Shown here: positions 1 through 64,000 of the stretch, one piece after another
Numbering within the stretch: position 1 is the stretch's first letter
Layout of the letters: every line of letters begins with the position of its first letter
NCBI GenBank assembly: GCA_964016885.1
Contig: OZ024742.1
Span: 115,444,001-115,508,000, forward strand
DNA length: 64,000 nucleotides
Direction of reading: 5' to 3'
From: Eledone cirrhosa
Lineage: Eukaryota
Translations under genes and position numbers: made by a program
The notes under the pieces: generated by a model
Told to the model about the DNA's origin: nothing
The model's input: the letters and a program-made list of their open reading frames with translations, nothing else
Databases searched by the model: none

Positions 1-91
1 TCGGCGGGATTTGAACTCAGAATGGCACGGACCGTAACTCTATGCGTCAAAGCAAGGCGTCCGACCCTCTACCGATACTGCCAATCAACCG
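1..91 (-). mobile_element. tRNA-derived SINE, 5' half (cut by window edge)
   Basis: Reverse complement contains A box TGGCAGTATCGG and B box GAGTTCAAATCCC; matches other copies in the window. Confidence 0.9.
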
Positions 92-152
92 AAAAAGAAC
101 ACAATAATGTCTACACTTTAACAGAAAAGAGTTGAGATGCCTACTGATTCGT

Positions 153-192
153 TACACACACACACACACGCACGCACACACACACACACCCC

Positions 193-288
<96 letters not shown>

Positions 289-291
289 TAT
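153..291. repeat. Compound (CA)n/(TA)n microsatellite
   Basis: Seen directly. Confidence 0.95.
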
Positions 292-2090
292 GAAATTACT
301 TGATCATTTATTCATGTATTCACCATCTAATATCAGACTGTAACATAATTTCCAATCCACTGGCTAGCTAGATGTTTAATGTACTAAACTTGCACTGATA
401 CAAACAAAAAGATACATCACCCAAATACCACGTAAATCAAAATGTATAATGTTAACGACCGAATTTTAGAATTGTTATTGTACTACTAACTATACTGTCG
501 CAAAGTTATAGTACCAGACGGACATAACGGAAAAGATTCTATTTATATGCTAAAGATCAATTGCAATTAAGTTATTAAGCCATGTTTATATTCATATCAT
601 GTTACTCAGTTAGTTACCAACGTGACTCTACACCTTCAGATCATTGCTTGTTATGCTAAAATTAGCAAAAACTCCCTCAAATAAAAATTTGCACTTTTAA
701 AAACGGCTTCAAAACCCTTCAGATTTAAACAATATATTTCATCATAATATTGCTCAATCAGACCCACAGTATTCAACAAACTTGAATAAATATTGGTTTA
801 ATGACAGTTGTGTAATCTCGAATATTCTGTGAATGCTAGCAAGCAAAATATATTTGGTCATTGTGCTTAATTCTAATTTCTGCGTCACGAAATTGAAATT
901 TCTATTTACTATATACCATATATCAAGCGGGTAAATTGAGGGAGTAGTTATTATGGTTAGGGTTAACACGTAAGCCCTTTGACATTCCACTTCTGCGTTC
1001 TCAGACAGTTCATATACTGTCAACTGGTTATTTCAATAGCTTCGGCGTTTATAAATACGATGCAAGTCGAATATTTGTGTCGCTGTTCTTATATCTCCCG
1101 GGTCCTCCCTGCAGACTTTGTGTATTTTTATTTATTGGAAAATTAAAGGAAATCATAAAAGCAATTGCTGACCATAAACGGTGAAGGAGAGTCTCCCTCA
1201 AATTTCAAACGATCTTGACACGCCATGGTATAGAAGGGGAACTCACAAGAAAGGGGGATAAGATATATATATATATATATATAATCTTTATAGATTAAAA
1301 GGAAATGTGTTACAATTAAATTAAATTTTAATTAACACTGGTTAAGATATATAACAATAAAACCTGATTGATGAAATGATATAAAATAACCAGATATACA
1401 AAACAGTATATGACATTCATGATTTCGATAAATTTAATTTGTCAGCACAGAAAGTAATTCATGAACGTTTTCAATTGAATAATTGTTTATTGCAATTCTT
1501 TATTTTATATCTGCTTTTATGATTTCATTTAATTTTCGAATAAACACAAAACAAAAAATGTAAACGAGGAAAAGAAAGTGAAAACTAAAAAGAAAATAAA
1601 CCAAATAAATTTGGTAACTTCAGTAAATCAACATTGCTTTCCAGAATAGGTTAATTAATAATTTCTTTCTATATTGCTGTTTGTTTCTGTCGTTTGTTTT
1701 AGTGAATGGGTCAGTGACCCGTATAGATTTCATTGGCAATTAATGAAAAAGATTCTAAACATCATACCCGCAAAAAAGCGACATAATCTGCCAGTCATAT
1801 GTGTCAATCATCTAGAGTGGCTAAAAGATGTAATAAGTGTTTATGTGTTTGCGATAGTGTTTGTCTTTCTAAATGTGCATGCGTTTATGCATGTGATTCT
1901 GTTGAATTTTGTTCTATTATATATATTTTTTCTATTTTGTAAATCTTGTGGTATTTGTTTGTATATTGTTCTTAAAGTTGATGATAAAAAAAATGGAAGT
2001 CGGAACAATAAACGTAAACCCTGACAAGTGAAAAGTTTTAACATCATACAAATAGCAGAAAGAATAGCAATATAAAAACTCGTTTGCTGT

Positions 2091-2104
2091 GTTGCCATGG
2101 TGAT
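2091..2104. promoter_or_regulatory. Candidate RFX X-box (GTTGCCATGGTGAT)
   Basis: One perfect half-site GTTGCC-AT and an imperfect second half versus consensus GTTGCCATGGCAAC; lies in non-repetitive DNA. No linked gene established. Confidence 0.2.
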
Positions 2105-2635
2105 GCTGGATCATCTTTGATGTTGATTGCTTTCTGTCATGACACACAATGACAAGCAGTTTTAATTTTCTCTGCGAATTCTGCAATATTGTTTTGTTGT
2201 TCATGTATTCAGTGTTGATCAAATCACCATTATCATCATCGTCAGCAGTAGCAATAATCAGAAATAATAACAATATTAAGAACAATAACAACGACAACAC
2301 AGTTCTATTTCTTCAGCAGTTTCAATAATTTTATCACTTCCGAGATCAAATGAATAACTTTAGCTATTTCTGGTTTTTCATAATTTGCACTCGACAGATT
2401 TCTATTTAACATTGTCAGTTATGTGAAATGCCACGACGCCGAAAATATTTTTCTCTAAGCAAGTTTTATAATTGAATTAAGGTTGATGATCAGAATAATT
2501 TGCTAGTTAACATTGTAGCCAAATAATGTTATAAATGTTTCCTCAGTAACGATCAGTTTACTTCTGTTAATCACTTCAGATAGTGGTTTGAGGAGCAAAA
2601 GGAATGAGCAATGTGTGAAAATCAACACAGTTTAA

Positions 2636-2636
<1 letters not shown>

Positions 2637-2707
<71 letters not shown>

Positions 2708-2775
2708 GGGTGTGTGAGTGTGTGCGTGTGTGTGTGTGCTATACGTGTGTGTGTGTGTGTGTGTGTGAGTGTGTG
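2637..2775. repeat. (CA)n-(TA)n-(GT)n compound microsatellite
   Basis: Seen directly; similar arrays at 3283-3378 and 5490-5630. Confidence 0.95.
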
Positions 2776-3341
2776 CATTTGAATTTAAAGCAGTTATTAC
2801 TCAATACAATAACCAATGCTCATTTCCAATATATAGTTTTTCAAAATCGTAATAATTGAACATTATATACTCATGCAGCAGCACGAAGTTTCGTAATTTC
2901 CCACCACATCAGATAATGTCCAAAATATTCTATGATGCCATATGTGTAAATATAAATTTGACATAATTTTGAAAGCTGTAAGCATGTGGTATCAATGCTT
3001 GTTGTGATGTTGTTTTCTGTTAACAGAATGTGCAACTATGATCCGGCAGAATTTGAAATGTCTGCAAGCTAGCAATGTCTTTTCTCTCAATCTGTTGCAT
3101 ATTGCTTATACGAAGGCATCTGCTACATATTTAAAAATTAAGTGAACTTAGTGTCCGCAGCTAGAGCGCACTTTTCTTAAAATAATAATGCGCGAATAAG
3201 TCAGCCATATAAATAACTAGGGACGAACGAACACTGGAGAGTTTCACACATAGTTAACGTTTGCTTCGTTTCTCCGTCTTGAGACACACACACACACGCA
3301 CACAGACACACACACGCACACACACACACACACACGCATAC

Positions 3342-3379
<38 letters not shown>

Positions 3380-3475
3380 GATGTTTCGTCCTAAACATGC
3401 ATGTCCTTGCCTAAACATATTGCAATCAGGACTACCCATAGTTGTTTCAGTAATTGATTAAATTATATTAAACAA

Positions 3476-3668
3476 TTGGTGGATTCTGCAGTATCGGTAG
3501 AGGGTCGGATGCCATGCTTTTACGCATTGAGCTTCGGCCCTTGCCATTCTGCGTTCAAATCCCGCTGAGGTTAACTTTGCCTTTCATATTTACCGGGTCG
3601 ATAAAATAAAGTACCAGTAATAAACTGGATAATTTGCAGGCTTTGTGCCAAAAGTAAAAATAATTATT
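3476..3668 (+). mobile_element. tRNA-derived SINE with 14-bp TSD
   Basis: B box GTTCAAATCCC, central CTTTGCCTTTCAT..GGGTCGATAAAATAAAGTACCAGT; TSD attatattaaacaa / attattttaaacaa. Confidence 0.9.
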
Positions 3669-5079
3669 TTAAACAACTTGTTGAGTAAATATTGAAATGA
3701 GATGTTGCTAGTATTCCTAGATGATTGCACAAAATATATGCATCTTAATTGAGCTTAAAGGCAATCAAATGATTCAACATCATAGGACATGTCCCCAACC
3801 TTCCACTGTAGAAAAAAGTATACTTTGTACATTTTCCGAATTTTATTAAATCACTCCCAATGAAGTTGACATTTTCAATGGATGCAAATGAGTTTCGAAC
3901 ATCATTTCAGCGTAATTGAGTAACACATATATCAAGAAAAAATAACGGAGCCAAATGATGAAATATATAAAACTTTTGACATCTTAAATATGATGTCTTC
4001 TGTCACATAATATATTCTGTCATATTCTCCATTGCTCTATGTGCATCACAATCTTTATTAACTCCTCAGCACTTTTCTGAATTATTTCTTCTATATATTT
4101 AATAAGGATGCTGACTTTTATTATGGGATTTGCCAAGTCTGAGTTGATAAATATCATGCAATTATCCAGAGCTACCATAAATTTAAATAAAATGTATTTA
4201 TTAAAAGTAATGCCCTATAGCATTGCAGTTAGGATTTCTCTCTCTTTTGTCCTTCATCATATGCCATACATGGCATAATATAAGGTGAGTTAATGTGGTT
4301 ACTAAATAATTGAATCTATTTAAATTTTACACAATGCATTTTACACAATAGTAATGATCTGGTTATATTAATGCTTGCAACAGTGTTATTGTTAAGTTAA
4401 ACCTCAGATATGAACAATCATGGTATCTGCAAAACTTCATCCCATTCATGAAGATACAATGTCAATGCTATATATTTTTCAATCTAATACTCTACTAACA
4501 ATATGATATTTAACCACAAAAACATCAACACGTATGAGTTTGAGAGCACTAACTGGATAGTGGGTGGTTGCTTCTAGTAGAGGCCACTCTGTTGCAGCAT
4601 TAACACAGCTCCATAGTTTGGTTAGGTCTTCCTACCTCTCACTTAATAAACCTCGGGATTCTATGAAGAATCAATAGGCTCGTCCAGCAATTTCATTTAC
4701 GCCCTCTGACCATAACTGTTTCTCATAGATATTTCAAATTATTTAACAATATCTACTGATTGACTATGATATACTCTACGATGGTAACCAGTAGAAATGT
4801 TGTAATTAACAGGTATACATTTTGTAATTAATACAGAATAATTTTGTTCCGACACAAATAATTCGTAAATAATTTATAATAGACTTTAATAATCTTCAAT
4901 AAATTCGGAATTTCAAAAGAAATAGAATTTAAATCTCAAATAAATATCGATATCTAAAGCTGGAGAAGTGGGTATACTACAAATGCTTCTGTACTGCACT
5001 AAATGACTGTGTATCTCTAATAAATGTTGACTTCAAAATCTGTAGTAGATAGTTAAATATAAGAAGTCACATTATTTAT

Positions 5080-5261
5080 TTGACAGTATCGGTAGAGGGT
5101 CAGACGACATGCTTTGACGCATAGAGTTACGGCCCTTGCCATTCTGAGTTCAAATCCCGCCGATGTTAACTATGCATTTCATCCTTACGGGGTCGATAAC
5201 ATAAAGTACTAGAAATTCACTGGGTAATTGTGGTTTTGTGCCAACAGTAGAAACAATTATT
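5080..5261 (+). mobile_element. tRNA-derived SINE
   Basis: Near full-length match to family consensus, ends GAAACAATTATT. Confidence 0.9.
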
Positions 5262-5925
5262 TACTACTACTCTCGAGAGGGATTGAATGGTTGATTTATA
5301 TGAACATAAATAAATTTGATATCAAATCATAAAAACAATTAAATATTTGAACAATTCTTTCAATTCACTAGTTTGTTCAAGAGAAGTTTATGTTGCTACG
5401 TTTGTGCTTTACATTCATTAACTATACGGTTTTGAAAACATTGTAACAACTGTGTGTCGCAATATTTGTTTCAGCTTCTTCTAATACTTCTATATATATG
5501 TGTGTCTGAGTGTGTATGTGCATGTATGTGTATGTGTGTGTATGTGTGCGTGCGTGTGTGTGTGTGTGTGTATGTGTGCGTATATGTGTGTGTGTGTGCA
5601 TATGTGTATATGCATGTGTGTGTGTGTGCGTTTACAAAAGTCATAGTGAATTAATAATACATTAGTATTACTGTAAGGATAATTTAAAGCTCAATATGAT
5701 TTTATAACAACAGTAAGATAGTTAATAAACAGTCCAAAATATAATCTAATGGGTAAATTTCCAATCTCAATATTGTTATAATTACACAGAGCATAAAATG
5801 AAATAATCGAAAGTTTAGACAATGATTGTTATTAGATTTACGAATGCTTCTCTAGAATAACATGACTGAATGGTTCATTCCTGCAATATTTGCTCCGCGG
5901 AATCAATCAAATAATAATAACTTAC

Positions 5926-5943
5926 CTTATGTGTTTTCAAGTC
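5926..5943 (-). CDS. Candidate 18-nt microexon (DLKTHK if phase 0)
   Basis: Minus strand ttcctttttaccaactag|GACTTGAAAACACATAAG|gtaagt: good acceptor, consensus donor, length a multiple of 3. No expression evidence. Confidence 0.3.
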
Positions 5944-6049
5944 CTAGTTGGTAAAAAGGAAGCAAATATGTAAATAAGTACGTTAGAAATTTCGCAAGGA
6001 GATAAAAATTAAGGATGCCTAAAATGTTAATCAAAATATATAAATTATA

Positions 6050-6850
6050 CCATATTTGCTGTTAGTAATTATATATATTTCACTAGCTATAATATATCGT
6101 TAAAGTATAACATACTAAATAAGACCTCTATATATACTAATGGTAATTAGGAGTCTATTATCACTTCGTAAGTGAAGTTATAAAAATATTATTAGAATAC
6201 ACTAAAAGAACGTTAAAATATATGGAAGTAATAAATATAACTATAATTCAAATAAAGTTTGGTGACTAAGAAATTTCAATAACTAACCTTTAACAATATA
6301 GAGGAGATGGACTGCTATAAGAATAAGACTGAGAACATAACATAGATGGGTTACTATTATATGATATGTGTAAAAGAAAGAATGAAATATTCTAAGAGGA
6401 CAAGAAAGTATTATTTTAATTTTCGAATTGAGAAGAAGAATTTTGAAATAAATATTTCAAGCGGTTTGTTCAAAGAAACATTTAAATTATTTCCTAACCC
6501 TCCACGAGGTTTTGCAGGATTAATAATATCCAATTTAAAAGAACATTTATGGTACCCCTTTTTAAATGGCATTTAATTTAGCTAAGCGATTATTTATTTA
6601 TTTTTCACTGCTAAACAAATGTAAATGATGGATATAAATGGGTTTAATAATTATTTGCAGTTGCTCCACTTTAACTGTAAGGGATATTATGCGTTGATAT
6701 TTCACAGGTGTATATATCATTATTACTAAATCATCACAAGAAAGGGGCCCTATAATTGGTTATAGATATTGGAGTGTTAGTATGTGTTGGCCTTTTTAAT
6801 GTATTATTTTAGTTTGATAAATTAGTATAAATACTAGGCATCATTAGATT
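6050..6850 (-). mobile_element. Highly decayed Penelope-like GIY-YIG relic
   Basis: Minus-strand fragments (..NDIYTCEIS..SGATAN..LAKL..FKLDIINPAKP) loosely parallel the GIY-YIG domains at 13.9 and 15.4 kb. Confidence 0.35.
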
Positions 6851-6859
6851 GTTCATCAT

Positions 6860-6994
6860 ACGGTCCTTGCCATTCTGAGTTCAAATCCCAGCGAGGTTAA
6901 CTTTGCCTTTCATGCTTACAGGGTCGATAAAATAAAGTACGAGTAATGCACTGGGTAATTGCTGGCCTTGTGCCAAACGTAGAAACAATTATTA
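6860..6994 (+). mobile_element. 5'-truncated SINE
   Basis: B box through (ATT) tail match. Confidence 0.9.
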
Positions 6995-7332
6995 GTATCA
7001 GCATTACAATGAAAAGTATTATGTGAAACTATGGGACACTTTGAACAGACGAAGTTTCGTTTTTATGTGTTTATGATTTTATTGATTATTACCGTGTTAC
7101 AAGCGTTTCGCAGTAAATTGTTTTCGAAGTCATAGAGATTATGGACACGCCTCAAGTATCGATCTACTTATCAGACTCTTCATTTAACAAAACAATAAGG
7201 AATTTGGCGATTGGTAAAATGTTAGGTATGTACAAACACGAAACCTATTTTTTTTTGTGGATTTAGGTCTGTTATAAGTGTTTCAGTACGAAGGCATGCC
7301 AACTTCTCGCTCTCTCCCTCTCTCACTCTCTT

Positions 7333-7360
7333 TATATATATATGTATATAATATATATAT

Positions 7361-7434
<74 letters not shown>

Positions 7435-7443
7435 TATATATAT

Positions 7444-7478
<35 letters not shown>
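7333..7478. repeat. (TA)n microsatellite
   Basis: Seen directly; further long (TA)n at 10827-10898, 12477-12591, 21733-21784, 23022-23051, 26275-26384, 26584-26658, 27226-27274, 31937-32042. Confidence 0.95.
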
Positions 7479-7479
7479 T

Positions 7480-10400
7480 TCCTTTTTGAATTTGTTTAGC
7501 AAGATTCTTTATCTGAAAACCTGTGTTGAAACCGATATTGTTATACTTTGGGAGGGTCATGTTGCCAATAAGAAACACGCACCAGATGCTTTTACTTCAA
7601 TTTATCATAATAAATTTATAAATTTAGGAGTTTATAAGTTTCCGGTTGGTTGGTTGGTTCCACAACCAGATGTATTTTTTATATATTGTCAAAGTTCTTT
7701 CGTCACACATTCTAGACCTATTTTTGTGCCCCTCCTCTGTTCTGTCCTACGCCATCTTGTTTCTGTTTGTGTCTTGTATGCTCAGCCTGCACATGCGCCA
7801 CGTCCGGGTGTCTGTGTGTGTTTATATTCGTTTATTTATTTGTTTATTTACATGTTACTGGTTGGTTGTTTGTTCTATGTGCGTGTGTGGCTTCATTTTG
7901 TCCTTAATTGTAAGTTGTGATGTTGCTGTTCCACTCATATTTTCTATTTAATTTTGGTTGTAATTATCTCATGTTTCTTGCCTCTGTAATTTGTCTAAAC
8001 ATTGCGTCTTTTCTGTGTGTAGATTCTATTTTTATTTCTATGTTCTCTAATTTACCCTTATGTTCTATTTTAGCATGTTGGTAGAGTACAGTTGATTCTT
8101 TACTATCTTGAAGGTCTCGCCAGTGTTCATTTATCCGTTCCCCTAAAATACGAGCTGTCTCACCTATGTACACTATATTTTTATCTCTACATTGTCCTTC
8201 AGTACATCTCATGCTATATACTACATTTCTAGTTTTACAGTTAATATGGAGGATTAATTTACAGGTTATACATTTCTTATCTATACATGAGGGTCTTTGA
8301 AAAAGGTTATGTCTTGCTAATAAGTGTTTTTATGGAGGTACCTGGTGTTTCTACTATCTTAATATTGAGTTTATGTTTATCTAGGGCCCTTCTAAATGTG
8401 TAAGCTAATTCACCTCTAGGGGTTGTATCGATGAACATTACACTCTGGTATGTATTGCTATCATACCATGAGTATTCTATTAGCCTTATTCCTAGTTCTT
8501 TCTATTCTATTCCAAAATGTGCTCCTATATAAGGGGCAGGTCCCATTTGTGTCATTATTTACCATTTTTTCCCATTTGGTTCTGGCTCATCTATACACTC
8601 TGATTTTAACCAGAGAACTGCATACGGTGTATGAAGTGTTGTATGTGTCTCTCTAGTTTTTCTGGGTTGCACATGCGGGACACGTTTCTCATCACCCGTA
8701 CCAAATCCGCAATCAGTATGTTGATTTTTGTATGGTCTGAAACAGCTAAGTTTCGGTGGATCTGATATTTGGAAGTCATGGGTTTGGCATAATGGGAATG
8801 GAGGATTTGTTTATTTGTTATTAATGGTATCTAACCAGAGCTCTGTGTCTAGTACATGTAATCGATGGTTGGGGTGTTTGCTTGGGTAGTCTATAGTAAC
8901 TCTAATACTCTGGTGGATGGAGTTAGCTATTTGTCGGATGCTTTCACTTGTGTTTTTCCCTAATTCCTGACTGTTCCCTAGTGGGGGTGTTTTAACTACG
9001 ATGTTTATATCATCAACGTAGCGGGAGTACATTATCAGGGATAAGGGGTCTCCCAATTGTTCTTTAAGTTTAAGTTTAAGTCTACTGTCCCACCATACCA
9101 AGAATAAGTTAGCTATGTCACCTGCAATGCTAACACCAATGGCTGTTCCCTCCTCTTGGGAATATGTTTTTCCATTAAATTTGAAGATATGTTCCTTAAG
9201 GGTTAATTTTATGCTGGCCCCCACCGCATGTGCAATCATTTTCTTTAGTTCATCGTGGTTTTCGGAGGTCCGTATGGCTCTGGTCCACCCGTTCCATCTA
9301 TATGTGTGGGTTTTCTTGGCCATTCAGGTAATGGTAGGTGGTCTGCCTCTTGCTGGTCTTGTAGGGCACAGATTGCTAAGGTCATATGTGTCTAGATAAT
9401 TATTACTATAGGTAAGTTTAAGTAGGAGTCCCAGCTCACTGGTATCAATCCCACGGAACTCAACCTTGCTCTCACTGATCATTTCTACGCATTTCTCCAC
9501 AGCAAAATCCTCGTCAATAAATGGAAACAGGGACACAACATCCATACTATCTATTATGCAGTTTGTTAGGTCCCTAGCTCGGTTACTCTCGCCGATTCTG
9601 CTGAGGTGGTCCTCCGTGCTGTCACATACATCTGGGGACATTTCAATGATGGGGCGTATGATCAGGGAGAGAAAGTAGGACAGTCTGTAGTTACTAGCAA
9701 TGTTAGCTCCACAGACTGGCCGTGTTGGTGGTCCCGTGACAGGGTCACTGCCCGTTTTATAGTATTTTCGAAGCCCATACAACACTGGCACGTTATTGTT
9801 CCAGGCCTGGAAGTTGTTGGCAGTCCTTTTGTTGGGCTGTATTATATTTTTCCACATCACCATATGGGCATTGAGGGCTTTTTCTGTATCCTCATGCTCT
9901 TGTGGTGTTACTTCTCTTGTGTTAGTGATGTGGGGTTGCATTGCCTGGATGTAGTTTGGCAGACTGTCAACCGACATTCTGCCAGACTTGTCTGTTGGAA
10001 AGCATGCTATCTCTCCATTACGCGAGCGGTGCATGAGCTTACGCAAGCCATTTGCAGATTTTTCTCCCAGTTACTGGGCCTCCATTCTATTATGCTTCTT
10101 GCTATATTGTTCTATAATATTTCTAAGTTTAGATCTAGCTACACTAAATTGTGCTTTTGTTTGTTCATCGACCTGCGACGGCAATTGCGTGCGTTTGTTA
10201 AAAGCTAAAGACGTGGCGTGGACTCGTCGCAGGTCGAACGAGTTATCGGAGGGATTATAAAACGTAGAGTTCCAGGCTGCTGCTTTATGTGTACTAGTGA
10301 TATTGTTATTGTTAGTTGTGTTGTTTCTATTTCTATTTCCACCAACAGCCTCATGGTTGTTTATATGTCTCTCATTATTACTCATGTTTCTTTCCTCTGG

Positions 10401-10825
10401 CTCATTGTTATTATCTACTCTATTTTGTGTATCTGTGTGTCTGTCTTGGTTATTTTGTATGTCCATAGTCTCGCTTCTCGTTTCAATCCTATTACATTCT
10501 CTTATTTCTGTGCTACTGTCATTGCCTGTTTTCTGTGTCTGTGTGTTTGTTAAGATTGTGGTGGTGGTGAGAGGCATTGAATGTGTGTGTATTGTTCTTG
10601 TTGTTGTTGTTGTTGTTGTTGATGTGTGCTGTTGTTGATGTGTATTGTTGTTGTTGTCTCCGTGTATGTTATTATTGTTGTGTGTGTTGTTATTGTTGTT
10701 TGTGTCTGCGTGTATGTTGTTTGTGTTTCTGAGTATGTTATTATTGTTGATGTGCGTGATGTTGTTATTGTTGTTTGTGTCTGTGTGTATGTTGTTGTTG
10801 GGATGTGTGTTGCATATGTGTGCAA

Positions 10826-10826
<1 letters not shown>
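7480..10826 (-). mobile_element. Penelope-like retroelement (Neptune-like), near full length, disrupted
   Basis: PTDKSG, P.LYGLRK, RPV, DVVSLFP, EEGTAIG, RYVDD RT motifs (8811-10046); C-terminal GIY-YIG VYSMRC..YIGETAR..ERINEH (7964-8240); terminal repeat region 7534-7990 also present at 23050-23545; flanked by (TA)n. Confidence 0.9.
8811..10046 (-). pseudogene. Penelope-type reverse transcriptase (interrupted)
   Basis: ORFs 9324..10046 and 8811..9323 are in frame and separated by one TGA; RT motifs including YVDD. Confidence 0.85.
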
Positions 10827-10899
<73 letters not shown>

Positions 10900-10900
<1 letters not shown>

Positions 10901-12420
10901 GTCGAGGGTCTTATTGTTGTAATAATATTGCCAGAATTAATAACAGAACCCACTCACTGTTTGGTTGGTTTTCGCTTCTTTATCTTTCATATCAGTTAAT
11001 TTATTCGGTTCTCAATGTTTACCATTGACTGACCAACGGTCAAAATACAGATATAATATAGATATAAACACATATATATAGTCTAACAAAGTTATTTCGT
11101 TGCATATCTGCAACACGCCCCTGGTGCTATTATGTTTCCTCCTGTTGTATTGTATGTCTACGCCATCATTATTTAATCTGTTTATTTATTTATTTATTTT
11201 TATCTTCTTCTCTGTGCATGCGTGTGCGTGTGTGTATAGTGTAGGGTGTGTGTTCGCGTTTGGATGACTGTGTTTTGGTTATTGTATTCTATCTTAGTTT
11301 ACTAGTGTGTGTTTATATGTTTGTTGTTATTGTGCTTGTGTATATATTTATTTATTTATATTTCTCTTAGGTCAGTATTGTTTGTTTGGGTGTTGTTATT
11401 CCATTCATTTTTTTCTGTTTAGCTTTGGCCTTCTAAGTTCTATTTCACTTGCTTTTCTGATTTGCCTATCTGCTGGGTCATTTCTATGTTTAGATATTAT
11501 TTTAAGTTATATGTTGTCTATTTTACCTGGCGTGTTCGTATAGTACTGAACCGCCTTTTCGTCCTTCCAGTTCCTCCCAGTTTTGGTCTATCCTTTCACC
11601 TATGATACGGGCTGTCTCGCCTATGTATGTTGTTGTCGTGTTTCTACAAGTACCCGCTGTACATCCAATGCTATAGACTATGTTTCTAGTTTTACAGTTT
11701 ATCCGGAGATTTACTTTACATATAATACATTTCCTATTAGTAGAGTGGGTTTTCTTAAAAGCGTCCGTTTTGATAGTCATGAATTTTATGGTAGTTCATA
11801 GCTTTTCTAGCACCATAAACTTTAAGTGGGTATTTCTCAGGGCCTTTATTCACTGGTTACCTAATTTCCCTCCAGGGGTAGCGTCCACGAACATGACACT
11901 CTTGTATCTCTGGTTGTCGTACCATGAGCTGGCTTTCCTTATCTTATGTGTAGTCCTACCTAAGCTAATCCATCATATGATCCTGTATAATAGGCAAATC
12001 CGTTGCATGTCCAGTTCTATGAGGGTCTTATACTTCTCCGTGGCTCCTTCGTATACTCTGATTCTGTCTCTTTGGTTGTAGCCAGAGAACTGGATGCGGT
12101 TGACGAAGTGTTGGATGTTTCTTTCTATTTCTGTTGGGCCGCACATGCGGGATACGTTCTTCATCACTTGTACCAAGTCTGCGAAAAGAATATTGAACTT
12201 AGCACTACTAGACATTGCTGAGTTTTTGAGTATCAGGTATTTGGAGGCCATGGGTGTATCGTAGTGTGAGTGGAGAATTTGGGCCCTCTAGTCTATAGTG
12301 TTAATCCAGAGGTCTGTGTCTAATACAGATAGTCTACTGTTAGGGTTTTTGGAAGTCTATAGTTACAGTTATACTCTGGTGTATGGAATTAGCTATCTGC
12401 TGGATGCTTTCCATTGTGCT
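10900..12420 (-). mobile_element. Second, 5'-truncated Penelope-like element of a related family
   Basis: ORFs 11973..12251 (thumb, SGYNQRDRIRV) and 11523..11780 (CIICK..NCKTRNIVYSIGC..YIGETAR) homologous to the 7.5-10.8 kb element. Confidence 0.85.
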
Positions 12421-12507
12421 ACATTCTAAATCATACATGTTAGTAATCTGCACTCACACAACGCAAAAACGTCGCAATATATATATATATGAATATATAT
12501 ATATATA

Positions 12508-12594
<87 letters not shown>

Positions 12595-12641
12595 AATGAA
12601 TAACAGCAGGTAAATATCATAAAAAGGTAATTTATTCCGTG

Positions 12642-12753
12642 TGCTTACAAATGTTTCCACGGTGGTTATACAGCCTAGTTATGCTATGTGTAAATGTATA
12701 ACTATTTGCAAAACTCAATTATCTAATGCTGTTACCACTGTTTCCTCAGAGCA
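12642..12753 (-). ncRNA. Type I hammerhead ribozyme motif with long stem II
   Basis: Minus strand ugcu-CUGAGGA-aacaguggu..accaccgug-GAAA-cauuug-UA-agca; intact core, 4-bp stem I, GUA cleavage triplet. Confidence 0.7.
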
Positions 12754-13323
12754 GAATGGTTAAAATGTAAAATGTAAATACCCTTAAGGGAATTTATTGC
12801 GGAAGATAGAATAGGAAAGGGAGAGATAAAGAAGGGGAGAGGGAGAGAGAGATAGATATGCAGGGGTTGGAGAAATGGGATAGAGTAGTTTGTAGAATAC
12901 AGATATATTAATCAAAATGTTGTGGTAGCGGTTTTATTATACTGGTTACTCTCAAAGCGACAACCTTAAGCGATGCGTTGATAGTTAAGGTTGGAATTAT
13001 TTATTGCCACAGAGGGCAGGTTCATAGATGTGGACAGAGGGCGAGAGAGAGAGTAGAGTAAGAGAGTGGAATGGAAAGAGAGAGGAAGAAATAGAGATAG
13101 AGAGGGGACAGACGAAAGCTATGTGATGTGTGTACATTGAGTTCATAGTTGTAAGATACAAATTGCACTTAAGTATCCATTTATAGTGATAAGCAGGGTA
13201 TTGTCTTGTAGTGTGGAGGATATAGTTAAGAGGTTGTTATCGAGAGAAAGTAGTTAGCGAGAAAGCAATGTTATAGTTACGGGTTCGAATGTTAATTTAT
13301 TTTATACTGAGAGAGTTTAGCCT

Positions 13324-14300
13324 TCAGTTTGTGGTTGCACTATAATGATCGTTCGATTCTGTTAGCGCGGGCCACAACCACCCCACAGATTCGGTCCGTG
13401 AAGATAGCAACACGCATAGCGACCAAAGGGGAAGCAACAATGCGGGAACCACCAGCAACCCAACAACACTCCAACAACTCACGACGCCCCCAACCCACCC
13501 ATATAGGAGTAGACGCAGAAAAATCACGTGGTAAAACCCATCATACTCAGCGGCCTTAAAGAACAGCTGAGCCCAAACATTATTTGGAGCACTTGATAAA
13601 TGCTTCCCAAGGGACCATAAATAGTACAAGATCTTCAACAGACACACTGTGAAGCTCTCCTATTCCACCACGAGAAATCCGGCTACACATAGCTAGCCGC
13701 AACAGGAGTAGGCTTAAAAACCACACACAACAAGAAAATGGCAATATAAGCACCCAACAGAACCATGGAAGGAGAGAAGGGGGACCCAGTACAAACCCAA
13801 GAAACTCAAACAGACCCGGGGACCCCCCACCGTGCCCGGGGGAAGTCGACCATGTAACACGTAATGGGAACCCCAGACTACGCACGCAGAGTTCGACCAC
13901 CCTGTGTAACTGCAGAAACCTCGAAACATGGTTCCTTAGTATTGAATACCTTAAGAATAACCTAATATACGGATGGAGGTTTAAATCCGCCAACTCTGAA
14001 CACCTCTACATAGGAGCCACATCAACGAGCTTTAAAGACCGTTGGTATAACCATCGCCATTCCTTCAATAAGGAGGTCAAAAGGAAAAGTACGTCTCCTT
14101 CCTACCTGATCTGGAAGCTTAAGCTGGACAGGACCCCGTACTCTCTGGCCTGGTCCATAATCAGCAAAGTAGCACCCGATAAAGGGGGATCTGCCATATG
14201 CAAACTATGGCTGAACGAAACCGTCGAGATACTAAGAGGTGGAAGCCACCTGATAAACCTCAGAACCGACTTCATCAGGACATGCAGACACATCAGGGCC
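13324..14300 (+). mobile_element. Penelope-like element 3' part (thumb plus GIY-YIG), GC-rich, decayed
   Basis: Translates with stops to KITW*NPSYS..DKCFP..KIFNRHTVKLSYS and CNCRN..YIGATSTSFKDRWYNH..LIWKLK..CKLW..TCRH. Confidence 0.8.
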
Positions 14301-14465
14301 GGGACATCCTCAAGATATATGGACAGTAACAACACACTGAGATGTGAACTCTCCTCAAGCTATAGGGAATTCTCCAGTACATGTAGACACCTCTTGGCCG
14401 GACATCCCTCAAGATATATGGGCAATAACAACACCATAGGTTGATAACTCCCCTCAAGCCATAGG
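14280..14465. repeat. Diverged tandem duplication, about 100-bp unit
   Basis: acatgcagacac..ggacatcctcaagatatatgg..ctcaagctatagg repeated at about 14280 and 14379. Confidence 0.8.
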
Positions 14466-15359
14466 CACCCACCCAGGCTGAGCAGACACCATGAGAGCCT
14501 AGAGATTGATTCTGACACAGCCTTGCTAATTTGGCCAAAATCTTTATAACACAAACGCATTTTATTTTACTTGAATCTTCATTTTTTTATGTTTCATTTG
14601 TTTTCTGTTTTCTTCACTTAATTGCGTTCTATTTCTTCATATGCATGACACAACTCCCACCCCCCTCACCACCAGCAACACCAACACGAGAAATGGTGAC
14701 AGGATGGCTGAAATAACACACATAGATACTTCTTAATGTCACCAGCAGCAAGATCTTGGCTGACCGCAACACCAACAACACTACCAAAATAATGGTAGAA
14801 GTCAGATGTACTTAACAATAGCAAAAACAAAGACTACAGGTAGCCTCACCCCATAAATAATTTCTATAGACTTTTGACTGAGAAATGCTCTCACAACTGA
14901 CCAATGGGAGGAGTGACCTTGCAAATCATTCTAACGTTGAGATTGGTTATAACACACACACATTTTATTTGATCATCTTATTTTGTTTTATTCTTTTACC
15001 ATCTTGTTCCTCCTACCACTTTATCCAACATATTTCTGACTTTGAGATTGGTTATAGCACACACATTTTATTTTATTTGAATCTTCATTTTTACTTTTCA
15101 TTTTTCATTTTTCATTTTTCATTAATTTTTTATTAATTTTTCATTAATTTTTCATTAATTTTTCATTTATTTTTTATTTATCATTTATTTCCTGTTTTCT
15201 TCATTTTATTGCCTTCTATTTCTTCATATGCATGGCACAATCCCCATAACAGAAACACTACTCACCCACCACCACCTCCACGAGAAATGGTGGCAGGATG
15301 GATGAAGTAACACACACAGATACTTCTAAATGTCAGCTGCAGCAAGACCTAGGCTGCCC

Positions 15360-15800
15360 AAAGCACAATAACTCTAGTAAATGTAACTGTAGAATCAAAT
15401 CAAACTGCCCTTTACAAAATAATTGTTTAGACAAAAACATAGTTTATAAATACACAGTTAAAACTAGCGACAAAATATTTAACTATGTTGGTACCACTTC
15501 AACAAAATTTAAAGAACGCTGGAATAACCATAATCATACACTTAGGAGATCTGATGAAAAATTTTCTACTTCACTTTCACATCTAATCTGGGATTTAAAA
15601 GAGAAACAATATAGACTATGCAATATCTTGGAGAACGATTTCGAAAGCACCTGCATACCGAAATACGGCTTTTTCAAGATTTTGTAAATTGCCTATCGAA
15701 GAATTGTTTATATAATTAACTGTCAAAACTCTATTACTCTCAAAACATAATTATTTTCTTCTTGCACACATCGTAAAAAAATCCACGTTCAGAACTTTTT
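15360..15800 (+). mobile_element. Penelope-like GIY-YIG endonuclease fragment, AT-rich
   Basis: CNCRIKSNCPLQNNCLDKNIVYKY..YVGTTSTKFKERWNNH..TSLSHLIWDLK in ORF 15298..15687. Confidence 0.85.
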
Positions 15801-17952
15801 TTAATTCATAATATTCCTATACACCTTCAAAATGATCCTACTTTTTTTTTATTTAAATGTAAATTGTTTTACTTTTTAATCTTTTTAAATAGTTTTTAAT
15901 ATTTTTTATATTTCAACATTTTTAATACCTCTAATATATATAATATTTAATTCTACATTATTTTAATTCTGACATTATTTTCAATTCCGACATATATTTT
16001 TAGATGTAGATTGATAATCTTTAAATGAGATTCTGAATAGGTATCCTCTTTACGATAGTTCTTCTAAAATCACATTACATGTTCCTCTCTCATTTTGTTA
16101 TTCAAACATTCACACATCTTTAGACTAAAATAATGGATCTCGCACACAATAATATATAGTTTTCTATAATTTAATGGTTACCAAACAAAATTTTCTCAAT
16201 CGTGCACACATTTTATGTTTTATAATCTGTATAGCTTCGCTAAATTAACAATATTCTGAAAACATTTTCAATGTTGAACACAATTTTGAATCCAGAAATT
16301 TGTTCTACTCTCACAACTTGAACCATCTATTTTTTAAGTAAAATACAAATTCAACATCCTTCGTAACTCATATTTGATATATAAACAACTATTACATATG
16401 CAATTTATTAATATATATATAGATATTTAAATACATATAACCTACAGTAATATAATAAAATAAAAATATTTACAACCATAATTCTTCATATAATCGAATT
16501 GATTATATTTGCAATACTACAACTAATAATATAGGTAAATGAATCCCTTCCCCCAAATTAACGTAAATGCTCTTCCTCCTTTCACTTCTTTTCCTACGCA
16601 AACAATAATTATTTATATTTTCCATAGCGTCTAAAATAACGTTTTTTTCAGCCCCTTTACATAAACCTCATTTGCATACTCATCTTAATAATTGAAAATA
16701 TCTGACTTTTCTTCTCTTTTCCTTTCACTATCCAAGGATAACTTGAACCTTTAAGGTAAATACTCCTTGGTTATATCAAAATCTATAAAACACACTTCGT
16801 ATTTCATATGATGATAGCGTACCAACATTTTTTCCACCCTTCAAATATATATAATATAATACATATGGTTTCTATGAATATAGTTTCCATTTACTTAATA
16901 TCATTGTATATATAGTGTATTTAGCAATACACTGTATGCTTAATTAAAAGCATTTTGAAGAAAGTACGAAACTGTTTTATAGTAGTGACTATATCACTTA
17001 CTTCGTTTTTCAACAAACAAAGGGAGGTAAGCTGACTGATCTCTGTTTCATACTGTTGGCATTCCTCAGAGCTTAGCACTCCCCTTGTTTGTTGAAAATT
17101 ATGAATGATGGACTCTTATAGAATTCCAGTAATAATCAGGAACTGATTATACAGAGCGGTTGCCGGTCCAGCAACAATTGAAATTTAGAATTGGTGCTCT
17201 GAAATACCGATATAAATATGAACGTATATATAGCGTATTTTACAATACAATGTATGCTTAATTAAATGCATTTGAAGGCCTTACGCTATTGTTTTAAAGT
17301 CGTGACTATGTCACTTACTTATTTTAACAACAAACAAAGGGATTATTACTAGAATTCTATGAGAATCTAACATTCATAATTTTCAACAAACAAGTTGATT
17401 ACTGAGATTTTCGAATATTAATAATAACATTCGTTTCGTTTGCAATGTTGCAAACAAGCTTCAATGTTATAGCCATGTCAGTAGAATGAACACTTCCAAC
17501 ACAAGAGCAAGAATGAAGTGTTCATTCTACATGACTGAATACAATAAATGTAATCTGAGTTTTTCAAATATCAATAATAACATTCGATTCGTTTGCAATT
17601 TGAAGTGTTCATTCTACTGACATAGCTATAAAATTAAGGCTGGTTTGCTTAATTGCAAAGGAATCGAATGTTATTATTAATATTAGAAAAAAACAGATTA
17701 CATTTATTGTATTCAGCCATGCAGAGCGAAATACTCTTTGTTGTTTTAATTTGGCAAAGCCGGCCATTTATCGCTCGTATACAGGAAACCCACTGGCGAG
17801 TCTGCTGATATCAAATCTGGCTGATCAGTGGATTTGCTGATATGCAGATCTGACTGATTAGCCAGTCTGCTAATATTCAAATCAGGCCGATCTGTCACCG
17901 TGTATTTTTGAAAATAGGATATATTTTCACTAGCTCTGACAGTTTGGCAGGT

Positions 17953-18012
17953 GAACAGTGTTGTACTGATGAAGAGTGATGCCCAGAAACATTAGTGTCT
18001 GTAGTTCTGTTC
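17953..18012 (+). ncRNA. Degenerate type I hammerhead ribozyme motif
   Basis: gaacaguguugua-CUGAUGA-agagugaugccca-GAAA-cauuagug-UC-uguaguucuguuc; core intact, stems with several wobbles and mismatches. Confidence 0.55.
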
Positions 18013-18139
18013 GTATGCCAACACAAGAGCAAGAAGGACGTGTTCATTCTACTGACCTGGCTATAAAATTGAGGCCTGTATGTAAAATTGCAAACGAATC
18101 GAATGTTATTATTAATATTCGAAAAATTAATATTCGAAA

Positions 18140-18330
18140 GGGCGGTGCATTGGCAGTATCGTTAGAGGATCGGACGCCATGCTTTCCTGCATATTTACGT
18201 CCCTTTACGATCTGAGTTCAAATCCCGTCAAGGTTGACTTTGCCTTTCATCCTTACGGTGTCGATAACATAAAGTAGCAGTAATGCACTGGGTAATTGCT
18301 GGCCTTGTGCCTAAAGTAGAAACAATTATT
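18140..18330 (+). mobile_element. Full-length SINE with 14-bp TSD
   Basis: A and B boxes; TSD attaatattcgaaa at 18126-18139 and 18328-18341. Confidence 0.92.
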
Positions 18331-19519
18331 AATATTCGAAACACTCAGATTACATTTATTATATATATATATAATTATAATAATAATACTGAATCGAAGT
18401 TATCGGATAGGACCAATATACCTTCGATCGTTTTCCAAATCAATCAATGATTTAATTAAGTCGGTATTATTACGATACCCGCTGAATGGAATTAGTGTGC
18501 ACAATAACGCGTAAGACAGTGGTAAAAACCGATTCGTGTGGATAGAACATTTTCTTTTCTAGCCCCGGACTAATGCATTAGTTTTTGCTACACCCTCTTC
18601 TGGTGACAATCAAAAGAGACCGCTGCACACAGAAACTAGGTAATGATATTGAGCATCACGTAATGGGCAAAGAGCAGCTTCATCAGTGAGATATCAGCCA
18701 TTCACCTAGAAACACATCAGCTACAAACTGACTGCTCTGGTATTATATAACTGTTGCAGTATAATATATAATTATGATTATATATATATATACATATATA
18801 TAGGTGTGTGATTGTGCACATGAGTGAGTGTCCATGTGTCTATCATGGTTACGTAGTAGTTATGTTATGATATTTTATTACTGTATCATATACAGATATT
18901 AGACAATTACTTGAATATCATAGATTTTATATAGATCGTATTCAAATGTGTGTAAAAATATGTATATAATTCGTTTTATTGGCAACAACACCTGGTATAA
19001 GCAATGAACTGATTCACGGATTCGCATGTGGCATCATGCCAAATTGTGGCCTGGCAGATCAGTATAACCTATACAAACCAGGCACAGCAGTTTGCTAAAA
19101 CAGTGCCAAACTTAAAGGTAGAGGGCGAAATTATATAAATATATATACTTACAAACATAGACACAAACACACGCATACACACATACACATACGCATATGC
19201 ATTTGTGTGTGTGTGTGTGTGCGTGTGTTTGTGTATGTGTGTTTATTACACAAAAGATATGAGTTGTTTTTTTTTTTTATCTAAATGAATATTGATATAT
19301 AGCATGTGATTTATGAATTACTTTATTGTAGAATTCACAATGAAATTTGAAGATGCTATTAAGTGTTTTATAGCGCATTAGAAACTATAGAAATGTTTAG
19401 ATTTATCCTGATTATCACGATATATATTCGACTGTTTATCTGTTAACAACCATAACCATGGAACAAAATCAAATATATAATATATATATTTAAAAATAAA
19501 TGAACTTTTTTCTGTACTA

Positions 19520-19900
19520 CACTTCAAGAAGCTTACGTATTGAACGCTGTGGCAGACAGAATCGAAGGTTTTAAGCGAATACGAATATGTTTCCAGCCAT
19601 ACCACCTGATCACTGATGATAAGCAATGACAATTATATTTAGAAAGTATACAAGTGGCAGCAGTAGAGCTGTTGATGACCCTCTTGTCGCAGACCGAATT
19701 ATTTCTGCAAACAATTTCTTTTGCAAAGTAATGCACGGAGACATGGCAGAATAATTGAGAGAAAATCTGCTCACTACATAAGTTGAAAATAATTCAGCAA
19801 GGTTAAAGGAATTGATGATCACTTCGGTTTGATCTCAACTGATAACGTAGAACACGGAAGAGCTAATACCCGAACCCATTTTAACCAACCCATTATTTGA
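19520..19900 (+). mobile_element. Possible very old mariner transposase N-terminal relic
   Basis: KYTSGSSRAVDDPLVADRIIS weakly resembles the mariner HTH linker F.SGR.SVEDDPRSGRP. Confidence 0.25.
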
Positions 19901-20224
19901 CGTAATATGCAACATGTAGGACTGAAACACCAAGGAACTATTCAAATAGACTGGAATCGTGGGTTTTACATAAATTAATCCCGTAAACAATGAAAACATG
20001 TAAGAAAATAAAACTAAATTTAAAGAAAAACAAATTTCTCCGATAGGTGTGAGTGTAGTTTGGAATCGCCACATATTCGAAACCACCCTACTAACGAAGT
20101 GCTGTCTAAAAAATTGTACTCTACCTCACTGAATTCTGCAGAAAAAAAGATGTCGCATGCAGTGTATAGACCCATTGATCATCCTCACTACCTGCAACCA
20201 TATTTTAACAAATACACTGGAGCC

Positions 20225-21729
20225 AACAGTTCTTATTTTATTCTCATCTAATTTTTCCAAGTGGAATTTGAAAGAGTTGATTAGGCTTTAGCTGAAGAAA
20301 GAACGTGTGCATTTTCATTAATTTCAATCCCATCCACCACACAACTCATTTAGCTGCTCTACCAGAGAGAATAACACTTCTTTCAATTCACCACCAAAGT
20401 AAGATGGTGGGCGAACCACGAGATGGACTCGGCCGATAGGCAAACCGGTCATTCACGTGACAAAACTGTTCGATAACAAACCACTAATCATCAATGTCGG
20501 GACTCTGGACAAATGATTTGCAGAAGGGCTTCATTGTTCTGCTTGCATACCAGACTGGTTCATCTGCTAACAATTCCAAGAATCTCCGAAAATTCTCTAG
20601 AGGCCTAGACAGAAATCTTTCCAGAACAACCTGAATAGATCGTTTTCGTCGAGACGTAGCCTCGTCCAAAGAACCACACCCCACTTGCCCAACAATAGAC
20701 TTCTTCAGTAGGCTAACTTAATTTCTAATTCTATATTGTCCAATTGATAGAGAGCTATGAGCACATGCCAACATTCAAGGTGCCGGGTACTCAGGTCCAG
20801 GACTGCTGTTCAGTTAAACAGACGAGCTGCTGAAAGACGTGCCTTACAAACGGTGAGCACACTTTTGCATACGTTAGGGAATTTGGGAAATTATATTCGC
20901 TTCATTAGGCACGTCATGCTCATCTCTCTCCAAATATTGCGTTACCGTAGATACAGCACCTGCCCAGTGAATCACGTCTATTCACTCCTCGAGAAAGAGA
21001 AGCCACTCCCCACCAGTTGGGCACAACAGTCATGTGGTAATTGATCTCAAACAGAATGACACCTTCACCAGGTCTGCACGACATTTCAGGGAGAATTTCT
21101 CTCGGTACAATTATAGGTGATAGACACCACCCTGAAAGTTACCACATGCCATGTTTTTCCATTTGGAGGACCGGTCCGAAGAAGACACGGTTCATTTTCA
21201 CAGATTTAGCCGTCCAGCACCCGGTGGTTCGGCCTCTGCATGTCGCAAGCTGCCGACCCATTGACTTTTCTTGATCAATGTTCTCTCCTGTTACGGTTTC
21301 GTACTCTCCAACAGTGGTGCCGATAATCTCTGTAGGTTTAGGCTTCGACAACACTCCGTTGATGTCGAACCCGCATGCTGGAACAGTTCGTTCACAGCCG
21401 AATTAGCGCGGCCTACACCTCAACATTTACAAATTGTTCAGTATGGTTTGGGAAGCAATGCATAGAACATGAATGAGAGCTGATAACCTTGATTAACCGA
21501 CGGCAAAAGGATAGGCAATTTCGTGAGATGACCGTTTACTTTGATTGCAGATTTCGCAGTACAATGAAGCAATCCAGCTCCTGAAAATGAATTAAAAGAC
21601 CGCTGCAAATTATCCACGGACTACCATGTGGAAAACGGTGTTGTTCAGATTCAATCCTGTGAGAGTTTCCATTTCCAGCCTCCATAAATAAGGTGGTGGT
21701 TATCGTGGATGATTCAATTCGTATTGATG

Positions 21730-21730
<1 letters not shown>
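20225..21730 (-). mobile_element. Old decayed Tx1/L1-clade LINE (RT to C-terminus)
   Basis: IIGTTVGEYETVTGENIDQEKSMGRQLATCRGR aligns with AIGTTLREYEAVTGAMINQETSVGLQLGTWRGR of ORF 41659..42345; KVNGHLT..SVNQG also aligns. Confidence 0.8.
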
Positions 21731-21779
<49 letters not shown>

Positions 21780-21784
21780 TATAT

Positions 21785-23015
21785 TTCAGTTTAGTAGTCA
21801 GTTACAAATATTAAGCTCTAAGAAAATACTTCGGAGCATTACATTATAATTTAAAAAAAATATATGATCAACACTACTGTGTTTTTTCTGCAAAATGACA
21901 ATAATTTTTTAGCCAGATAGAAATACCTTAATTCAAGTACATATAGTCCGTCTGTATCGATCTAGAGAATATTAAATATTAAATCTATACTTACAGACTT
22001 AAAATGGCAACTGCCTGGTGCCTAGACAAGTTTAAATTTCAAAATTCAAACCTTTTCAGCAGATCGGGCGGAACTTCAAAACATAAACCTGTTTCACAAG
22101 GGATGTTATACTAATGAAATAATTAATTAATTACGGAACAACTATTTATAAAATAATTATTAGTAAAGTAATTAATTTTCTGTGATCTTCGGTAGGCACC
22201 CAGAAATTAAAATCACTTCTCCTAAGATAATATCTTAAGACTGATCTGTCGCAAGCCTAATACATGTGCTTTTGCACACGACCGTCTCAGCATTCTGGCT
22301 CATATCCATGGCGCTAGAAATAGCAGCCGCGAATATGTGATTATGAATTCAGCTCCATGTAGGAGCAGATTAATTATTGTCATTTTGCCAAAAAAACGCA
22401 GTAGTGTTGATCATATATTTTTTAAAATTATAATGTAATCCTCAGGAGTATTTTCTTAGAGCTTAATATTTGTAACTGACTACTAAACCGAAATTAATCT
22501 GCTCCTACGGTGAGCTGAATTCATAATCACATATTCGCGGCTGCTATTTCTAGCGCCATGGATATGAGCCAGAATGCTGAGAAGGTCGTGTGCAAAAGCA
22601 CATGTATTAGGCTTGCGACAGATCAGTCTTAAGATATTATTTTAGGAGAAGTGATTTTAATTTCTGGGTGCCTACCGAAGATCACAGAAAATTGATTACT
22701 TTACTAATAATTATTTTATAAATAGTTGTTCCGTAATTAATTAATTATTTCATTAGTATAACATCCCTTGTGAAACAGGTTTATGTTTTGAAGTTCCGTC
22801 CGATCTGCTGAAAAGGTTTGAATTTTGAAATTTAAACTTGTCTAGGCAACAGGCAGTTGCCATTTTACGTCTGTAAGTATAGATTTAATATTTAATATTC
22901 TCTAGATCGATACAGACGGACTATATGTACTTGAATTAAGGTATTTCTATCTGGCTAAAAAATTATTGTCATTTTGCAAAAAAAACACAGTAGTGTTGAT
23001 CATATATTTTTTTAA

Positions 23016-23023
<8 letters not shown>
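21785..23023. repeat. Nested inverted repeat A1-A2-B-A2'-A1'-B'-A2'
   Basis: 21843-22375 is the reverse complement of 22493-23023 (about 10 differences by eye); the spacer 22376-22492 is the reverse complement of 21785-21903. Confidence 0.95.
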
Positions 23024-23049
<26 letters not shown>

Positions 23050-23055
<6 letters not shown>

Positions 23056-23573
23056 ATACTTTGGGAGGGTCATGTTGCCAATAAGAAAGACACGCACCAG
23101 TTGCGTTCACTTCAATTTATTATAATAAATTTATAATAAATTTATAAATTTATAAATTTCTGGTTGGTTGGTTGCTCCACAACCAGATAGTTGTTTATAT
23201 GTTGTCATAGTTCTTTCGTCACACAGTCTGTGGCCTCTTCAGTGACTGGGGATTCCTTTCTTTGTTTTTGTGACTCTCCTTTGTTCTGTCCTACGCCATT
23301 TTGTTTCTGTGTGTGTGTTGTGTGCTCAGTCTGCGCATGCGCCACATCCGGGTGCCTGTGTGTATTTATGTTCATTTATTTATTCGTTTATTTACATGTT
23401 ACTGGTTGGTTGTTTGTTCTATGTGTGCGTGTGTTTTCATTTTGTCCTTAATTGTAAGTTGTGATGTTGCTGTTCCACTCATATTTTCTATTTAATTTTG
23501 GTTGTAATTCTTTTATGTTTATTGCCTCTGTTATTTCAGATAAAGAATCTTGCTAAACAAATTCAGAAACGAA
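23050..23573 (-). mobile_element. Solo terminal repeat (pLTR) fragment of the Penelope-like family at 7.5 kb
   Basis: Collinear with 7534-7990; bounded by (TA)n on both sides. Confidence 0.88.
23204..23246 (-). ncRNA. Minimal type I hammerhead ribozyme motif in pLTR
   Basis: guca-CUGAAGA-ggccacagacugugugac-GAAA-gaac-UA-ugac; 4-bp stem I, intact core, very short stem III. Confidence 0.65.
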
Positions 23574-23895
23574 ATATATATATATATTTATTAAAATAAT
23601 AGATTTAAGTTTAAGCAAAGTATCACTGCTTTCACCATTAACGGGATCTTCTGAAACTAAGAAAATAAATATCTGAACGCAGAGGTGAATACTTCGAAAA
23701 ACGTTGAAACCGAAATAAAACAGGAAGACGATACTTTGGTTCGTGAAGACGTTCCCTGTCAATGAACGGAAAAAAGCGAAGATAATACGTCATTAAATGG
23801 AACGTTGAGAACAATTACACGCAAAGATAAAACCATGTTTATGGTATAAATGAAGTTGTAGACTAATACTCTAATTAGGAAACCAAATGATTATT

Positions 23896-24026
23896 ATCCC
23901 GCCGAGGTTAACTTTTCCTTTCATCCTTACGGGGTCGATAAAATAAAGTACCAGTAATGCACTAGGTAATTGTTGGCCCTGCGCCAAAAAGTAGAAACAA
24001 TTATTATTATTATCATTATTATTATT
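23896..24026 (+). mobile_element. 5'-truncated SINE with (ATT)n tail
   Basis: Starts after gattatt; family match. Confidence 0.88.
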
Positions 24027-25768
24027 GTTCTTTGAGTCTCAGTCATCGATGTTAGTTAACTGGAAAGTTTGTTGAAATGAATATCAAGCCACTACCTGCA
24101 GCCTCAGATATTCAGGACGTATCGGAGGGTTCTTGCTGTTCTCAGCAAAAAAGCGGGGCGGAGCCAATTTTCTTTAACCATCCCTGGAAACTCTTTGAGA
24201 TAGTACTAAGTACGCCTATGACAATCGGGACCACTTTGAATTCATGGCGGTTCCAAATCCTTTTTATATCCCACTTTAAGTCCTGGTTTCGGTTAATTTT
24301 CTCCCTCTCCTTCTCTTGCACACTCGTGTCGAATGGGCAGGCCACAACCACAATCCGGCACGATCTTTTTTCCTTGTCCAAAACGACAAGGTCATGTCTA
24401 TTGTGTTCCAGTTTCTTGTCCGTCTGTATCCTAAAATCTCACAGCAAGTTCATCTGATCGTTTTCTATCACCGACTCTGGCTTATGCTCATACCACTTCT
24501 CAGAATGTGATAAATTGTTTACTTTGCATAGGTGCCAGTGGATCACCCTGCCCATCACATCATGTCTCCAGCCTTTATAGTGAGACTTGGCTAGATGTTT
24601 ACACTCTGATACAATGTGACCCACAGTCTCCTCTCTCTCTCGACAAATCCTACACAGTGGGCTAGCCTCCCCCTTGTAAATGTGGTGTTTCAGCCATTTC
24701 GTTTTGAGGGCCTGCTCTTGTGCAGCCATTAGCATTCCTTCTGTAGCCTTTTTAAGGTCTCCTCTATTCAACCAGTTCCATGTCTGTGGATTTCTGAAAT
24801 CAGTTTTCTCAAAGAAGATACTATGAAGGGATTGTTCATGAAGGCTGCTCTTTCTCCTTGTTGATATCTCCTCCTTGGACATCCCTTGGTCTATTGTCCT
24901 CTCCTTCAGTACAATTCTAAGCATTGGCTCCTTACTATCAGTCACGTATTTGTGTAGGTTGTTTTTCTCCATCTGAACACAGTCCTCTATGCTGATAAGA
25001 CCTCTTCCACCTGCAGATCTACTTAAGTAGAGTCTATCGACATCACTCCTCTTGTGGAACATGTTGTAGATAGTCAATAGCTTCCTAGTCTTCCTATCGA
25101 TTTCTTTTTGTTCAGCACCATTCCATCTCAGAATTCCCGCACTGTACCTAATAATAGACACAGCTCGGGAATTTACTGCACTTATGAAATTCCTACTATT
25201 CAGATGTTAGTTTAATACGCTCCTTACTCTCTGAATGTATTCAGATCTTATCAATTCCTTCATTTGTTTTGTTCTTGATGTCATCAGCCTCCAGAATACC
25301 CAAATACTTGTATCCTTCTTCAGTGTCGATTTCCTTTATCATCTCACCTGTTGGTACCTGGACCCGTTACTTCTGCTCAACGTACCACTCTTCATCACAA
25401 GGACTCTACATTTACTAATAAAAAAAGTGCATACATATATCATTGCTGAAAATACGGACAGTGTCAACAAGCACATCCAACTCCTTCTCACTCTTCCCGA
25501 AGATCTTAAGATCGTCCATGAAGAGGAGGTGATTGATGGTAAGCACTCCCTTTCCCAACATGTATCCTACCCTCACCTTTCGCAGTATAATGGTCAGGGG
25601 CATCAGGACAAGGACAAACAACAGAGGGGACATACTATATCCCTGGAAGATACCTCTCCTGATCTGCACGCCTCCCAAGAATTCTCCAGCTGATGTTAAC
25701 TCAGTTTTCCAGGACATCATACTTTTGCTCAACTACTGTCTGATGTGATCTGCCACCTTGAAGATCTC
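24027..25768 (-). mobile_element. R4/Dong-clade non-LTR retrotransposon, 5'-truncated (family 1)
   Basis: GIFQG..SPL, HLLFMDD, GGRGL, CRIC..ETVGHIVSEC, RHD, CPFD..EK endonuclease motifs; 3' end abuts (TAA)n. Confidence 0.92.
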
Positions 25769-25773
25769 TTATA

Positions 25774-26237
25774 GGCGAAAGAGATAGTATGGTGGACCCG
25801 TTTGAAAGGGCTGAAGATGAGCACTTACCTCTTCGGTGATGCCCTGCTTGACTTTTTCAAATTGCATTTGAAAAAGAAAATCAAAGAAGAGAGGGAAGTG
25901 CTCTCTTCCCAGCATTTTGTTGAAAGATGGGTGAGAGAAGCAAGAATGGCCCACGTGAATAGGCCTACTCTAAGTATGTGTCTGTAAATTAAAGGTGGAA
26001 AACTGGGAGAGGGCACTTGCCCTGGTTTCAGGGTCACTGTGGCCTTTTAATGGGCTTTCTACACAAATGTCCCTCCGAAATATCCCCCCTACTGGGGAAT
26101 TTTTCATTGTTATTTTCTGTTACATACTCTGTTTTTGTTTTTTACACGCAGAAATGCCCATTTGTACTGTCATGTATTGTCCTGTACTGTCCTTAATGTC
26201 TACTTTATGTAAACCCTTGTGGTTAATTAAAAAAATC
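25774..26237 (+). mobile_element. Tx1/L1 LINE 3' fragment
   Basis: Matches 43243-43715; ends in (ATT)n. Confidence 0.9.
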
Positions 26238-26274
26238 ATTATTATTATTATTATTGGTATTTTATTATTATTAC

Positions 26275-26389
<115 letters not shown>

Positions 26390-26469
26390 GTGTACGAAGG
26401 AAATGTGGTAAGGAACCAGATCGACAATAACGCATAAAGTACTCAATACTTAGGGTAGTAGAGTGGGTA

Positions 26470-26583
26470 ATAGGAACAAATAGGACCCCGACGGCTGAGC
26501 TCAAGCCGTTTCGACGGCTAATTCTGGACTAGAATTAGCCGTCGAAATGGCTTGAGCTCAGCTGTCGGGGTCCTACTCGTTCC

Positions 26584-26586
<3 letters not shown>
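26470..26586. repeat. 117-bp hairpin (56-bp arms, 5-nt loop)
   Basis: Arms differ at 4 positions; lies between two (TA)n arrays. Confidence 0.95.
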
Positions 26587-26667
<81 letters not shown>

Positions 26668-27223
26668 GTGTGTGTATACAGAGGTCCGTAGATAAATCAC
26701 AAACAATATACAGAAAAGAATAAACAAAACCAACAATCAAAGCCTCAGACTGACAGCTGAAAACTTATGAATTTCAACAAGTAAGCAATTTCATTTTCAT
26801 AACTATTATTTATCTGTTGATTCAATAGAGATGATTGAACTGCAGTATTTATTAGCTGGTAATTAAGTCTGGAGGGAAAGTCTTTAGCAACACGTAGCTT
26901 TCCACATAAACTTTCATTTTGTGTTTTTATTTATTCATTTATTTGATATTTCGTTATACTTTATTTGTATATTAATTAAAATACTGCCCACCATCATTGA
27001 CATATGTTATTTGATTTTCAACTTGTATTGACAATATTTACTGGTTTTCATTTCTAGAATTATTATCGTCGTCTCTGTGATTGGCACAGCCGACACAAGT
27101 CACCACTACCAACATCGACATCTTCATCATTATCTAGAGGATTATAACCTACAGAATTAGCATCAGCAACATCATAACTATCATTGACATCATTATTATC
27201 CTAATTTCCGTAGCACCTACACG

Positions 27224-27277
<54 letters not shown>

Positions 27278-28110
27278 TGTGTATGTGTGAAAAGGGAGTG
27301 ATTCAGGTTCTATACAAAACAGAGGTTATAGACAAAAAGTGGAATTGGAAATAGCACGAAAACTATAATTAGAGGAAATGTTTTACTTTTTTTTTTTTAA
27401 TTCGTCAAAATGGCAAAAAATGAGATGAACAATTTAAAAAAAGAGTAGTTTTATAATTTTATGTCAGGTGATTGCGTGAATTGCTGGTGGTGGTAAGAAA
27501 TCAAGCACTGTACAGAAAGATTGTATATATTAGAAAAAACCGACGAAGTTTCGTTTACGTGCATCAAATTTGTATTTTGTATCGAAGTTTTACGTGCATT
27601 TCGCAGAGTATTGGCTCAAATTCACCTATAGAATTATGCACCCGACTCCATTAACGATCTGCTCTGCAGCCTGGCGATGTGACAGAAAATATATTGTGTT
27701 TGTTGCGATTTGTGAGATGATGGTTTTATATATAAGCATCGATCCTATATTTTGTGTGGGCGAATGTAGGCATTGCAGTGCAAGTGGTAGGGCAGCGTTG
27801 TGGGTGTATATCGATTCGTATATTCATGTGGGTGTGTGGGTGTCTGTGGGGGATGTGTGCGTGTCTGTCTGCTTTGCGTGCGTGGGCACGTATTGGTATG
27901 TAAATTGGCCATTGAAAGACAGGAAGAAAAATGTGTGGATGACAATATAGGAGGTGTTGTGTTGAGTGTGTTATGATACGATAATTTTGTAAGAGGTCAT
28001 CGTATCACTATTGTCATTATGAAATCCTCGAAGCCAGGCACCAATTAGGTAAAATATTAAATAAATAAAAGAATAAAATATTTATAAAAATAAATAATGT
28101 GTTCATACAT

Positions 28111-28295
28111 ATAATAATTCTTTCTACTTTAGGCACAAGGCCAACAATTACCCAGTACATTACTGGTACTTTATTTTATCGACCTCGTAAGGATGAACGG
28201 CAAAGTTATCCTTGGCGGGATTTGAACTCAGATCGTAAAGAGACGTAACTATGCTGGAAAGCATGTCCAACCCTCTATTAATTCTGCCAATCCAT
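28111..28295 (-). mobile_element. SINE
   Basis: Reverse-complement family match. Confidence 0.88.
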
Positions 28296-28738
28296 AGAAA
28301 ATCATAATAGAAAAATATACAAACCACAAAAAACTCTATATTTTTCTGTGACTTCGCCAATCCGAAGAAAAGATCGATAATGGACCTGGGTCCATAACTC
28401 CTATGGCTGGACGGCCGTTGGCTCTGAGAAATTGCTTCACACGTTTAACAGCCCCTGCTATTTGTGCTACTGGGTTTCCAGCCCGTTTAGTCGCCGACCA
28501 CTCGACCACGATTCAGGTCGAATTGGGTAACATGGTACCTGTGAAAATCAGGAGCCTCACGTCACCTGTTATCTATATTGGGAATAAAAACACACTGACT
28601 AGTGAACTTTTCTCCAATTTATTATTTAGCAAACACACGGAAAATTAGTATAAAATATTGAAGCGAAACTCAACTGATAGATTTGTATTCATTGGCAGCA
28701 TGACCCTCTCAATTTACAACAATATATATATATATATA

Positions 28739-29652
28739 CGAGCTGTGCCAGAAAGGTTCCAGGACTGATGTCACAAAAGATTTATTTGAAACCCAAATTT
28801 CACACTAAGAATGTTCTCCTTCAAAGTAATCCCCCTGGAATCTAGTGTACTTTTCCATCCTTTCCTGCCACGCTTGCATGTACTCCTGAGAGGATTCTTC
28901 CGGGATCCTCCACAGTTCCGTCGTCACGGCCTTTTTCATGTCGTCCATGTCTTCAAAACGGATCCACCTTATGACCCCTTGAGCAACCATGACTCATCCC
29001 CGGTGATGCCTGTCCTAGCAAGTCTGGTTCGGTTTCAAGACGCTCGAGGATGTATTGGCACACTTACATGCGTCGACCCTTCTGGTCAACGTTCAGCAGT
29101 TTTCCGCACCTCCATTTCTTCAGTGAGAATCTTCCAGACGCTGTCCCGATTCATGCCCAGTTCATTTGCCATCAGTCGAACAGTCAGCCGACGATCGCTA
29201 CGCACCATCTCCCTGACGCGCTCAAGGTTGACCTCAGTCCTGATTGTTGAGGCCCTCCGCTCCTGTCTTCATCTTCCACGTCCTCGCGTCCTTTATTAAA
29301 CCTCTTGCACCACTCAAAAACACATGAGCGTGGCATCGTCTCATCTCCATACACTTGCTGCTGCAATCCCAGTGCTTCTGACGGAGTTTTCCCCCAACCG
29401 TACCAGAAACTTGAAGTTTGTTCGTTGCTCTGTGCTCATTGCTTGACAACCTTAAACAGAGGACATGTATATCAAATTATGAAGATTTAATTTGATCGTT
29501 GCAGAGAGCTAAAATTACAGTTACATACTCCAGGGGGATTACTTTGAAGGAGAAAACTCATAGTGTGAAGTTTGGGTTTGAAATAAATCTTTTGTGACAT
29601 CAGTGCTGGAACTTTTCTGACATCAGTCCTGGAACTTTTCTGACACACCTCG
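28739..29652 (-). mobile_element. Internally deleted mariner (Tc1/mariner) with about 100-bp TIRs and TA TSD
   Basis: N-terminal VYGDETMPRSCVFEWCKRF..GREDVEDEDRSG and C-terminal RFEDMDDMKKAV..W.ERMEK..QGDYFEG; catalytic core missing; TIRs 28739-28840 and 29529-29652. Confidence 0.92.
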
Positions 29653-30379
29653 TATATATATATGACAAACACACACTCACAATAATCATCAATATCTGTT
29701 GTGGTTTCTCATCGCTATTTCATTATTCATCGTAGTTATATCTAAGGCAAGTTTTAACAAATAAATCTAACTATTGATTATGAATATTGTTATGGTCGTA
29801 TGTTATGATTGCTAATATTACAACTATATAGCCATCATTATGCCAAATGGACGAAGAGCTGACATCGTATTATTTTCACTGTTAAATGCGGCGGATTCGT
29901 AGAATCGTTAGGGCGTCAAACAAATTGTTTGAAGAACTTATGGACAAGAGTTTTCTTCTAAAATATAAACACGCGGAGGTAAATTATAATTGTTATTCTT
30001 CTAAGGTTGATAAAAAAAATGTAAAATGTTATACTAGTAATGTATTTTATTTGATTTATTCAACGTTCACCAAATTACGGGCTTTGTGCCCCACTTAGGT
30101 GAGATTGTGTAATATTAACATTAATATTATCATTATTGGTTATTGGTGATATCGGACGTCTTTTTGTTCGCTTTCGTAAAGCCTATTTATTTACCCGCTA
30201 TAAATATTTTATTGTTAATTATTGTTGTCGTGAAAGAGATATAATCCATTGGGCTTTGCCCTCAAGAAGCGAGAGACCAATATATTTCCGGCTTGGGTTC
30301 CAATATTTCCATTATCCCTTGCTTTACTTTGCGTTGTTAGTAAATATTTTTGAATAATGGAGGCAATCCCCTCCATTAA

Positions 30380-31700
30380 TCCAGCACAAGTGAACAGGTG
30401 AAGTTATGTGACTCTCCAAATGATGTCACCACTACCTCAACGTTCACCAACGTCACCGACGACAGGGTGACATTCGCCATGTCAAACATAATGTATGAAC
30501 ACACACACAAACATACACCCAGCATGCAACCTCGATTGATCACAATTCACCACTCTCAAAATCCTTAAGTCGAGGGAACTCGTCTACCCTCCCTCCGAAA
30601 AAGGAAACTACTTCCACATCATCCACAGGGAGTCTGTCAACAAGCAAGCATTCCAACGCCTTGAAGATGCTAGACTATACACCAACGTCACAGTAATCAC
30701 CACCGCACGAATCGAAGGACGTGTCTATGCCACATTGACCAGCCGGTGGAAATTCCCAAAGAGACTGACAAACAACCTTGTAACAAGGGACGGAGATTAC
30801 CTGCTTTCTACCACCACTTCAAACCCCCAAAATAATTAAAACCAGGCTCAACATATCCAGCGTGAACGGACCTGTTTATAAAAGCTCATGCCTAAGATCC
30901 TTCAACCTAGACAGGTCACCTTACAGGGATGCGTTAACAGTTCTGAGGTGGTTATGAAATGACTACACCAAAAGGACCCTGATGCCCGAATTAATAATAG
31001 GTACGTCTTCATCATCGATGTAGTCTAGTTATACACTTCAGTCATAGCACTCTCGGCCGTCGACATACCTACGAGGCTAGTGCTGTCTAACAAATTGCAC
31101 TGCTTCTGACTCAACACCAACATCCACACATTTTCTCTCCATTGTCATCGACAACTAATAATTTGACTTTCTCGCCACGGAAGACCTCCGCACTAACCTT
31201 AGTGTCAAGACTATCGTGCCTGCTGTCAATATTGTATATATACCAACTGGAACGCAAAGTGCTTCATCCATGCCATACCCACACCGTCTTCTTCAAAGAT
31301 ACATGGATGATATCCTCATCCTCAGGTCTCCCCAGGAGATGGGTCATGGTATATATGAGACATTCAATAATAAGGCGGAGAATATCAAATTAGCATGGAA
31401 TACCACACGGATGACAGCTCCCATGATATCCTCGACTAAGCATCACGGAAGATGGAAAGATTTCCACAAATTTCTACCGCAAGGCGTCACGCAGAGACAT
31501 GTTCTTACAATTGAACTCTACGCTTCCTAACAAGGCTAAGAGAGGGTGTATCTCAAACGAGATTACGTGGGTAGAAAATAGGTGCAGTGATCCCTTGAGT
31601 AGTGTCACACACACGAAGCGATTTAACAGAGCGTTGCAAGTCAATGGCTATTCAGCATCATTCACTAATGGAGTTATGATAAATTACCAGGGGTGCTGGT
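30380..31700 (+). mobile_element. Decayed Penelope-like RT fragment
   Basis: PSEKGN, DVV*LYTSV, RYMDDIL and thumb FLQLNSTLPNKAKRGCISNEI..RCSD..LQVNGY. Confidence 0.75.
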
Positions 31701-31902
31701 TTGATTTCGTTGTTGTATAAGTTACGGTTCTCTGGGCTATGAGTTTAATGCATGCCGAGATTAGCTTTGCCATTTATACATATAAGCACTCGTATTGGAG
31801 AGCGTATAGTGAATTTAATCTAATTCGCTCTCTCTTTCTCTCTCTCTATCTCACTCACTCTCTTTCTATCATATGTTGTCTCTTTCTCTTCATCTCTCTC
31901 TC

Positions 31903-32031
<129 letters not shown>

Positions 32032-32619
32032 TATATATATATTTCACTCTAAATCTGTCTCTACAAACCACACACATGAATACTCTCATACATATCTGTA
32101 CATAACATATATATAATAATACGTTATATTATATGTTACATCATAAATATCCCAACGAATTCGTCCCCTGGATACTTCTGTTCATATTGATTAATCTCAG
32201 CGTATTTACTCTGTTCCACATGGAATTGTGAAGTGTGAATGATTCACTATTGATACTTGAATAACAGTATTTTTGACTTGGCACCAATTAGTGCTGCAAT
32301 TTCCTTTAATATAGCGTGTATGTATATAAGTAAATGCATATAAGACTACTGCCAAAATAATTATATTTATTTGTATGTATGATACACACACAAATACACA
32401 CAAACATACACACACATACACACACACAAAAACATACACGCACACACACGCATATATATATACATACATACATATATACTTACATACTTATATACTTACA
32501 TACAAACAGGCTGTAATGCAACTCATTTCCTTTATTCAATCATCAATTTTACGGTTTATATTGCACATGGTTCCTATCACACCTGGTATGAATTTTACCT
32601 TTTCACTTTTCCCATACTT

Positions 32620-35270
32620 TAATAGATTCTAACTGTCATTTTTTACTTCTTTCTTCGTCACAAATCGTTCCAGCAGGCGTGTGTAGTCTATTATGAATCA
32701 ATTATACTGTCCTTTGAGAACCACGGTTATGTCTGTCCTATTATATTCAAACACGGTGTCTCTCTGCACTGTGTAATCCCAGAAGATTTTAAAATCCTCA
32801 CACTGAAATCTCCTCTTATAATGACGATTTTATAATGGCACTCGGCAACAATGCGTACCAGTGTCTCCTTAATTATTTACACACCCTGCACAATGGGGGT
32901 TTGCCTTCCTTATATACTTGGTTTCTTATGTGATTAGTTTTGGTACTTTTGTTTTGAGCAGCTATGATAAGGGTTTCCCTTTCTTTATTTAGATATCCTA
33001 TTTAAGCCATTGATGTTCACATTTCTGTTGTATTGTTTTCTTGTCCAATACATTCGTGTAACGTTTTCTGTTCCCTTAAATCTTTGTGCATGTTTTGTAC
33101 CTCATCCTATCGTTTCTCCCGCTTTCTATTCTCCACTGTTGTGCTCAGGCATTATTTGCTTTGTTCTATGTAATTGATCAAACTTTTCTTTCCATAATCA
33201 CACAATCTTCGGCACCGATAAGTTCTCGACATACATCACTCCTCATTGTGTACAGCTTGTCTCCGTGTTCAAATGGATAACTGGCTCCATGCATGGCAAA
33301 CAATTTTATTGTTTTTCCATCCATTGTTCGCAGCTCCATTTTCGGCCAATCTATAGCAACACGTCCATATTATATCACTGACACAGCCCTTACATTATGT
33401 ACTGTAATCATATTTTTCTCATTTAGTTTGCTCTTCACGATATTCCGTACTCTTCTGAAGGACTCATTTCATTTGTCTGCAACCTATAAATACATGTACC
33501 TGAAACCCTATTTTGTTATTTTTATATTTGTTCTATTTGTTATCTTAATCCCGTCATTCCTCATGAAATCACTCCTTTTCATCGCAACACAGTACATTTC
33601 GACAATTGAAACTCAATTTTAATATGCTCTGTGAAAATTCTAACAGTTTGAATAAAGCTGTCCAAATGATTTTCAGTTTGTGGCAGAATGTGTCAGGTCA
33701 TTCATTAACTGCAAGTGTTTCATATGTCCATCATTTCCCTCGACACATTTTATCAGCAAATTTCACATTCCTCAAATTCCATTCCAACACAAAAGCAAGG
33801 AATCCACACTAACGCCTAAAATGTTATCACCTGGCACTATTTGTGCGTTCTAAACATACAAGATTTGTTTCACTAAATAGGACATATTTTCAGCAATTTC
33901 AAAAATACCCATATCCAACATCCAACTATACGGCACCATATCGTACGCATTGATATAATCCATCATTGCAACGCCTCAGTCTGTCAGTTTTCGTTTGTAA
34001 TTCATTATCAATATTTTAATTAGAAGTAGTTGATCGTTTGTACTTATTTAGAGCTTCTTTCAGCCCTTTTGCTCGTGTGATAACTAATCTTGCATTTCCA
34101 GGTGGCTATACAATCCTTCCTAAAAAGGGCTGTAAGAAGTTCCTATATTATCAGCAGGCATACAATACAACTTAATTTGCATATAAACACTCAATTGTTC
34201 ACGCTTTCCTTTTTGCACTAAATAGAGTTCTACCAGTTGACATCAACATCATCCACAATCAAGTTTTACAGTAGCTGCCATGAGACGTTGTATTATACCT
34301 AAACATTTACATCTTCTGTAGCTCATATTTGCTGATCAGGTAGGGAAGGACTCTAAGATGTAGGTTCTATGCTTTGCGTATTAATCCTAATGATCCTATT
34401 ACCACGGAGATTTGTGTTCATCCTCCACATGCTGTTGCTCTCTAGTCACAGATCTTTGTATTTTGACAGTTACAGCCTCCGGGTGATTATTGTACAAATT
34501 CTCAGCAGCTTGATTTTATAATGCCGACATATTAACCAAAGTAGGTATTGGCCAACTCTGTCATGTATAGATGTGTTCTCTTGTTGTGTTATCACATTAC
34601 TTCCAAAGATTAAGTGATTCACTGTTTCAACCTCATCATTACAGAATCGTCACTTTGGATTTACTCCATTTCTCATCACATTCGCCTGGTAAGATTTAAT
34701 CTTGGGAAGCTAAGATGAAGCCTTCACCTTCTGCTTTTAGCCCTGAGCTACGTAGTAGCTGGTTGGTGTGCTCATGGTCAGCATCAGTTTGTTTGCTATG
34801 TGCCATATATTTGCCATGCATAGATTTCTGGTGCCACTTTTATAGTAATTATTCTTGCACTTTTCCTTTCGCCATTAAAATGATATGCTTTGCAGCAGCC
34901 GTGGCAGCCGTTCCATTAGTCTGTTCAACTTTGGTATCAAGCATGAGATCTGTAGTATATTTTTTGCTCTCCTTCAAGATAGAATGCGGCTTCATAATTA
35001 TCTCGTATTTCAACGAGTTAAGCATACATATGTTTGTTGCTGCAAGAAATTTGCTTAGTCAAATAGTGCTGGTGTTGTAGATAAGTTCAAATTGGATCAG
35101 GCCACGGCCTCCTTGAGATCTAGGAATGTAACGACGATCCTAATCTATATATACATAAATCTAACTGCGGATTTCAATGTCGAATATTTAATTTCACAAA
35201 TATTCCAGTTCAACACACCGAAGCTATAAGTGACAACTGAAATTACCAAGGAATTTATGTATAACACCTT
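32620..35270 (-). mobile_element. Two tandem, heavily decayed R4/Dong relics
   Basis: FKIFWDYTVQRD..NRTDI (about 32750) and CNDEVETVNHLI..HDRVGQY (about 34600) parallel the intact Dong C-termini. Confidence 0.7.
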
Positions 35271-35333
35271 GTTATGAGCATTTAGTTCTGCGTATTAACA
35301 TCATCATCACTATTATTATTATTATTATTATTA

Positions 35334-35702
35334 TGAAAAGGAAAATCAGAGTAGAGAGGAAGTGCTCTCTTCCCAGCATTTTGTTGAAAGATGGGTGAGA
35401 GAAGCAAGAATGGCCCGAGTGAATGGGCCTAATCTGAGTACGTATCTGTAAATAAAAGGTGGACAACTGGGAGAGGGCACTTGCCTTGGTGGTCAGGGTC
35501 ACTGTGGCCTTTTACTGGGCTTTCTCCACAAATGTCCCTCCGAAGTCTCCCCCCAATTGGGGAATTTTTCATTGTTATTTTTTTTTGTTACATCCTCTGT
35601 TTTTGTTTTTTACACGCAGAAATGCCCATTTGTACCGACCTGTATTGTCCTGCACTGTCCTTAATGTCTACTTTATGTAAACCCTTGTGATTAATAAAGA
35701 AA

Positions 35703-35704
<2 letters not shown>
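35334..35704 (+). mobile_element. Tx1/L1 LINE 3' fragment inside (ATT)n
   Basis: Matches 43338-43715; (ATT)n on both sides. Confidence 0.92.
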
Positions 35705-35732
<28 letters not shown>

Positions 35733-35735
<3 letters not shown>

Positions 35736-37551
35736 TTTGAGTCTCAGTCACTGATGTTAGTTAACTACAAAGTGTGTTGAAATGAATAGCAAGCCACTAC
35801 CTGCAGCCTCAGATATTCAGGACGTATCGGAGGGTTCTTGCTGTTCCCAGCAAGCATGCCTTTGGAAGCGTTCCAAAAAGCGTGAAGGGGCCAATTTTCT
35901 TTAACCATCCCTGGAAACTTTTTGTGATAATCCATAATGCGCCTATGACAATCGGGACCACTTTGACTTCATGGCAGTTCCAAATCCTTTTTACCTCCCA
36001 CTTTAAGTCCTGGTATCGGTTAATTTTCTCCATCTCCTTCTCTTGCACTCTTGTGTCGAATGGGCAGGCCACATCCACAATCAGGCACGATCTTTTTTCT
36101 TTGTCCACAACCACCAGGTCAGGTCTATTGTGTTCCAGTTTCTTCTCCGTCTGTATCCTAAACGCCCACAGCACCTTCACCTGATCGTTTTCTATCACCG
36201 AGTCTGGCTTATGCTCATACCACTTCTCAGACTGTGGTAAATTGTTTACTTTGAATAGGTGCCAGTGGATCACCCTGCCCATGACATCATGTCTCCAGCC
36301 ATTATAGTAAGTCTGGGTTAGGTGTTTACACTCGGATACAATGTGAGCCACAGTCTCCTCTCTCTCTCCACAGATCCCGCCCAGTGGGCTAGCCTCATCA
36401 TTGTAAAGATGGTGGTTCAACCACTTCATTTTGAGGGCCTTCTGTAGCCTTTTTAAGGTCTCCTCTTTTCAACCAGTTCCATGTCTGTGGATCTCTAAAT
36501 TCAGTTTTCTCAAAGAAGGTACAATGAAGGGATTTTTCCTGAAGGCTGCTCTTTCTCCTTGATGTTATTTCCTCCTTGGACATTCCCTGGCCTATTTTGC
36601 CCTCCTTCAGTACAGTTTTGAGCATTGGCTCCTTACTATCAGTCACGTATTTGTGTAGGTTGTTTTTCTCCATCTGAACACAGTCCTCTATGCTGATAAG
36701 ACCGCTTCCACCCTCAGATCTCCTTAAGTAGAGTCTATCGACATCATTCCGCTTGTGGTACATGTTGTAGATAGTCAATAGCTTCCTAGTCTTCCTATCG
36801 ATTTCTTTTTGTTCAGCAACATTCCATCTCAGAATTCCCGCACTGTACATAATAATAGACACAGCTCGGGAATTTACTGCAGTTATGACATTCCTACTGT
36901 TCAGATGTGATTTTAATACGCTACTTACTCTCCGTATGTATTCAGTTCTTATCAATTCCTTCATTTTTTTGTTCTTGATTTCATCAGCCTCCAGAACGCC
37001 CAAATACTTGTATCCTTCTTCAGAGTCAATTTCCTTTATCATCTCACCTGTTGGTACCTGGATTCCGTTACTTCTGCTCAGCTTACCCCTCTTCATCACA
37101 GTGACTCCACACTTACTAATACCAAATTGCATACATATATCATTGTTTAAAATACGGACAGAGTCAACAAGCACATCCAAATCCTACTCACTCTTCCCGA
37201 AGAGCTTAAGATCGTCCATGAAGAGGAGGTGATTGATGGTAAACCCTCCCTTTCCCAACCTGTATCCTGCTCTCACTTTTCGCAGTACACTGGTCAGGGG
37301 CATCAGGGCAAGGACAAACGACAGAGGGGACAGGCTATTTCCCTGGAAGTTACCTCTCTTGATCTTCACGCTTCCCAAGGATTCTCCAGTTGATGTTAAC
37401 TCTGTTTCCCAGGACTTCATACTTTTGCCCAACAACTGTCTGATGTTATCTGCCACCTTAAAGATCTCCAGGACTTTGGTGATCCAAGAATGAGGCACCA
37501 TGTCAAATGCCTTTTTGTAGTCTATCCATCCCATGGCAAGACCGGTGTGTC
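35733..37551 (-). mobile_element. R4/Dong element, 5'-truncated (family 1)
   Basis: WIDYKKAFD, FMDD, RHD, RPDLVVVD..EK motifs in ORFs 37184..37534, 36398..37180, 35809..36429. Confidence 0.93.
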
Positions 37552-37603
37552 AACTGGTCTTGCCATAGGATGGATAGACTACAAAAAGGCATTATTATTA
37601 TTA

Positions 37604-37787
37604 CTAGCATAGTTATGTCCCTTTACGATCTGAGTTCAAATCCCGCCGAGGTTGACTTTGTCTTTCATCCTTACGGGGTCGATAAAATAAAGTACCAGTA
37701 ATGCACTGGGTAATTGCTGGCCTTGTGCCTAAAGTAGAAACAATTATTATTACTATTATTATTGTTATTATTATTAATATTATTATT
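37604..37787 (+). mobile_element. 5'-truncated SINE between (ATT)n tracts
   Basis: Family match. Confidence 0.9.
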
Positions 37788-39564
37788 GGCAACCTACGTA
37801 GGAAATCGTAACATCGTGAGCTCCGCAAAAGTTTGTTGTTTTCGTTTTTTTTTTAATTTACATTTTTTGGGAAATGTTTGTAATTAACTATTTTGGAGGT
37901 CACACAATTTGCTTTCGGAAAAGGAAACTAAAAAAGATTGGGGTCTTGAGCCAAAAATTTAAACTTGTATAATTATCAAACTGAAAAAAAATTTCTTTGA
38001 AAGAAATAATGTACGTTCACAGTCACACTTTCGTCACAAACTAACACCTCACACCAACACCACCATTGTAAATATTACTGCGTTTGCCAACACTAAAGAT
38101 ATAAGCAGTAGCAATTTAAATTTGTCTCATGCAGACATTCATTTCCCGCCATTACCAATGACAGCAGGTGTTGAAGCCGCCACCCCCACCACCACCAGAG
38201 CGACAACAGACACAAAAGAAAAAAATATATTATCTCGTAACATCGAAATGGATTCACCCAGAATGGACCCTTCCACACCGAACACCACTGACGCCACCAC
38301 CACCACAACTGAAACTAAAAATAAACGATAAAAATAACGATAACAACAAAAGCAACAACAACAATGAGAATAAGAAAACCACCCTGTATTTTGCCAGAGT
38401 AGCATACAAGTGCGAAGCAATCCAGGTAACTCAGGATGAATTAGATGCAGCCAAGAGAATGGTAAAGAAAGATGGGTACAGGGTCAGCCTCACCCTCCAC
38501 CTAATAAAATGGAGCATCGGCGCCTATGCACAGTGTCTTATCGGACAATTAACATAAAATCGCGCTGAGTGGAACGGGCATCCGATTCCCAAATCAAAAA
38601 AAGCTTTGGGACATGTGTGGGCAAAAAAAAACCTCACATCAGACGTGGGCAGAAATATGGAACAGTGGACGTGTTCTTTGGAACAGCACAGGAGGCCAGA
38701 GTACACTCCATGGCCCCATTAAGAAGTGACGACTTCACACTCGTCCCAAGCTATTGTGGCCAGAGACTCGTGAATATCAGCGTGACCCACGTTCCACCGG
38801 CCATCGAAATTCCCTCGCTAATGGCTGCCATCCTAGCCGGCTCGAGGCCAACACAAAGATAATCGAAATAGCGAAAGAAAAGCAGGAGAAATGGTCCGGA
38901 TCTGGGATGGAGCTCCTGATCCAAGCAGACAAAAAAAGCATTGCGGAGATCCCAGAAGTAATAGACCTCACTGACGGCAGTCACCTCACCGTAATCGTCG
39001 AGGGTAGAACGCCTAGGTGTGTCGTTTGGGGTGAAGAAACCCACCTAAGGGCTTTCTGCCCTCAGGCTAAAAGGTTGAGGCCACCTCTCTTACCCACCTC
39101 AGTGATTCAACCATCAACACCACCAGCAGCAGAAATGGCAGCAACAACAGAAGCAAATGTAACAACAACAACAGCAGCAACAGTAGCAAAACCAACACCA
39201 CCACCACCCAACGCGCCATAGCCAGCACCAAAGCCTACACCATCCACCACGCCACAACCAAAATCAACGCATGTGGAAGATTTCCGACTCCCCGACGTAT
39301 CGCAACTGGAGACAGATTGTGACGACGAGGAGTGGGAAACGGTATCAGGGAAAAAGAAAAAAAAAAAAAAAGAAACCAAAAACTAAAACAATCCTCTTCC
39401 TTCCCCTGCACAAACACCAACACCATCACCATCATTAACCCCAACACCACCATCACCAATACCACACAAGTCACCAAAAAGCGAAACAGAATCAAACCCA
39501 CAACAAACGCAAACAAAACAAAACAACCAAAACAATACACACTACACAGCATTAACTTTGAACA

Positions 39565-39749
39565 GGTGAATTGTCAGTATCGGTAGAGGGTTGGACGCCA
39601 TGCTTTCTAGCATAGTTACGTCCCTTTACATTCTGAGTTCAAATCCCGCCGAGGTTAACTTTGCCTTTCATCCTTACGGGGTCGATAAAATAAAGTACCA
39701 GTAATGTACTGGGTAATTGCTGGCCTTGTGCCTAAAGTAGAAACAATTA
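39565..39749 (+). mobile_element. SINE inserted in the Tx1 inter-ORF region, 14-bp TSD
   Basis: TSD attaactttgaaca (39551-39564) / attaaatttgaaca (39746-39759). Confidence 0.92.
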
Positions 39750-40046
39750 AATTTGAACAACAACCAATTATGACACTACATCTAACACAACACCAGCATC
39801 ACAGAAAAAGACTACACAGCAACCCAAAAGTTCAAACCACCGCCACACATACAAATCCCTCGCATCACACAGAACACACACACATTCCCCAAAGACATCG
39901 GAGACTTCCGAAAAGTACTCTCCGGGAGAATTTATAAGGACATCCTTCCGAACAGGCCACAAGCAGTGAAAAGGATGGATAAACCATCCTTCCTCTACGA
40001 GAAGTAAGGTAAGTGGTCTTTTCCATCTTTTCCACTCCATTTCAAC

Positions 40047-43000
40047 ATGATCTCACTCAGAATAGGCAGCATAAATGCCCGTGGCTTGGGGTCGTCATGG
40101 AAGCATGGCCACCTGCTCAACGACCTCAGGTCACTAAACATAGATGTAGTGGCCATCAGCGAGACCAGAATCTCCGAAGCACGGGCCTTCTCACCGATCT
40201 TCGGCGGCTACGATGTGTACGCATCTCCCAGACGTCCGGGATCGGGAGAGCAGTTGCTGTGCTTTTTCGGAGAGGTTTGAATCTCGCCCGACGGGCCATC
40301 TTCCTGTACCCAGTAGGTAAGTTGGTGGTGCTGAACGTGACCGGCGGAGACGGGCAAGATTTCAGGCTAGTGGCCGTCTATGCCCCGACAGGAGCAGGGC
40401 GGTCTGATTTCTGCCGGCTTCTGGAGACCTTTCTTGGAACATCCCGCTCTTTAGTGTTAGTGTGCAACTGGAACGGGATCTTAGATGCACGCCGGTATGT
40501 GTGGGATTAGCGGATAGAGGGGGAGGGTGCAAGAGCCTCAACGACCTGTTCAGGCGTTTTGAACTGTCTGACAGTACCGATTGGATTCCCCAAATGTGCC
40601 AATGTGGACCTGGATAAACCGCATAGGGTCATCCAGATCATATCTAGATAGAGTATTTTGTAGGGAAATAGATAGGTCTAGCATACGCGGTCCACAATTC
40701 AAGATAGGCAGCTACACGGACCACAAATTTGTGATATGTGTGCTTGACTTAGATAGGCTTCATAGAAGAGGACTCGGCTACTAGAAGCTAAACGCGTCCT
40801 TTCCAGCGCGCAAAGCCTGCAGAGACAGGATTAGCCAACTAGTTAAGTGGGCGTTGACGGGGGCCATCGTCAACAACATGTGGTGATTTTGTGATGAAAA
40901 ATGCGATTAGAATAGAGTCCATTAGGTTTAGTATGGCTTTAGCAATCGAGAAAGATAGAGTAGAGGGAGAAATAGTTAGAAAATTAGACGAGGCGCTTAG
41001 CAAAGGCATAGCGACCAACGTACATGCGGCGAAATTGGCCCTTGACCAATTCACCAATGCAAAGCACGAAGGCTGCGTGTCAGATCTAGGTTATGTGCTC
41101 TCAGACACGAGGGGATGAAAGCCGTTGAATGGGCACGAGTGGCGGAGGCGCGTCGTGGCAACAAAACCACGATCCGGTCTTTGGTGGACCACGACGGGCG
41201 CATGCTACTCGATCCCGGGCAAATGTGTGAAGCTTTTCAGCGACACTTCGCTCAGCTGTTCGGGGGCAGCGGCTGGTCAGGTCGAGGGATGGACTTTAGT
41301 ATCTACCTCGACGGACTGACGCGGTTCTCGGCCACTGAGGCGGATTGTTGCGGAAAGCCGATATCAGCCGCTGAAATACGGGAGGCAAAGGCTTGCTGCA
41401 CAAGTTGTAAATCGCCTGGTTTGGATGGTCTGCCATATGAACTTTACGTACAGATGCCAGAATTGTTCGGAGGTCTCTTGGCGGACGTTACTGCAACTGG
41501 CAACAGAATGGGAGAATTTCCATCTCTGTCAGACGAAGAGCGGTGGCGCTGCTTAGAAAGGATCTGAACAAGTGGGATAACATAGATAATTTCATACGCA
41601 AAACTCTGCTAAACAGAGTTCAATATTTTGGCCAAGGTGCTAGCGAAGAGGTTGGCGATTGTCGTTGGTGGTGGGTGGGAGAGGCGCAGACATGCGACAT
41701 TCCAACAGATCCATACACGACAACCTTCACCTCGTGCGATATGTCATAGAGAGGTTAGCTAGGGAACCTGGCTCGGGTAGGACTTTGATCAATTTAGATC
41801 AGTCGAAAGCTTTCGATAGGGTCGACCATCGTTACCTAGCGGCAGTCCTGAGGGCGGTTGGTTTTGGGCCCGTCTTCAGAGGCTGGAGCGCTGCCATGCA
41901 CATCGACATCTGCTCTGTGGTGAGAGTGAACGGTGACCTTTCAAAACCGTTAAACATCATGCGCTCGGTCGGCCAAGGATGTCGCCTATCGTCCCTCTTG
42001 GTCGTATTGACTATTAAGCCATTACTGCACAGATTGGAGACGTTGAGGTGGGTCCCACGCGAACTAGGATGCGGAAGATCCGTGTCAGCATATGCGCACG
42101 ATGTAACCATAGTGGTGTCGAACGCGAAACACATCGATGCAATCGGCACTACACTAAGAGAATACGAAGCGGTGACAGGAGCAATGATCAACCAGGAAAC
42201 GTCGGTGGGCCTGCAGCTCGGCACCTGGAGAGGCAGGTCCATGCCGTCCAACAACGTCGTCGGGCGCTGGACAGACGGACCGGTTAAATTGCTCGGGGCT
42301 GGTTCGGTCCGGACCTCCAGACGGACAAAAACTGGGACGAGGTGACGAGCAGGATGGCTTCTCTCACCCAGATATGGGCGGAGAGGAGCTATCCCTGAAA
42401 GTTCGCGCGGAGGTGGCTAACGCATACATCGCGTCTGTCATCTACCACCGCCTGACCGTCGTACCTTGTCCTAAGCCCCATCTGACTGCGCTGGAGCGCT
42501 TGCTCTTTCGCTTTTTGTGGAAGGGACGCGCTTCTATGGGCAGGGGGTCCATCTGCTGTCAACACCCGCTACGTGGAGGGCTGAGCATGCCGTGCCTGAT
42601 GATGCTCAGACACGCGCTCAGGCTACGACATCTTCATCTCTTCCTCGACGGTGATCAGGTGTGGTCGCCGTTTGCTAGACGCGTCTTTCCCCAGCTCGTC
42701 TCCTTGACGGAGTTGCAGTCCTGGGTCAAGCGAGGCCCGAGAGGGAGCGCTAGGAGACTGGAATGAATTCAGGCGCTCACAGCCCTCGACCGATCGGGCA
42801 ATGTGATCGATTGTGACTCCACTTTGGCGTTCAATAGAGGATACGTGGAGGGGAAGATGGACGACGTGCTTGGGGAAACTCTAGGCGTCGACGAAAATCA
42901 ACTAGCCAATCTCTTCGGAAGAACTTTCGGGTCGGGGCCAATGGACAACTTCCAGAAATTCCTGGCCTGGCAGTGCTACCGAGGAGCTTTGCCAGTTCGG

Positions 43001-43455
43001 GATAAACTCTACAGGCATGGAGGTGCCGTCAGCCGGGCATGTCCGAGATTCGCACAGGACGAAGAAGCCGTCCTGCACGCACTCGTCCAGTCTCCGAGTA
43101 TTGCTGACTTGTGGGTTTATGTTGAACACCTGCTGTCGCGTGTTGGACGGATCCAGCTATCAGCTGAGTCCATCGTGAGGATTGCCCCGCCCTCTTGCTT
43201 TAGCGGGGAAGGGCAGGCAGTTTATATCTTTCTGGTGGCCATGGCGAAAGAGATAGTATGGTGGACACGTTTGAAAGGGCTGAAGACGAGCACTTACCTC
43301 TTCGGTGATGCCCTGATTAACTTTTTCAAGTTTCATTTGAAAAGGAAAATCAGGGAGAGAGGGAAGTGCTCTCTTCCCAGCATGTTGTTGAAAGATGGGT
43401 GTGAGAGGCAAGTATGGCCCGAGTGAATGGGCCTACTCTGAGTATGTGTCTGTAA
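40047..43455 (+). pseudogene. LINE ORF2 (APE-RT-zinc finger), frameshifted
   Basis: Consecutive ORFs 40047, 40013, 40581, 40891, 41115, 41659, 42374, 42803 carry the motifs in the expected order. Confidence 0.9.
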
Positions 43456-43732
43456 ATTAAATGTGAAAAACTGGGAGAGAGCACTTGCCCTGGTGGTCAG
43501 GGTCGCTGTGCCTTTTTAATGGGCTTTCTCCACGAAGGCTTTCTCCCTGCGAAGTCTCCCCCCCCCCTATTGGGGAATTGTTTCATTGTTCTATTATTAC
43601 ATCCTCTGTTTCTTGTTTTCTTACACGCAGTAATGACCTTTTGTACCGTCCTGTATTGTCCTGTACTGTCCTTAATGTCTACATTGTGTAAATCCTTGTC
43701 GTTAATAAAAAAAGCAGAAACAATTATTATTA

Positions 43733-43854
43733 TTGACTTTGCCTTTCATCCTTACGTGGTCGATAAAATAAAGTACCAGTAATACACTGGGTCTTTGCTG
43801 GCCTTGTGCCTAAAGTAGAATCAATTATTATTATTATTATTATTATTGTTGTTA
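43733..43854 (+). mobile_element. 5'-truncated SINE in the Tx1 tail
   Basis: Family match, (ATT)n on both sides. Confidence 0.88.
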
Positions 43855-45203
43855 TTCCTTGAATCTCAGTCATTGATGTTGGTTAACTGGAAAGTCCGTT
43901 GGAATGAATATCAAGCCACTACCTGCAGCCTCAGATATTCAAGACGTATCGGAGGGTTCTTGCTGTTCCAAGCAAGCATGCCTTTTGAAGCATTCCAAAA
44001 AGCGTGAAGGGGCCGATTTTCTTTAACCATCCCTAGAAACTTTTGGAGATAGTCCCCAGTGCGCCTATGACAATCGGGATCACTTTGACTTGATAGCAGT
44101 TCCAAATCCTTTTCACCTCCCACTTTAGGTCCTGGTATCGGTTAATTTTCTCCCTCTCCTTCTCTTGCACTCTCGTCTCGAAAGGGCAGGCCACATCCAC
44201 AATCAGACACGATCTTTTTTCTCTGTCCACAACCACAAGGTCAGGTCTATTGTGTTCCAGTTTTTTGTCCGTCTGTATCCTAAAATCCCACAGCACCTTC
44301 ACCTGATTGTTCTCCATCACCGCCTCTGGCCTATGCTCATACCATTTCTCAGAATGTGGTAAATTGTTTACTTTTCACAGGTGCCAGTGGATCACCCTGC
44401 CCATCACATCGTGTCTCCAGCCCTTATAGTGGGTCTGGGCTAGGAGTTTACACTCGGACACAATGTGAGCCACAGTCTCCTCTCTCTCTCCACAGATCCT
44501 GCACAGTGGGCTAGCCTCCTCCTTGTAAATATGGTGCTTCAACCACTTCGTTTTGAGGGCCTGCTCCTGCGCAGCCATTAGCATTCCTTCTGTAGCCTTT
44601 TTGAGGTCTCTTCTTCTCAACCAGTTCCATGTCTGTGGATCTCTAAATTCAGTTTTCTCAAAGAAGGTGCTATGAAGGGATTTTCCTTTAAGGCTGCTCT
44701 TCCTCCTTGATGTTATTTCCTCCTTGGTCATCCCCTGGCCTACTGTCCCCTCCTTCAGTACAGTTCTGAGCATTGGCTCCTTACTATAGGTCACGTATTT
44801 GTATAGGTTGTTTTTCTCCATCTGAACACAGTCCTCTATGCTGATAAGACCTCTTCCACCCTCAGACCTCCTTAGGTAGAGTCTATCGACATCACTCCTC
44901 TTGTGGAACATGTTATAGATATTCAATAGCTTCCTAGTCTTCCTATCCATTTCTTTTTGTTCAGCAACATTCCATCTCAGAATTCCCGCACTGTACCTAA
45001 TAATAGACACAGCTCGGGAATTTACTGCGCTTATGGCATTTCTGCTGTTCAGATGTGACTTCAATACGCTCCTTATTCTCCGAATGTATTCAGTTCTTAA
45101 CAATTCCTTCATTGTTTTGTTCTTTATGCCATCAGCCTCCAGAACGCCCAAATACTTGTATCCTTCCTCAGAGTCAATTTCCTTTATCATCTCACCTGTT
45201 GGT
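43855..45203 (-). mobile_element. R4/Dong element, 5'-truncated (family 1)
   Basis: YKYLG, GGRGL, CRICG..HIVSEC, RHD, RPD motifs; inserted in the (TAA)n tail of the adjacent element. Confidence 0.93.
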
Positions 45204-45367
45204 ATTATTATTATTATTATTTGCATTTATCTTGCTTTATGTTTATACGAGTTATCACCAAGTCACAACCAGTGACCTCAAGAGACAACAAGGTCCGCCA
45301 TGTTCAAGAAAGAACACACATATTCACACATGCATCCTTAGTGTTTAGACTTGTGATGTACTTATAT

Positions 45368-48300
45368 TTACAGGATCTTCCTTAGTATATGGGCAGTTCC
45401 CATTAGTACTATCTTTTGTATTTCTCCTATACGCGGGTTTCCTGGGATTTGCGATAAGTAGTCGTTAGACCCCTTAGGTATCATTCCCAGAGCGCCTACA
45501 ACCACTGGTATTGTTTTAGTTCTCAATTTCCACATTTTTCCAATTTCTATCTCCAGGTCCTTATACTTGCTCAATTTTTCAAATGTTTTTATAGATACAT
45601 TCTTGTCTATTGGAACAGACATATCAATTAGCAGGCATACCCTCCTTTGAAAGTCCTTCAATATTATATCAGGTCTATTTGCATCTATTTTTCGGTCTGT
45701 TTGGATGCTAAAGTTCCACAAGATTGAGATGTGATCTTTTTCAAGTATGGGAGGTGGTTGATGCTCCCACCAATTCTTTTGATGGGGCAGGTCAAAATGC
45801 TTGCACATTATCCAATGTATGTATTGTGCAGCTCTGTCATGCCTGTTTAGGTATTCGGTTGGAGCTATAGGACTGCACATTGAAATTATATGGTCAATGG
45901 TCTCTGGTTGTTTTTTGCATACACGGCATAATGGGCTGCACCCATTTTTTATTATGTTGGCTTGGTAATTTTTTGTTGGCAGACACTGATCTTGTGCGGA
46001 TATAATCAGTCCTTCAGTCTCCGATTTCAGTCCAGAGGATGCCAACCACTGATGGGTTAAAGTTTTGTCAACATCAGGATTGTTAGCTCGCTCTGGGTAT
46101 TTTCCATACAGAGGCTTTTCTTGCCATTTCTTAGCCAGTTTCTGTAGCAGTTCTTTCTTTGCAGTTACTTTTACCTGCTTTGCTTTTTCTGTGTTTTCCA
46201 TTTCAGCAGTAAATGGGACTTCTGAAATTTGTAGTCCATTACTGTATCTTTGTGCATCTTTTGTAATGGAATATGATCTTTTGGTGCTTTCGTGTTTCAA
46301 AACGAGTTTGATCATCCAATCATGTGATTCCCTTAGATATGTGGATAATCCAATTGTTGCAGTTTTCAACGCAATGTCTAACTGGATTAACCCACGTCCT
46401 CCTTCTTTCCTAGGGAGATATATTCTATCTATGTCTGCCTTAGGGTGATGCATTCTGTGCATGGTTAAGAATTTTCGGATTTTTGTATCGAGCCTACGGA
46501 TCTCTGTGCTTGACCAGTTGATGACATTGTAACTGTAGGTTACTACTGGTATGGCAAGCGTGTTTATGGCATCGATCCTATTCCTTGCATTCAATTCCGT
46601 TCTTAAGATTGCTCTGACTCTGCGGTAACATTCCTTCCTTATCCTTTCCCTCATTGTCGAGTGCTTGATTCCGTCTCCTTCACAAACACCTAGATATTTG
46701 TAAGTTTGTTCTTGATCAAGCTCTCTTATCACGTTCCCCCGATCAAGATTAATGTCTGAACTCTTCAGCAGCTTTCCTCTGGTGAACGTTGCTTTGGCGC
46801 ATTTATCCAGTCCAAACTCCATTTTAATGTCATCACTGAACTGCTTCACAGTGGATAATAGCCCTTGCAATTGTTCATCATTTTTTGCAAATAGTTTCAG
46901 GTCATCTATGTAGAACAGGTGATTAATGGTTTTGTCATAGACTCTATATCCATGTTTTGTTTCATTGAGCATTTTACTTAATGGTATAAGTGCGATGCAG
47001 AATAAAAGCGGTGATAAAGAGTCACCCTGAAAAATTCCACAATTAATGTTAACTTCTCCAGCTTCCAGTGATTTTGTTTCACTATTCAAAAGGAGTGTCG
47101 TTCTCCATGTCCTCATACTGAATGACAAAAACCTCCTGATAACGGGGGATATTTTGAAAATCTCTAAACATTTTTCAATCCAACTGTGTGGCAAACTATC
47201 AAATGCTTTTTTATAATCTATCCAAGCGATCGATAGATTTTTGTGTCTATTATGACAATCTTCCAGTATCATTTTGTTAACCAGAAGCTGATCCTTACAG
47301 CCATATGAGCCTCGTTTACACCCTTTCTGCTCAATGGGAAATAGGTCATTTGTTATCAGGTGGTAATATGTGTATTCAGTTAGGACTGATGTTAAAATTT
47401 TATACATTGTGGTCAAGCAGGTTATCGGTCTGTAATTTTTGGGATTGTTTGTCTCATCATTCTTCGGTAGCAGGAATGTAATGCCGTTAACTAGCCATGA
47501 TGGTATCTTTTCTGGCTCCTTAACTATTTCATTGTAAAGTTGGGCTAACAGCTCATGAGACTCTGTGAAGGCATTTATCCAAAAGTTTTGTATTTTGTCT
47601 TTTCCTGGGGATTTCCATTTGCTGGTTTTTCTTAGAGCCAAGCGCAGCTGTTCAACTATTATATTTTCCCATGTTTGTTCTTCAAGGTGAGCTGTTTCTT
47701 TCATTTGTCTGTCTATCCATGGGGCATGTATGTTATGAATTTTTTCTTCGGCCCAGATCTTTTCCCAGAATTCTTGCACTTCCTCCTTGGGTGGTATTTA
47801 TTTAGCAGTTATTGTTGACTTACCAATTTTTCTGTAGAAGTTTCTTTGGTTGTTTTTGAACATATTATTGTCCTTATAGAATCTAGATCGTTTTTCAAAG
47901 CGCCTTATACGAGCAGCTTTGGCCGACACTTTTTGCTTGATTGTTTCTATCAGCATGTCTATGTCACATGTTGATCTTATACTGTACTTTTTTTTCAATT
48001 TTCTAAGTTTAGTTTGTTTAACATGTTCACCTACTTTATAGTTTGTTAAAATTTCTATGTCAGATCGGAGAAGGTTTATTTGGCGATTGATGTTATCTTG
48101 CCAAGTAGATTTCTTGTGGGAATTCCTTTGTTTTTTCATCTTCACTCCACATAAGTGAGTGGTGACTTTAGCCGATGCATAATAGAGATGATTTAAGTCA
48201 GTAATGCTTAGTTTGTTTGTGATGATAATGTTTTTGAGAATTATGTTAGTCTTGTGTATTATCTTTTGGTTCTGTTTGGAGTTCTGGATCTTAGGGAGGG

Positions 48301-49012
48301 TGTCTCGTTCCCCCATGTCAGATTCTTTCATTTTCATCCATTCGATCATAATTTCATCCTTCAAGTTGGCAAGTTCATTTTCATTCATTTCTTTATCATT
48401 TACGATCTCATTATTTTCATTTGGAGTTTCATCCTGAGCATGCACTCCCTCCACTTTTTTGCTCCTTTCTTTAATTTGTTCTGTTGCCAGTGATTCCGCC
48501 CCAACTCTGGGATTCGAAGTGTTACAGTTTACCTCGTTTTCACTGACACATGCTTCATTTTCCCTTCGCTGACTTTGTGCTACTAGCTTGATCTGATCAA
48601 TTTCTATATCAGTTAGTAACTTTTTTCTTACAATATTTCTTCGTATATTGGCTAGTTTGTTACTGTCAATATAGCCTCTGTTTTCGGGATGTTTCTTTTT
48701 CCAGTTGATATATGTTTGCTCTGTATTCGATGTATTTGATGGGTAGTACATGGCAGTGTAGAAAGCCTCAAGGACTTCTTTATTATCTTCCCTTGAACAT
48801 TTTTCTCTCTTTTTCTTTGGATTTCTTGGTGGTGAGCATGGAGGGCCAACAGTAGGAGTATTCCGGTTATGGGAGGTCTCCAGCTCCGAAGTGATGGGAA
48901 GGTTTGAACCATTAACTGATTTTTCGACCCCAGTCTGGTTCCTCTCTGAGGGACGCGGCCCTTTTTTACCCGGGTGACGGCCGATCCGGTATGAGATTTC
49001 ATCATTAGACAT
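45368..49012 (-). pseudogene. Single RT plus restriction-like endonuclease ORF (1214 codons) with one internal TAA at 47798-47800
   Basis: ORFs 47798..49012 and 45368..47779 are in the same frame; KSPGKD, YRPITC, IDYKKAFD, GIFQGDSLSP, YIDD, CRVC..HIISMC, RHD, RPD..EK. Confidence 0.93.
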
Positions 49013-49077
49013 CTACTTTATTTTGTCGCGTTTTATCCTTATCCGCCAAGGGGTAATCTTTTCGTGTTACCACTTCT

Positions 49078-49166
49078 AGAACGAGTGTCGACCAAGACTA
49101 GAGGGGTCGTTCTCCCCTAGAGACATGGCTATTCCCCGCCGGCCGCCATCCCGGTATTTCTTGGTC
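49078..49166 (-). ncRNA. Candidate HDV-like ribozyme at Dong 5' end
   Basis: P1 GACCAA/UUGGUC, P2 AGAAC/GUUCU, P3 GAC/GUC, L3 CCCUCUA in the nested pseudoknot order; no P4; J4/2 region atypical (GACACUC). Confidence 0.45.
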
Positions 49167-49529
49167 ACGGGGTTTTCTTTTTGTTGTTTTTTTTAAATTG
49201 TTATTATCATGAGTGGTTCCTTAATGTGAGCATTGCGTGGCTTAAGAATGAAATTATTCATAATTGTCTCCACTCCAGGCCAGCAATCACCCAGTGCATT
49301 ACAATAATATAATATACTTTTTGTTGTAGTTGGCTGTTATTGCTGCTGGTTATGTCGGTGGTGGTGCCGGGGCTTTTTATATTGTTGGTGAGGAAGGGGT
49401 GAGCCAGCAGTCCCATAATTGTTGCTGTAGACGTTTGTCCGTGGCAAGGTCACCAAGTCAATCTATTTATATCTTTTGCTAGCCTCTCTCTTGTCTAGTG
49501 CTACCACCACCTTCCCTTTTCTCTCTCAA

Positions 49530-49530
<1 letters not shown>

Positions 49531-49580
<50 letters not shown>

Positions 49581-49601
49581 TTATTTATTATTATTATTAT
49601 T
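49531..49601. repeat. (ATT)n microsatellite
   Basis: Seen directly; forms the tail of the adjacent Dong element. Confidence 0.95.
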
Positions 49602-52600
49602 CTTTGAGTCTCAGTCATTGATGTTAACTGGAAAGTTTGTTGAAATGAATATCAAGCCACTAACTTCAGCTTCAGGTGTTCAGGACGTATCGGATAGGTA
49701 TTGCTGTTCCCAGCAAGCCTGCCTTTTTAAGTGTTTCAAAAAGCGGGGCGTGACCAATTTTCTTTAACCATCCTTGGAGAATCTTTCGGATAGTACCTAA
49801 TGCGCCTATGACAATCGGGACCACTTTGACTTCATGGCAGTTCCAAATCCTGTTTACCTCCCAAATTATGTCCTGCTATCGGTTAATTTTCTCCCTCTCC
49901 TTCTATTGCACTCTCGTGTCGAATGGGCAGGCTACATCCACAATCAGGCACGATGTTTTCCTTGTCCAAAACCACCCGGTCAGGTCTATTGTATTACAGT
50001 TTCTTGTCCTTCTATATCCTAAAATCTCACAGCACCTTCACCTATACTTATACCACTTCTCAGATTGGGGTAAATTGTTTACTTTGCATATGTCCCAGTG
50101 GATCACCCTGCCCATGACATCATGTCTCCAGCCTTTATAATGAATCAGGCCTAGGTGTTTACACTCGGATGCAACGTGAGCCACAGTCTCATCACTTTCT
50201 CCACAGATCTTACACAGTGGGCTACTCCTTGTAAATATGTTGCTTCACCCAATTCGTTTTGAGGGCCTGCTCTTGCGCAGCCATTATCATTCCTTCTGTA
50301 GCATGTGTAAGGTGTTTTCGTTTCAAAGAGTTCCATGTATGTGGATCTCTAAATTCCGTTTTCTCAAAGAAGGTACTATGAAGTGATTTCATGAAGGTTG
50401 CTCTTCCTCCTTGTTGTTATTTCCTCCTTGGAAAATCTCCTGGTCTTTTGTTCCCTCCTTCAGTACAATTCTAAGCATTGGCTCCTTACTACCGGTCACG
50501 TATTTGTGTAGGTTTTTTTTCCTCCATCTGAATACAGTCCTCTATGATGGAAAGACCTCATCCACCTTCAGATCTCCTTAAGTAGAGTCTATCGACATCA
50601 CTCCTCTTGTGGAACATGTTGTAGATAGTCAATAGCTTCCTAGACTTCCTATCCATTATTTTTGTTCAGCAACATTCCATCTCAGAATTCCCGCACTGTA
50701 CCTAATAATAGACACAGCTCGGGAATTTACTGCACTTATGGCATTCCTACTGTTCAGATGTGACTTTAATACGCTCCTTACTCACCGAATGTTTTCAAAT
50801 CTTATCAATTCCTTCATTTTGTTGTTCTTGATGTCATCAGCCTCCAGAATACTCAAATACTTGTAACTTCTTCAGTGTCAATTTCCTTTATCATCTAACC
50901 TCTTGCTACCTGGATTCCGTTACTTCTGCTCAATTTACCCCTCTTCATCACAGTGACTCCACACTTACTAATACAAATTGAATACATATATCGTTGCTGA
51001 AAATACGGACTGTGTCAACAAGTACATCCAATTCGTTCTCACTCTTTCCAAATAGCTTAATATCGTCCATGAAGAGGAGATGATTGATGGTAAGCTCTCC
51101 CTTTCCTAACTTGTATCCTGCTCTCACTTTTCGCAGTATAATGGTCAGAGGCATCAGGGCAAGGACAAACAACAGAGGGACAGACTATCTCCCTGGAAGA
51201 TACCTCTCTCGTTCTTCACGCCTCCCAAGGATTCTCCAGCTGATGTTACCCCTGTTTTCCAGGACTTCATATTTTTGCTCAACAACTGTCTGATGTTATC
51301 TGCCACCTTGAAGATCTCTAGGCTTTTGGCGATCCAAGAATGAGGCATCATGTCAAATGCCTTTGTGTAATCTATCCATCCCATGGCAAGACCAGTGTGT
51401 CTTCTCTTGCAATTCCTCATTACCATATTATCAATAAGTAACTGGTCCTTTGTATCACGGGACTTCTTTCGGCATATTTTCTGTTCGTCCAGTAACAAGT
51501 TGTTTGTGTGGAGGTGATGGTAGATTTCCTCAGACACAATGCTTGTCAACAGTTTCCACATTACGGACAGACAGTGATAGGTCTATAGTTGGTAACATCA
51601 TTACCTTTGATTCGGTCTTTCATTACCAGAACTGTGGTACCTTTTGTCAACCACTCTGGTACCTCACCTGACATCAAGCAGTCATTGAACATGGTTGTCA
51701 GTTTCGGGTGGAGGGATGTTATGTTTTTTAATCCAATACCCCTGCACACCATCTGGGACAGGTGATTTCCAGTTGGTTAGTTTTTTGGCCTGCCCCTTAA
51801 GAGTTTCAACTGTGATACTCAAATCAGTGTGTTGGTGTGCCTGTTCACAAATCTCCTTTTGTACTGTCCCAATCCACACTGCCTGGTCATTATGTTTAAC
51901 ATCCTGCTCCCATATTCCTCTCCAGAATGTCTTAGTTTGTTCCGCCTCAGGAATCAAGTCGTTGCCTCTTTCTTTCCCTTCAAGCTGTCCAAACAAAACC
52001 GCCGGGTTGTTGTCAAACATGCGGTTCTGTCTATACTGACTGACTCTGATCTCGTATCGCCTAATTTTTGCAATCTTTGCTACAATGCGTTGCTTCAGTT
52101 CCTCTTTGATAATATTTAGCCTTTTCCTGCTAGTTTTGTACTTTATTTCTAGTTTATATTTAGTGTCTATATTTGATAGTGTCCCATTCAGTATGGACTC
52201 AAGCTTTCCAATGTCATTTCTCATTTCCCTGATTTCACCATTGAGTCGTTTTTTCCACCAAGGTTCAGATCTTTCTTGTTTGTTGTTTTGTCTCGCTTTT
52301 ATGCCAAGCAATTTCCTCACCACATTTGCTATTGCTTTGAGGATATTGTTGCACAGGTGAAGGTTCCTCGCCTCAAGTTATGGGATGACTTTGTTTACCT
52401 TAGCTGTTGTTTCTTTTAACTGTTTCCTGTCTACAAATCTTAGGTTCATAGGTTTCCCACTATCATTGTTTATTTCATCTACCACTAAGTTTAGGATATC
52501 AACCAACTCTTTTCCTAGCCCGTCAGCATTCATCTCCGCTATGGCCGTATCTCTGTTCCAGGTATCATTTATTTCAGCATTGAGATCATTGTCTGTTTGG

Positions 52601-53554
52601 GTTGGTTACTCCGTTCCCTCAACTACTGGCTCGTTTGCACGGCATACTCAAGTCTCTATTTCCAACCTAATCGCTGTGCTCAGTTCCTTCAGTTCCAGCT
52701 CGCTTATCCACCCGTTAGTTCTCTTAACCCAAGCCTGCCCGGCCAATTTTTGTCCATCTAATTTATATAAACCAATCTCGTTCCAGATGTTATGCATCCG
52801 TTTCCTATAGCCGTTTACCTTGGGGTTACTCTTCAGGTAACATTGCATAACAGTTCTATTCAATTATTTCGTCCAGTTGGTTCTGGTCCCTTTGCTTCTT
52901 CTTCTTCCTCCGACACCAGCAGTATTTGATTGACAACCAGGTCCCTGCTGCTGAGCCAGGGAGCACCTGTTGGGTGAGAGTCTGTCACATTACATTCCAG
53001 TTTCCGCTTCACCGTTATTCGAACAGTTTAGTTTCGACATTTAAACATTCTTATCGAGGATTGGTGAATGTATGTTTACATAACCATAACCATAACTCTC
53101 TGTCTGTTTGTTTTTCTTTTCTTTTTTTTCTCTTCTTTACGTTTTCGTTGCTGCTGTGCTGTTTTGATTTTGATTTTTGTTTTTTTGATTTTTTGACCGG
53201 GTCATCAAATCAGGCTATTATATATTTTAATGCCTTCCTCATTTAGGGGGAATACGATGCCTGTCTTAGCAGGATGTAGTGGGAGAGAATAGCGGTGGTA
53301 GAGATAATGAGGCAGTTGTGGTGGTGGTGCTGTGCTAGTAGTACTTAGCAGGAAGTAGTGGGAGAGAATAGCGGCGGTAGCGATAATGAGGCAGTGGTGG
53401 TGGTGATGTGATCGTAGTACTGTAGTGATGGTGTTGAAGTTGATGTAGAAATAGAAGTTGAGGTAACTTGACAATAGTTTTTGGTGGTGGCGGTGGTGGT
53501 GTTGGTGGTGAACTTATTTGCCTCTCTGTCCACTTAGCCATTTTTCTCTTTTTC
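49600..53554 (-). mobile_element. Full-length but decayed R4/Dong element (family 1)
   Basis: N-terminal NRTVMQCY..GYRKRMHNIW, PWWKKRL, NYRPIT, WIDYTKAFD, FMDD; many frameshifts. 5' boundary uncertain; about 80-bp tandem duplication at 53266-53420. Confidence 0.88.
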
Positions 53555-53579
53555 GTTATTATTATTATTATTTGGCAGT

Positions 53580-54222
53580 GGGTGGATTGGCAGTATCGGT
53601 GGAGGGTCAGACGCCAAGCTTTCTAGCATAGTTACGCCCCTTTACGATCTGAGTTCAAATCCCGCCGAGGTTGACTTTGCCTTTCATCCTTACGGGTTCG
53701 ATAAAATAAAGTACCAGTAATGCACTGGGTAATTGCTGGCCTTGTGCCTAAAGTAGAAACAATTATTATTATTTGGCAGTAGCCGTAGAGGGTCGGACGC
53801 CATGCTTTTCAGCATAGTTACGTTCCTTTACAATCTGAGTTCAAATCCCGCCGAGGTTGACTTTGCCTTTGATCCTTACGGGGTTGATAAATCAAAGTAA
53901 CATTAATGCACTGGTAAATGCTGGCTTTGTGCCTAAAGTTGAAACAATTATTATTATTATTGCAAATAAATAAATAATAAAGAAATCATTAATTTTGTTG
54001 TTGTAGTGGTGGATTGGCAGTATCGGGAGAGGGTTCTGCACTATGCTTTGACGCATAGAGTTACGATCCTTGCCATTCTGATTTGAAATCCCGCCGAGGT
54101 TAACTTTGCCTTTCATCCTTACGGGTTCGATAAAATTAAGTACCAGTAATACACTGGGATAATTGCTGGTCTTGTGCCAAAATTAGTAACAATTATTATT
54201 GTTGTTGTTGTTATTATTATTA
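53580..54222 (+). mobile_element. Three SINE copies in tandem (53580-53771, 53772-53960, 54007-54222)
   Basis: Each has a B box and (ATT)n tail; the first is flanked by duplicated attattattatttggcagt. Confidence 0.92.
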
Positions 54223-54224
54223 TC

Positions 54225-55170
54225 ATTTATGAGCTCGTGAATTTGTCATTATTCTATTGTCAAACTGTGCTTTTCATATGCAATTTTATTATTGATTTGG
54301 AGATATAGTGCTCGGCTTACGTGTGAAGTGGTGCTCTTCTCTCCACATGTGTGCACTTTTGGGGCAAAATTGATGTTTTTCGCAAACACGCACCCAACAC
54401 TTTGAAAAAAATAACGAAACCAAACATTCAGACGCCAAAATTACGTACACAAAATGGAAGAGCGACATGTTTAATCAAGAAGACAGCCTTTGAGCAGCAG
54501 TGACAAAACCATATGTGGGAAACATTTAACTAGCAGCAGCCAAGCAAACATTTTGGTTTCCACATCCAGCACCACTCTTACTAAAACCAACAAAAATACA
54601 AACGCTACGACAAACGCCAACGCAACTTATACCAAGATAATCAACACCAGTATCAGCAGCAGATACAACAACGGCAACAGTAACTGCTGTAGAAGCAACA
54701 ACAACAATAACCCACATTTATCCCGTGCAGTGACTACTTATGAAATAGAATTCACACCATTGCCAATAATATATACCAATGTGAATGCTGCCATCACCAA
54801 CCCCGACTACACAGTCGACTACACAGACCACTAATTCGCGATCTGTGCGGGCGAAGTAAATAGACTTTATAGACAGAGACATGGCTACTGTAAGCTAAAC
54901 TCGTCGCTAAGGAAAAGCAAAGCTTACAGAAAATGGATTAGTGAATTAGTTATGAGGGTGTTGATTTAAGGCAGTCGTGAACGAAAAATGCTGGTTCTCC
55001 CCCAAAAAAGCGATTAGAATAAAGTCAATTCGGTTTAGTAAGGCTTTAACTATAGAGAAGAATGGAGCAGGTGGAGAATTAGTTAGAAAATTAGACGAGA
55101 CATTTAGTAAAAGCATAACATTTAAGTGATTGCGGAAAGGTTGGCTCTCGAACAATTCTTCCACACAAAG
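54225..55170 (+). mobile_element. Decayed, internally deleted Tx1/L1 copy
   Basis: 54810-55170 aligns with 40705-41065; preceded by a Thr/Asn-rich ORF1-like stretch and (ATT)n. Confidence 0.7.
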
Positions 55171-57199
55171 CTGTCCCCAAGTTTTCCATGTTCGAGATGA
55201 CGTGGTGAACCTCCGTCATTCATTACCTCCTGACCGTCTTGCTTTACTCCCATTCAAGCTGCGCCAAACAGGTGTTTCTACCATTCAATGTATTGTGGAT
55301 GGGTGAGGTCCCATTAGTCTCCTGCTGCCAGCGCACTTTATATCTGATTTTATGAGGAAACAGACCTATTTTTCCTGGTAAAATATGTTTTAAGGAATTG
55401 ATACAAAGACAAGCAGGAACCGACACATCAAAAGACTCATATTAAAAAGGGTGATTTTACGTGGTCTTATGTCACGCTAGATATATATATGCCAAATGTC
55501 CATCAATTCATACATTGACATCAAAATACTTGTATAAAAGATATAATATAATATAGGTAATGTAAAATACGGTAAAGTAATGGCTGGAATGTGTTTTATT
55601 TGCTCCATTTAAAGTAGAGATAAACAACATCAACAAATGAGATGCGACATCAACAGCTTTCCGTTTTTCATTACATCTGTCTACAGTCAAGTTCAAATAA
55701 CACCGAAGCCAACTTTGCTTTCAAACCATTTAAAGACAATACAGCATAGTGTAGGTCGATAATTGGATCGATAATTCTGAATTCGGGCCGTTTTCTTTTT
55801 CACCCGCTACTAGACATAGGATGATTTCAGACTTTAAAATCTAGTCGGCCCCATTTCTACTCATCTGGGAGTAACGCTGAATTTGATTATCCATCATGTC
55901 TTTAAAGAAAGTTTTTTAACAATTTCAGTTACATATTCTGGTATATATTGAAAAGAAAAAATGGTAAAAACTATAACTGCCATTGGTGGAAAAGTCTAAA
56001 AACAAATGTTAATAAGACGATTTGCTTCAGCTTAGTAAGTTTAATTTTCATTTGCAGAGTCATTCAATATAACGAGAAATGATTAATTGTATGAAATGCT
56101 TTATTTTCTCTTAGCTGATTATGAAAGCACATTATGGACTTAGAGGAAATGATAGGAATATAATTGACAAATCTTCATACCTTTTTATATATTCAGTAAA
56201 TGCAGACGATTCAATTCACTTGTAGCCTGATAATATTTGTTCTCGAAGATCATAAATAATTCTCAACGGCATGCTATTAAATTAATTAAAACCTCTTTGC
56301 TGTGTGATTAGAATTTAGATTTTCCATAATTTTCCTTCTAATGACAGCATCAGAAATATTCGAAAACATATGACGATATCAAAAATATACCTAAGATGGT
56401 TTTGGGGTCTGTTTGAGCGCGCGTTTAAGAATGCATGTCGATGTTTTTCAGTTGCAAATATATATATATATATATATAGTCGATTTGAAATTTTACACAC
56501 CTAAAATATACGCAGGGTTTTGGGGTTCAGTTATGATGAAAACTGTGTTACGGTGGAGCCGTTCCGTAAACAAGCCTTTCTACTCACGCGCAAGGACGAA
56601 TTTAAAGACAACAACTGTTACTTTAAGAAAAATGATCATATTTCTTGAAGAGTTACAATCAAAATCAAAGGTTGATAACTTCCCCAAAATAACGTAGGCT
56701 ATATTACATCACCGCATGTAGAGCAATGTACATGCACTTTGTTTTCAATCGAAGTGTATGCATAATATGTATGTCAAGTAAGAAGTAAGCTTTTGTGAAA
56801 CATTTTAAATGAACCCGTTACAGTGGAGAAAATCTCATATACCGTAAACTGTTCATATTTATAAAGTCAAGTGCGACAGCCCCCTTTGATAAACATTGTT
56901 TTAATCGTATCCACGAGTTTATTTAAGCAAGTTTGAATAGAATTATATGTGTATAACGTATGTATAATCCAACAAGATAATGAATTCCAAGAAAACATCA
57001 CTTTCATGTCCAAGGGACACCGTTGTAAATATAGAAATAGAAAAAAAAAGAAAAAATGTGGTTCCGCACTACATACCCATTTAACATAAGCATAAATGTA
57101 AAAGCTTATTAGACCTAATTGATAGGCACGGTCATCCACAACATAATTTATGTGAGGATAGCTTATTATTGCCCACCATGTATGTGATCCAAGATCACC

Positions 57200-57660
57200 G
57201 CAAAGAAAAACTATATGTAAATCCAAGATGCCCTTTAAGGAATCAAAATATGACCGCATATTACAACAAAATTGTAATGTAAAGACCCTTCGTCTACGAG
57301 GCAAAGATTAAATATAGAAACTCCAATCACCAAGGATCCAGTGAAACATATAATCGAGCGATGCAAGATCGCTTTCAACAACGTTTATACTCACTCTTCT
57401 CCTAGGTTAGGCATCTGGATATTAAAACTAGTACAACACTAACACAAAGTGTCTGAGAGCTAAAGGAAAAAGGAGTACCGCTTGAAATAACATAGAGGGG
57501 TCCCGAGGAATCCAAGCCATACCACAATTGAACTAAGATATACCCTCTCTACATCAACGAAAACTAGATTTTTGCAAGGAGTTTACTCACCAAACAGGTA
57601 TCATGATTCCAACACTGTGGAATTTAGACACTGTTTGCCTCAGAAATACAATCTACACTC
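57200..57660 (+). mobile_element. Decayed Penelope-like GIY-YIG fragment
   Basis: RCPL..LVYEAKI..RFQQRL..TSTTLTQSV*ELKEKG..SKPY pattern. Confidence 0.55.
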
Positions 57661-58229
57661 CAGCTGGAATCCCACACCCCAATGCAGATGCTCATCAAAC
57701 CTACTAAATCCTGCATGATTCTATTTGCTGTCACCTCACAGAAATGCACCTATGGCAGATCTCAAAGCGCACATACACGATACATGTAACATATCACAAA
57801 GAACCTCGCATCGTGGTGGGGTCAGGTAATAGTTGGTAGGAAAGATTTAGGAAAGATTCTTTTTTGTTTTAAAAGTTTATGATTTACAAAATTGCATTAC
57901 ACTATAGTTAACAACATGTATTCACCTAATACATTGATAAGAGTAGATTATGTTCGTCCAAAAGTATTCATTGTTTTTTACTGAATCTATTCGCGAACTA
58001 TGATGATTTTTCGTAAAGAAATATATTTTTCTTTCTTTAAATTTGTTATTGCACCTACCAAGAAGCCAGATTTAGAATGGCGCCTTCATTGTTCATTGGT
58101 GAGCATCACTATATCCGATACCTAAAGTCGGGCATAGATATTACATGTATGAAAAGTAATATAATCTAAGTAAACTCCCTAGTTATGGATCGATCATTGT
58201 TTCCCTCGGCCTTTTATCAGCGGATATCC

Positions 58230-58231
<2 letters not shown>

Positions 58232-58306
<75 letters not shown>

Positions 58307-58375
58307 TGTTCATGTGTGTATGTGTATGTGTGTATATAAACAAATAGATGTATATGTATATATATATATATATAG
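58232..58375. repeat. (TA)n-(GA)n-(TG/TA) compound microsatellite
   Basis: Seen directly. Confidence 0.9.
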
Positions 58376-58424
58376 TATCGCTAAAAAGCTTTCTCCGATA
58401 TTGTATTTATATATATATATATAG

Positions 58425-58600
58425 TAAATGGTTTCCTAGATTAGGCAAAAAGGGCAACAATTTGAGGGAAGGGTAATTCAAAAGCATCGATACCAATACA
58501 TGATAGTTGGTGGGAAAATGAAAGACAAATTTGACATCAGCAGGATTTGGACCCAGAACGTAAAGATGCTTTACTACACGCAATAAACCATTTTGTCGAA
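58425..58600 (-). mobile_element. Old diverged SINE
   Basis: Degenerate B box and central region on the minus strand. Confidence 0.55.
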
Positions 58601-58643
58601 TGCCCTTACGTTTCTTAATCATCATTAATAAATAATCACTTAC

Positions 58644-58778
58644 GTCATTCAGAGTAATTTGTTTTGGAGGATTCACTAAATCACTGATACACGAAAGCCA
58701 ATGTTCAACATTTACAGGGCATTTATGACTAGTGTCCACCCTGATAAATCCGGTCATTTGCAATGTGATTGTTCGAAT
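58644..58778 (-). CDS. Candidate 135-nt exon (IRTITLQMTGFIRVDTSHKCPVNVEHWLSCISDLVNPPKQITLND)
   Basis: ctaat branch-like motif, tgcccag acceptor, gtaagt donor, open only in phase 0, length a multiple of 3. Product not recognised. Confidence 0.3.
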
Positions 58779-60121
58779 CTGGGCAACAGATTAGTATAGA
58801 ATAAGAGAGGAAATAAACTTCCATCGTCCGGCTTCCAAACAATTCTTCTTTGACCAAATTATCAGCACGAGTTTTAATTAATCGCGATATACTCTATACT
58901 GCAATTATTGTGCATGGTATGTTGTGCCAACTAACCCGGAACAACATGAGAATCGAACTTGTTGAAAAGGTCTGATTACAAGTTAAATGAAAATGGAATA
59001 TAATACATGGATTGAAATACGAATCGTAGAACATTGATAAATAGGAAATAATTCATGAGTATTCTAGAAGATGAGACACTTTATATGGGCACATGCACAA
59101 ATTACTCTATGGCAAAAGCAGCTTTGAATGACACGCCATCAGTATATGTTTTCATATTCTGTCAGAAACAACGAAAGATAGTGAAATATATATATAAATA
59201 TAATGTTACACTAAATGTTTAAATCTTTCTTAATCAATTTCTCATGAATTCAAGATATGTTTCCATTATTTATGATTAAACAAAATATGACAAGGATTCT
59301 GTATTTCATCCTTGAAATTATTCTGAATATAACATGAAACTATATTTGATTATTGAAGACACATATATACATTGATATTGAAAATGATTGTATAACATAG
59401 ACACCACGCTCACCAATATCATTTGAAATAGGTATAGAATTGTTCAATATAATCTGAGCAATCTAATTGAAAAGTATACTACAGAAAACGTGTGCTAGTG
59501 TGGAAGTGAGAAATCCGAACAGCATTGTGAAAATCTGTAATAAATTATAGTTTTTACTTTATTCGCTTCAACGATATGTTTCATTGGTGGTTGGTTTCAG
59601 AGTTATTCAACTTTAAACGAACAATCTGTGCTATATATTATGGTCTTTTCAATTTTCGTATATGCTAATCTTCTTACAGAGAAAAAAATAAAACACCTAT
59701 TCTCACAGAACATCTTTCACTCAATATGTCTTATTGCGTACGTCATATGAAAAGGAATGTATCAGATGATTTCCCAAGACAATCTTGAATTTGCAATAGC
59801 TACCAATCAAAATGAGCCTCAAACATTCGTCAAACAAAATATGTATAAAGAGAAACGAACACTATCTTAAGTTCTCCCATACTTGGCAAAGAGAAATCTA
59901 AATTTTCCTTCTTTCTATAACAGAGGCAATCCTGGGAAATATTCAATTTAATGGAACTAATGAAGATTTTAATATGGAGGTACAATTAGTATAATAATGC
60001 ATTAAATGGATTTCCGACGGTTTTAACGGTGAACGTTCCAGTTTTTGAATCAACGGAAGGGCTAACATGTTGGATTTACGTGTAAGTGACTGAAATATCA
60101 CAGAGACGCTTACAAACTTAC

Positions 60122-60287
60122 GTAATTCGCAGTGGGAATCAACGGGAGTAAGTGTGTGAGGAATCTGATTTATATGTACAGTCTGTATGACGGGCTTCGA
60201 AACAGTTTTCGTTGCTTCAAGTCCACCCACGAAATCTGGATTGATCGCATCTTGACGAAGATGGCACGCAGATAATCGAAACCGAAA
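60122..60287 (-). CDS. Candidate 166-nt exon
   Basis: atttatgtag acceptor, gtaagt donor, one open frame (FRFRLSACHLRQDAINPDFVGGLEATK..). Confidence 0.25.
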
Positions 60288-60361
60288 CTACATAAATATG
60301 TAGCAAACGCTTTAATCATATAGCTATGATCCGTTGATATAATTTCGTGTTACATACTTAC

Positions 60362-60440
60362 ATGTAATAATTGAAGCACAAGACAATAATATAACGATTA
60401 CTGTTGTACACAGAAACAACGTTAAAGCTGTACATTAAGG
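60362..60440 (-). CDS. Candidate exon, possibly encoding a transmembrane helix
   Basis: tttccttcattcttttag acceptor and gtaagt donor; the frame LTLFLCTTVIVILLSCASIIT is open only from an alternative cag acceptor near 60427. Confidence 0.25.
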
Positions 60441-60687
60441 CTAAAAGAATGAAGGAAATTAAATACATACATTGTGTAATGTAATTATAGTGGCAATAGA
60501 AGCTACGATGAAATGTCGATATGTCATGATTGAGATAGTGGGAAAATAATATCTTCACGCAAAGACCTGTCCCCACACCAAAGGCATATGTGACCGGAGC
60601 TAATCCTGATTTCATTCCCATTAATTTATTCCAGAATACAAGACTCACTACCGGATTGGACACTAGCCCTCCAAATTAGTTTCAAAG

Positions 60688-60878
60688 TAATAAATGTTTC
60701 TACTTTTGGCACAAGGCCAGCAAATACCCAGTACATCACTGGTACTTTATTTTATCGACCCCGTAAGGATGAAAGGCAAAGTTGACCACGGCGGGATTTG
60801 AACTCAGAATGGAAACGGCCGTAACTCTATGCGCCAAAGCATGACGTCCGACCCTCTACCGATACTGCCAATCCACCT
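60688..60878 (-). mobile_element. Full-length SINE
   Basis: Reverse-complement family match with A and B boxes. Confidence 0.92.
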
Positions 60879-62265
60879 TGTTTTAGCTGAGGAAAATGGT
60901 TAAAGGAAAATGAAGATGATTGGTCACCATTTCTTGCAGCTGTGTGAGTACGCTAAAACTACGCACGACAAAGGTAGTTACATTCTGTGACGTGTCACAT
61001 CTATCATTTAAGTAACCTAGAAGGGAATTTGTCTTCAGACTGAAACAAGCCAGAATAAATACCGTGAGATATCCTGAGCGATATTATAACAAAACCATGA
61101 CCCCACGAATTCATTCTGGTGCTTTATTTCATCAATTAATATCATAGCCTAGGAAAATACACTTCGATGTATTTGAACACATTTTGCAGATAGACATAGC
61201 ACCTCACCCCAAGAGTGTCCTACTTCCTAATGATTTTCCCAAGTTGTTACGTATTTAATTTATGATAAGTATTTGTTCCTCCAGCAAAGCTACCGCTTTC
61301 AATATATTGATTATGGATAGCCCTGATTATCTAATGTGTTCTTGCAGGAGTTTCCCCTCTAGGATAAAAACAGATGAGCTCCATCAATTATTTCTAAAAT
61401 GTAGGAGGTGATACATCTTCACACAACCTGCTAGAAATCGTGATTCAATATCTATCAACACTCACACTGCTATGTTAGAGAATGAAGAGCACGCTGACAA
61501 CATGGAATTAAATACTCCATATTTGAGGTAAATGGATAGTGTACATGGATGGAATAACGTTAAGCCATGAATATAGAAATTCCTTTACATTTTTATCCCG
61601 AGGTTAGCACTGATCAAGCCCGTACACGTATAGTTTCGGACCTTATGGTGTAGAACTGAGTAGATATGATTGAATGGAAGGAATTGTGCGTCTTCTTAGA
61701 GGTTCCACTATCCAGTTGATACATTGATTTATTTATATACTGTTATATAATGTTTTTGTTTCGCCCCTGGATAGGAATGGTTGCATGATCATGTAATTAA
61801 ACGCATTCAATGTCGAAGGTTTAAAGGTAATTGGAACTACATTACATAATGTACCGTGTTATTGATTTAAGACGTTAGTGGGTGCTTTAGCTACTTCAAC
61901 TTCTATTTCTGTCTGGTCGAGATATTATATGAACAAAAATAACAATGATTGAGTGAGCAGGCCTATTAATTTTAAGAAAGATTAAAGAACTAGGATTAAA
62001 AGCATATTAAATGAAATAAAATAAATATTCGCCAAGGGAATTCTACATGATAGCGTATGTCATGTAGACTTAACCAATCACATCCACTCCAAAATAGATT
62101 CCAACGTCGCACCTGGCATATATAATGATGTGGTCCTTGATGAACAGCGTCTAAATATAAAGACTGGGTGTTCATGTCTGAAAGTAAATTTCTTCAGGTC
62201 TTATGAAGAAAAACCGGCCCAAGTCAATACAACAATAATAAAACAATGATAATAATAATAACAAC

Positions 62266-62267
<2 letters not shown>

Positions 62268-62301
<34 letters not shown>

Positions 62302-62343
62302 TGTTTCTACTTTAGGCACAAGGCCAGCAATTACCCAGTGCAA
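62268..62343 (-). mobile_element. SINE 3' fragment with (ATT)n tail
   Basis: tgcactgggtaattgctggccttgtgcctaaagtagaaacaattatt on the minus strand. Confidence 0.85.
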
Positions 62344-62357
62344 ATAATAATAATAAT

Positions 62358-64000
62358 GCTTTCTTTATTAACAACAAGGGTTTACATAAAGTAGACATTA
62401 AGGAAAGTACATGACAATAGAGGACGGTACAAATGGGCATGTCTGCGTGTAAAAAAAAACAGAGGATGTAATAAAAAAATTACAATGAAAAATTCCCTAA
62501 TAGGGGGGAGAATTCCGAGGGACATTTGTGGAGAAAGCCCATTAAAAGGACACAGTGACACTGACCACCAGGGCAAGTGCCCTCTCCCAGTTTTCCTCCT
62601 TTAATTTACAGGCACATACTCAGAGTAGCCCCATTCACTCGGGCCATACTTGCTTCTCTTACCCATCTTTCAACAAAATGCTGGGAAGAGAGCACTTCCC
62701 TTTCTACCCTGATTTTCCTTTTCAAATAAAATTTGAAAAAGTTAATTAGGGCATCACCGAAGAGGTAAGTGCTCGTCTTAAGCTCTTTCAAACGTGTCCA
62801 CCATACTATCTCTTTCGCCATGGCCACCAGACAGATAAACACTGCCTGCCCTTCCCGGATAAAGGAAGAGGGCGGGGCAATCCTCACATTGGACTCAACT
62901 GATAGCTGGATCCGTCCTACACGTGACAGCAGGTGTTCGACATAAACCCACAAGTCATCAATGCTCGGGAACTGGACGAGTGCGTGCAGGACGGTTTCGT
63001 CGCCCTGCGCGCATCTCGGACATGTCCGGCTGACGGCACCTCCATGCCTGTAGAGTTTATCCCGAACTGGCAAAGCTTCTCGGTAGCTCTGCCAGGCCAG
63101 GGATTTCTGGAAGCTGTCCATAGGCCCCGGCCCGAAAGTCCTTCCGAAGATATTGGCTAGTTGATTTTCGTCGAGGCCTACATTTTCTCCAAGTATTTCG
63201 TCGCTCTTCCCCTCGACTAATCCTCTATAGAACGCTAAGGTGGAGTTCCCACCGATCACATTGCCCGATTGGCCGAGGGCTGTGAGCGCCTGAAGAGATT
63301 CCAGTCTCCAAGCGCTCCCTCTCGGTCTTCCCTTGACCCAGGACTGCAGCTCCGTCAAGGAGACGAGCTGGGGAAAGACGTCTAGCAAACGGCGACCACA
63401 ACGGATCACCGTCGAGGAAGAGGTTGAGATGTCGTAGCTTGAGCGCGTGTCGGCGCAACATCAGCCACGGCATGCCCAACCCTCCACGTAGCGGGTGTTG
63501 ACAGCAGAAGGAACGCCTGACCATCGGAGCGCGTCCCTTCCACAAAAAGCGAAAGAGCAAACGCTCCAGCGCAGTCAGGCGGGGCTGAGGACAAGGTACA
63601 ACGGTCAGGCGTTAGTAGATGACGGACGAGATGTACGCGTTAGCCACCTCCCCTCGACCTTTCAGTAATAGCTTCCTCTCCGCCCATTTCTGGGTGAGAG
63701 AAGCCACCCTGCTCGTCACCTCGTCCCAGTTCTTGTCCGTCTAGAGGTCCGGACCGTCCAGCGCCCGACGACGCTGTTGGGCGGCATAGACCTGCCTCCC
63801 CAGGTGCCGCGCATCAGGCCCACTGACTTTTCCTGGTTGATCATTGCTCCTGTCACCGCTTAGTATTCTCTTAGTGTAGTGCCGATCGCCTCGGTGTGTT
63901 TGGTGTTCGACACAACTACGGTGACATCGTCCGCATATGCTGACACGGATCTTCCGCATCCTAGTTCGCGCGGGACCCCCCTCAACGTTTTCAGTTTGTG
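62358..64000 (-). mobile_element. Tx1/L1 LINE 3' part (continues beyond window)
   Basis: ORFs 63225..63560 and 62606..63409 closely match 42374..43426; AYADD motif near 63930; (ATT)n tail. Confidence 0.93.

Follow-up and report, generated by a model that had tools for sequence, protein, structure and literature searches.

The window, the 64,000-nt stretch of DNA analyzed here, contains a nest of retroelements at 35.3 to 55.2 kb, in which a 3' fragment of a Tx1-type LINE (Tx; +), DongA (-), a SINE (+), a full-length Tx (+), a SINE (+), DongA (-), DongB (-), DongA (-), three SINEs (+), and an old Tx (+) follow one another, with ATT tracts at the junctions of the chain. The order, the strands, and the tracts at the junctions are as an earlier note on this DNA had described them. 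The features of the nest, and of two further clusters in the window, are as follows.

35311-35334 (+): (ATT)8 array, 5' junction of a truncated TxA copy
35335-35704 (+): 3' fragment of TxA (Tx1-type LINE), 5'-truncated, with a terminus formed by the hairpin and AATAAAGAAATC; 95% identical to other copies
35705-35734 (+): (ATT)10 array at the TxA/DongA junction, tail to tail
35735-37551 (-): DongA, 5'-truncated, with the end of the reverse transcriptase (RT), CCHC motif, and PD..D nuclease
37552-37590 (+): short inverted copy of the adjoining DongA sequence, at the DongA 5' junction (locus L031)
37603-37742 (+): SINE, 5'-truncated, with ATT tracts on either side (37591-37602 and 37743-37787); 98-99% identical to other copies
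37788-43715 (+): TxA, full length and decayed, with remains of ORF1, APE endonuclease, RT, C-terminal zinc knuckle, and 3' hairpin
39565-39749 (+): SINE within TxA ORF1, with a 13-bp duplication beginning ATTAA and without an array
43716-43722: SINE-end stub, 7 nt
43735-43823 (+): SINE, 5'-truncated, preceded by ATT (43723-43734)
43824-43847 (+): (ATT)8 array
43857-45202 (-): DongA of a young subfamily, 5'-truncated; 98% identical to other copies
45203-45221 (+): ATT array, from the DongA 5' junction to the DongB 3' end
45222-49530 (-): DongB, near full length, with RVT_1 and one stop at about 47798 that splits the ORF; 99.1-99.6% identical to other copies
49531-49601 (+): ATT array of about 23 units
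49602-53555 (-): DongA, an older copy whose truncation lies in the 5' UTR; 87-90% identical to other copies
53581-53761 (+): first of three SINEs, with A/B-box head and 3' hairpin and ATT upstream (53556-53572); 98% identical to other copies
53773-53946 (+): second of the three SINEs
near 53975-53989: Tx-end stub
54008-54191 (+): third of the three SINEs
54228-55170 (+): old Tx-type fragment, preceded by ATT (54192-54227); its ORF2 part is about 75% identical to TxA
23896-26273: second cluster, with SINE (+) 23896-23999, ATT, DongA (-) 24030-25769, TxA (+) 25774-26237, ATT
62249-64000 (-): inverted pair, with SINE 3' stub 62301-62342 and TxA 62358-64000, in AAT tracts on the + strand

The pieces of the nest range from 75% to 99.6% identity to their nearest copies, indicating that they differ in age and are not collapsed duplicates; the youngest is the DongB copy. 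The three Dongs at 43.9 to 53.6 kb belong to two lineages whose proteins are just 35 to 37% identical. The SINE inside ORF1 of the full-length Tx had been overlooked in the earlier note. At 23.9 to 26.3 kb the polarity is that of the nest, and no ATT array separates Dong from Tx at their junction at about 25770; the Tx-SINE pair at 62.3 kb is inverted, as had been claimed. Over the whole window, 16 of the 19 ATT arrays of at least 9 nt adjoin the end of an element, and the contacts are of uniform polarity (12 SINE sense, 7 Tx sense, 9 Dong antisense) without exception. A search of the window against Rfam returned no match.

The polarity seen in the nest extends across the genome. The earlier note had proposed tabulating flanks and orientations against other microsatellites, and in 800 kb of randomly sampled genome, counting arrays of at least 12 nt, 35 of the 63 ATT arrays adjoin one of these elements, as opposed to 0 to 6% for eight control repeats (GTT, 4/67; ATG, 1/54; GGT, 4/114; AGT, 1/17; TGTC, 0/8; AC, 3/319; AT, 30/1590; AG, 6/105). 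The only other enriched repeat is TATC, in which 10 of 35 arrays are occupied, all by Tx-type elements in sense. These families make up about 11% of the random sample. ATT is read in sense by 26 of 27 SINEs and by all 9 Tx1-type LINEs in that sample, and AAT by 10 of 11 Dongs. A targeted set of 225 loci yielded 159 sense and no antisense Tx contacts, 55 and none for the SINE, and 198 antisense and 1 sense for Dong. The few exceptions comprise one SINE and one Dong in the random set and one Dong in the targeted set.

For the Tx1-type LINE, ATT is the insertion target and not a tail. Directly upstream of the first base, 27 of 29 other TxA loci carry 3 to 25 pure ATT units, and the two remaining copies, whose starts are damaged, also have ATT upstream; ATT follows the 3' end in all 29. 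Of 20 fetched copies of the young sister family TxC, 19 are full length, and all 19 have at least four ATT units on each side (mode, 6). For TxA and TxC alike, the target repeat thus exceeds the 20% of flanks, at both ends, by which a microsatellite-specific Tx1 is recognized (PMC4494074). These 5' flanks are not random, in agreement with the earlier claim of an ATT-directed Tx1.

The LINE has the L1-group arrangement of N-terminal APE endonuclease, RT, and C-terminal zinc knuckle in ORF2. Intact sister ORF2s contain Pfam Exo_endo_phos, RVT_1, and zf-RVT, the best PDB match of ORF2 is L1 ORF2p (E = 1.8e-57), and the TxA of the window is 68% identical to TxC over the part compared. Elements of the Tx1 clade have two ORFs, with a CCHC knuckle in ORF1; in TxC ORF1, to which no Pfam family was assigned, a CX2CX4HX4C motif is visible by eye, whereas the TxA copies read carry a degenerate knuckle. 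Homologue searches, cluster look-up, and Atlas returned no named Tx1 proteins, and the quick tree (SH-aLRT support, no bootstrap; two short rows left out) included no named Tx1 reference. The label is given by type, with membership of the Tx1 clade putative rather than phylogenetically confirmed. Sister families with intact young copies, whose ORF2s are 60 to 77% identical, are located in (ATT)n, (TATC)n, or (TGTC)n: TxC in ATT, TxD in TGTC, and TxE in TATC.

As the earlier note had it, the Dong-like elements occupy the ATT arrays from the opposite strand. AAT follows the 3' end at 58 of 58 loci and is present at 22 of 23 visible 5' junctions and at both ends of all six extended DongB copies. 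A single ORF of 1,216 amino acids is preserved at two loci (L347 and L350). In the Dong-like proteins, CX2CX8HX4C and RPD..D motifs are visible and Pfam detects no APE domain; PDB matches are to R2 proteins only. One ORF with RT, CCHC, and a PD-(D/E)xK nuclease, inserted in TAA repeats, is what characterizes Dong/R4 elements. No named Dong, R4, or Rex6 reference appeared among the 120 homologues listed or the cluster members read, and the elements are called Dong-like by architecture and target rather than by phylogenetic confirmation. DongA and DongB share their target and their first 150 bp or so.

The SINE has no tail, and ATTAT suffices as its target; most insertions occur at a lone ATTAT outside arrays. 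Of 29 young SINEs, 23 are flanked by duplications of 11 to 21 bp (median, 17) that begin with ATTAT in 20 cases and GTTAT in 3, with no unit added beyond the duplication; the other six gave no duplication call. In random sequence, ATTAT directly follows 86 of 107 SINE 3' ends (RTTAT background, 0.39% per position), only 7 of the 107 are followed by at least four ATT units, and duplications were called for 48 of the 107, versus 8 to 20 in mismatched controls. The head contains A-box-like and B-box-like motifs, by which we take it to be tRNA-type, and ARAGORN called no tRNA in it. The element may also have a central conserved domain resembling the Meta domain (MetaSINE, CORE-SINE, and octopus OK, OR1, and OR2). 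MetaSINE motifs were not found in two supplementary files of PMC4824008.

In common with the LINE, the SINE has a 3' hairpin in which 87.5% of cells are paired and three of four pairs are changed on both sides, although it comprises just 3 to 4 pairs, was derived from the very sequences on which it was scored, and has an open outer pair in 6 of 12 rows. None of 500 shuffles reached its score, and slid controls gave 19 to 56%. The SINE has the loop of the ATT families, CTTGT, and not those of TxD (CTAGT) or TxE (TTTAT), but CTTGT also occurs in the tail of the older, TATC-flanked TxG, and the loop by itself therefore cannot mark out ATT families. Together, the duplications, box-like motifs, lack of an ORF, and LINE-like hairpin tail have the character of a tRNA-derived SINE, and its resemblances to Tx suggest that it likely borrows the enzymes of the Tx1-type LINE group, the partnership that the earlier note had supposed.

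The best explanation, to which we assign a probability of about 0.8, is that the region arose by serial insertion at (ATT)n/(AAT)n of a Tx1-type LINE, a SINE that likely depends on it, and two Dong-like LINEs that likely cut the opposite strand. It draws on flanks, orientation, target-site duplications, the 3' hairpin in common, and differing ages, all of which are observed. The Tx APE endonuclease would nick at 5'-ATAAT/R in the AAT strand (Y|ATTAT on the top strand), and the nick would prime reverse transcription of an RNA anchored by a 4-bp stem and its CUUGU loop, 16 to 17 nt from the RNA end. A second nick some 17 to 18 nt away would duplicate about six ATT units; because a duplication is unreadable inside a pure array, the 18-bp figure for the LINE derives from the six-unit mode and the spacers of tandem copies. 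The restriction-like nuclease of Dong would nick the ATT strand, which would account for its consistently opposite orientation. The SINE would use the same signature loosely, landing mostly outside arrays. Each LINE insertion would turn one array into two, and the preferred site would be remade at the Tx 3' end (...C|ATTATT), such that nests and tandem arrays grow. In a comparison of four contig sets with the nest, none of the 15 joints listed (there were 792 more) bridged an empty allele, and the matches were short repeat pieces.

An alternative, possible but clearly less probable, is that targeting works mainly by RNA-DNA pairing, with AUU units of the LINE RNA annealing to the nicked AAT strand and the endonuclease supplying only a loose T/R nick. 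AATAAA lies immediately ahead of the array in all Tx families, and because this AAUAAA is 6 to 8 nt from the array, the LINE RNA would terminate in the flanking repeat and bear AUU units. Pairing would also fit the requirement of the LINEs for at least four units where the SINE needs just ATTAT, as well as the placement of sister families in different repeats despite their similar ORF2s. However, C or T precedes the SINE duplication in 22 of 23 cases (background, 59%; P = 9e-5), a preference not derivable from the SINE RNA, whose own end is A; three SINE copies are bounded by GTTAT at either end, and none of them has an AUU copied in; and ATT families differ from non-ATT families in the endonuclease loop. 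Pairing is compatible with serial insertion by strand-specific nicking, and both can act together. Tentatively, a young radiation of L1-group LINEs may have exchanged ATT for TATC and TGTC as its target by way of a few residues in the endonuclease beta-hairpin loop (TNRIGSS versus SNNSGQS and KNHSGQS), aided by read-through RNA bearing the target repeat. The SINE would then track the ATT branch only, via the hairpin in common, and with an R2-group Dong on the other strand, two unrelated types of endonuclease would share one microsatellite, each taking its own strand.

That Tx1 and the SINE add ATT tails, and thereby make or extend arrays that Dong needs, is unlikely. Of 23 ATT arrays of at least 21 nt in random sequence, 16 adjoin these elements, junction arrays are long and pure, and at 18 of 58 loci the Dong 3' end lies tail to tail with that of a Tx or SINE, all of which such tails would explain. 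Against this, the 23 resolved SINE copies end without an extra unit, 8 of the 29 TxA 3' ends have only 1 or 2 pure units, and one locus (L340) has exactly four units on each side within a GTT/ATT tract; ATT as a mere tail is ruled out by the 5' flanks and the duplications. Nor does Dong rely on arrays made by Tx1 and the SINE, as the earlier note had proposed: its commonest 3' neighbor is a same-sense Dong (27 of 58 loci, with nothing recognized at 12), and it is independent of Tx and SINE. The earlier idea of a self-extending site holds insofar as the site extends itself, but the SINE does not lay down the arrays. The convergent sense and antisense transcription that the note also proposed may occur. 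An ATT tail would be unnecessary for their renewal, which is likely symmetric and best explained by array splitting together with target-site duplication. Insertion may bring a net gain of ATT, although a preference for arrays that are already long would give the same picture.

It is more doubtful still that the SINE is moved by some other LINE, be it Dong, RTE, or an unseen family, and that its likeness to the Tx tail is due to chance. The stretch in common is short (about 25 nt), and the sample contains ORFs that we take to be RTE-like from their motifs; however, the SINE and Tx agree in loop, 16-nt spacing to the junction, and target, and are similar in duplication length. Dong as the SINE partner is ruled out by its opposite strand and the lack of a common tail. 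Least probable by far is passive accumulation or assembly artifact (random insertion with survival or mis-joining at microsatellites). The near-identical tandem arrays of TxD and TxC could be inflated by unequal crossing-over or mis-assembly, but the far commoner AT and AC arrays are seldom occupied, those at AT show no polarity, and passive accumulation is ruled out by these control repeats.

The microsatellite is divided by strand, with Dong-like elements inserted one way and an L1-related LINE and its likely SINE partner the other; the cause would lie in the two nucleases. How APE-type elements target microsatellites is poorly understood, according to a review (PMC3812793). Intact, near-identical young sister copies with different targets (TxC, TxD, and TxE) coexist in one genome, so the effect of endonuclease recognition can be told apart from that of RNA-DNA pairing by swapping loops and 3' ends. 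For an abundant octopod SINE, the hairpin in common with the LINE points to a likely partner. With ATT arrays mostly taken by these families, local pile-ups of transposable elements would be accounted for, ATT markers would be unreliable in such genomes, and new Dong insertions would escape short-read callers.

Among known systems, the Dong elements of Bombyx (R4 clade), DongAg, and DongBg are described as specific for TAA repeats (PMC3812793; PMC3774820). The elements here likewise have a single ORF with RT, CCHC, and a PD..D nuclease and TAA/AAT on their own strand at both ends, but they differ in comprising two lineages, 35 to 37% identical, on one target with the first 150 bp or so in common. 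Bombyx Dong also has an HDV-like ribozyme at its 5' end, whereas Rfam gave no match and a crude descriptor no convincing match at the 5' ends here, both methods being insensitive. Crocodilian SINEU, inferred to be moved by Tx1-Mar from their common target (PMC4494074), resembles the present SINE in that some families choose targets more loosely and tandem copies lie one duplication apart. Unlike the present SINE, with its tRNA-type A/B-box head and covarying 3' hairpin in common with a LINE, SINEU is described as having a Mariner element as target and a head derived from snRNA (PMC4494074). Stringent-type pairs with a common 3' stem-loop, e.g., ZmSINE2 with LINE1-1_ZM, similarly join an L1-group LINE and a SINE through a short 3' hairpin with compensatory changes, and Table 1 of that account includes neither a Tx1 partner nor a cephalopod pair (PMC3747384).

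In octopus genomes, Dong-R4 and L1-Tx1 families are abundant and recently active, and the passages describing them are silent on target sites, on orientation, and on any SINE partner (PMC13282606; PMC8967140; PMC9115989). Our literature searches found neither a Tx1 reported as specific for ATT, TATC, or TGTC nor a cephalopod SINE reported to have a Tx1 tail, either of which may be annotated in Repbase or Dfam. The closest parallels are Kibi in (TC)n and Koshi in (TTC)n of fish and the crocodilian Tx1 elements in (TTCC)n/(TTTC)n (PMC4494074; PMC3812793). As there, the LINE here is an L1-group element with APE and RT, specific for a microsatellite and bounded by the repeat at both ends. It differs in its targets, (ATT)n, (TATC)n, and (TGTC)n, which are absent from the passages of those accounts that describe targets (PMC4494074; PMC3812793), in its octopod-like mollusc host, and in the several targets reached within one young radiation. 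By likeness of targeting, the present system would be a further form of the microsatellite targeting typified by Kibi and Koshi.

The chain of elements that the earlier note had described at 35.3 to 55.2 kb of the window, with Tx and SINE on the plus strand, Dong on the minus strand, and ATT tracts at the junctions, is borne out by self-comparison and junction read-out, as are the cluster at 23.9 to 26.3 kb and the inverted pair at 62.3 kb. Across the window, an element end adjoins 16 of the 19 ATT arrays, and the orientations at these arrays show no exceptions, with 12 SINE and 7 Tx ends in the ATT sense and 9 Dong ends antisense. The array is absent at one junction (~25770), and one SINE lies inside TxA, the window's Tx1-type LINE family, at a solitary ATTAA. 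Identities of the pieces of the nest to their nearest copies elsewhere range from 75% to 99.6%, indicating that the nest was built by serial insertion; the youngest piece (45222 to 49530) belongs to DongB, which, like DongA, is a family of RLE LINEs.

Two further observations were made in the window:
37552-37590, 39-bp inverted copy of neighboring DongA sequence at a 5' truncation point
7907-10070 (minus strand), 11377-12418, and 13653-14444, decayed RT open reading frames (ORFs) with a weak GIY-YIG match

The inverted copy resembles a fold-back or twin-priming product, and the decayed ORFs and GIY-YIG match (E value of 8.5e-4, under the Pfam cut-off) are consistent with Penelope-like elements.

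The nest is real, and its polarity rule holds genome-wide. In a random sample of 80 10-kb stretches from 21 contigs, drawn with lower-bound length weights, Tx-like elements cover 6.7%, SINE 2.8%, DongB 1.3%, and DongA 0.7%, and 35 of 63 ATT arrays of at least 12 nt are next to an element end (the mapping library held three copies from the sample itself, which added a few self-matches). The corresponding counts for other repeats are 4/67 for GTT, 1/54 for ATG, 4/114 for GGT, 1/17 for AGT, 0/8 for TGTC, 3/319 for AC, 30/1590 for AT, 6/105 for AG, and 10/35 for TATC, every one of the last being Tx in sense. At ATT arrays in this sample, SINE occurs 26 times in sense and once antisense, Tx 9 times in sense and never antisense, and Dong 10 times antisense and once in sense. 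Targeted loci (225, a few overlapping) give 159 to 0 for Tx, 55 to 0 for SINE, and 198 antisense to 1 sense for Dong, such that the claimed orientation of Dong opposite to SINE and Tx extends to the whole genome.

The repeat could be a target or only a tail. Flanks were counted in the best-scoring matches of each search, a subset of the copies. With a TxA 5'-end query lacking any ATT, 27 of 29 other loci have 3 to 25 pure ATT units directly ahead of the first base, showing that these flanks are not random, and the remaining 2 have a damaged start with ATT nevertheless in front. ATT also follows the 3' end of TxA in 29 of 29 other loci (merely one or two pure units in 8), and two truncated copies (L019 and L025) have a duplication that, judged by eye, begins with ATT. 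For Dong, AAT on the element's own strand adjoins the 3' end in 58 of 58 cases and the 5' junction, where visible, in 22 of 23; extended DongB copies have it at both ends in 6 of 6 cases. Among young SINEs, 23 of 29 have a duplication of 11 to 21 bp (median, 17) that begins with ATTAT or GTTAT, with no further unit beyond the duplication; the preceding base is a C or a T in 22 of these 23, versus 59% expected. The 280 SINE matches in the random sample yielded 107 intact 3' ends, of which 86 lead into ATTAT but only 7 into a run of at least four units; duplications were called in 48 of the 107, versus 8 to 20 in mismatched controls. Given the nonrandom 5' flanks, the duplications without an extra unit, and the flanks of Dong, the repeat is the target of all three elements, a strict one for the LINEs and a loose one for SINE. 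The proposal that Tx1 and SINE regenerate the array for Dong therefore stands as regards Dong's use of the other strand, but not as regards the addition of units by SINE.

The nick made by the Tx endonuclease would fall on the AAT strand, at ATAAT/R, and that of the Dong nuclease on the ATT strand, so that within a pure array the two would face opposite ways. A LINE, on inserting, would split the array and duplicate about six units, as suggested by the flanks of TxC, an ATT-flanked relative of TxA (most often six units on either side, never fewer than four, and six between tandem copies), and the Tx 3' end, where C precedes ATTATT, would recreate a preferred site. Past the 3' array of Dong, the best-scoring loci have another Dong in 27 of 58 cases, a Tx in 14, a SINE in 4, and a Dong facing the other way in 1; the other 12 show no recognized element there. 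Because Dong is most often next to Dong, and Tx or SINE is there in 18 of 58, nest growth is symmetric between elements: growth by splitting and duplication probably accounts for the self-extending site of the earlier note, and a one-way supply from Tx1 and SINE to Dong probably does not. No empty allele of an insertion was seen.

The Tx families and SINE subfamilies have a common 3' end, with a stem of 3 to 4 bp, a 5-nt loop, and 16 to 17 nt to the junction. Among 12 natural tails, 87.5% of the alignment cells in the stem are paired, with changes on both sides in three of four pairs; the covariation score is matched by 0 of 500 shuffles (the hairpin was read from these same sequences, uncorrected for kinship), and the outer pair is unpaired in 6 of 12 rows. 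The loop CTTGT is common to SINE, TxA, and TxC and occurs in an older TATC-flanked tail; the loops of the TGTC-flanked TxD and the TATC-flanked TxE differ. The common hairpin and loop, the same target, and the similar duplication length make an ATT-type Tx quite probably the partner of SINE. A longer SINE subfamily (L175, L192, L213, and L241) has ~30 bp extra ahead of the hairpin, and its end, AGAAACC, is nearer to those of Tx. At L079:1699-2176, a full SINE is preceded by a tandem array of its first 45 bp, repeated at least 11 times.

Among named sequences, the window's LINE protein is most closely related to proteins from Argonauta and Octopus. A Pfam search of intact sister ORF2s recovered APE, RT, and a zinc knuckle, and their best match among solved structures is L1 ORF2p. 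The one ORF of DongB (1216 aa) encodes RT, CCHC, and a PD..D nuclease, and R2 proteins are its only matches among solved structures. The clade names Tx1 and Dong are thus provisional, based on architecture and target and not on a phylogeny with named references. DongA and DongB share their first ~150 bp (5' ends in L096, L108, L122, L124, L125, L126, L147, L348, and L350) despite 35 to 37% protein identity, which points to an exchange of 5' ends or to a conserved RNA element; no ribozyme turned up at the Dong 5' end. The DongB 5' untranslated region also holds a fixed ~45-bp SINE 3'-end fragment, in Dong sense between ATTAT motifs (window 49243-49290, minus strand), at the same place in L096, L108, L109, L123, L126, L133, and L350; it looks like the trace of a SINE that inserted long ago into a Dong master copy. 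A TxA copy at L157:2000-6000 is interrupted by another kind of RLE-type LINE, whose 666-aa ORF has RT and a zinc knuckle.

Sister LINEs in the random sample have ORF2s 60 to 77% identical to that of TxA. TxC copies, mutually 99 to 100% identical, lead into ATT at their 3' end in 25 of 25 cases, and the full-length ones have it at both ends in 19 of 19. At the 3' end of TxE there is (TATC)n in 25 of 25 loci, with a query that itself carried 12 nt of repeat, but TATC also precedes the 5' end in 4 of 4 full-length copies. TxD runs into TGTC-type repeats in 18 of 18 cases, a count that leaves out 7 tandem loci. In a quick tree without bootstrap, the TATC and TGTC families form one clade (SH-aLRT, 100) joined to TxC (SH-aLRT, 91), which suggests a target switch away from ATT. 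One endonuclease segment aligns with TFFSAPHHTYS of L1, at a loop that may influence how APE domains choose their targets. Its sequence is WTNRIGSSRSY in the two ATT families, WSNNSGQSRSY in TxD, and WKNHSGQSRSY in TxE, differing little between the latter two although their targets differ. Other loci of sister elements (contig C3 carries the window) are as follows:
C3:358.73-358.78 Mb (L276-L281), C2:402.74 Mb, and C1:423.39 Mb, head-to-tail tandem arrays of full-length TxD (period, ~5.6 kb) and TxC (~5.8 kb), with copies 99 to 100% identical and short target repeats between them
L161:6310-10000, L165, L018, L030, L305, L311, and L335, TxB, an ATT-flanked element distinct in its 5' end and ORF1 region but with an ORF2 91% identical to that of TxA, a possible ORF1 swap

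A search of openly accessible papers, which does not extend to Repbase, Dfam, or key subscription papers, gave no published report of ATT, TATC, or TGTC targets for Tx1 or of a cephalopod SINE with a Tx1 tail. In the portions of the octopus papers concerned, Dong-R4 and L1-Tx1 are abundant and active, and target analysis is absent (PMC13282606, PMC8967140, PMC9115989); related literature includes PMC4758252, PMC4824008, PMC3774820, and PMC4640811. Tx1 does not figure as a partner in a review's table of SINE/LINE pairs (PMC3747384), and SINEU has been inferred to be moved by Tx1 (PMC4494074). Here, two unrelated endonuclease types appear to use opposite strands of one repeat, and the presence of intact sister families with different targets in one genome makes target choice testable. 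Microsatellite-targeting strategies are known, both in Tx1 (Kibi at TC, Koshi at TTC, and crocodilian elements at TTCC/TTTC) and in TAA-specific Dong, including a snail element (sections of PMC4494074 and PMC3812793); the targets and the probable Tx1-type SINE partner are likely new, the Eledone families following the same strategy as Kibi, Koshi, and the crocodilian elements but at ATT, TATC, and TGTC.
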